Source: Octopus bimaculoides (lineage: Eukaryota). From it: a DNA stretch of 50,835 nt. The position numbers and the translations under genes were made by a program. The stretch is taken from NCBI RefSeq assembly GCF_001194135.2, contig NC_068989.1, forward strand, positions 14,860,580 through 14,911,414, written 5' to 3'. The stretch's first letter is position 1; the number at the start of each line of letters is the position of its first letter. Below are positions 1-50,835 of this stretch, piece after piece. Below the pieces are notes generated by a model. The model was not told the origin of the DNA. It did no database searches and was given only the letters and a program-made list of their open reading frames with translations.

Positions 1-39
<39 letters not shown>

Positions 40-450
40 ACATATATAGATATTTGGGAATGAATATTCATGTGTGAGAGGGTGTGTATATCTGTATGGT
101 AGGTTGTGTATATGTACATATATACACACTCACACACATATGGCGGGGATAGCATATGTATCAACTGAGTGTGTACGTGTGCATAAGAGTACATGGGAGT
201 ATGGGAAAATGTATGCATATGAAGAGGTGTACATGTTATGCTTGCATTCTTACATACCAATTAAAACATTATGACATCATTCCAGGACAACAATAGCTCT
301 ATGGTATGTAATGAGAAAAAAAGAATTTGCAATCATAATTGCCTTGATAAAATAAAAAGCACTCAAACTACAGAACAATAATTAACTTCAACAAACCTCA
401 TAGAAGTACAAATAAGCACAAATATCAAAGACATAACATTTATATATACA

Positions 451-683
451 TACTCTTACTCTTTACTCTTTTACTTGTTTCAGTCATTTGACTGCGGCCA
501 TGCTGGAGCACCACCTTTAGTCGAAAAAAATCGACCCCAGGACTTATTCTTTGGAAGCCTAGTACTTATTTTATCGGTCTCTTTTTGCCGAACTGCTAAG
601 TTACAGGGACGTAAACACACCAGCATCGGTTTGTCAAGAGATGTTGGGGAGACAAATACAGACGCACAAACATATACACACAC

Positions 684-720
<37 letters not shown>

Positions 721-884
721 TACGACGGGCTTCTTTCGGTTTCCGTCTACCAAATCCACTCACAAGGCTTTGGTCGGCCCGAGGCTATAGTAGAAGACAC
801 TTCCCCAAGGTGCCATGCAGTGGGACTGAACCCGGAACCATGTGGTTGGTAAGCAAGCTACTTACCACACAGCCACTCCTGCGC
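451..884 (-). mobile_element. Full-length young tRNA-derived SINE, family A, with 9-bp TSD
   Basis: Minus strand: GCGCAGGAGTGGCTGTGTGG (A box), GGTTCAGTCCC (B box), GGCACCTTGGGGAAGTGTCTT, internal (TA)n, tail GACTGAAACAAGTAAAAGAGT; ATATATACA repeated at 442-450 and 885-893. Confidence 0.93.
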
Positions 885-943
885 ATATATACAAAAGCAT
901 CTCACTAGAGCTATATTCTCTTAAATAATATTTCAGTACAGTT

Positions 944-1154
944 AGGGTGGCCCAAAAGTAGGTTTACAGTTATCACATAGGTTCTTTAAATTTCTTTTAA
1001 AACATTTCATTACATTTAAATTTCTATCTTAGAGTTAACTAAATTAGCATAGAATAATGGTTTCGTATTTTTTAATAATTAATATCTAAACTGTTAATGT
1101 ATGAATGCGAAAGAGATAGTTGAATAACTGTAAACCTACTTTTGGGCCACCCTG
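944..1154. mobile_element. Tc1/mariner-type MITE (~210 bp)
   Basis: Perfect 30-bp inverted repeat AGGGTGGCCCAAAAGTAGGTTTACAGTTAT at 944-973 and 1124-1153; right end CCCTG followed by TA; AT-rich noncoding interior. Confidence 0.85.
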
Positions 1155-1171
1155 TATATTCGTTTATCCTT

Positions 1172-1354
1172 TTATTTGTTTCAGTCATTTGACTGCGGCC
1201 ATGCTGGAGCACTGCCTTTTCGTCGAACAAATCAACACCCAGGACTTATTCTTTGTAAGCCTAGTACTTACTCTATCGGTCTCTTTTGCCGAACCACTAA
1301 GTTACAAGACGTAAACACACCAGCATCGGTTGTGAAGCGATGTTGCGGGCGGGA

Positions 1355-1398
<44 letters not shown>

Positions 1399-1442
1399 CG
1401 GCAGGCTTCTTTCACTCACGAGGATTTGGTCGGCCCGAAGCC
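1172..1442 (-). mobile_element. Family A SINE, 5'-truncated with an internal deletion
   Basis: Body and tail match 451-884; (CA)n interior; head lost. Confidence 0.88.
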
Positions 1443-1606
1443 TGTTGTTAATTTGGGGTCCTAGTCTGTATTGCAAGGTCAAAAGGTACCATTGACAGAT
1501 TTGAAAGAAACAACCAATCTCAGTCATTAGTCAAGCTGTATAATGGATAAACTTACAGATCCCTTTGTAGCTCAAGAGACCAGAATTTGTTATATTGTTA
1601 CTAATA

Positions 1607-1766
1607 GGCGTAGGAGTGGCTGTGTGGTAAGTAGCTTGCTTACCAACCACATGGTTCTGGGTTCAGTCCCACTGCGTGGCACCTTGGGCAAGTGTCTTCT
1701 ACTATAGCCTCAGGCCGACCAAAGCCTTGTGAGTGGATTTGGTAGACGGAAACTGAAAGAAGCCCG

Positions 1767-1801
<35 letters not shown>
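1607..1801 (+). mobile_element. Family A SINE head, young, running into a gap at (TA)n
   Basis: GGCGTAGGAGTGGCTGTGTGG...GAAGCCCGTC(AT)n; about 7 differences over ~160 bp versus the 451-884 copy. Confidence 0.92.
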
Positions 1802-2620
1802 NNNNNNNNNNNNNNNNNNNNNNNNNNNNNNNNNNNNNNNNNNNNNNNNNNNNNNNNNNNNNNNNNNNNNNNNNNNNNNNNNNNNNNNNNNNNNNNNNNN
1901 NNNNNNNNNNNNNNNNNNNNNNNNNNNNNNNNNNNNNNNNNNNNNNNNNNNNNNNNNNNNNNNNNNNNNNNNNNNNNNNNNNNNNNNNNNNNNNNNNNNN
2001 NNNNNNNNNNNNNNNNNNNNNNNNNNNNNNNNNNNNNNNNNNNNNNNNNNNNNNNNNNNNNNNNNNNNNNNNNNNNNNNNNNNNNNNNNNNNNNNNNNNN
2101 NNNNNNNNNNNNNNNNNNNNNNNNNNNNNNNNNNNNNNNNNNNNNNNNNNNNNNNNNNNNNNNNNNNNNNNNNNNNNNNNNNNNNNNNNNNNNNNNNNNN
2201 NNNNNNNNNNNNNNNNNNNNNNNNNNNNNNNNNNNNNNNNNNNNNNNNNNNNNNNNNNNNNNNNNNNNNNNNNNNNNNNNNNNNNNNNNNNNNNNNNNNN
2301 NNNNNNNNNNNNNNNNNNNNNNNNNNNNNNNNNNNNNNNNNNNNNNNNNNNNNNNNNNNNNNNNNNNNNNNNNNNNNNNNNNNNNNNNNNNNNNNNNNNN
2401 NNNNNNNNNNNNNNNNNNNNNNNNNNNNNNNNNNNNNNNNNNNNNNNNNNNNNNNNNNNNNNNNNNNNNNNNNNNNNNNNNNNNNNNNNNNNNNNNNNNN
2501 NNNNNNNNNNNNNNNNNNNNNNNNNNNNNNNNNNNNNNNNNNNNNNNNNNNNNNNNNNNNNNNNNNNNNNNNNNNNNNNNNNNNNNNNNNNNNNNNNNNN
2601 NNNNNNNNNNNNNNNNNNNN

Positions 2621-2913
2621 GAGCGAAAACACCTGAAGCTTCACGAGGCTCCAGCAGGGGATGGTGGCGAACCCTGCTGTACTCTTTCACTACAACTTTC
2701 TCTCACTCTTACTTCCTGTTTCTGTTGTGCCTGTAATTCAAAGGGTCAGCCTTGTCACATTGTGTCACGCTGAATCTCCCCGAGAACTACGTTAAGGGTA
2801 CATGTGTCTGTGGAGTGCTCAGCCACTTGCACGTTAATTTCACGAGCAGGCTGTTCCGTTGATCGGATCAACTGGAACCCTCGACGTCGTAAGCGATGGA
2901 GTGCCAACAACAA
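2621..2913 (+). mobile_element. Family B SINE, 3' part (head in gap), (CAA)n tail
   Basis: Matches the reverse complement of 31782-32235 and 7331-7532; ends GGAGTGCCAACAACAA. Confidence 0.9.
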
Positions 2914-2980
2914 TATTTTTAGCTACTTCTAGTCAATGGTTGAGACAATGCCTTAAAGAGTTTAATAAAAAAAAAAATCA

Positions 2981-3714
2981 ACTTGATTTTAAATCTATTA
3001 TTTACTCTATCACTCTCTATTGCCAAATCACTAAGTTACACAGATATTGACAAATCAATACCAGTCATTAAGCAGGATGTAGGAGGAGACAAACACAAAG
3101 ACACCCCCACCACACACACACACTATGTGTGAAGGCACATGGCTCAGTGTTTAGAGTGTCAGGCTCACAATCATGAGGTAGTGAGTTCGATTTCCCAGAC
3201 CAGGTTGTGTGTTGTGTTCTTGAGCAAGACACTTTATTTCATGTTCCTCCATTTTACCCAGCTGTAGAGACGAGTTGCGACATTGCTACCAAGATGTATC
3301 AGCCTTTCCCTTGGATAACATCAGTGGAGTGGAGAGGGGAGGCTGGTATGCATGGGCGACTGCTGGTCTTCCATAAACAACCTTGCCCAGACTTGTGCCT
3401 CAGAGGGTAACTTTCTAGGTGCAATCCCATGGTCATTCATGATCGAAGGTGGTCCTTACCTTACCTTACTTTGTTTGTTTGTATGTATGTATGTATGTAT
3501 GTATGTATGTATGCATGCATGTATGTACACACACACACACACACACACACAAATGGACTTCTATACAGTTTCTGTCTACTAAATCCACTCACGAGGCATT
3601 GGTTGGCCCAGTGTTATAATAAAAGACCCTTGCCCCAAGGTGCCACACTGTGGGACTGAACCTAAAACTATGTGGTTGTTAAGCAAGCTTCTTAACTACA
3701 CAGTCATGCCTGTC
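2981..3714 (-). mobile_element. Old family A SINE (2981-3125 and 3552-3714) split by a family C insertion
   Basis: Degenerate A body left of C and A head right of C, joined through (CA)n/(GTAT)n. Confidence 0.7.
3127..3470 (+). mobile_element. Family C tRNA-derived SINE with a CORE-like domain
   Basis: GAAGGCACATGGCTCAGTG (A box), GAGTTCGATTTCC (B box), GTGTTCTTGAGCAAGACACTTTA resembling the MIR/CORE motif CTTGGGCAAGTCACTTAA; (CTTAC)n tail; three further copies in the window. Confidence 0.88.
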
Positions 3715-3803
3715 TTTTTTTTTTAATTAATTTTGTTCGTTGCATTACTTGTAGCTTGCCTAATACACACACACACACACACACACACACACCTCAGATA
3801 CAC

Positions 3804-3844
<41 letters not shown>

Positions 3845-4489
3845 ACAGATACACTCACATGCACTTATATATTTCATATTACTTGGTAAAAAAAAAGTAA
3901 AAATTTCAATATCACCCACAAAAAAAAAAGAAAAAAAATAATGAAACCGTTAAATTTCATTTTGTAAACGGATACAATATTTGAACTTTCTAGATTCAGT
4001 TACTTCCCAGTTGGCAGAGCTGAAACCCAAGCTGGTGAGTGTATATAAAATGGAGGCACCTGTAGCAAGGCCTAGAATCAAGACCTTACAGCTTTAGTAA
4101 CAAGAATCACATCACATTTAGGTCTGGCAACATGTCTTGAATATTAACCTATCAACTTGCTGGAACATCACCCCATATTAGAGACTGTTCTATTTTGTTT
4201 CAGTAGTTCCCTTGCTTTTCAGCAGTTTGGCAAATATGACTTATAGAACAAGTACCAGATTTTTTAAAAAGATAATAAGTACTGGGGCTAATTTCTGTGA
4301 CTAAAGCCTTCAAGGTAATGCCCCAGCAAAGCCACAGTCCAATAACTAAAACAAATAAATAATAACACCATGCTTTTGCTAACCGTTTTAAGTGTTTATG
4401 TAATTTCAAGCAGACATAGACATTCACTGTCCTCCCATCTTTGATCCAGTGGAACAATGAAGCTGTGACAGCGGGAGTGAAAGAGGCCA

Positions 4490-4630
4490 GCATCAGTGCT
4501 CAGCTGGTTCTCGTTTTCAGTTGAGTAGTCTGTAGCAACATCAAATGAAGGGTCTTACTCATGGACATAATGCATTACCCAGTCCAGGAATGAAACCCTA
4601 TGACCTTATGCTTGAGAACCAAATACCATT
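4490..4630 (-). mobile_element. Degenerate CORE-like SINE fragment
   Basis: Reverse complement resembles the C-family core (AGTAAGACCCTTCATTTGATGTTGCTACAGACTACTCAACTG). Confidence 0.5.
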
Positions 4631-5744
4631 AAAAAGAAATGGTTTAAGCCATATGAGTAAAACAGTCAATTCATAGAATTGCAACAAAAAAATTGCACAC
4701 CTATAAATAGGTAAAACTAAAGATTCCTTATTTTTCTCAGCACAGATGAACCCATTGCAGATTCTTAGGAATTTGCAGTTCAAATCCAGCAACTTAAAGA
4801 ATTCCCAGCTTAAACTTTACTGTGTAGGAACCAAGTATACTCAGTTCCATGCATGTGCACTTGAGATACAGAACTGGGTTAGCTTGTTTTCGACAGTGGG
4901 GCATTTGCCAAAATTCTCCATATTTCACATGACATATTACACACATTTGTTTTTACTGCCCAATAGAAAAGCGGTTGCTAGAAGAGATTTGCATATAATT
5001 AGCATGTCAGATCACCAGCAAAAAGTTACTCAGCACAATGAGGGTTAAGATCTCTTCTATCCCTGCTCCAATACAAGTGAAATGAAGTTGTTTTAGCCAA
5101 GAATGAAATCCGAGTTGCTGACAAAGCTTGCCGGGATCTTGTCTTCACAGTACAACAGTAATAACCCCCACCTGGGTACAATAGTTATCATTAAATCAAC
5201 TGGAATTCTGAAAGCTAGACAACAAGAATGCAGCAGTGGCTGTTAAAATAATGCATTAGCTAGATATTCTGCAGTTTCTCAGCTATCTGCAGTTTACTGT
5301 TGCATTACAAATAGCATTCCAAGGAATTGCATTGCTGCATATTGACTCAGACGGTGCAGTTTTGTGCAATAAATTATACATTGCGGCTGGAGAGAACAAT
5401 AAAAACAGTGTATATGTGTTGCTAATGTGCAGTAATGCAAGATAGGTTTCTTTATGACCTTGTTTCATTTCCTAGTAGGAGCTGTTGCACTTTACTTCTA
5501 CTCTTAGTGGAAAGCAAGCACATTACAACCTTTCTGGTTAGGTCCTTCTCATTGAGTGTGACTTAAATGAAGAGTGTTGAAGAAAACTTGAGGGTGACTG
5601 AACCATGGTTTGAGTGAGGGAGTGATTAATAATGGAAAGTCACTAATAAAAATGCATAAAAAAGTTGAAAATGGAGAACAAGAAAAATGTTAACCCAGCC
5701 ATATTAACAGGATTTTCTGAACATTTTTATGGATTCTTCTGAGC

Positions 5745-5747
5745 AGG

Positions 5748-5796
<49 letters not shown>

Positions 5797-6060
5797 CTGT
5801 GTGTCTGTGTTTGTCCCCTCACCATCACTTGGCAACCAATGTTAGTGTGCTTACATCCCCTGTGACTTAGCAGTTCAGCAAAAGAGACCATTAGAATAAG
5901 TCCTGGGGTCAATTTGTTCGACTAAAGATGGTGCTCCAGCATGGCTGCAGTCAAATGACTGAAACAAGTAAAAGAATAAGTCCTGGGGTCGATTTACTCG
6001 ATTAAAAGGCGGTGCTCCAGCATGGCCACAGTCAAATGACTGAAACAAGTGAAAGAGAGT
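5745..6060 (+). mobile_element. Family A SINE 3' half with a tandemly duplicated ~80-bp terminal module
   Basis: AGAATAAGTCCTGGGGTC...GACTGAAACAAGT occurs at 5893-5972 and 5973-6053. Confidence 0.88.
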
Positions 6061-6061
6061 A

Positions 6062-6252
6062 AACTGGACAAAATGCTTAGAAACAGTTCTTCTGACTTTA
6101 CATTCTGAGTTCAAGCACCACCAGGGTCAACTTTGCCTTTCATATTTTCGGTGTTGATAAAATAAATACCAGTTGAGCACTGGGGTCAATGTAATCAACT
6201 TACTCGCCCCTGAAAATTGCTGGCCTTGAGCCAAAATTTGAAACCAATATTA
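6062..6252 (+). mobile_element. Family D SINE, 5'-truncated
   Basis: CTGAGTTCAA B box, then GTCAACTTTGCCTTTCAT...GATAAAATAAATACCAGTTG; resembles the Deu/Nin central domain as I recall it (unverified). Confidence 0.8.
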
Positions 6253-6270
6253 AACATGTGATTATGAAAT

Positions 6271-6404
6271 AGAGTGGTTGGTGTCAGGAAGAGCATCCAG
6301 CTGTAGAAACCATGCCAAAACAGACTAGAGCCTGGTACAGCCCTCCGGCTTGCTGGCCCTTGTCAAATCGTCCACCCATGCCAGCATGGAAAAACAGATG
6401 TTAA

Positions 6405-6440
<36 letters not shown>

Positions 6441-6459
6441 CTGATGATGATAATGATGA
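6271..6459 (+). mobile_element. Family F: RTE-LINE-type 3' UTR with (GAT)n tail
   Basis: GGAAGAGCATCCAGCTGTAGAAAC...CCATGCCAGCATGGAAA...TTAAATGATGATGAT; the same module adjoins RTE coding remnants at 38570-39305. Confidence 0.8.
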
Positions 6460-7330
6460 ATAGCTCACGTGCATTACTTCAGAGATTACCGATAATAAGT
6501 TACATACCTGTGGTGCCCATGGTTATATAGATCCAGCAGAGTTGGGTAGGGGGCATAGTTGTGACGAATTCAAAAAGAACAAAAAAAAAAAAAGAAATCG
6601 TTCATAAAATTTCCAGCTTACCTGCAATAAAGTATAAAAAAAAAGAATTATTATTGTTACCATCATTATTGCAATTATTATTATTATTATTATTGTTATT
6701 GATGATGATGNNNNNNNNNNNNNNNNNNNNNNNNNNNNNNNNNNNNNNNNNNNNNNNNNNNNNNNNNNNNNNNNNNNNNNNNNNNNNNNNNNNNNNNNNN
6801 NNNNNNNNNNNNNNNNNNNNNNNNNNNNNNNNNNNNNNNNNNNNNNNNNNNNNNNNNNNNNNNNNNNNNNNNNNNNNNNNNNNNNNNNNNNNNNNNNNNN
6901 NNNNNNNNNNNNNNNNNNNNNNNNNNNNNNNNNNNNNNNNNNNNNNNNNNNNNNNNNNNNNNNNNNNNNNNNNNNNNNNNNNNNNNNNNNNNNNNNNNNN
7001 NNNNNNNNNNNNNNNNNNNNNNNNNNNNNNNNNNNNNNNNNNNNNNNNNNNNNNNNNNNNNNNNNNNNNNNNNNNNNNNNNNNNNNNNNNNNNNNNNNNN
7101 NNNNNNNNNNNNNNNNNNNNNNNNNNNNNNNNNNNNNNNNNNNNNNNNNNNNNNNNNNNNNNNNNNNNNNNNNNNNNNNNNNNNNNNNNNNNNNNNNNNN
7201 NNNNNNNNNNNNNNNNNNNNNNNNNNNNNNNNNNNNNNNNNNNNNNNNNNNNNNNNNNNNNNNNNNNNNNNNNNNNNNNNNNNNNNNNNNNNNNNNNNNN
7301 NNNNNNNNNNNNNNNNNNNNNNNNNNNNNN

Positions 7331-7532
7331 GCACAACAGAAACAGGGAGTAAGAGTGAGAGAAAGTTGTGGTGAAAGAGTACAGCAGGGTTCGCCACCAT
7401 CCACTGCCAGAGCCTCGTGGAGCTTTAGGTGTTTTCGCTCAATAAACACTCACAACGCCCAGTCTGGGAATCGAAACCGCGATCCTATGACCGCGAGTCC
7501 GCTGCCCTAACCACTGGGCCATTGCGCCTCCA
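7331..7532 (-). mobile_element. Family B SINE 5' part (tail in gap)
   Basis: Minus strand TGGAGGCGCAATGGCCCAGTGGTTAGGGCAGCGGACTCGCGGTCATAGGATCGCGGTTTCGATTCCC (A and B boxes). Confidence 0.92.
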
Positions 7533-7734
7533 CTCTCGTTCTATGGCATTCAGAAAGAGAAATAATTGCTTCTATTATATAGTTGACTAATCATATTGAT
7601 TCATCATATTGTGACCCATGTCATCAATAATGAAAAATAAGTGAGGTTAATAAACCACCACTCAATAACAACAACAACCACAACAACCACAACCACAGCC
7701 TAGCCTCCACTCCAGAGAGTGAGCAACGCCAACA

Positions 7735-7978
7735 AGGAAACAGTCATTTGATCTGTTTGAAAGAGCCGCGTAAGTCTCTTTCAAAGCCACACCCAACCAT
7801 CTTAAAAATTCAAAATAGGAAGCAGCATACACTGAATAATACAGTTTAAAAAGTATGACTATATCGGAGTAAAAGACGGGATGGTGATGACTGGAATGCT
7901 CTTTGATCATATCTATGCTTTACTAGGATGTTGGGGTGAAGGCCTGACCTGGTGTTAAAGAGCAAAACAGCAACAACA
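7735..7978 (+). mobile_element. Family I SINE-like repeat, degenerate, (CAA)n tail
   Basis: GGGATGGTGATGACTGGAATGCTCTTTGATCAT...GACCTGG...CAACAAC; related to 10935-11550 and 24760-24950. Confidence 0.65.
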
Positions 7979-8141
7979 CTTCTAAGCATCACCATTGAAA
8001 AGATATCAAGAAAGTGCATCAGCACTGATTTTCTTTTCTTTTTCTTTTTTTCATGGCTCAGCTGCGCCCACCTCTATGTGTGATGCATAAACATGACAGC
8101 ATATTCTGGTGACATCTTACACACAAACGCATATACATACA

Positions 8142-9029
<888 letters not shown>

Positions 9030-9043
9030 ACGACAGATAGATA

Positions 9044-9197
9044 TAGGTGCAGGTATAAATGTGTAGTTAAGAAGATCACTTTGTAACCACATGGTTTCAA
9101 GTTCAGTTCCACAGTAAGGCATCTTGAGCAAGTGTCTTTAAGTATAGCACTAGGCTGACCAATGCTTTCTGAGTGAATCTGGAAAATGAAGACTAAG

Positions 9198-9233
<36 letters not shown>

Positions 9234-9478
9234 GTGCATATGTGTGTGTGTGTGTGCATGCATGCATGTATGTGTATTGTGTTTGTCCACCACCACCATC
9301 ACTTGACAACTAGTGCTGGTTTGTTTACGTCTGTGTAACTTAGCAGTTTGGCAAAAGAGAATGACATAGAATAAGTACTAGATTTAAAAACTAGCGGTTG
9401 ATGTGTTTGACTAAACTCTTCAAGGCTGTGCCCCAGCAAGGCCCAGAGCCCAATAACTTAAACAAAATAAATAAGATA
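9044..9478 (+). mobile_element. Old full-length family A SINE
   Basis: Diverged head, (CT)n/(TG)n interior and diverged tail, colinear with young A copies. Confidence 0.75.
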
Positions 9479-9531
9479 ACATCTTCACACACACACACAC
9501 ACACACACAGGAGTCAAAACATGTGGGACCA

Positions 9532-9712
9532 GGTGCAGTAGTGGCTGTGTGGTAAGTAGCTTGCTTACCAACCACATGGTTCTGGGTTCAATCCCACTGC
9601 GTGGCACCTTTGGCAAGTGTCTTCTACTATAGCCTCGGGCTGACCAAAGCCTTGTGAGTGGATTTGCTAGACGGAAACTGAAAGAAGCCCGTCGTATATA
9701 TGTATATATATA
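9532..9712 (+). mobile_element. Young family A SINE head running into a gap
   Basis: Near-identical to 1607-1801. Confidence 0.92.
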
Positions 9713-10638
9713 NNNNNNNNNNNNNNNNNNNNNNNNNNNNNNNNNNNNNNNNNNNNNNNNNNNNNNNNNNNNNNNNNNNNNNNNNNNNNNNNNNNNNNNN
9801 NNNNNNNNNNNNNNNNNNNNNNNNNNNNNNNNNNNNNNNNNNNNNNNNNNNNNNNNNNNNNNNNNNNNNNNNNNNNNNNNNNNNNNNNNNNNNNNNNNNN
9901 NNNNNNNNNNNNNNNNNNNNNNNNNNNNNNNNNNNNNNNNNNNNNNNNNNNNNNNNNNNNNNNNNNNNNNNNNNNNNNNNNNNNNNNNNNNNNNNNNNNN
10001 NNNNNNNNNNNNNNNNNNNNNNNNNNNNNNNNNNNNNNNNNNNNNNNNNNNNNNNNNNNNNNNNNNNNNNNNNNNNNNNNNNNNNNNNNNNNNNNNNNNN
10101 NNNNNNNNNNNNNNNNNNNNNNNNNNNNNNNNNNNNNNNNNNNNNNNNNNNNNNNNNNNNNNNNNNNNNNNNNNNNNNNNNNNNNNNNNNNNNNNNNNNN
10201 NNNNNNNNNNNNNNNNNNNNNNNNNNNNNNNNNNNNNNNNNNNNNNNNNNNNNNNNNNNNNNNNNNNNNNNNNNNNNNNNNNNNNNNNNNNNNNNNNNNN
10301 NNNNNNNNNNNNNNNNNNNNNNNNNNNNNNNNNNNNNNNNNNNNNNNNNNNNNNNNNNNNNNNNNNNNNNNNNNNNNNCATATCAAATGACTTACTTGTA
10401 CACCTCAAAACCAAGAAAACATTCGCATCAGTTCAAACTCCCTACTTTCCCTTACACATTCTACTGAAAAATTAAACACAATTAATGAGAACCCTATAAA
10501 TTTCACATTTACTATAAATATAAACACCTACGCATCAGCACTTGAAAAGTACTGAATGCTTATTATACGACCTGAAAACTATAACACATAACACTCACTC
10601 ACATTAAAAATATTTAAGAGGAAAAGAAAAATCATGGG

Positions 10639-10682
<44 letters not shown>

Positions 10683-10934
10683 GACACTTGACATTCTTAA
10701 ATTTCTGGCAATCTTCTGTAAACTACTTGTAGGAAGGTGGGTGTTAAATATAAAGGAATCATTGTAAACACTTTAAACAGAATAATATTAATACTAGGAT
10801 AGACAAACACTAATGTTTCACCATCACGAATAAATAAATAAATAAATATACAGAGAATATAAAACAATATGTATTGTGAGCAAACGCTAACAAATGCATA
10901 CTTAAACACCAATAAGCAATACTATCATAACCAA

Positions 10935-11150
10935 TAAGAGTCATGTAGGGAGCCTCTACACGGTTACTCAACCTGCTAGAAATAGTCACTAATTCTCGCT
11001 GTGTGGTAAGTAGCTTGCTTACCAACCACATGGTTCTGGGTTCAGTCCCACTGCATGGCACCTTGGGGAAGTGTCTTCTACTATAGCCTCGGGTCGAACA
11101 AAGCCTTGTGAGTGTGGATTTGGTAGACGGAAACTGAAAGAAGCCCGTCG

Positions 11151-11187
<37 letters not shown>

Positions 11188-11550
11188 ATGTGTTTGTGTG
11201 TCTGTGTTTGTCCCCTTCAACATCGCTTGACAACCGATGTTGGTGTGTTTACGTCCCCGTAACTTAGCGGTTCAGCAAAAGAGACTGATAGAATAAGTAC
11301 TAGGCTTCCAAAGAATAAGTCCTGGGGTTGATTTGCTCGACTAAAGGCGGTGCTTCAGCATGGCCACAGTCAAATGACTGAAACAAGTAAAAGAGTAAAG
11401 AGTAACTTCTTAAATAAGGAATGGATAAATCAATTGGTGTAGTCCTTACCATATATGCTAAGGGAAGTTGTGATGGTCACAGCTGGAATACCTTTGATCA
11501 CAGGCTTGCTTAGTCAGAGTTGAGAGCTCAGGTTAAAATATCAACAACAT
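10935..11550 (+). mobile_element. Family I element (10935-10997 and 11406-11550) interrupted by a family A SINE
   Basis: CTCAACCTGCTAGAAATAG on the left and GATGGTCACAGCTGGAATACCTTTGATCACAGG on the right are colinear with 24760-24950. Confidence 0.7.
10998..11405 (+). mobile_element. Young near-full-length family A SINE
   Basis: Complete body and (AAAGAGT)n tail; lacks the first ~10 nt. Confidence 0.92.
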
Positions 11551-12010
11551 CAAATTTTGATCATTAGCCTACTCAATGGAATTGAGCTGGGGTTCACTAG
11601 TAACACCAACGTTTTATCATAGGTTTGATCAATCAGTGTTGAGCTGGGATTTAAACTTCAGCAACAACTTTTAATCATAGGAATGCTGAAGCAGAGTTGT
11701 GTTAGGATTAAACAACAACAATCTTGGATCATAGGTTTTTCTCAGTCAGAGTTGAGCTGAGATTAAACAACAACAATGGTATTGAGCTGGGGTTCAACAG
11801 TAACACCAACGTTTTATCACAGGTTTGATCAATCAGAGTTGAGCTGGGATTTAAACTTCAGCAACAACTTTTAATCATAGGAATGCTGAAGCAGAGTTGT
11901 GTTAGGATTAAACAACAACAATATTGGATCATAGGTTTTTCTCAGTCAGAGTTCAGCCGAGATCAAACAACAACAATCTTTGATCAGAGGTTTGCTCAAT
12001 CTAGGATTAA
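11491..12010 (+). repeat. Minisatellite of ~55-bp monomers derived from the family I tail, with a 200-bp higher-order duplication
   Basis: About 10 monomers TT(T/G)ATCATAGG...GAGTTGAGCTG...AAACAACAAC; 11578-11777 and 11778-11977 differ at about 9 positions. Confidence 0.9.
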
Positions 12011-12305
12011 ATAAATACACAAAACATCATCTGAACTGTTTAGATTGAGCATCAGCTACGTTCATCTCACCAGTGTAGGAGAGACTACAAAACTCATAGC
12101 CTACTCCTCCCCTACGACTACTTTATAAAACAACAACACTAACATGCACTCATCCGCACATACAGAATACTAACAAACACTGGCTCAAAAGTAATGCATA
12201 GAATATGTCTCCATGAGATAAATAATCAGAAGTGGGGAAAAAAATCAGGACAGCAAAAGAAGCAAACTATGTCGGTATGTTGAGGAGAAAAGAGACTTAG
12301 AGAGG

Positions 12306-12362
<57 letters not shown>

Positions 12363-12479
12363 TTAGTTAATCCCTACTAAAGTAATTTAAGTGGCTGGTT
12401 GAGATATTTTACACCTCTCACTCATAATGTCTTCATATTCATATTTTTAAAATATTTATTATATTTTACCTAATGTTAC

Positions 12480-12692
12480 TTAACAACAGTTGGAGGAAGG
12501 GATGAAGGAGAAGAAATGTATGCCAAAAATGTGACACAAGCAAATACAAGAACTCCGCTTTCCAGCAGCACAGGAGTGTTGCTAATAATATCCACTTTGG
12601 ATTGAGCCTCCACTTCTGATGGAGTTGAGAGACACCGTGTTTGATATATGATATGTCTTGGGCATTTAAACAGTCTCACCACAACCAATTTC
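12480..12692 (-). CDS. Candidate 213-nt internal exon of unknown product
   Basis: Pyrimidine tract plus AG at 12694-12693; open frame KLVVVRLF...SLPPTVVK; donor AA|GTAACA coincides with the in-frame stop; no recognisable homology. Confidence 0.22.
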
Positions 12693-12699
12693 CTCAAGA

Positions 12700-12728
12700 G
12701 AGAAGGAGAGAGAGAGAGATATAGATAA

Positions 12729-12759
<31 letters not shown>

Positions 12760-12926
12760 GACAGACAGACAGAGACAGACAGACAGAGACAGACAGACAG
12801 AGACAGACAGACAGAGACAGACAGACAGAGACAGACAGACAGAGACAGACAGACAGAGACAGACAGACAGAGACAGACAGACAGAGACAGACAGACAGAG
12901 ACAGACAGACAGAGACAGACAGACAG
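12700..12926. repeat. (GA)n then (GACA)n/GAGA minisatellite with ~14-bp period
   Basis: CAGACAGACAGAGA repeated. Confidence 0.92.
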
Positions 12927-13102
12927 AATGAAGGTTCTTACTACTAAACTGACTGGAAATGTATTTATCAACCCAGAAAGGTAAAGCCCATTTCTACAGG
13001 ATTTGAACTTTTGAACTCAGTGTGCAGAGATCCAGAACAAGTACCTGCTTGGCATTCTCTCCAACATTCTAATGATTCTATTACATTGATATCTTTAATA
13101 AT

Positions 13103-13687
13103 GTGAGGGCATGTGGCTTAATGGTTAGAGTATTTGGTTGTGTGTTGTTTCCTTGAGCAAGCCATTTTTTTTTGTATTGCCAGTCCACTCAGCATGTGAA
13201 GGCGCATGGCTCAGTGGTTAGAGCATCGAGCTTACGATCGTGAGGTTGTGAGTTTGAATCCTGGACCAGGCTGCGTGTTGTGTTCGTGAGCAAGACACTT
13301 TATTTCACGTTGCTCCAGTCCACTCAGCTGTAGAAATGAGTTGCGACGTCATTGGTGCCAAGCTGTATCGGCCTTTGCCTTTCCCCTGGATAACACTGGT
13401 GGCATGGAGAGGGGAGGCCGGTATGCATCGGCAACTGCTGGACTCCCATAAAACAACCTTGCCCGGACTTGAGAGGGTAACTTTCTAGGTGCAATCCCAT
13501 GGTCAGTCATGACTGAAGGGGGTCTCAGCCACTCAACTGTAGCCAAAATGAGTTGTACCTGTATTTCGAAAGGGCCAGCCTTGTTACATTCTGTGTCATG
13601 CTGAATCTCCCTGAGAACTATGTTAAGGGTACACATGTCTGTCAAGAGCTCAGCCTCTTGCATATTTAATGAGCAAGCTGTTCCGTT
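13103..13687 (+). mobile_element. Older chimeric SINE (CORE-like 5' part plus family B 3' module) at 13103-13193 and 13526-13687, split by family C
   Basis: Left CCTTGAGCAAG...CAGTCCACTCAGC; right CAGCCACTCAACTGTAG...AAAGGGCCAGCCTTG...CTGAATCTCCCTGAGAACTATGTTAAGGGTACAC (B tail). Confidence 0.75.
13196..13525 (+). mobile_element. Family C SINE, young and full length
   Basis: GTGAAGGCGCATGGCTCAGTGGTTAGAGC...GAAGGGGGTC; imperfect 12-13-bp flanking duplication. Confidence 0.9.
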
Positions 13688-14253
13688 ACTCAGTTCATCT
13701 CAGCAGAGTACCTGGAAAATTTTAGTGATAATTGTAAATTTGGAAAAAGAGTAACTGAAGAAAATTTAATTATCTTAACTTAATTCTCTTTTTAGTAATT
13801 AATAGGTGATGATAACTTAATGTTCATGTCCCAGCTAATTTATTTAAGGACACCAAATTCAGAAGAGGAAATTCAAATTAACATATGGCCCTTTCACAAT
13901 TGTCTGTAGTCTAACCCCTTGAAACATTATCATTTGAAACAGAATCTTGGGTGTTGGGTATGACTTAATCAGAAGTAGAAAGGTGGTGTCCAATGACTCT
14001 TTTTTCAGGGTTTTAGAGATTCATGGGAGGAATGGAGGAAGTTATGGTTGGACACAGGGTCCCAGCCTGAATATACGCATTAGAGTGGGGCTTTGACAAA
14101 GGTATAAAGATACTCAAAAGTTAGTGCTGGTCTTTAACCCATATGACAGATTAAGTTTCAAGTTTAAGAACCGTCCCTCCAAGAGGCTTCTACACAGTTT
14201 CTATCTCCTAAATTTTGTTCCATTCACATGATATTGGTGGGCCCATGGCTATA

Positions 14254-14470
14254 TGAGGGACAGGGTGCTGAAAAGTTCTTGCCTTTGGGTAGAAAAAAAT
14301 ACAGGAGGATCGATTATGATTTTATGAAACATATTCCCCTCTCAGATTTACACACCTATTGCAGTGGTCCTTCAGTTTTTCTAAGCCCTATAAAAGAACT
14401 CAGAAGTTTGGCCCTTCAACCAGGCCTTTCGCGATACCCTTAAAGCTAGGAACTTTTCGGCACCCCATCA
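14254..14470. mobile_element. mariner-derived MITE inserted at a TA within an old minus-strand A head
   Basis: TIR-like ends TGAGGG..GTGCTGAAAAGTTCTTG and GCTAGGAACTTTTCGGCACCCC; minus strand reads KDHCNRCVNLRGEYV*, like a mariner transposase C-terminus; second copy at 34501-34969. Confidence 0.8.
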
Positions 14471-14995
14471 TGGTAGAAGACATTTATTGAAGGTGCCAAA
14501 GGAACGCACTAGTGTTAAACCCTCATGACATATTAGGTCTACCACCCAAGGACAAGGAACACACCTTCCAAAGGATTCCACAAAGTTTCTGTCTACTAAA
14601 GCCCACAAAACTATGGTGGCTCCTCAGTTCTATTAGAAGAAACATGCCCAAGGTGCTATGCCATTATCTGTAGACAGACTGCTTTTAAAATTTGAAAAGG
14701 AGACAAAACCTATCTGTAAATCTAATCTCTCTATTCTCTTTAGAAACTAGTAAAAAAAAAGAAGTCTAACAAAAAAATGAAATGGAAGAAAATTTTAAAT
14801 TGTAGTTTCCATTTTTTAAAAAAAATGCAATAAAACATGAAAATCAAGTTACACAGGAAAAAAGTTTGAAATACAATTTCTATTAAAAATTTTAAAAAAC
14901 ACTAATAGAACATTTAAATAGAAAACTGAAATATCTGAGAAATGCTTTTCTCTGATTTTCATCCAAATTTCTTTTATTATTGCTAGAAAAACTAA

Positions 14996-15225
14996 GGCGG
15001 CAAACTGGCAGAATCGTTAGCACAACAGGCAAAATACTAAGTGGCATTTCGTCCATTGCTACGTTCTGAGTTTAAAATCCACCGAGGTCAACTTTGCCTT
15101 TCATCCTTTCGGGGTCGCTAAAATAAGTACCAGTTGAATGAACACTGGGGTCGATGTAACTGACTTGTACCCACCTCCCCCAAGCTGCCCTTGTGGCAAA
15201 AAAAAAAAAATTTGAAATAATTATT
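14996..15225 (+). mobile_element. Family D SINE, full length
   Basis: AAGGCGGCAAACTGGCAGAATCGTTAGC head, B box, central GTCAACTTTGCCTTTCATCCTTTCGGGGTC. Confidence 0.88.
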
Positions 15226-15234
15226 GCTAGAAAC

Positions 15235-15449
15235 CCTATTAGGCCAAACTGCTAAGTTAAGAGGCCATAAAGAAACCAACAGAGTGGTGAAGAGGGACAA
15301 ACATAACATAAAGACACACACAGCGGGCTTCCTTACAGTTTCCATCAACCAAATTCACTCACACAGCACAAGGTGTCATACAGTGGGACTGAACCTGAAA
15401 GCATGTGGTTGCAAAATGAGCTTCTTACCCACACAGCCATGTCTGTACC
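15235..15449 (-). mobile_element. Degenerate, internally deleted family A SINE
   Basis: GGGCTTCCTTACAGTTTCC...CAGTGGGACTGAACC...CACACAGCCATG. Confidence 0.7.
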
Positions 15450-16257
15450 TAGATAGATTATGTCCAAAAACAATTTTTTTTAATAAAAAAAAAAAAAAAA
15501 GACAGTGTGGAATGCTTTTGATCACAGGTTTTAGTAGATTGCAGTTGACCTAGGGCTAAATAGCATTATCATTCAATTTCCATTTTTTTTTCTTTTTTTT
15601 CCTTTCAGCAATAAAATCAGAATGACATTTTAAATTTACCGTCCTCTTAATACTTATATACCAGTCAAGTCTGTTCTTTATTGAGTTGGCTGCTTCCAGC
15701 TTTGACATCCTAAATTGGTAAAAACGGTTTAGCTGTTTGCACCTACCCTACTTAAAAGCAAATGAAAAAGAGGAAAAAAAAAAAAAAAGTCTGTTGCTTT
15801 ATTAGCAATCTGAATCACTTCTTGAATAACTTATGTGAATAACCTCTTACAGATGATTGATGGAATTCTAAGTTTGTTTTTCATAATGAGGTTGACAATT
15901 GCTGTTTTATGGTAATATATCATATTTCCTCTTTTCCGATGATAGAACAATGACAGTAGATCAAATTCCACCCCCAACTCCATCCGTAAGCTTAGCCTCA
16001 TACTACAGTTTTAACTATTGTAACCAATTCAAAAACTTTCCTGTCCAATATAGTTTGAGGGGATTTTTTTCTGGGGTTTTATCTTTTTTTTTTTTTTTTG
16101 ACACTATGAAAGAGATGAAGTTCAAGATTTCACAGTTTATGAAATTAAGTGTCAATAATTAAAAATACACAATCAAATATTGAACTATCACAACAACTTA
16201 TTTTTAGTCAGTATAATTCCTTATGCTGTATATACATATATATGTTAAAGTCTGTCA

Positions 16258-16308
16258 TACCGGCCATGACGACGGGAAATAGCTCTGAAACTCGAGTCGC
16301 CTTTATAT
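16258..16308 (+). ncRNA. Decayed minimal hammerhead-ribozyme-like motif (Penelope pLTR type)
   Basis: GGC-CATGACGA-CGGGAAATAGCTCT-GAAAC-TCGA-GTC-GCC: near-CUGANGA core, GAAA, palindromic ACTCGAGT, GUC triplet, stem I GGC/GCC. Confidence 0.45.
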
Positions 16309-16989
16309 AGTTATATTTATATATTTGATCCTTTATATTGAACACTCAATATTTCATCTACATTCAATACTTTCTTTCATGGTGCCATCCATTTTTATTT
16401 TATTTTATTTTATTTTATATTATATATTGTATATTATATTATATATTGTATATTCCATATTCTATACCCCACATTGGTTCTGCAGGAATATAAATAAAAC
16501 ATAAAAAACAGACAGTGTTGGAACTCTTTTAAACAAAATAATATATTCCTCTATACACAATCATACNNNNNNNNNNATATACCAGTTAGTATTCTGAATG
16601 AAGGCAAAATGTCTGGTAGACTCATCATAGGAATCTAGCTTACTGAGCTAAGTTCCTGAGACAAGCCTATGAAGTTAAGTTGCATGGAGATAAATCACAT
16701 TATTTTAAATAATAATTATTATTATTATAATTATTATTATTATTATTATTATTATTATTGTTGTTGTTGTTGTTGTTGTTGTTGTTATATATTTCAAAGA
16801 ATGGAGTTAACAAATGATAATCATTTCATCATCTTTCTATAATCAATCTATCGTAAGACAGTAATCATGCTGGCATCTATTGATCAATTTTCATATATTT
16901 TGTAGGGTTTTCTTTTATAACACATGCTGAACATGATTCTTCAGAATTTCATAAAAAGTGTAATATCTAGTAAATAAAAAGGAATGGAT

Positions 16990-17770
16990 AGCTCAAAACA
17001 TCACTACACACATTTCAATATTGTTGTTTCATTTCTTTCTAGCCTTTGCAAATCCCCTGCATTCAGAACCTACATTTCACTATAATGCAACACCACACTT
17101 CACATATAAGCATCATACAATCTACTCTCCACACTGAGAGAGAAAAACTTTTTTCTGTTACCAGCATAGGTAAAAGCACTCAGAGATTTTTCTATTCTAT
17201 TCTTATTCTGGATACTATATTTTCCATAGCCAATTAGATTGCCTTAGTAACAGAAGCTATTAACTACCTTTAGAGAACCATCAGCACATTTTCAAGAAAC
17301 TATTTAGAATGTACTCTTAATATTTACTACTTCTGAGCATCTGTCACATACTAAACCTGCTGTTTCTATTAGCCTCCTTGTGATTCCACTACAACATTGT
17401 GTATTCATAGGTTCAACCTACACCTTTTCTGCATATCAAGTACAACCATTCCACTGATAGTATCAGTATTTTTTTTTTCCTTGTTTCCTTACTAAGGCTT
17501 TATTTGTCTTGTGATTGGCCTGAGTCAGTAATTTCCTTTTTTTTTACATTTCCTTCACTCTCATAGCAGTTGACAATGATGCTGCAAACCAATCAATGGG
17601 TTTGAAACCTTCTTGCACCACCACATGACTTTTCAAGTGACTAGCCCAAGCCCTACTCCATCAGACATTTCCATCTTCTCTACATTTACTCCTAATGGAT
17701 CAGACACTTTCCTTGCCTTCATATCCCTAACCTTTAGCATACTTAATCAAATTATGTCGTTGTATGAGTT
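16990..17770 (-). pseudogene. Heavily decayed RTE-clade LINE ORF2 (reverse transcriptase) fragments
   Basis: Minus-strand translation with stops and shifts: MKARKVSDPLGVNVEKMEMS.., SIIVNCYESEG, CSGITRRL..LVCDRCS, LKVVNSFCY*G, RLYDAYM*SVVLHYSEM*VLNAGDLQRLERNE; matches the order of RTE RT motifs. Confidence 0.75.
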
Positions 17771-18099
17771 TTCTCCCCTGTAACTGCAGCTTCATTGTAT
17801 CGCATTGAGAGGGGAGAAAACACATACAGCAACATGATTCACCTTCAGTGTGCTAAAAGTTAATTGATATATCATCATCATCCTCATCATGCTTGTATGA
17901 GTCAAATGAAACTTGTTGAGGCAGATCTTCTATGGCTGAAAATTCTTTCTATCTCCAAACCATGGATTCTGAAGCAAACTTCTGAACCACATACACAAAT
18001 ACACTATACACACACACACACACCACCACCACCACCATTACATATACATACCCACACATTACATTACACATACATTATACACACATACAAACATATTTC

Positions 18100-18440
18100 T
18101 TAGACGTGGTCTCATTTTCATCATTAAGATGCAGGTTTAGACTTGAAATACCAATCAAGTATCTATTATTACTTAAACGATGATCACTCTACTTTCACTT
18201 TATTCTAAAGAAGAGCAGTATTAGTCATTACTTATCTAGAATACACTTAGATTTTTTTCCCCCCTTGGTGGGAAAATTAGTTGTGCATGCATCACTAGAC
18301 ATGGTCTCTCTTTAATCATTACGGTATAGGATTGAATGAAAAACATTAGTTATGTTATTGTCATTGTTGTTATGCTAACCATGGCCATTTTGCTGTTTAT
18401 TTGCTCCAAAGAAGAGTGGTGTTCAGTAACCTATTATATA
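18100..18440. repeat. Unclassified ~195-200-bp tandem repeat (about 1.7 units); third unit at ~22180-22372
   Basis: TAGAC(G/A)TGGTCTC at 18101 and 18296; AAAGAAGAG at 18207 and 18408; GGTGGGAAAATTAG..GTGCATGC.TCACTAGACATG shared with 22257-22294. Confidence 0.7.
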
Positions 18441-18446
18441 TACGTG

Positions 18447-18636
18447 TGTTGTGTGAAGCAGATATGGTTGTGGGTTTTCTTTCCAGCCACAATGGTTTCA
18501 GGTTCAGTCCTACTGTGCGACACAATGGACAAGTGACTTCTACAACAGCCTTGGTCCTACAACAGCCTTGGGCCTACAACAGCCTTGGGCCTACCACAGC
18601 CTTGTGAGTAGCTTTGGTAGACAGAAACTGAAAGAA
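18447..18636 (+). mobile_element. Old family A head containing a 4 x 17-bp internal tandem array
   Basis: CTACAACAGCCTTGG(T/G)C repeated at 18540-18607. Confidence 0.8.
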
Positions 18637-18938
18637 GGCGGCGAGCTGGCAGAAACGTTAGCACGCCGGGCGAAATGCTTAGCAGTATTTCGTCTGCTGC
18701 TACGTTCTGAGTTCAAATTCCGCCAAGGTTGACTTTGCCTTTCATACTTTCGGGGTCGATAAATTAAGTACCAGTTATGCACTGGGGGNNNNNNNNNNTC
18801 CGCCAAGGTTGACTTTGCCTTTCATACTTTCGGGGTCGATAAATTAAGTACCAGTTATGCACTGGGGGTCGATATAATCAACTTAATCCGTTTGTCTGTC
18901 CTTGTTTGTCCCCTCTGTGTGTAGCCCCTTGTGGGTAG
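18635..18938 (+). mobile_element. Young family D SINE with an alternative tail, inserted into the A copy (contains an assembly duplication across a 10-N gap)
   Basis: GGCGGCGAGCTGGCAGAAACGTTAGCACGCCGGGCG...; 18719-18788 repeated at 18799-18868. Confidence 0.88.
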
Positions 18939-18984
18939 TAAAGAAATAACACATACATACATACATACATACACACATACATAT

Positions 18985-19140
18985 ATGACAGGATTCCATA
19001 CAGTTGCCATCTACCAAATTTACTCACAAGGCATTAATAAACCTGGGGCTATAATAGAAGACACTAATCCAAGGTGCTTTGCAGTGGGACTGAACCCTAA
19101 ACACGTAGTTACAAAATGAGCTCCTAATATCACAGCCAGC
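18985..19140 (-). mobile_element. Old family A head
   Basis: CCAAGGTGCTTTGCAGTGGGACTGAACC. Confidence 0.7.
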
Positions 19141-19425
19141 TTGTTAATAAAATTTTTATCATTTCTGTTTTCTGTTACATTGTTTCTTACACATGTTTTC
19201 ATGTCGCTGATTACAATCAATCAATATATGTGATCCAAGTCACCTGGTTATGTTATTCTTTGACTAAAATATGCTAGACACTCTACAAATTTTTTTTTTT
19301 TTTGCTGTTTAGTCAGAAAGAGAAGGGCAACGCCATGACCATTTATATTTCTCTTCGAGGCCATAAAGACTACTAGAATGAAGGGAGTAAATTATCCTCA
19401 AACCAGACATCTGGCCCAAATGCTT

Positions 19426-19560
19426 GCAACAGAATGGACTCCACTGAAGGCATCCAAAGATCAGGTAGTGGCAACAGAATGGCCCCTGTTAAAGACATCC
19501 AAAGATCAGTCGATGGTAACAAAGTAGCAGCTGCTAAAAACATCCAAAGACCAGCTGGTG
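19426..19560 (+). repeat. 3 x 45-bp tandem repeat within an unclassified interspersed repeat (related copy at ~26280-26380)
   Basis: GCAACAGAATGG...CATCCAAAGA at 19426, 19471 and 19516; TGCAACAGAATGGACTCCACTGA also at ~26285. Confidence 0.8.
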
Positions 19561-20721
19561 GCTGTGTTAACCCAGGTAATGAATTAAGACCTTAGAACGC
19601 CCAAGACCTCAAAACACAGAGAGGTATAACAAAGGCGTCCAGTTCAATGCCCAAACAATTCTGCTAGAGTCCACTACCCTGGGTCAATCGGTACATTATT
19701 TTATCAACTCCAAAAATGACAAAAGGTAAAGTTAGCCTTGGCCTGTTTTGAACCCAGAGTACAAAGAGCCAGAACAAATACCATAAAAAACGTTTAGTCC
19801 GAAGCTGTAACAACTGCCAATTTACCACCCAGGCATTCTATTAAAATCCACACATAAAGAATATAAGGTCAGAATGAAGTAAGTTTCCTTTGTTGCCAGC
19901 AAAATGCTGAACATTCCACAGAACACCTCAGCACTCTGTATAATGCCTTAGTTTAACACAATGTCAGTTAACACATCAGACATCCTGCAACACAAGGCCC
20001 AATCCTCTTGCAAGTTGTTTGGAATGTCAGTGTTTTGTACAGTTTCATATATAAAGATGTATGTATGTATGTATNNNNNNNNNNNNNNNNNNNNNNNNNN
20101 NNNNNNNNNNNNNNNNNNNNNNNNNNNNNNNNNNNNNNNNNNNNNNNNNNNNNNNNNNNNNNNNNNNNNNNNNNNNNNNNNNNNNNNNNNNNNNNNNNNN
20201 NNNNNNNNNNNNNNNNNNNNNNNNNNNNNNNNNNNNNNNNNNNNNNNNNNNNNNNNNNNNNNNNNNNNNNNNNNNNNNNNNNNNNNNNNNNNNNNNNNNN
20301 NNNNNNNNNNNNNNNNNNNNNNNNNNNNNNNNNNNNNNNNNNNNNNNNNNNNNNNNNNNNNNNNNNNNNNNNNNNNNNNNNNNNNNNNNNNNNNNNNNNN
20401 NNNNNNNNNNNNNNNNNNNNNNNNNNNNNNNNNNNNNNNNNNNNNNNNNNNNNNNNNNNNNNNNNNNNNNNNNNNNNNNNNNNNNNNNNNNNNNNNNNNN
20501 NNNNNNNNNNNNNNNNNNNNNNNNNNNNNNNNNNNNNNNNNNNNNNNNNNNNNNNNNNNNNNNNNNNNNNNNNNNNNNNNNNNNNNNNNNNNNNNNNNNN
20601 NNNNNNNNNNNNNNNNNNNNNNNNNNNNNNNNNNNNNNNNNNNNNNNNNNNNNNNNNNNNNNNNNNNNNNNNNNNNNNNNNNNNNNNNNNNNNNNNNNNN
20701 NNNNNNNNNNNNNNNNNNNNN

Positions 20722-20755
<34 letters not shown>

Positions 20756-20756
<1 letters not shown>

Positions 20757-21085
20757 TAAGAGCACTCTGAGAGCGCAAATGTCTGCCAAGGCAACATCAA
20801 CGTCCTCCCAACAATTAGCCAAAGATGATTTTTAAAATGTGAATATCTGAAATAAATTCGACTTCTGTTACAAAGGAGAACACTAAAAATGAACTGAACC
20901 GCTCTCAAATATTAAGTAAAAAAAAAAAAACAGATAAGTAATCCAGAATCCCTATCTGGTACCAGACCGATCCCAAAATCTAATTATTTTGTGCCAGTTA
21001 CGAGGCCAAACATCCCTGAAAGTTTCATCTGAATCCATCCAGCAGTTCTTGAGATATTTTGTCCACAAACAAACACAACTGAAAA
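20756..21085 (+). mobile_element. Non-autonomous Helentron/DINE-1-like (HINE) element, 3'-truncated
   Basis: Sits after (AAT)n; core AGTTTCATCTGAATCCATCCAGCAGTTCTTGAGATAT followed by (CAAA)n resembles the DINE-1/HINE architecture; 3' hairpin absent. Confidence 0.45.
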
Positions 21086-21235
21086 AAGAGGCAAATTAGT
21101 GTTATCTGATGATGTAGAACTACCCAATGGTGAGAGAATTAAGGATGTTGAGGTGGCTGGATATAAGTATTTGGGAATTTTGGAGTATGACAAAATCAAG
21201 GAAAACTTTAGGCAAGGATGCCTCAGAAGAGGAAA
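21086..21235 (+). pseudogene. R4/Dong-clade LINE reverse-transcriptase fragment
   Basis: GKLVLSDDVELPNGERIKDVEVAGYKYLGILEYDKIKE: YKYLG motif in its typical R4/Dong context. Confidence 0.75.
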
Positions 21236-21254
21236 GCCCTCCTTTAGGGAAACA

Positions 21255-21470
21255 TATGAAGAAAATCCAAAAGGCCACACCTTAAGAAAACCAAAGTTCT
21301 GTATTACATGTCTCACAAGGGATCTGGAACACACAACAGAAGTGGATGAGAGGGGATACCCTAAAAATAGCTGAAGGTAGGATACTGAGACAGAGCTGAA
21401 AAAGGAGGGATTCAACTGGAGAGAAGGAGAAACGACAGCCCAAAGTTGAGAAAAGTTGTCAAAGAAATAG
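21255..21470 (+). pseudogene. RTE-clade LINE ORF2 C-terminal fragment
   Basis: GHTLRKP...RGYPKNS*R*DTETELKKEGFNWREGETTAQ, compared with the RTE consensus GHTLRK..RGRPKNTWRR..AQDR; homologous to 25519-25750 on the minus strand. Confidence 0.72.
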
Positions 21471-21779
21471 GGAGCGAAAGGCTTAAGTAAGAAAGATTGT
21501 ACTAGTCATATCAACCTCACATCAACAAACAAGGGTAATTACTTGAGAAAGATCACCATCTGTTCTGCTGGTCATGTGAACATTTTGGAAATACTAACTA
21601 TCCTAAAGTTTATGAGAGAGACTAAACCAGAAAGAAAGAAAGGAAGAAGGAAAGATGAAAGAAAGAAAAAAAAAGAAGGAAGTTAAAAAAAAAAAAGAAA
21701 AAGAAGAACAGATTCCTAACAATTGATGTTACTAACAGTAAAATGGGAATATCAATTTGCACAGAAGATGAATCTTTAA

Positions 21780-21780
<1 letters not shown>

Positions 21781-21834
<54 letters not shown>
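21781..21834 (+). repeat. 54-nt poly(A) run
   Basis: Direct reading. Confidence 0.95.
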
Positions 21835-21836
<2 letters not shown>

Positions 21837-22600
21837 AAAGAAATGAAGAAAAATGAAAACAATTACTAACAAAGATACGAAAAACAAAATAGCAATATAT
21901 AGGAAATTCTGTTGATTTTGGAAGGTCAGATATCCAATTATCTGTTTTAAAAATTATGGTCTGTCAGAATTGGTTTGACTAGAAGGCATTTCTTTCTAGT
22001 TATTGAGAAAGTGAATTTATTAGTATTCTCATTTTAATGTCTGCTTATATGCCATATTACAAGGATTGTATAGCTGTGGCGAACTGTCTATTATAATACT
22101 ATTTATGCATGTATAATCCAAAAAATGTTGTACTAGGATAAAAGTTCAAAATAAATAGAGGTGAGGGTAGGAAGCTTGGGGCAAATTATACTAAGGTGGA
22201 ACATTAATTATCTGCTATGTACTTATAATTTTTTTGTTTTTCTCCTTTTGCCTGTTGGTGGGAAAATTAGCCGTGCATGCTTCACTAGACATGATCCTAG
22301 TTACTACAATGCAGGTTTGAACTTGAAACATCAGTTACATTGTTGTAGCGCTCACCATAGCCAAAGCTGTTGTGGATGATTACATACTCAGACCCATGAC
22401 TAATTAGCATATTGTTTGTCCCGTTGTTGACAGTACCCCATCTGTTCAATAAAACCCTGTCACAGACTGGTTCAGTGTTTGTCACCAGCGCAAAATAAGG
22501 TCCCGCATCTGGCTATTTCTTGATGTGTGACACTTGTGTGACCATTTTTTTTTTAATTCTTGTTTTTTTGTTTTTAAATTCTATTTGTAAGCAATCTGTA

Positions 22601-22772
22601 AGGAGTAAATCGATTACATCAATCCTCAGCTGGTACTTATTTTATCAAGCCCCGAAAGGATGAAAGGTAAAGTCTACCTTGGCAGAATGTGAAATCAGAA
22701 CATGGAGACAGACGAAATGTCGGTAAGTATTTCACCCTGAGTGCTAACAATTCTGCCAGCTTGCTTCCTTAC
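22601..22772 (-). mobile_element. Family D SINE
   Basis: Reverse complement of the D head and central domain. Confidence 0.82.
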
Positions 22773-22798
22773 TTAGTAATAATAATAATAATAATAAT

Positions 22799-23322
22799 GA
22801 GGTCACAGAAAACGAGAAAGCAACAATATTCTGGGATATGCCAATACACACAGATAGAGAAATTAAGGCAAATAGACCAGATATAGTTGTCAGAGATCAT
22901 GAAGAAAAAAAATGCTTTCTAATTGATGTATCAATACCAGCAGATGACAATGTTTCCCTAAAAGAAATGGAGAAACTTCCAAAATACAAAGACCTGGAAA
23001 TAGAGGTAACTCGAATGTGGAATCTAAAAACAGAAACAATTCCTATCATAGTAGGTGCCTGAGGTATAATAAAAAAAAAAATATTCAGACAAATACATAA
23101 CAAAAACACCAGGACTTACAAATATATATTACATACAGAAAATTGCACTACTGGGCACTGCACACATCCTACGCAAAACACTTTCAATACAGTAACCATA
23201 AGAGCATCACAGCAAACCACAGCACATACCCAAGGCACACAGAGCTGCGCTTGGTAGTGAAGTGAAAGCACGTTATAAAAATAAAACCACTGAATAATAA
23301 TAATAATAACAACAATAATAAT
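22799..23322 (+). mobile_element. 5'-truncated R4/Dong-clade LINE: restriction-like endonuclease domain pseudogene, 3' UTR and (AAT)n tail
   Basis: IFWDMPIHTDREIKANRPDIVVRDHEEKKCFLIDVSIPADDNVSLKEMEKLPKYKDLEIEVTRMW..IPIIVGA*G..IQKIALLGTAHILRKTLSIQ* (PD-D-xK RLE); stop at 23060-23062, poly-A frameshift, terminal stop at 23193-23195; (AAT)n on both sides. Confidence 0.92.
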
Positions 23323-23534
23323 CCTTTCTATTATAGGTACAAGGCCTGAAATTTGGGAGGGGACTCATCAATTACATTGACCCAGTGTTTCACTGGTACT
23401 TTATTTACTGACCCTGAAAGGATGAAAGGCGAAGTCAGCCTCAGCGGAATTTGAACTCAGAACATAAACACGGACAAAATGCCACTAAGCATTTTGCCTG
23501 GCATGCTAATGATTCTACCAGCTCACTGCCTTAC

Positions 23535-23592
<58 letters not shown>

Positions 23593-23732
23593 TGATGATA
23601 ATAATCCTTTCTGTTACAGACACGAAACCTGAAATTTTGGGAAGAGGGGGTAGTCAATTAGGTCAACCCTAGTGCTTGACTGATCCTTATTTTATCGACC
23701 CCCAAACGGATAAAAGACAAAGTTGACCTTGA
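23320..23732 (-). mobile_element. Two head-to-tail family D SINEs (23320-23533 and 23600-23732) separated by (AAT)n
   Basis: Both show the AATCCTTTCT...AGGCCTGAAATTT tail and the GGATGAAAGG-like central domain. Confidence 0.85.
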
Positions 23733-24759
23733 CAGTGTGCTGACTTCATAGATTGCTTTCATCATTGAGAAAAAAAATTTTTTAAATAACAAAAAAATTT
23801 CAAAGAATTTATTTCTCTCATTGATTTTTGATAAAATTTTACACAATTATAAGCACACACACACAAAGTGCATATACTCTGCTTGTGCAAGAATCTCTCT
23901 TTTTTAAATACTTTACTCTATCATCACTTTTTCCTAAAATAAAAAAGAAAATGCTATTTTCCTTTATGGCCATTCAGATGTTAAAATGTATCATTTATCA
24001 CATCATTTAACACCCATTGTTCCGAAAGGCATCGACAGATCTTTATGCAAATCAACATTCATAAACCGTTCAACTCTTTCTTATACATATTCTGATGTTT
24101 CTTTTACAAAGTTCCTCCCTTAAATAACTGCTGTGTGTTTGTAAATTATGATTCCTTATCAATGAATGTTATTGCTTGTCTTTTGTTTCAGATTTCAGAC
24201 ACTAAACCCATTATCTTCGTATAAACACAACATTAGCCATTCTTCCAAATAATTTATTGTACAAGTAGTGAGCGAATCTGTTACTACGACTGAATAATAA
24301 TTCTTTGCTATTTCTAAAAATCTAGAAAAGATTCCCAATGGAAGAGTTATTGACCACATGCAATAATAGTATTAGAAATAATTTCAACTGTTGCTATTGG
24401 GATTTGCTTTCTTAAACTGTCTCTCTCCTCGTCTATCCATCCCACTGCTTGTCTCAATGTAGTTCTCTGAAAAACGGAAGACTATGTCTGTCATCATGAA
24501 GCTATGACACACATGTGTCAGCAGTGACATGTCACAGGAGGTGAGATATTAAATGACATGTGGATAGATTTATAGACTTTCAAAAAAGAACACAAAAAAA
24601 ATCTTCTTGCAATATCATTTTTTATATAATAAGCTTATCTATAAGCATCCATCTAAAACTAAAATACATGTAAAATGACACTTTAATAATAGGATTATTA
24701 AAGAAATTAATATTTTGATATGCTAAGCTAAAAAACGATAAAAATAGATTTTGCCATTG

Positions 24760-24950
24760 GGCTCTATGTAGTTGCTCATGCTGTTAGAAATAGCAGTCAT
24801 ATCTACCTCAAATCACACCTGTCCTACTTAAACAAAGTAGTATACATTGGATAACAATGTCATCCCTGATATACTAAATAGACAGGAAGGTCATGGCCAG
24901 AATGGCTTTGATCAAAGCTTACTTCTTGATCAGGGCTGATTAGATGCAAA
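24760..24950 (+). mobile_element. Family I repeat, degenerate
   Basis: TAGAAATAGCAG...CTCAAATCACACC...GGTCATGGCCAGAATGGCTTTGATCA. Confidence 0.65.
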
Positions 24951-25199
24951 GCAGTAAGTACAGTTGACCCTCACTCAGGAAATGTTCCCCAATTAACTAA
25001 TTAAGGACAACAAAACAGCAAAAAAATATTTGAGTAGCTGATAAAATTACCTGACAGTGTTCAGTTATTTAATGGTTTAACCAGAAAAGGAGAAAGCCAT
25101 GTCCTTGAACCCCTTTCAGGGGTTCCAAGCCTGGTGGAAAGAAGGGAGGAAGATTTCCTCAGACCAAAGACCACACCTAAATATTTGCAGAAGAATCGA

Positions 25200-25850
25200 T
25201 TATTCCATCCAGCCCTTCGTTCCTTTTAGAGCATAGGCCAGGGGTTTTCAAACTGTGGTCCGCAAGGACAAGACAGGGGGTCCGTGGACAGTAAATACTT
25301 TTTATGGGCAATTTGATTTTATATATGTTTTTTAATCAAAATCTTTTAATTGACAATAAACCTATTTTGTTAAATACTGTTAAATAAATAAATGTAAAAA
25401 TATATGTTTATTTAAGCAAATATTTGTGTATAAATTTCATAAGCGTTTATAAGGGGGTCCCTAAGGTAAAGCCTGAAATATAAAGGGGTCCGCAAGTCAA
25501 AAAGTTTGTAAACCCTTGGCATAGGCCATTGACAATTTTTCCCCACGGTTATCGATCCTGGGATGTCTTTTCTGTTTTTCTCCAGTTGGGTTCCTGCTCT
25601 TTCAGTTCTACCTCAGTATCCCACTTGCAGCTATTTTTAAGGGTATCCTCTCTTACACCCCCCCTCATGGGATCCAGGTCAGGGTCTGATGCGTAATGCA
25701 AATGTTGGTTTATTTTGTTAAATCATGTCATATGTTTCCCCAAGAGATGGTCTTCCTCCCCAGGTCTTGATGGGGTTTTTTTTTATTGCCATTGATGTTT
25801 CTGTAACTTTGCTTTTTCTAGGTAAGGGTGTTGGTCCTATGTAAACCTAT
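25200..25850 (-). pseudogene. RTE-clade LINE 3' end interrupted by a hAT MITE
   Basis: Minus strand RGYPKNS..TEVELKEQEPNWRKTEKTSQDR*PWGKIVNGLC|SKRNEG once the MITE and one TSD are removed. Confidence 0.75.
25239..25518. mobile_element. hAT-superfamily MITE (280 bp) with a perfect 8-bp TSD
   Basis: TSD GCATAGGC at 25231-25238 and 25519-25526; TIR CAGGGGTTTTCAAACT / CAAGGGTTTACAAACT (14/16); subterminal GGGGTCC motifs. Confidence 0.92.
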
Positions 25851-25865
25851 TTTTTCTGCTTGGTA

Positions 25866-26142
25866 GTGAAGGTGCATGGCTCAGTGGTTAATGCATCTGG
25901 CTCACAATCATGAGGTAGCAAGTTCGATTCCCAGACTGGGTTGTGTTGCATTCTTGAGCAAAACACTTTACTTCACATTGCTCCAGTTCACTCAGCTGTA
26001 GAAATGAGTTGCGACATCACTGGTGCCTAGCTGTATTGGCCCCTTTGCCTTTCCCTTGGGTAACATCGATGGCATGGAGAGGGAGACTGGTATGCATGGG
26101 CAACTTCTGGTCTTCCAAAAGGGGTCTTCACCCTTTACCCTC
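25866..26142 (+). mobile_element. Family C SINE with an internal deletion
   Basis: Colinear with 13196-13525. Confidence 0.87.
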
Positions 26143-26392
26143 TTGTGGCCCATATTCATCTATTTTCTATCCTTTGATTTGTCCAGTATGGGAGGCTTGG
26201 AGCTTGCACTCTACTGACACAGCTCTCAGGGTCAGTGAAGAATACAAGTCACCACACTCAACAAGGACTGGACATTGTGATGGTTGCAACAGAATGGACT
26301 CCACTGATGATAACCAGAGGTTAGGCGGCATTATTAAACCAGGCAATGGAATAAATCTTCCTCCCACCAAGAACTGAAATAATCTTGCTGAT

Positions 26393-26510
26393 AGGCTTCA
26401 ATACAGTTTCCATCTACCAAACTTCACATTCAATGTATTGGTTGAACCAAGGTTGTAATTAATAAAAGATACTTGCCCAAGGTGATGTGCAGTGTGATTT
26501 GACTTGAAAT
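26393..26510 (-). mobile_element. Old family A head fragment
   Basis: GGCTTCAATACAGTTTCCATCTACCAAA...ACTTGCCCAAGGTG. Confidence 0.65.
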
Positions 26511-26639
26511 CCTGCTGTTGTGAAATTTCACCCAACTGCATCCTAAATTCAAATCCTACTCAAGTTATCTTCGGATGAGAGGTACAAGTCAAGTACAGGA
26601 GGTAACTAGCCTCCTCCTCATCCTAAAATAGGTGATGGG

Positions 26640-27732
26640 TTAGCAGAATTGTGTGTACATTGAACTAAATGGCTGGTGACATTTCTTCCGGATCTAAACA
26701 TTTTGCATTCAAATCCTGCTAAGATCAATTTTGCCCTCCATCCTTTTGAGGGTTGATAAAATAAGTGCCAGTTGATTGCACTGGAGGAGATTTAAGGGAC
26801 ATAAGAATCGCTGGTCTTGCATCAAAAAATTTTGTAAGAATAATTATTAATATTATTATTATGTTTTTTTTCTTCTTTCTTCAAATGTTATTCCATTTCT
26901 CGCTGAGTGTTTTCCGTACACCTAGGGCAGAGAAGCTCATTCTATATGCATTCCCAGTTTACACACGCAAATTCACAAGTAAAATATGTATTTTAAAAAA
27001 AATTAATAAATAAATAAATTCATGAATCAATGTTGTTTTCACAGCGATAATGCTCTTCTCAGTAGATGAGTCATTCCAGTTAACACGATTTTTTGCACTT
27101 CCTGTAGGGATGGTAAGCCTGGTATAATTTTCAAATAGATTTCAGTACCTTTTTTTTTATCATTCCTAGAGATCCTACAATCACTGGTATGGTAGTCACC
27201 TTGAGATGCCACATTTTTACAATTTCTGTTAGCAAATTATTATGATTATTATTAATGCGCTGAGCTGGCAGAATCGTTAGCACACTGGACGAAATGTTTA
27301 ATGGTATTTTGTCTTTTGCTACATTCTGAGTTCAAATGCTGTCAAGATCAACTTTGCCTTTCATCCTTTTGGGGTCAATGAAATAAGTACCCGTTGAGCA
27401 GTGGGGTTGATGTAATTGCTTTATTTCTTCCCCACAAAATTTCAGGCCTTATGCTTATAACAGAAAGGATTATCATTATTAAAAATAATATTTATTTTAC
27501 AAGGTAGTGAACCGGCAGAATCGTTAGTATGCCAGGCAAAATAAATTCTTAGCGGTATTTTGTCTGCCACTACATTCCGAGTTCAAATTCCACTGAAGTC
27601 GACTTTATCTTTCATCTTTCTGTGTCAATTAACAAAGTACCAGTTACACACTGGGGTCGATGCAATCAACTTAATCCCTTCCTCCAAACTGAAGGCCTTG
27701 TGCTTCTAGTAGAAAGAATTATTATTATTATT
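26640..27732 (+). mobile_element. Three family D SINEs (26640-26860, 27256-27480, 27501-27732), each ending in (ATT)n
   Basis: Repeated GGCAGAATCGTTAG-like heads and central domains. Confidence 0.85.
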
Positions 27733-27733
27733 A

Positions 27734-28066
27734 GTGGAGGCGGAATGGTCCAGTGGTAAGGACAGTGGACTCGCGGTTGGAGGATCGTGGTTTCTATTCC
27801 CAGACCAGGCGTTGTGAGTGTTTATTGAGCGAAACTACCTAAGCTCCACGAGGCTCTGGCAGGGGGTGGTGTCGACCCCTGTTGTACTCTTTCGCCCCAA
27901 CGTTCTCTCACTCTTTCTTCCTGTTTCTTGAGTAATGCTGTGATGGACTGGCATCCCATCCAGCTGGGNNNNNNNNNNNNNGGGGGGGGGGGGAACACAT
28001 ACGCCATAGAAACTGGGAAACCAGGCCCATGAGCCTGGCTAGGCTTTGAAAGGGCGACGTTTATCG

Positions 28067-28105
<39 letters not shown>
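27734..28105 (+). mobile_element. B-headed SINE with a different 3' module (B')
   Basis: B head through CTTCCTGTTTCT, then GATGGACTGGCATCCCATCCAG..GGG..CATAGAAACTGGGAAACCAGGCCCATGAGCC, then (ATT)n. Confidence 0.85.
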
Positions 28106-29010
28106 CATCATCATTTAAATCCTGCCAAAGTTGCATTTCATTTCCCACTCCCAAGGTTGAAGAAATTAAGTACCACTTAAGAACTGGGATTCATGGAATT
28201 CACTCAGCTACCTCCCACTAAAATTGTTAGCCTAAGCCAAAATTTGTAAGAACTACCGCTGCCACTATCACCAGTACAATCCCTGGGCGCTATGCTAATA
28301 AAAGGAGTTGTGTTCTTAAACACGATATGTTACCATACTTTTAAATTAGCTCGCTGAATTTGAGATTATTTCCAAACTCTTCAGCCTCAAGTGGAAAGAC
28401 CAGAACATGAAATCACAAAAATGACTGTACTTCTGGGTTAGAAGAATTATATATACCTGGTGATTTACAATTGACAGCGAAACCACATGAACTTGAGAAT
28501 TGGATTTGAATTCAAAGTTATTTCAAGTTCATTAGGTACATTTTGATATCTAGAGAGGCAATCAAACATGGCTAGAACTGTATAATGATTTCAACACCTG
28601 CAATAATTACAGTACAAAGACTATAATTTTAGCCACAAAGACTATCATTGAAGCTTTTCTAATCTGTTGTAGTAATTACAAGATTCCATGTCTTGTACTT
28701 AACGAAGTTACCGTTCTCTGAACCCCTTCATTCTTATTAGTTTTTCTTTGTCTTATAGGACCTAATTAAACTACTGTAATTAGGATCTAATACAACATGG
28801 GTATTTCAAAATTAAAATGGTCAAAATATTTACTCGTTGAACTTTCTGGCCATCAAGGACCATTTTGTTAATTTGGTGTTGCCAAAGTAACTATACAACA
28901 ATTTGAACTGTCACCATATCTACTATTTCTGATAGAATTAGTTGATTATAACAAATTATAGCATGTCCATATTATCATTTGTATTTTTATTTTTGTTACT
29001 CCATGCAACG

Positions 29011-29070
29011 TGGAGGCGCAATGGCCCAGTGGTTAGGGCAGCGGACTCGTGGTCATAGGATCGCGGTTTC
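29011..29070 (+). mobile_element. Isolated family B tRNA-like head, truncated within the B box
   Basis: TGGAGGCGCAATGGCCCAGTGGTTAGGGCAGCGGACTCGTGGTCATAGGATCGCGGTTTC. Confidence 0.85.
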
Positions 29071-29246
29071 TTTATTCTTTATTTTTAGGAATCAAAAGAG
29101 GCCCATAGGGGTCAAATGTTTTGAGAAACATTGGGTTGAATCCATATGGCCCCNNNNNNNNNNNNNNNNNNNNNNNNNNNNNNNNNNNNNNNNNNNNNNN
29201 NNNNNNNNNNNNNNNNNNNNNNNNNNNNNNNNNNNNNNNNNNNNNN

Positions 29247-29840
29247 CACACAGCAAAATTGTAAATTAGGTATCCTCAATAGTTTTTTGAGGAACCCTGA
29301 AAAATTTTGTTTTTCAGGTGCCCTCAAATGCATGTTTTAGATGTATGTATTGGTATTTATTGCAAGAAACAACTGGGTTTCTTTCTCTAACATTTTACAT
29401 AGTTCAACCTACACAAGTTAATGTGTGAAAAGCAAAATAGGAATTTTGAAAAAAAGTATCTATAAAACTAGTTTTTAACCCATAAACTGCTGAGATTTTG
29501 CTGTACGTAACACGAACTGCTTGAGCCTATTTCGGGTAAAGGTCAACATCGATCTACCACTCGAAAAAAATACTCAGTGTTTTTTAACACCTTCTGTGAT
29601 TTGGCTACACTGTTTCTGGAGTGAAAGGGTATTGTGTGCATACATTATACGTCATCAAAATTAGGTCAGATCATGCCCTACTTCCGTGGCCACGCACATG
29701 GACTGTCGCACTGTCATGTTGGCCACTGAGGTGGCCTATCGCAGTTTATGGGCTAAACATCAAATGGCTATGGGGGTCCACCAGAATAAAACAGTAATCA
29801 AAGGGGTCTGTAGATAAAAAAACAGTTGAGACTCCCAGGG
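29247..29840. mobile_element. Probable hAT-like MITE remnant hosting a piggyBac MITE
   Basis: GGGGTCC subterminal motifs and GTTGAGACTCCC end; left end lies in a gap. Confidence 0.4.
29479..29752. mobile_element. piggyBac-type MITE, family G copy 1 (274 bp)
   Basis: TTAA (29475-29478), CCCATAAACTG...CAGTTTATGGG, then CTAA; reverse complement of 38848-39119. Confidence 0.9.
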
Positions 29841-30330
29841 GTAAATAAAAAAAGTGATGCCAAAGATAGAGCCACCACCCTCCATTTTTTTATCATTGAT
29901 GGTACTACTTATTTCATAAATTTTGGGGAGAAGATTGAACAACCAGGTCAACATTTTATATTAGCTTGACCTCTGTTATATTCTATGCCTACTTCAGCAG
30001 GTGAATCTAGGTTCGTTGAAGCTGAGATTGTTTTCTTAGATAAAAAAAAAAAAAATTCACAGCACACCGACAGTCAAAAGATTTATGGCAAAAGATAAGA
30101 TAGATACTGATAGTAACTTGCTAATGTTTCATCATTTCTTTATGAAAATTGAAATGTGTTGGTGCTGCTGTTGCTGCCGCTGCTGTTGTTGTTTAGCCCT
30201 GAGTAAGCCCCGAGATCAAGCAGGCTAACTGATCCAAGGCACTCCAGTCTGTATCATCCCAACTTTTATTCAGAAACAGAATATTTAAGATGACATTACC
30301 CAATGTGTCTTCTTTTATTCAAACAGTGTA

Positions 30331-30555
30331 TACATATGTGGGTAGTCTTTGTTTGTCCTCCCGCCATCACTTGATAACCAATGTTGGTATGTTTATGTCC
30401 TCGTAACTTAGCTGTTCGGCAAAAGAGACCAATAGAATAAGTACTAGGCTTACAAAGAATAAGTCCTTTGGTCAAGTTTTTCAACTAAAACACTTTTAAG
30501 GCAGTGTTCCAGCATGGCCACAGTCAAATGACTGAAACAAGTGAATGGTAAAAGG
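30331..30555 (+). mobile_element. Family A 3' half
   Basis: GTAACTTAGCTGTTCGGCAAAAGAGACC...CAGCATGGCCACAGTCAAATGACTGAAACAAG. Confidence 0.85.
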
Positions 30556-31558
30556 TAAGGGGTTAAGAAAGTGGGTACTAAAACAATGCTGTTGAGAATG
30601 ATGATGACCCAACTGTTCCAAGTTCAAATCCCAGCTGAGTCAACTTTATCTTGACACCTTTTTAGGGTAACTATGATAATAAATGGCAGCAATGAAACAG
30701 ATTAAATATAACCCCTTTTTTTTCTTCCTTTTTCATCTAAAAAGAAGACAGAGAAAAAGAAAAGAAGAAAAGGAAAAAAAAGATAAATTCTGAATAAATA
30801 CTGACAAAGACTGCTAACCAGAACAAAAAAACCCACATAAGTTAAGAATGTGGAAGAGTTGTCTAGGAAAATATGAACTTAAAAAAATAAAGAATAAAGA
30901 AATTTTAAAACCAACAAATAGCCAGATTGTAATTATGTGGCAGATATGAACAACAAGTGGTGTAGCAAGGAGAAGGTGCATAGAAGTGAAAGTAAATTTG
31001 GGGGTGGGGGTTTGTGTTTTTTTTTCTTTTTTTTTTTTTCTTTTTTTTTTGCAGTCATTTCATCTAACAAGTGTAGAGACACACCCAGACAGAGTATGAT
31101 TACAATATCTGCAATAGAAATCATGCAACTAACTGGTTCATAGCCTTCTCATTTCTTGCCTAAACCCAGAGCTCATTAATTTAAAATATAAACAAGTTAT
31201 TCTCTGAAGCAAACTGGTAACTTAAACGATGATGTAATAATGATTTTTGACAAAACAGTTTAAGCTACTACCCAGTTAGTCAGTCAGTCAGTCAATCTTC
31301 TTTTTTCCCCCCTCATAATGCCTATGTTTTTTTTTTTTATTTCCTTTCAACTATTGACCTTCAAATTTTTCTTTTCATTTTTCTTTTTTTTTTTTTTGTA
31401 AATGTGGATTTTTAAACTGTATGACTTAACAATCGCCCAGCTGTTCCTATCAACAATCCCAGCCTAGCAGAGCCTAAAATGGCTATGAAGTACTGTTTAT
31501 CATCCTCCTCCTCCTCCTCTTCCTCCTCTTCCTTCTCTTCTCACACTTCCTGGCACAA

Positions 31559-31710
31559 AATAATTGTTTCTAATTTAGGCACAAGGCCAGAAATTTTGAG
31601 AGGTGCGGGGGAGGGGGAAGTGACATCACCAAACCAGTACTTGATTGGTGCTTTCTTTTATCAAGCCTGGAGGAATGAAAGGCAAAACTGACCAAGGAAG
31701 GATTTGAACT
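31559..31710 (-). mobile_element. Degenerate family D SINE
   Basis: GGCACAAGGCCAGAAATTTT...GAATGAAAGGCAAAA...GATTTGAACTC. Confidence 0.7.
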
Positions 31711-31781
31711 CCAGTTCAAGGTATTATGTTATATACATACATACATACATACATACACACACACACATACATACACATACA

Positions 31782-32235
31782 TTGTTGGCACTCCGTTGCT
31801 TACGACGTCGAGGGTTCCAGTCAATCCGATCAACGGAACAGCCTGCTCGTGAAATTAACGTGCAAGTGGCTGAGCACTCCACAGACACGTGTACCTTTTA
31901 ACGTAGTTCTCGGGGGATATTCAGCGTAACACAGTGTGACAAGGCTGGCCCTTTGAATTACAGGCACAACAGAAANNNNNNNNNNTATTCAGCGTAACAC
32001 AGTGTGACAAGGCTGGCCCTTTGAATTACAGGCACAACAGAAACAGGAAGTAAGAGTGAGAGAAAGTTGTGGTGGAAGAGTACAGCAGGGTTCGCCACCA
32101 TCCCCTGCCGGAGCCTCGTGGAGCTTCAGGTGTTTTCGCTCAATAAACACTCACAACGCCCGCTCTGGGAATAATGAAACCGCAATCCTATGACCGCGAG
32201 TCCGCTGCCCTAACCACTGGGCCATTGCGCCTCCA
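31782..32235 (-). mobile_element. Full-length family B SINE in a (CATA)n/(CA)n tract (contains an assembly duplication)
   Basis: Head at 32235, tail GTGCCAACAA at 31782; ~58 bp repeated across the 10-N gap at 31976-31985. Confidence 0.92.
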
Positions 32236-32277
32236 CACACACACACACACACANNNNNNNNNNGGCCATTGCGCCTC

Positions 32278-32309
<32 letters not shown>

Positions 32310-32337
32310 TACATACATACATACATACATACATACA

Positions 32338-32606
32338 ATCATCATCATCATTTAACATCCATTTTCCATGCTGGCATGGGTTCGAAGGTTTGACAGGAAC
32401 TAGCAAAGCCAGAAGCCATACCAGGTTGCATTGTCTGTTTTTGGCATGGTTTCTACAGTTGGATGCCATTTGTAACATCATCACTTTACACAGTACACTG
32501 GGTGCTTTTTAGGTGGCGGCAGCACCAGTTCTTTTTACATGGCACCCGCATTAATGCTCTTTATACGGAATTAGCACCAACAAGGTCACCAAGTAGCTTG
32601 CAAGAC
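32338..32606 (-). mobile_element. Family F (RTE-type 3' UTR)
   Basis: (ATC)n ATTTAACATCC..TTTCCATGCTGGCATGGG...TTTCTACAGTTGGATGCC. Confidence 0.8.
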
Positions 32607-34500
32607 AAAACTCTTCATATATATATATATATATATANNNNNNNNNNNNNNNNNNNNNNNNNNNNNNNNNNNNNNNNNNNNNNNNNNNNNNNNNNNNNNN
32701 NNNNNNNNNNNNNNNNNNNNNNNNNNNNNNNNNNNNNNNNNNNNNNNNNNNNNNNNNNNNNNNNNNNNNNNNNNNNNNNNNNNNNNNNNNNNNNNNNNNN
32801 NNNNNNNNNNNNNNNNNNNNNNNNNNNNNNNNNNNNNNNNNNNNNNNNNNNNNNNNNNNNNNNNNNNNNNNNNNNNNNNNNNNNNNNNNNNNNNNNNNNN
32901 NNNNNNNNNNNNNNNNNNNNNNNNNNNNNNNNNNNNNNNNNNNNNNNNNNNNNNNNNNNNNNNNNNNNNNNNNNNNNNNNNNNNNNNNNNNNNNNNNNNN
33001 NNNNNNNNNNNNNNNNNNNNNNNNNNNNNNNNNNNNNNNNNNNNNNNNNNNNNNNNNNNNNNNNNNNNNNNNNNNNNNNNNNNNNNNNNNNNNNNNNNNN
33101 NNNNNNNNNNNNNNNNNNNNNNNNNNNNNNNNNNNNNNNNNNNNNNNNNNNNNNNNNNNNNNNNNNNNNNNNNNNNNNNNNNNNNNNNNNNNNNNNNNNN
33201 NNNNNNNNNNNNNNNNNNNNNNNNNNNNNNNNNNNNNNNNNNNNNNNNNNNNNNNNNNNNNNNNNNNGTTTTTTTATGGGGTTAGTCAGAAAAAGTAAAG
33301 TAATGCCTATGTCCATTTTGCAGAGCCTCCAGGATGAGGATAGGAAAAAAAAAAGAAAAAAAAAAAAGAAACCACAACACATGTATATTCTTCTAGTCAG
33401 AGGTCTGGGCCCAAAAGCCTTCCAAAGGTTGAAGGTACCCAAAGGCAAGGTGGTGATGCTATTGAATAGGAAATTGATGGCAGTGTCTTTATAAACGAAA
33501 ATATTCAGAATATGTATTCTGAATATACTACAGCAAGTATGTGAGGCAATGTCGATGCTTCTTATTTGATATTAAATCTCATTTTGAAAGGCACATTGTA
33601 ATTGTCAGTTATTCTTGTAATAGACCCATACAACATCCACCATGTACTTCACAAGCAATTCATCATTTTTTTTCTATCACCCACCGCCGTCGCCACTATC
33701 AGTCAGCCGGAATATTCTCCCACTCACAGGAGGTGCTGGTAGATACCGCAAGAAAAGATTGCTAAATTGTGTTCTATTTTTATAAACACCCACAACTGTC
33801 TACTTACTTTTAACCAAGGCAGAGATTGTTGAGGGTGGGCTGAGTAGAGTAGGGGGAGAAGTCATTCTGTGATCCTACAAAAGTTCAAAGTTTAACAGAG
33901 TAGAAGAGAAATCAATTTTGGTGGTGGGTTTTTTAGTCATCTTTTTTTTTTATTTCCTTGGTATTATAAAGGGATCCAGCCCTTCAGTTGTAACCCTGTC
34001 ATCAGACATGGGTCTCAACAATCTCCATAGTTCAGAATAGTTTTGGCCATAGTAAACTAGGTTAATATATTTGTTTTTTGTTGACTGTGAATGGTATAAG
34101 GAAGGGGACATGAGAACTTGGTAGCTGTCAAAATAGTTCATTGCTTTCTGGTGACTTAAATGATGAAGCCAGAGCTGTATAACCACTCCAATTAAGTCTT
34201 CAACTACATTTTAAAAACCTCTCCAATAAAAATGCTGACCTACACCATAGACAACTCCGATCCTATGCTAACCTTCAGTACAACCCCATCCCACCTGCAA
34301 TGCAATGATGGCACATACATGCACTATAAAACCACCACCAATAAAATACTGATCTACATTTATAAGACCACTCTGAAATAATGCAGACCAGTCCAATGAT
34401 ATACTCTTTACTCTTTTACTTGTTTCAGTCATTTGATTTCTAAAACTTGTGCAACTATGGCATAATTCTTTCGGCATGGCATGTTTTGGCACAGCTGTTT

Positions 34501-34969
34501 TGGTGCTGCCTGTAAAGTTCCTGATTTTGGAGAAAAGAAAATATAGGAGGATTAGTTAATTATGATTTTATTCAACATATTCCCCTCACAGATTCATACA
34601 CTTATTGCAGAGGTCCTTCAGTTTTACTAAGGATGCCAACCAGGCTTTTTGAGATACCCTTAACCCATTACCTCCCATAATTCTATTAACTGGAATTTTT
34701 TTATGAAACTGATTTCTAGCATAAAACAGCCTTAGAAACACGCTGGAATGATCAAATTAACATTTTAAATAGAAATACGAGAGATATTGGGTGAAAAATT
34801 AGCAAACCTCATTTGAATATCAGAGAAATATACCTAGTAGATATAGCAAAAAGGTTAGATATGTGTAAATATTGACAGATAATTACGAAATTTGTAATTT
34901 TTAAGTGATCTCATATGAGATCACTGGTAGGTAATGGGTTAAAGCCAAGAACTTTTCAGCACTCCCTCA
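34501..34969. mobile_element. mariner-derived MITE, copy 2, split by a piggyBac MITE
   Basis: Colinear with 14254-14470 on both sides of 34664-34938; right end GAACTTTTCAGCACTCCCTCA followed by TA. Confidence 0.8.
34664..34938. mobile_element. piggyBac-type MITE, family K (275 bp)
   Basis: TTAA at 34660-34663 and 34939-34942; TIR CCCATTACCT(C/A)CC; 22-bp perfect palindrome at 34904-34925. Confidence 0.9.
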
Positions 34970-35458
34970 TATATATGAAACAGATTTTTTTGTAGCCACT
35001 AGATTAATTTCTTCACCTAAATAAACAACAATATTAAATATTTGATGAAGTGATATTTCATCAGATCCTGTAGTCTAGAAAGCAAGAAAGATACCAGGGG
35101 AAAAAGAAAAAATTAATTCTTAAACCACAGCCATCGTAATGGATGTTACCAGTCTATCAACATTTTCTAAGTCAACAACTCCATCATTAAAACTCTTAGC
35201 CTCGATCAATAATTGCAGTAAATGTCTATTGTTGGTTGATCAATAACTTATAACTCAAAACAGATTCATGCCACAGTCAAATAAATGAACTGCATTTAAA
35301 ACATCAATGTTTTAAATTGTATCCATCAGGCTGCTCAAAGCTTTCAGCAGGCACCATTGTGCATTTACAATGTTTCCCACTACAAGATCGGCAAAAACTT
35401 ACATAAATGAGTTGCAGTTTCCTTCCCTTGACCTAGTTTTTCTAGGCAAGTATTTTAA

Positions 35459-35678
35459 CCCTATAGCATTTAAACTGGCCATATCCGACCCATATATTCT
35501 ACCCAATTTATGTTCAAATCGGCTAGATCCAGCCTCTTGCACTTACCCTACAATGCCATTCCAAAAATAAATAATCACATCATTGAAATTTCAATGCTAC
35601 AAGATATTGCATGATTAATTGAAAACAATGTGAATAATTAAGCATTAGATTTTACAGGATAATGTAAATGTTAAAGGG
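35459..35678. mobile_element. piggyBac-type MITE, family L (220 bp)
   Basis: TTAA, CCCTATAGCATTTA...TAAATGTTAAAGGG, then TTAC; TIR 12/14. Confidence 0.72.
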
Positions 35679-35689
35679 TTACTCATTAA

Positions 35690-36296
35690 CCCTTTAAATG
35701 TTAATTTTCTGTTGATATACACTGCCATTATTTTAATTAATTTTGAAAATAATAAATAATTTAGTAAAATCACATAGTAATTATGAAGTTGGTGTTTGGG
35801 ACATAAAATGGAATTTCAATGGAAGGGTTGCAACAAGTGCTTCTCAATCTTCTTAATATCCAAGCCAGACCCCAAAACCTGGATTTTTTTAGGGGTCCAC
35901 ACTGAGAAAAATAAACCTAAATCAATTAAAGAAAAACTTATATTTATAGAGGGAACACCAAGAGTCCCCAGATGGAGTTGCAGTTTAGAACTGCTGTTCT
36001 AAGTACTTCAAAACATAGAACTAGGAGTGGACTCAGGCAGGTTGGTATCAAAAGGGCCATGGCATGAATTTTTTTTTTTTTTATTCTTAGAAACTTTGTC
36101 ATCAGATGATTTTAAAATGTGAATGGAGGCCAAATTTCAACAGCAGACAAGAGGGTGTTTTCACATGTATATATTGAAATTAATGTTGGGAACATAAAAC
36201 GGAATTTTGATGGAAGGTTTTTATTTAGCTCAATTTAAAACAGGAAATGTGTATTATAGATCCAGGTTAGTCATGGGTAGGTTGGTATTAAATGGG
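35690..36296. mobile_element. piggyBac-type MITE family M: one copy at 35690-36056 (with an insertion at ~35834-35996) and a right-end copy at ~36160-36296
   Basis: TTAA then CCCTTT start; ends GGTTGGTATCAAAAGGG and GGTTGGTATTAAATGGG followed by TTAA; shared GGAACATAAAA..GAATTT..ATGGAAGG. Confidence 0.65.
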
Positions 36297-36449
36297 TTAA
36301 ATTAGTCCAATGGTATTTCTAAGAACACTGTTGACATTCTGGATACTGAATGCTGTTGTGCTCCTTGTTATGGGAACAAAGAGATTGTGTTGACCCTGGC
36401 TGATCTTGTTACAGCAACCATTGTGGTTAAATTTCTCTTTTTGTTTTTG

Positions 36450-37482
36450 AGTTGCACCAGTCACTGGGTAGCAGCCATGCTGGTGCACCACCATGAAGGG
36501 TTTAGTCAAAACAAATCAACTTCTCTGATTATTATTTTTCTTTTTCTTAAAATCTGGTATCTCTTTTTGATGAACTGCTTGGTTATGGGGAAATAAAACA
36601 AACCAAAACTCATCATCAAGCAGTGGTAAGGAACAAAGAGAAACATAAAGACACACACATAGATAGACAGACAGACAGATAGATAGATAGATACAGCAGG
36701 CTTCCACACAGTTTTCATCTACCAAATTCACTTACAGTGCATTTACTCTTTTACTCTTTTACTTGTTTCAGTCATTTGACTGTGGCCATGCAGGAGCACC
36801 GCCTTTAGTAGAGCAAATCGACCCCAGGACTTATTCTTTGTAAGCCCAGTACTTATTCTATCGGTCACTTTTGCCGAACCGCTAAGTTACGGGGACGTAA
36901 ATACACCAGCATCGGTTGTCAAGCGATGTTGGGGAGACAAGCAGAGACACACAAACACACACACATCATCATCATCATCGTTTAACGTCCGCTTTCCATG
37001 CTAGCATGGGTTGGACGATTTGACTGAGGACTGGTGAAACCGGATGGCAACACCAGGCTCCAATCTAATTTGGCAGAGTTTCTACAGCTGNNNNNNNNNN
37101 NNNNNNNNNNNNNNNNNNNNNNNNNNNNNNNNNNNNNNNNNNNNNNNNNNNNNNNNNNNNNNNNNNNNNNNNNNNNNNNNNNNNNNNNNNNNNNNNNNNN
37201 NNNNNNNNNNNNNNNNNNNNNNNNNNNNNNNNNNNNNNNNNNNNNNNNNNNNNNNNNNNNNNNNNNNNNNNNNNNNNNNNNNNNNNNNNNNNNNNNNNNN
37301 NNNNNNNNNNNNNNNNNNNNNNNNNNNNNNNNNNNNNNNNNNNNNNNNNNNNNNNNNNNNNNNNNNNNNNNNNNNNNNNNNNNNNNNNNNNNNNNNNNNN
37401 NNNNNNNNNNNNNNNNNNNNNNNNNNNNNNNNNNNNNNNNNNNNNNNNNNNNNNNNNNNNNNNNNNNNNNNNNNNNNNNNNN

Positions 37483-37515
<33 letters not shown>

Positions 37516-37770
37516 TACGATGGGCTTCTTTCAGTTTCCGTCTACCAAATCCACTCACAAGGCTTTGGTCGGCCCAAGGTTATAGTAGAAGACACTTGCC
37601 CAAGGTGCCACGCAGTGGGTCTGAACCCGGAACCATGTGGTTCATAAGCAAGCTACTTACCACACAGCCACTCCTATGCCTGGTTGCCCCGGGGCTATAG
37701 TAGAAGACACTCGACAGTGGGATTGAACCTGAAACCATGATGTTGTAAAGCAAGTCTCTTAACTACAATA
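36450..37770 (-). mobile_element. Nested set: old A (36450-36742 and 37681-37770), containing young A (36743-37680), containing F (36966 to gap)
   Basis: Old-A halves rejoin as CACTTACAGTGCAT|TGGTTGCCCCGGGGCTATAG; young A tail and head flank an (ATC)n-tailed F in its microsatellite. Confidence 0.82.
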
Positions 37771-37914
37771 TTTTAGAGAAACTTTATTTTTCAAGAGTGG
37801 CAAACTGAGAGAAATCAATAAGTTGAGAAAATACCTTGTTTAACCCCAGGTAAGCCTTTATCCAGGTAGCAGGTTTATGATCAAAGAACTTTCAGCTATG
37901 CTATTATTATTATT

Positions 37915-38135
37915 ACAGAATTGTTACTGCGCTGGACAAAATGCTTCACAGCACTTCTTCAAGCTTCATATTCCATTCCAAGTTCAAATTCCTGTTGAGG
38001 TGAACTTTGCCTTTCATCCTTTTGGTTGGGGATCAATAAAATGAATACCATTTAAATACTAGGGTTGATGTAATCAACTACACCCCTGCTACAAAAATTT
38101 CAGGCCTTGTACCTGTAGTCCAAAGGACTATTACA
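37915..38135 (+). mobile_element. Family D SINE, degenerate
   Basis: AGTTCAAATTCC..GAACTTTGCCTTTCATCCTTTTGG...TTTCAGGCCTTGT. Confidence 0.78.
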
Positions 38136-38569
38136 CCTTTCCTTTCTGGTTTCAGACAGCATATTTAGCACTAACTTATCTGACCCACAGTACCATATTC
38201 AATTCTTAGTGCTGTCGATAATCACTTCTACACTAATTATATGAACACCATTTCCATCCTGATTTGCTACCTATAGTTACATGAATAACCTAGATTAAAA
38301 TATTGCTTGTAATTTCCATGGCCAAAGCAGTTATTCCAGATCTTTAACAACACTTATCATTTCATATTCACCAATAACATCAATCAGAGATTAATTCATA
38401 ATCAATATTTCAGCAGTCAACGGCTTTCAGTTTCATCTAGATACTTCCATTCGACAAAGATCAATAAAGCTTCATTGAGTGATGATTCCTCAAAACTTCC
38501 TTTTCATACATTTGTACTCAGAAAAATATCAACATTAGATATATATATCTATAAATATATCTATATATG

Positions 38570-39358
38570 TCATCATCATCATTTAATGTCTGCTTTCCAT
38601 ACTGGCATGGATTAAACGGTTTGACTGGAACTGTTAAGCCAGAAAGCTGCACCAAGTTCCAGTCTGGTTTGGCATGGTTTCTACAGCTGGATGTCCTTCC
38701 TAATGCCAATCACTCCAAGAGTGTAATGGGTGCTTCTCACGTGCCACCGACACAGGTGCTTTTGTGTGTAACTGGCATGGGTGTCAGTTATGTGACACTG
38801 GCGACAGCCACAACTATGATTTCACTTGGCTTGATAAGTCTTCTTAACCCATAAACTGCGATAGGCCACCTCAGTGGCCAACACGACAGTGTGACAGTCC
38901 ACATGCGTGGCCACGGAAGTAGGGCATGATCTCACCTAATTTTGATGACGTATAATGTATGCACACAATACCCTTTCACCCCAGAAACAGTGTAGTCAAT
39001 CACAGAAGGTGTTAAGAAACACTGAGTATTTTTTTCGAGTGATAGATCGATGTTGACCTTTACCCAAAATAGGCTCAGCAGTTCGTGTTACATACAGCAA
39101 AATCCCAACAGTTTATGGGTTAAGCATTGCATACACCAATGGTCTTGGTCACTTGTATTGCCGCCACGAAGGCCAATGTTTGTAGATCATGCTCCATCAC
39201 CTCATCCCATGTCTTCCTGGGTCTACCTCTTCCACATGCCTTCCTGAGTCTACCTCTTGCCCCCACAGTTAGAGATCAGCACTTCTTTACACAGCTGTCC
39301 TCGTGGGCCACGACCACAATTTCACTTGGCTTGATGGGTTTTCTCAAGCACAGCATAC
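38570..39358 (-). mobile_element. 5'-truncated RTE LINE (ORF2 C-terminus plus family F 3' UTR) interrupted by a piggyBac MITE
   Basis: Minus strand EDSCVKKC*SLTV..CGRGRPRKTWDEVMEHDLQTL; in-frame 27-bp duplication at 39213/39240; (GAT)n tail ending at 38570. Confidence 0.85.
38848..39119. mobile_element. piggyBac-type MITE, family G copy 2 (272 bp)
   Basis: Perfect TTAA at 38844-38847 and 39120-39123; 11-bp TIR CCCATAAACTG. Confidence 0.93.
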
Positions 39359-39376
39359 AGACAGACATAGATATGT

Positions 39377-39463
39377 CTAGCGCTGGAGCACCACCTTGAG
39401 GATAAACAAACCAACACTGGTTGTCAAGAGGTGGTGGGGGACAAACACTGACACAAAGTCACT

Positions 39464-39496
<33 letters not shown>

Positions 39497-39660
39497 GATG
39501 GACTTCCTACAGTCTCCATCTATCAAATCCACTCAGAAGGTTTTGGTCATCACTGAAGCTATGGTAGATGACACTTGCCCAAGGTGCCACACAGTGGGAC
39601 TGAACCCGGAACCACATAGCTGGAAAGCAAACTTCTTACCATACTGCCACACCACTGCCT
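39377..39660 (-). mobile_element. Old family A SINE with an internal deletion
   Basis: GACACTTGCCCAAGGTGCCACACAGTGGGACTGAACCCGG. Confidence 0.78.
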
Positions 39661-39663
39661 TTT

Positions 39664-39707
<44 letters not shown>

Positions 39708-40393
39708 NNNNNNNNNNNNNNNNNNNNNNNNNNNNNNNNNNNNNNNNNNNNNNNNNNNNNNNNNNNNNNNNNNNNNNNNNNNNNNNNNNNNNNNNNNNNN
39801 NNNNNNNNNNNNNNNNNNNNNNNNNNNNNNNNNNNNNNNNNNNNNNNNNNNNNNNNNNNNNNNNNNNNNNNNNNNNNNNNNNNNNNNNNNNNNNNNNNNN
39901 NNNNNNNNNNNNNNNNNNNNNNNNNNNNNNNNNNNNNNNNNNNNNNNNNNNNNNNNNNNNNNNNNNNNNNNNNNNNNNNNNNNNNNNNNNNNNNNNNNNN
40001 NNNNNNNNNNNNNNNNNNNNNNNNNNNNNNNNNNNNNNNNNNNNNNNNNNNNNNNNNNNNNNNNNNNNNNNNNNNNNNNNNNNNNNNNNNNNNNNNNNNN
40101 NNNNNNNNNNNNNNNNNNNNNNNNNNNNNNNNNNNNNNNNNNNNNNNNNNNNNNNNNNNNNNNNNNNNNNNNNNNNNNNNNNNNNNNNNNNNNNNNNNNN
40201 NNNNNNNNNNNNNNNNNNNNNNNNNNNNNNNNNNNNNNNNNNNNNNNNNNNNNNNNNNNNNNNNATTAAGTTAAATTCTTTACTATTTCAAGTTACGAGA
40301 CAAAAATGTCTGTTCAATTATTATAGAATTATTATTATTCAATTATTATAATATTGCCATTAACTTTCTTTACATCATCCTCCTTTCTTGCAG

Positions 40394-40471
40394 ATCAATA
40401 AAATATTTTTATTCTTGTTTGATTTTTTCTATATTGGGATTTCTGAAAAATCAATCGATCAATCCTCTCAG
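40394..40471 (+). CDS. Candidate 78-nt exon of unknown product
   Basis: Long pyrimidine tract plus TTGCAG acceptor; CAG|GTATTC donor; two of three frames open; no homology recognised. Confidence 0.15.
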
Positions 40472-40931
40472 GTATTCATAAAAGGAGAATCAGCATGTAG
40501 GATGGAGTCAAGCAAGATTAATGTATTTATTGTCTACCCAAGGTTAGGCAAAATATTACCCATGTTACTCAGCCAAGCATAATATGGATTTCTTTCTAAT
40601 ATAGACATGGCTGAGTGGTTGTGAAGTTTTCTTCCCAGAAGGATGAATAATAAAATTGACCTTGACAGGAGGATCAATACTGAGATCATCAATTCAATTC
40701 ACCTTTTATCACATTTGTACAAATTCAACAAGAATTTCTAGACACAAAAGGCATTTCACTATCAGGACTCAAGACCTAATTGTCTGGCCAAAACTTAGCC
40801 ATTAAAGCTGTCCTTTGAGGCAAATGTAGAGAGCGTTCTTTTCTCCATGGAGCAGAAATCTGGACTACGAAGACAGAGCTTCAAGATTGAAATTGATGAC
40901 AGAAAGCCTCTTATAAGGATTAAAAACATCT

Positions 40932-41408
40932 TGTAGTGGCGCATGTGGCTGCCATCTTAGGAAGTGCCATTGCGCATGTGCAAGGGACTTGCCGTCAGCA
41001 GAAGTACTTGAGCACACATGCGCAATGCAACAGGTGGAGAGAGAGCAATAGCGTTCGATCTCTTTTCTCTCAAGTAGCTGTTGTGACAACACATATCTCT
41101 CAACTCGACCCCGACATGTGGTCGAAGCTTCCTTGGTATCCTAGCGGCATGCCTGTTCACCCAGGAATGAAACGGCTCTACACCAACCTAGAATAAACTA
41201 TTGATCTGTTGTTACCGTTATCCCTCGTGTTGTTGTATTTCTGGATTTAATGATTAATATAAGAACTGGGGAGAGACGGTCAAGCCGTCATATCTCATCC
41301 AATTCTTATAACTGGTGACCCCGACGTGATCCTGTTCACATAGCTTCTCTTAAATGGTGACTAAGTGCCAGCTATAGGACCAACCGTTCTTTCAGTTTTT
41401 TCACTACA
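40932..41408 (+). mobile_element. LTR-retrotransposon (Gypsy-like) remnant: TG..CA-bounded 477-bp element with a 4-bp TSD and an internal tRNA-Trp PBS
   Basis: ATCT|TGTAGTG...CACTACA|ATCT; AATAAA at ~41192; TGGTGACCCCGACGTGAT at 41313-41330 is the exact complement of the conserved metazoan tRNA-Trp(CCA) 3' 18 nt. Confidence 0.82.
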
Positions 41409-42267
41409 ATCTCATGATGTAATCACAAGACCAAAGAGATGATACATGGATACATTCCACCCATCTCCAGGGGTGTAGCGAGGTTCTTAAAAAAAGTACC
41501 GTGACACATACCAAACAATTTTTAACTCATTTCTCTTATATTACGTGAAATATTTCATTAGTTAAAACGTATGTAACTGTATTCTACATGTATTAATTTC
41601 ATGTTGGAAACTAACTGAAAGAAGTTTGTCATGTGTGTATGCACGTGTGTATGTATATATCATCATCATCATCATCATCATTTAATGTCTGCTGTCACCC
41701 CATCGCCACCCCACAAACTCACCAAGCCATATCAATGTTACCTCTAACTTTTACCCTTACCTCACTCCACTCTCACTCACATTCAGTCCCCCCCCCCCCN
41801 NNNNNNNNNNNNNNNNNNNNNNNNNNNNNNNNNNNNNNNNNNNNNNNNNNNNNNNNNNNNNNNNNNNNNNNNNNNNNNNNNNNNNNNNNNNNNNNNNNNN
41901 NNNNNNNNNNNNNNNNNNNNNNNNNNNNNNNNNNNNNNNNNNNNNNNNNNNNNNNNNNNNNNNNNNNNNNNNNNNNNNNNNNNNNNNNNNNNNNNNNNNN
42001 NNNNNNNNNNNNNNNNNNNNNNNNNNNNNNNNNNNNNNNNNNNNNNNNNNNNNNNNNNNNNNNNNNNNNNNNNNNNNNNNNNNNNNNNNNNNNNNNNNNN
42101 NNNNNNNNNNNNNNNNNNNNNNNNNNNNNNNNNNNNNNNNNNNNNNNNNNNNNNNNNNNNNNNNNNNNNNNNNNNNNNNNNNNNNNNNNNNNNNNNNNNN
42201 NNNNNNNNNNNNNNNNNNNNNNNNNNNNNNNNNNNNNNNNNNNNNNNNNNNNNNNNNNNNNNNNNNN

Positions 42268-42401
42268 AGGCAGGCAGGCAGGCAGATAAACAGACAGACA
42301 GAGACAGACAGACAGAGACAGACAGACAGAGACAGACAGACAGACAGAGACAGAGACAGACAGACAGACAGACAAAGACAGACAGACAGACAGACAGACA
42401 A

Positions 42402-42438
<37 letters not shown>

Positions 42439-42458
42439 GTGAGGGGTGGGAGGCAGTC

Positions 42459-42495
<37 letters not shown>

Positions 42496-42603
42496 AAGAG
42501 AGAGGGAGAGAGAGAAAGAAAGAAAGAAACAAACAAACAAACAAACAAACAAGAAAGAGAAAGAAAGAAAGAGAAAGAAAGAGAGAAGGAGAGAGAGAGA
42601 GTG

Positions 42604-42634
<31 letters not shown>

Positions 42635-42645
42635 AAAACAGACAA
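42268..42645. repeat. Compound (GGCA)n(GACA)n(GAAA)n(GA)n(CAAA)n microsatellite
   Basis: Direct reading. Confidence 0.93.
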
Positions 42646-43020
42646 GCTATAGAAATGGTGCAACATTCTTATGTCATTTTGCTGATTTAAACTGTTTTAA
42701 AAACTAATCTTACAATAAAACTAGAATATTTTTATGACTCATGTCCCATCTGTGTCCATCGTTTACCTGCCTATGTCACGATTTGAGGGAGACCTGCCCA
42801 CTCACCCTGGAACTACAAAGGAGATATTAAGTAGTTAGTTGTACTATAGTAGCTTCTGGAAGCTTCTATATAAAGGCTGTGTGGGAACTTTTCCAAGATA
42901 ATGACAGTGCTTTTATTGAATGACTTGATCTGGTCAATGAACAAAAGCAGACAACATTCAACAAATTTTTTAATATCTTTAAAATAAAGATTTCCAACAT
43001 TAACTACTATAAAAAGCTTA

Positions 43021-43326
43021 GAGAATGGATTTGGTAGATAGAAACTGAAAGAAGCCCATTGCATGTGCATATGAATGTGTGTGTCTTTTTGCATACCCTT
43101 GTCTTGAATACACATGTAATAAGCATTACCATAATGCCAGCAATGTTATTCATTACCAGTCATCTGTGGAAAACATGACTGGCTAAGAGAAGTATAACCT
43201 TGCTTGGAAATAGATGGAGGGTGGTTGGTGACAGGAAGGGCATCGGGATATAGAAAATCTGTCTCAAGAAATTGTCTGACTCATGCAAGCATGGAAAAGT
43301 GAGTGTTAAATAATGACGATGGTGAC
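43021..43326 (+). mobile_element. A-type body joined to an F/RTE-like (GAT)n tail (A2 variant)
   Basis: GGATTTGGTAGATAGAAACTGAAAGAAGCCC, then GGTTGGTGACAGGAAGGGCATC...CATGCAAGCATGGAAAAG..GTTAAATAATGACGAT. Confidence 0.7.
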
Positions 43327-43441
43327 AATATTAGTACTGCATGACACAGTAAAGATTCAAAACCCCAGCTAAGAAAGTTGATCAATGAAACACAAGAAGT
43401 TCAATTTGTCAGATATGCTTTACTGAGATTTGATATACGTA

Positions 43442-43855
43442 GGTGCAGGAGTGGCTGTGTGGTAAGTAGCTTGCTTACCAACCACATGGTTCCGGGTTCA
43501 TTCCCTCTGCGTGGCACCTTGGGCAAGTGTCTTCTACTATAGTCTCGGGCCGACCAAAGCCTTGTGAGTGGATTTGGTAGACGAAAACTGAAAGAAGCCC
43601 GTCGTATATATGTATATATATATATATGTGTGTATATGTTTGTGTGTCTGTGTTTGTCCTCCCAACATCGCTTGACAACTGATGTTGGTGTGTTTACATC
43701 CCTGTAACTTAGCGGTTCGGCAAAAGAGACCGATAGAATAAGTACTAGGCTTACAAAGAATAAGTCCTGGGGTCGATTTGCTCAACTAAAGGTGGTGCTC
43801 CAGCATGGCCACAGTCAAATGACTGAAACAAGTAAAAGAGAGTAAAAGAGAGAGT
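43442..43855 (+). mobile_element. Full-length young family A SINE
   Basis: Complete head, (TA)n, body and (AGTAAAAGAG)n tail. Confidence 0.93.
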
Positions 43856-44089
43856 TGAAAGGATAAACTTTCAAGACAGTTGGAACAGATGTTCCGTGAA
43901 TCTAATCTCAAAGTTTTGTGAAAAATCTATGTCCAAAAAAAGCTTGTGCAACTATGGCATCATCCTTTCGGCATATGAGAAATTTTGGCACATCTGTTTT
44001 GGCACCACTGATTCAACACTGACTTATTTGACATCAGATGTTTTAATGCTTCTCTTGTGCTCCCCACTTCTCTCTCTCTCTCTCTCTCT

Positions 44090-44133
<44 letters not shown>

Positions 44134-44964
44134 GTATGAGCATAGGTAAAATGCTAATAGCAATTAGGTTCAATTAATAAACTGTAATCTCTCTCTCTCT
44201 CTCTCATGCACTCTATTTATATGAGTATATTTCTGTGTGTGCATGTGTGTGTGTTTGCCTCCAGTGCTAATATTTACTAACACCAAAACAGGTAGAATAT
44301 CCTGTCGGCTGTGCCAAATTTTCAGTATCCAAGTAGCCTCAACAAATCGTCTCATCCTAATCATTTCATAAGCAGAAACAATAAAAGCAGATGAAAATGG
44401 CTGCCCCTTACACGTACAAGGAGGATCATTGTGTTTACAATTCTCTTTAGGAAAATTATTTTGCTCATTCAGGTTTAATGCTCTTACTTTATAACATAGT
44501 TATGTAGTCATATATTTCCTTGCTCTATATGGTATTTCGAAAGAATGATTAGTTTCGTAAATATTTATTCAGGGGAACAGCATCTCTAGGACAACACAGT
44601 CCCAAAAAGTACAAATGAGTTTCATAAAAAAAAGTAGTGTTTAGGTGCATATCAACCAGAAACAACATGTATTCTATGCTTAAAAAAATTATTTCATGAA
44701 TTTAGATCAAAGAGGGTTAAAAGTATTTGTTGCTAGGTGTTCAGTTAGGTACTTCTCTTACCATATCTTTAGACGAGACAATTCAACAACACTATATCAT
44801 AAACGTAGCAAAATTTGATAACCAAATGATGTTTCGTAAACTGGATCACAAACTGTAGCAGAAGACCGTTACTCGTTAATCAGACTAATCACAATGATGA
44901 AACTAAAAAGATTAAAACCATCACTCCTCGACGAACCATTTCGAAACTCCAAAGCCCATGATAA

Positions 44965-45009
44965 GAAGAGAGAGAGAAAGAGAGAGAGAGGGAGAGAGAG
45001 AGAGAAGGG

Positions 45010-45052
<43 letters not shown>

Positions 45053-45237
45053 GGAGAGAGAGAGAGAGAGAGAGAGANNNNNNNNNNNNNNNNNNNNNNN
45101 NNNNNNNNNNNNNNNNNNNNNNNNNNNNNNNNNNNNNNNNNNNNNNNNNNNNNNNNNNNNNNNNNNNNNNNNNNNNNNNNNNNNNNNNNNNNNNNNNNNN
45201 NNNNNNNNNNNNNNNNNNNNNNNNNNNNNNNNNNNNN

Positions 45238-45308
<71 letters not shown>

Positions 45309-45370
45309 AAGAGAGAGAGAGAAAGAGAGAGAGAGAAAGAGAGAGTGCGCGCGTGTGTGTGTGTGTGTGT
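44965..45370. repeat. (GA)n microsatellite spanning a gap, then (GT)n
   Basis: Direct reading. Confidence 0.95.
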
Positions 45371-45965
45371 ATGAGAAGGTGCATGGCTCAGTGCTTAGAG
45401 CATTGGGCTCACAATCGTGAGGTAGTGAGTTTGATTCCTGGACTAGGCTGTGTGCTGTGTTCTTGAGCAAGACACTTTATTTCACGTTGCTCCAGTTCAC
45501 TCAGCTGTAGAAATGAGTTGTGATGTCACTGGTGCCGAGCTATATTGCCCTTTGCCTTTCCTTTTGGACAACATCAGTGGCAAAGAGAGGGGAGGCTGGT
45601 ATGCATGGGTAATTGCTAGTCTTCCACAAACAACCTTGCCTAGACTTATGCCTCGCAGGGGAACTTCCTAAGTGCAATCCCATGATTCCGGGTTCAGTTC
45701 CACCGCGTGGCACATTAGGCAAGTGTCTTTTATTATATAGCCTTGGGTCAGCCAAAGCCTTGTGAGTGGATTTGGCAAGCAAAAACTAAAAGAAGCCCAT
45801 TGTATGTGTGTGTGTGTGAGTGTGTGTCCCACCACTGCTTGGCAAGAGGTGTTGGTGTGTTTATGTCCCTGTAACTTAGCGGTTCAGCAAAAGAGACTGA
45901 TTTTAAAAAAAGTAACTACTGAGGTCATTTCAGTGCCCTAACATGGCCACAGTCAAAAAGATGAT
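45371..45965 (+). mobile_element. Family C SINE (45371-45684) fused at CATG to a headless variant A copy (45685-45965)
   Basis: GTGCAATCC-CATG-ATTCCGGGTTCAG junction. Confidence 0.85.
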
Positions 45966-47284
45966 ATATATATATATAAAATCAACAAAAAGAATATGGT
46001 GAACTTGCCATAAAGAATGGAAAATTCCATGCTTTGGACTGAGTTCTTCTTCAGGGAAATGTTGACAGGAGCACCCCTTGGGGACGATGTGATACCCTGG
46101 TGTCTCCTTTTAAGTTTGCTCTTGTCAACCTTTTCTTTAAGAAAGATTTTGTCAGAATTGCTGGGTTTTCTGCCCCTCACAACAAGTTCACTGTACTTTT
46201 TTTATTGATTTTAATAAATAATACAAGTTTTGCTGATGCAGACTCTGTGTGTGTGTAATTATGGGTGCACGTTATTTGGGGTGTCATAACAAAATGCACC
46301 AAGTATATCCTGTACAGTGTGGTGAACAAACAGAGACAGTGAAAGAAAGAGATGTCTCTTTTGTCTTGCTGAGGACATGACAACCCCCATAGTGCTGGTG
46401 CATTGAGCATACACTGTCAAATGATTGGAATACAAATAGAAACAATGAAGAACAGAGAAAACATTTTAGTTTAGCCAAAGACAAAGCAACCTCTCCTGTG
46501 TTGGTGCCATGATAAAATGCATCCAGTGTAGTTTGTAAAGTAGTTGGCTACAGAATAGACATAATGGAGGGTAGAGGGAGCTTGTTACATAAACTAATGA
46601 AGGATAGAAGGGACTTGTTAAATGTTATAAAGGAGTTCATGTTAGAAAGTGTGTCCAGCCTTAGAGAACATGACAAATATGGTATGTACGAGTGAGACAT
46701 TATCTCTAACCCATCTAAGAGTGCAGCAATTCCAAATTAGGAGACAATTCACGACAACCTGTCTAACTCATGCTGGTAAAGAGAAGTGGCTGTAGTGTGG
46801 TGATGGTGATGGTGGTGGTGATGATGAGGAGGAGGAGGAGGGAAAGAAGAGAAAAGGGAGGGGAGATGAGGAGATGAGGGAGAGGAGGAGTAGGAAGAGA
46901 AAGAGTTAAAGGAGGACAAAATGGAGAAGTAGGAAGAAAACAACAAAGTAGGAGGAGGCAGACAATAAAGGGAAGGGGAGAGGAAAGTGAGAGGAGGGGA
47001 GGAAAGTGAGAAGTCTTTTTTTTTTTCTCTGGCATCAAATACTTTATTTTCATGAATAAATACAAACTACTAAAATTACAGGTCAAATTTTCTGATCAAG
47101 ATCTCAGTGAAAACATCAGATATCATTTATTCTCATTTGGCACTCTGACGGAATTTCAACTGTTTTAATAATCATGCCTTCCAAACGAGAAAATTCAAGG
47201 AATTTATTCACCAAAAGATTCCAGCCATATTTGAGACTCGGATTACGATACTTGAGGGTGGTAGTAGTTGTAGTAACAGTAGTG

Positions 47285-47318
<34 letters not shown>

Positions 47319-47499
47319 CTGAACTTAGTCTACCAATAAGTCTTGGAAGGCAAGATTTCAAACATAGACAATAAACTCCTGGAAACTTTGTCTAATTTCT
47401 CCAAAACTACTGACTTTGAAGTGAAAATGTTTGGTTAGAAGCGGTTCTATAATAATCATGGGATATTTGTAGTAGAAGAAATTACTCCCTCTCTCTTAT

Positions 47500-47545
<46 letters not shown>

Positions 47546-47924
47546 CAGGCAGTCAGCCAGGTATCTAAAGTAGAGGAACTGGAGAAAGAGATTGTGAATC
47601 TATACTTACATGTTGAAAAAAGACAAGTGGGAAAGAGATTATTAACTAGTTGTATGTTGGATTTTCCAATTTCTTGACCTCTTTCTGTGAGGTGTAGTCA
47701 TAAGCCTTCTACCAACCTTCCCCTCACCGTACAGGTTTAAGGAAATATTTTCTCTATAACAGGTGCTAGATTAAACTACATAAACACACACAGACACACA
47801 CACATACACAAAAAAAAGATAGCTAAAGAATAAAGGAAAATATTTCATAGAAGTAAGAAAGATAAACCAATAAAATGTTTCCCAGGAAATTCTGCTTAAT
47901 CCCCGCCACACACAAATACACATA

Positions 47925-48261
47925 GGCTCAGGCATGGCTTGTGGTAAAAAGCTTGTTTCCAAACCACATGGTTCCGGGTTCAGTTCCACCGCGTGGCACA
48001 TTAGGCGAGTGTCTTTTACTATAGCCTTGGGTCAGCCAAAGCCGTGAGAGTGGATTTGGCAAACAAAAACTGAAAGAAGCCTGTTGTGCGTGCGTGCATG
48101 TCCCACAACACTACTTGGCAAGAGGTGTTGGTGTGTTTATGTCACTGTAACTTAGCAGTTCGGCAAAAGAGACCATGATTTAAAAAAGCACCATGATTTT
48201 TTTTTTAAAAGTTACTGAGGTCATTTTAGTACCCTAACATGGCCACAGTCAAAAAGATGAT
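47925..48261 (+). mobile_element. Variant family A copy sharing private changes with 45685-45965
   Basis: GTTCCACCGCGTGGCACATTAGGC and TACTGAGGTCATTT.AGT.CCCTAACATGGCCACAGTCAAAAAGATGA occur in both. Confidence 0.87.
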
Positions 48262-48665
48262 GGATAGTGTGGTGGTGGTGGGAGTATAGATAAAGGAAAG
48301 GATTATACCATTTGGCTTAGGATATTTTTTTGTTTGTTTTTTTTTCCATTAGATTGTATGTTACAACAGGGTGTGTTTGTGTACCTTTCAGGTGTTACTC
48401 TCACTCACATTAAATCCACAGGTAAGTTTATTGTGTGAAACATTTATAAAAATAGATTACAGAACAAAATACAATCTCTTCACCACCACCACCACTGAAA
48501 GTAACACAAGTGTCCAACTCTATTAAATAAGATTTATACAAATGCACCACACACGCATACACACACATATACGCACACACAGTTTTACGAGATTATGTAG
48601 CACAATCTTTCCTATTACCTATGTACACACACATGCTATGAATATATAGCATAATCCTCCCCATT

Positions 48666-48703
<38 letters not shown>

Positions 48704-48771
48704 TCTTTTCTACTCTCGGCACAAGGTCCGAAATAATAGAAAGGAACATCAGAGCTGCTTATAATTCATAA

Positions 48772-48804
<33 letters not shown>

Positions 48805-49320
48805 NNNNNNNNNNNNNNNNNNNNNNNNNNNNNNNNNNNNNNNNNNNNNNNNNNNNNNNNNNNNNNNNNNNNNNNNNNNNNNNNNNNNNNNNNNNNNNNN
48901 NNNNNNNNNNNNNNNNNNNNNNNNNNNNNNNNNNNNNNNNNNNNNNNNNNNNNNNNNNNNNNNNNNNNNNNNNNNNNNNNNNNNNNNNNNNNNNNNNNNN
49001 NNNNNNNNNNNNNNNNNNNNNNNNNNNNNNNNNNNNNNNNNNNNNNNNNNNNNNNNNNNNNNNNNNNNNNNNNNNNNNNNNNNNNNNNNNNNNNNNNNNN
49101 NNNNNNNNNNNNNNNNNNNNNNNNNNNNNNNNNNNNNNNNNNNNNNNNNNNNNNNNNNNNNNNNNNNNNNNNNNNNNNNNNNNNNNNNNNNNNNNNNNNN
49201 NNNNNNNNNNNNNNNNNNNNNNNNNNNNNNNNNNNNNNNNNNNNNNNNNNNNNNNNNNNNNNNNNNNNNNNNNNNNNNNNNNNNNNNNNNNNNNNNNNNN
49301 NNNNNNNNNNNNTATATATA

Positions 49321-49638
49321 TCATCATCATCATCATCATTGTTTAACGTCCGCTTTCCATGCTGGCATGGCTTGGACAATTTGACTGAGGGTTGGTAAGC
49401 CAGGAGGCTGTACCAGGCTCCAATCTGATCTGGCAAGGTTTCTACAGCTGGATGCTCTTCCTAATGCCAACCATTCCAATAGTGTAGCAGGTGCTTTTTA
49501 CATGCCACCAGCATAGGATCCAGTCAAGCAGCGCTAGTGTCAACCATGCTCGCATGGTGCTTTTTACATGCCACTGGCACGGGTGCCAGTCAGGCGGAAC
49601 TGGCATTAGCCATGACAACAATTTCACTTGACTCAACA
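49321..49638 (-). mobile_element. Family F (RTE-type 3' UTR) with repeated GGTGCTTTTTACATGCCAC motifs
   Basis: (ATC)n GTTTAACGTCCGCTTTCCATGCTGGCATGG... Confidence 0.87.
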
Positions 49639-49658
49639 TTAAATACATGAACTCAATA

Positions 49659-49704
<46 letters not shown>

Positions 49705-50344
49705 GGCACAATCTGCCAACTCTAGAGTTACAACTAGCCAAATAAATACAACATATAGAATTATTGGTTAGAGAACAACTCAGCAAGCTTCTTCAGATAA
49801 AAAGAAAAATAGAAAGAAAGAGAGAAAGAATGAAACAACAAAGACATTTAGAAATTCATACAAGATGACAAAGCATGTGTTAAGTTGAACATATTCCGTG
49901 AAATTGCTATTACTACTTACTACTCAGTAATTACTACTATTACTACTATTACTACTATTATTACTTAGTAATATTTAATGATAATGATATCTTTTTGAGA
50001 CTAGCAGAATACAATATCTGAGATAAAGTAGTCTATTAAAGAGCTGTAGCCTGAAATGTCAGCTGTTTCCACTGTTCTTAGCAACCAGACTTACTGACAC
50101 CCGACAAACTCTGCTAGATCTACTTTTACCATTGTTGCCAAGACAGACATTCATCAGTTTCCTCATATTTCAAATTTTTTACCCTTTTGGTTTTGTGGTA
50201 CAGAAATTTGCTGCTTCGAGACGATGTAGTCTCAAGTTTGGTTCCATCATGTGACATCTTTATACTATAGCTTAAATCTTGTGAAATGAAACTGGTAAGT
50301 GAAAGAGATGGGAACAATATACATATTTGCATATATGTATGCAT

Positions 50345-50383
<39 letters not shown>

Positions 50384-50395
50384 GTAATCATATAT

Positions 50396-50590
50396 CTTTT
50401 AATTGTTTCAGTCATTGAGTTGTGGCCATGCTGGGGCATCGCTTAAACAATTTTAGCTGATGAAATCAACCCCAGTACTTGTTTCTTTTTAAGCCTGGTA
50501 CTTACTTTATTGGTCTCCTTTTGCCAAACTGCTAAGTTACATGGATGTAAACAAACCAACACTGGTTGTCAAGTGGTGATGGTGGTGGTG
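50396..50590 (-). mobile_element. Family A 3' half, degenerate
   Basis: TGTTTCAGTCATTGAG..GGCCATGCTGGGGC...GCTAAGTTAC. Confidence 0.78.
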
Positions 50591-50599
50591 TGCTCGTGG

Positions 50600-50765
50600 G
50601 CATCGGTACCATTTTCCTCTTTCTCCGTTCTTCCATTCTCCGAACTTTCCATCTTTCCGACGAAGGGCTATGCCCGAAACGTCATACACTCTCTCTCTCC
50701 TTTCCTGAGCATCCAATAACACTATCCGTATCACGTCCTCACTTTGTTGTTTTTTTGTTATTGTT
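50600..50765 (+). mobile_element. Probable Penelope-like pLTR remnant carrying a hammerhead-like motif (50657-50683)
   Basis: CCGACGA-A-GGGC-TAT-GCCC-GAAAC-GTC embedded in a pyrimidine-rich tract. Confidence 0.55.
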
Positions 50766-50797
50766 TTTTTGAACATACATATATATACATACATACA

Positions 50798-50833
<36 letters not shown>

Positions 50834-50835
50834 TA

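What the first reader, a model, noticed from the sequence alone, without database searches (positions are those of the whole stretch)
40928..41412. Solo-LTR-like element that carries a perfect tRNA-Trp primer-binding site inside its own boundaries
Seen: a 477-bp, GC-richer segment bounded by TGTAGTG...CACTACA and flanked by a 4-bp direct repeat (ATCT at 40928-40931 and 41409-41412), the signature of an integrase-made LTR insertion. At 41313-41330, 78 bp inside the right end, lies TGGTGACCCCGACGTGAT. Established: this is exactly complementary to the 3' 18 nt of metazoan tRNA-Trp(CCA), the primer of some Gypsy lineages such as the CsRn1 clade, and a PBS normally lies just outside the 5' LTR and is absent from solo LTRs. 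The bases before the PBS (..TTCTTATA-AC) look like an older LTR end but differ from the CACTACA end. Inference: either the family's U5 was extended to swallow an old PBS after priming shifted downstream, or this is a drastically deleted or TRIM-like element. Either way the locus keeps a perfect target for 18-nt 3' tRNA fragments.
Basis: partly seen in the sequence, partly recalled or inferred. Interest (0 to 1): 0.75.

Follow-up and report, generated by a model that had tools for sequence, protein, structure and literature searches.

The report
One-off overlong LTR insertion, octopus retrotransposon
A 477-bp retrotransposon piece (a normal long terminal repeat, its tRNA-Trp primer site and 78 bases of the element's interior) was inserted as one unit with a 4-base target duplication; it is a rare mis-made copy of an ordinary, abundant octopus Gypsy-type family, not a new kind of element.

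Summary
Every coordinate in the finding is correct. A related species has the same locus without the 481 bp and with a single ATCT, so 40932-41408 is a true insertion with a 4-bp target-site duplication.

The family-level interpretation does not hold:
- In other copies the repeat starts at 40932 but normally ends at 41310 (+/-2). The canonical LTR is about 380 bp, and the tRNA-Trp primer-binding site (PBS) sits in its normal place, 2 nt after it.
- The 78 bp after the PBS are the family's leader. About 20-35 copies carry it, and nearly all read through CACTACA into one shared internal sequence (AT-TATTTCCTGTTTCGTCTG...).
- No group of copies ends at CACTACA.
- There is no second LTR, no polypurine tract (PPT) and no coding remnant.

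My best explanation is that integrase joined the true U3 end and a cryptic end in the leader. That cryptic end is a heptamer that exactly mirrors the U3 terminus. The product is a one-off "LTR+PBS+leader" insertion.

[quoted passage not shown] That assignment is untested because no pol sequence is present. No locus-specific RNA was seen. The finding is a variant of a known kind and of modest interest.

The parts
40928..40931 (.). Left copy of the 4-bp target-site duplication, ATCT
   Evidence: The empty-site contig in organism C has a single ATCT ('skips 481', 4 letters fit both sides).
40932..41310 (+). Canonical LTR (U3-R-U5, about 379-381 bp) of a high-copy family. It begins TGTAGTG and ends ..CAATTCTTATA. 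Whether 1-2 more bases belong to the LTR is unresolved.
   Evidence: Contig word depth is 3,000-18,000 against 11.2 for single-copy flank. Random flanks begin before 40932 (10 contigs, agreement 0.44) and behind 41310 (7-9 contigs, 0.46-0.50; 18 raw reads, 0.55). Three other species show the same boundaries.
40932..40938 (+). U3 terminal heptamer TGTAGTG (left att end)
   Evidence: The family-wide left boundary falls exactly here.
41192..41197 (+). AATAAA, a candidate polyadenylation signal inside the LTR
   Evidence: Sequence only. The R boundaries were not determined.
41258..41310 (+). Hairpin in U5 that abuts the PBS (arms TATAAGAACTGG / CCAATTCTTATA, extended to about 22 bp)
   Evidence: Inverted repeat I3. 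It is present in both the MFE and the centroid fold. The fold of the whole 173 nt is not significant (z = -1.4).
41311..41312 (+). AC spacer between the LTR and the PBS
   Evidence: 20 of 23 raw reads that span LTR to PBS keep these bases.
41313..41330 (+). Primer-binding site, 18/18 complementary to the 3' end of tRNA-Trp(CCA) including CCA
   Evidence: The same exact 18-mer occurs in an RNA contig of a related copy (X10 record 9).
41331..41408 (+). First 78 nt of the family's leader (5' UTR)
   Evidence: Repeated about 20-35 times by raw-read depth (18-24 reads at an assumed ~0.7x coverage). Contig depth is 350-1,100 against 11.2. Other copies continue beyond it into shared internal sequence.
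41402..41408 (+). CACTACA, the exact inverted complement of the U3 terminus. It is internal in other copies and forms the right end here (cryptic att end).
   Evidence: Depth collapses from 641 to 27 at 41410/41411. Continuations in other copies are listed.
41409..41412 (.). Right copy of the target-site duplication, ATCT

Best explanation
The segment is a single, aberrant integration product of an ordinary LTR retrotransposon. The host is probably Octopus bimaculoides, and the family is probably Ty3/Gypsy of the CsRn1 clade.

The inserted DNA was one canonical LTR (40932-41310), the AC spacer, the tRNA-Trp PBS and the first 78 nt of the leader. Its left end is the normal U3 terminus.

Its right end is not the normal U5 terminus. 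It is an internal heptamer, CACTACA, that exactly mirrors the U3 terminus and ends in CA. Integrase used that heptamer as a second att end and joined both ends to a 4-bp staggered cut at ATCT.

The route I favour starts from an incompletely made or nicked cDNA. After the second strand transfer, the plus strand carried a 3'-OH at or 2 nt beyond this CA. Host repair then removed the rest of the cDNA as a 5' flap.

What is shown: the insertion is precise, it carries a target-site duplication, the canonical LTR ends 98 bp upstream, CACTACA is internal in the other copies, and the form is rare.

What is inferred: that integrase made the right-hand joint, and which cDNA intermediate supplied the end.

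The copy has no coding capacity and no second LTR, and no transcription was detected. It is a dead relic, not a working element.
For: 1. A sister species has the empty site with one ATCT.
2. The left boundary at 40932 is shared by all copies, with random flanks before it.
3. The usual right boundary is 41310, with random flanks behind it. The PBS follows after AC, and 20 of 23 spanning reads have the window's junction.
4. Depth steps down along the unit: about 9,000 at the LTR end, about 1,100 over the PBS, 350-1,000 over the leader, and 27-57 after 41410. Single-copy depth is 11.2.
5. Across CACTACA, 13 and 11 raw reads from two runs give the same continuation, TATTTCCTGTTT(C/T)GTCTG. Contigs give related versions. 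No group ends at 41408 with random flanks.
6. The 7-bp inverted repeat plus the 4-bp direct repeat is expected about 4e-4 times per kb by chance. By contrast, one CACTACA somewhere in an interior of about 5 kb has a chance of about 0.3 by my arithmetic. A cryptic site therefore needs no special explanation, and its use by integrase explains both features.
7. The unit has no second LTR or terminal direct repeat, and there are no Pfam domains in 40265-41799 in any frame.
8. A tRNA-Trp PBS and a 4-bp duplication are the stated hallmarks of the CsRn1 lineage. That clade was found in 9 of 12 cephalopods.
9. An ORF within the LTR matches an O. bimaculoides protein at 78% identity.
Against: - No second example of this form was found, so the mechanism rests on a single locus.
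- The first two bases of the duplication (AT) are also the next two bases of the leader in most copies (CACTACA-AT-TATTTCC). Some variants even read CACTAC(A)ATCT. A joint made by microhomology cannot be excluded.
- The terminal dinucleotide of the canonical LTR and the family's usual duplication length could not be read from consensus-only output.
- I know of no documented natural case of integrase using a recessed or internal 3'-OH with a long 5' flap. Experimental aberrant integrations usually show an irregular second junction.
- No genome assembly was available, so copy counts come from word depth and from reads at about 0.7x coverage.
Confidence: 0.6

Rival explanations
1. In one replication cycle, minus-strand synthesis was primed just downstream of CACTACA instead of at the PBS. 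Both LTRs of the progeny DNA then became U3-R-U5-PBS-leader78 (477 bp). The element integrated normally, and recombination between its two LTRs later left this solo LTR.
For: - It yields exactly a 477-bp unit with TG...CA ends and a 4-bp duplication.
- Solo LTRs are common in this family. Only about 30% of LTR ends are followed by the PBS, and word depth is about 8-fold higher over the LTR than over the PBS.
- Shifts of LTR edges through altered priming are known from retroviral genetics. This is from my memory and was not checked here.
Against: - The sequence that follows CACTACA in other copies (ATTATTTCCTGTTTCGTCTG, or ATCTTTTGCAAAAAC) has no TGG and no resemblance to a tRNA 3' end. No primer can be named.
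- It needs three rare or separate events.
- No sibling with long LTRs, and no other copy ending at CACTACA, was seen.
Confidence: 0.2
2. A full-length element inserted here with an ATCT duplication. An illegitimate, microhomology-mediated deletion later removed everything from leader position +79 to the last base of the 3' LTR. On this reading the CACTACA inverted repeat is a coincidence.
For: - The leader reads ..CTACA-AT.. and the 3' LTR end plus duplication would read ..TTATA-AT(CT). That gives 3-6 bp of microhomology at the required joint.
- Some variants carry ATCT right after CACTAC(A).
- Internal deletions flanked by short repeats are common in LTR elements. This is established knowledge, not tested here.
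Against: - One breakpoint must fall exactly at the outer edge of the 3' LTR.
- The other must fall exactly after a heptamer that mirrors the U3 end, a 4^-7 coincidence. The combined signature is expected about 4e-4 times per kb.
- No trace of the 3' LTR remains.
Confidence: 0.07
3. Integration was one-ended. Integrase inserted only the U3 end, and host repair joined a broken or truncated cDNA end in the leader, as in experimental 'aberrant integrations'.
For: Such proviruses are documented. They have one normal junction, and the other end is often truncated and joined by host enzymes. The AT overlap at the right joint fits end-joining.
Against: In those experiments the host DNA at the aberrant end is usually duplicated or deleted irregularly. 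Here the duplication is exactly 4 bp, and the viral end is a CA within a perfect 7-bp copy of the att sequence.
Confidence: 0.06
4. The piece is an ordinary truncated 5' LTR plus PBS, and the right-hand match is coincidental.
For: Other copies do end at ..TTATA before the PBS.
Against: - The empty site in a sister species shows that exactly 477 bp plus one ATCT are extra.
- 41331-41408 is the family's leader, not flank.
- The chance expectation for the signature is 0.04 per window.
Confidence: 0.02

Closest known systems
Solo LTR / 5' LTR-PBS region of a Ty3/Gypsy element of the CsRn1 clade
   Same: It has TG...CA ends, a 4-bp target-site duplication and an 18-nt PBS complementary to tRNA-Trp 2 nt after the canonical LTR. 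The clade is common in cephalopods. The LTR family is high-copy and shared by four related species.
   Different: A solo LTR contains no PBS or leader. Here the integrated unit runs 98 bp past the canonical LTR end. Clade membership is untested because no gag or pol sequence is present.
Experimental aberrant retroviral integrations (ASLV and HIV-1 vectors with a defective end or impaired integrase; Hughes laboratory, PMC5041404)
   Same: One viral end is joined normally, and the other end lies inside the viral DNA, which truncates the provirus.
   Different: There the second joint is made by host enzymes and comes with irregular host duplications or deletions. Here the joint has a canonical 4-bp duplication and an att-like CA end. 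This case is also a natural germ-line event in an invertebrate retrotransposon.
TRIM / SMART miniature LTR retrotransposons (e.g. the 292-bp grass element, PMC3281118)
   Same: The unit is small, non-coding, contains a PBS and is flanked by a target-site duplication.
   Different: TRIMs have two terminal direct repeats and a PPT, and they amplify as families. This unit has one LTR and no terminal direct repeat, and it is a single copy of its form.
PBS-targeting 3' tRNA fragments (tRF-3) that restrain LTR retrotransposons in mouse; this is from my own knowledge, and review hits are listed
   Same: The locus carries the perfect 18-nt complement of a tRNA 3' end.
   Different: Nothing here shows tRF-3(Trp) in octopus or transcription of this copy. 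Every PBS-bearing copy of the family offers the same target.

Membership tests
LTR retrotransposon insertion made by integrase | Short target-site duplication, with an empty site that has one copy of it | tested here: met
   ATCT lies on both sides. The orthologous contig in organism C lacks 481 bp and keeps one ATCT.
LTR retrotransposon insertion made by integrase | TG...CA termini forming a short inverted repeat | tested here: met
   TGTAGTG...CACTACA is a perfect 7/7 inverted repeat.
Solo LTR | Both boundaries coincide with the family's LTR boundaries | tested here: not met
   The left boundary is shared at 40932. The family's right boundary is 41310, not 41408.
Solo LTR | Contains no PBS or internal sequence | tested here: not met
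   The PBS lies at 41313-41330, followed by 78 nt of leader that continues into the interior in other copies.
Long-LTR subfamily (U5 extended over the old PBS) | Several independent copies end at CACTACA with unrelated flanks, or elements carry the unit at both ends | tested here: not met
   In the raw reads, 24 of 27 reads in the listed groups that cross the end share one continuation. No group with random flanks at 41408 was found (contigs). The limits are ~0.7x read coverage and consensus-only output, so a handful of copies could be missed.
TRIM / miniature LTR retrotransposon | Two terminal direct repeats with a PBS and a PPT between them | tested here: not met
   The unit has no terminal direct repeat. 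The longest internal direct repeats are 10-21 nt chance-level matches. There is no purine tract before a second LTR.
Ty3/Gypsy, CsRn1 clade | PBS complementary to tRNA-Trp | tested here: met
   18/18 match to the tRNA-Trp 3' end with CCA. The feature is stated as diagnostic. The comparison used the human tRNA; the octopus tRNA-Trp was not available.
Ty3/Gypsy, CsRn1 clade | 4-bp target-site duplication typical of the group | tested here: met
   This rests on one locus only.
Ty3/Gypsy, CsRn1 clade | CHCC gag motif, GPY motif in integrase, RT phylogeny | not testable with these tools
   The window has no internal region. No eukaryotic assembly could be searched, and pattern scans of three collections found nothing.
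Functional tRF-3 target | The PBS is present in a transcript, and tRF-3(Trp) exists in the host | tested here: inconclusive
   No reads at 97% or better fall on the flanks or junctions in three RNA-seq runs, with about 6% of each run sampled. No small-RNA data were available.

The most novel reading that the evidence does not exclude
The locus is a natural snapshot of an LTR growing. In one replication cycle the right LTR edge moved 98 bp inward, so the PBS and part of the leader became part of a new, longer and integration-competent LTR. On this reading such jumps explain how LTRs lengthen and why PBS-like relics can sit inside them. One possible relic is GACCCCGACATG at 41107-41118, an 11/12 match to the PBS core.
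Probability: 0.2. Interest if true: 0.5.

Novelty: new variant of a known kind. Interest (0 to 1): 0.33.

Why it matters
The locus shows, in a natural germ line, that the edge of an integrated LTR unit is set by whatever CA-ending, att-like sequence integrase can hold, and not only by the priming sites of reverse transcription.

This matters in two ways. It is a caution for annotation, because LTR finders would call this piece a 477-bp solo LTR with an internal PBS. It is also a small piece of evidence on how LTR boundaries can shift.

It does not reveal a new class of element. It also gives no sign that the embedded PBS has been kept for a function.

Tried and rejected
- **Second copy in the window.** blastn found none. 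The internal continuation motif is also absent.
- **Other copies as sequence.** The LTR ORF found one O. bimaculoides protein. Neither that protein nor the window's own ORF is on record in the contig index. Exact-pattern scans of metagenome, viral and prokaryote collections found nothing. No PacBio or Nanopore runs were served. Other copies could therefore be studied only through read laying consensus output.
- **Paralog of the right flank as an empty site.** A contig starts matching at 41409, and its upstream 30 nt match the left flank at only 17/30. It did not lay on the left flank at 80% likeness. I dropped this line in favour of the orthologous empty site.
- **Loss of the terminal CA.** I first thought the window's LTR/PBS junction had lost a terminal CA. 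Raw reads show the ..ATAAC-TGG junction is the family norm, so I withdrew the idea.
- **tRNA or known RNA families.** None were found in the window.
- **Coding remnants next to the unit.** None were found.
- **A second PBS after CACTACA.** The continuations contain no conserved TGG.
- **Self-priming, Tf1 style.** Checked by eye only. No collinear complementarity between the LTR and the bases after CACTACA was seen.
- **Transcription of this copy.** No junction or flank reads were found in three RNA-seq runs. Exact-match contigs in runs labelled 'RNA?' do not cross a junction.

Full report
**The observation**

Every coordinate in the finding is correct.
- TGTAGTG lies at 40932-40938 and CACTACA at 41402-41408.
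- ATCT lies at 40928-40931 and again at 41409-41412.
- TGGTGACCCCGACGTGAT lies at 41313-41330.
- The unit is 477 bp with 46% GC, against 36% in the flanks.

The 18-mer equals the antisense of the 3' end, CCA included, of a human tRNA-Trp printed in a methods section. The identity stops after 18 nt, which is the hallmark of a PBS rather than of a tRNA gene fragment. The same 18-mer is used as a PBS primer for avian retroviruses.

By shuffling, the 18-mer (up to 3 mismatches) is expected 0.01 times per window, and CACTACAATCT 0.04 times.

The window itself is a gappy eukaryotic draft with 17 runs of N. It has no tRNA genes and no Rfam hits. An ORF inside the LTR matches an 'uncharacterized protein' of Octopus bimaculoides at 78% identity. 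The host is therefore that species or a close relative; this is inference.

**Is it a real insertion?**

Yes. I laid Logan contigs of a related species (organism C, run X18) on 40600-41498. One contig at single-copy depth (757 nt, depth 35.9) matches the left flank 40635-40927 at about 93%. It then continues directly at 41409 for 90 nt. The tool reports 'skips 481', with 4 letters fitting either side.

This is the orthologous empty site with a single ATCT. So 477 bp plus one ATCT were added in the lineage of the window's species.

**What the family looks like**

The unit belongs to a very abundant repeat.
- Contig word depth is 3,000-18,000 over 40933-41310, against 11.2 in the single-copy flank.
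- Raw reads give about 100 reads of depth over the U5 end. I assume ~0.7x coverage from a remembered genome size of about 2.7 Gb.
- The repeat occurs in four species labels.

Other copies begin exactly at 40932, and unrelated sequence lies before that point (10-12 contigs, agreement 0.43-0.52).

Their commonest right end is 41310, not 41408. Unrelated sequence follows there in 7-15 contigs per run (agreement 0.42-0.50) and in 18 raw reads. The canonical LTR is therefore about 380 bp, TGTAGTG...CAATTCTTATA. The bases after 41310 lean to C(A/T), but I could not settle the terminal dinucleotide from consensus output.

About 30% of LTR ends run on into the PBS. Of 23 reads that span the junction, 20 keep the window's ..TTATA-AC-TGG arrangement. 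The PBS thus sits in its ordinary place, 2 nt after the LTR. A hairpin of about 22 bp in U5 (41258-41310) abuts it.

**What the last 78 bp are**

They are the family's leader.
- Depth over 41331-41410 is 350-1,100 in contigs and 18-24 in raw reads. That corresponds to roughly 20-35 copies in this species, and only about 6 copy-equivalents in organism C.
- Other PBS-bearing copies have different leaders.
- Depth collapses from 641 to 27 between 41410 and 41411.

The copies do not end at that point. In two independent raw-read runs, 13 and 11 reads cross it and share one continuation, TATTTCCTGTTT(C/T)GTCTG... Three further reads read CACTACATCTTTTTTTTTATTTCGTCTGT.

Contigs give the same and related versions. 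These include a transcribed relative: U5-like sequence, AAC, a perfect PBS, 74 extra nt, then 41324-41412, then TTTGCAAAAACACATAAGACC.

No group of reads or contigs stops at 41408 with unrelated flanks. In the family, then, CACTACA is an internal leader motif, and the 477-bp form is private to this locus or very rare.

**What it is not**
- It is not a TRIM. There is no terminal direct repeat, second LTR or PPT.
- It is not an element with an internal deletion that kept the tip of its 3' LTR. The last 78 bp do not resemble the last 78 bp of the LTR.
- It has no coding remnant beside it. There are no Pfam hits in six frames of 40265-41799 and no long ORFs downstream.

**Mechanism**

The facts to explain are these:
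- a normal U3 end;
- a right end 98 bp beyond the normal LTR end;
- that right end is a CA inside a heptamer which is the perfect inverted complement of the U3 terminus;
- an exact 4-bp duplication.

A CACTACA somewhere in an interior of about 5 kb is unremarkable, with a chance of about 0.3 by my arithmetic. That the insertion ends exactly there is explained if integrase chose it.

I therefore propose that integrase paired the true U3 end with this cryptic att-like site and carried out a normal concerted strand transfer.

The route I favour starts from an unfinished or nicked cDNA. After the second strand transfer, its plus strand ended at or 2 nt past this CA, giving a recessed 3'-OH. The long 5' tail was then removed as the usual 5' flap is. 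This step is inference.

The alternatives are as follows.
- **One cycle of downstream priming (0.2).** This makes two 477-bp LTRs, followed by solo-LTR formation. It gives the same product. But the conserved bases after CACTACA have no TGG and name no primer, and no long-LTR sibling was seen.
- **A full-length insertion later deleted by microhomology (0.07).** The leader reads ..TACA-AT and the LTR end plus duplication would read ..TATA-AT. Both breakpoints would have to fall on exactly these positions.
- **One-ended integration finished by host repair (0.06).** This is documented for retroviral vectors, but there the second junction is irregular.

**Comparison with what is known**

A tRNA-Trp PBS and a 4-bp duplication are given as hallmarks of the CsRn1 lineage of Gypsy. 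That clade was found in 9 of 12 cephalopods surveyed. Assignment to it is plausible but untested, because no gag or pol sequence is available.

The structure behaves like a solo LTR in being a single LTR with a duplication. It fails two defining tests: its right boundary is not the family's, and it contains a PBS and leader. The nearest documented behaviour is experimental aberrant integration.

**The tRF remark**

The 18-mer is intact. However, this copy differs from the family majority at 13 or more of about 379 LTR positions. About 0.6 changes are therefore expected in 18 nt, and an intact PBS carries no signal of selection.

Three RNA-seq runs, with about 6% of each read and a 97% likeness threshold, gave no read on either flank or junction. 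They gave only R/U5 reads carrying the majority variants of other copies.

**Verdict**

The object is a rare, mis-ended copy of an ordinary family. It is a variant of a known kind and of modest interest. Its main value is as a natural example of integrase accepting a cryptic end, and as a trap for LTR annotation.

Noticed in passing
window 41650-41699: The (ATC)n microsatellite and its surroundings have an enormous word depth: 1.1 million in X1, against 11 for single-copy sequence. Other copies continue with a shared sequence, TTTCCATGCTGGCATGGGTTGGA.., that the window lacks. It looks like part of a hyper-abundant repeat associated with the microsatellite.
   Followed up: no
window 456-873, 10998-11405, 43413-43840, 36743-36965, 1163-1398 and at least 10 more places: A dispersed repeat of about 420-450 bp occurs at least 15 times in the 50-kb window, in both orientations, at 70-95% identity. 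Many copies abut assembly gaps. It is probably a SINE-like family.
   Followed up: partly
window 41499-41605: A separate repeat lies about 90 bp downstream of the insertion. Its word depth is about 5,200 against 11. It is unrelated to the LTR family.
   Followed up: no
window 41424-41467 and 40839-40889: Two short low-copy repeats (about 12 and about 4-5 copies) lie in the right and left flanks, each with sharp boundaries of its own. One or two paralogs of the right flank start matching exactly at 41409.
   Followed up: partly
window 40941-41027: The U3 part of the LTR holds three copies of the motif GCGCATGTG/CACATGCGC. They include a perfect 13-nt inverted pair, CATTGCGCATGTG / CACATGCGCAATG. 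These are possible transcription-factor sites.
   Followed up: no
window 41107-41118: GACCCCGACATG inside the LTR matches the PBS core at 11 of 12 positions. It could be chance (my estimate is about 0.3 such matches expected in this region) or a relic of an earlier internalised PBS.
   Followed up: no
window 41321-41339 (other copies): Some copies carry one or more extra tandem units right after or within the PBS. Examples are GCACCCGACGTGATTCTGTTCATACAG between 41339 and 41321, and 74 extra nt in a transcribed relative. The PBS-proximal leader of this family is prone to tandem duplication.
   Followed up: no
window 41059-41100: Depth across the LTR dips about 10-fold here, and many copies break or differ (loose ends at 41096-41101, plus joints that skip 60-92 nt). 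This marks a hypervariable or indel-rich segment of U3 that separates subfamilies.
   Followed up: no
window 40559-40770: A 213-nt contig in a run labelled 'RNA?' matches the unique upstream flank exactly. Three 2026 RNA-seq runs show no reads there. Whether the locus lies in a transcribed gene or intron is unclear.
   Followed up: partly
run X22, reads ending at window 41306-41308: Sixteen reads switch into the palindromic sequence GGTTCGTCCATCGATCGATGGACGAACC. This looks like a library linker or ligation junction (Hi-C-type library), not genomic sequence.
   Followed up: no
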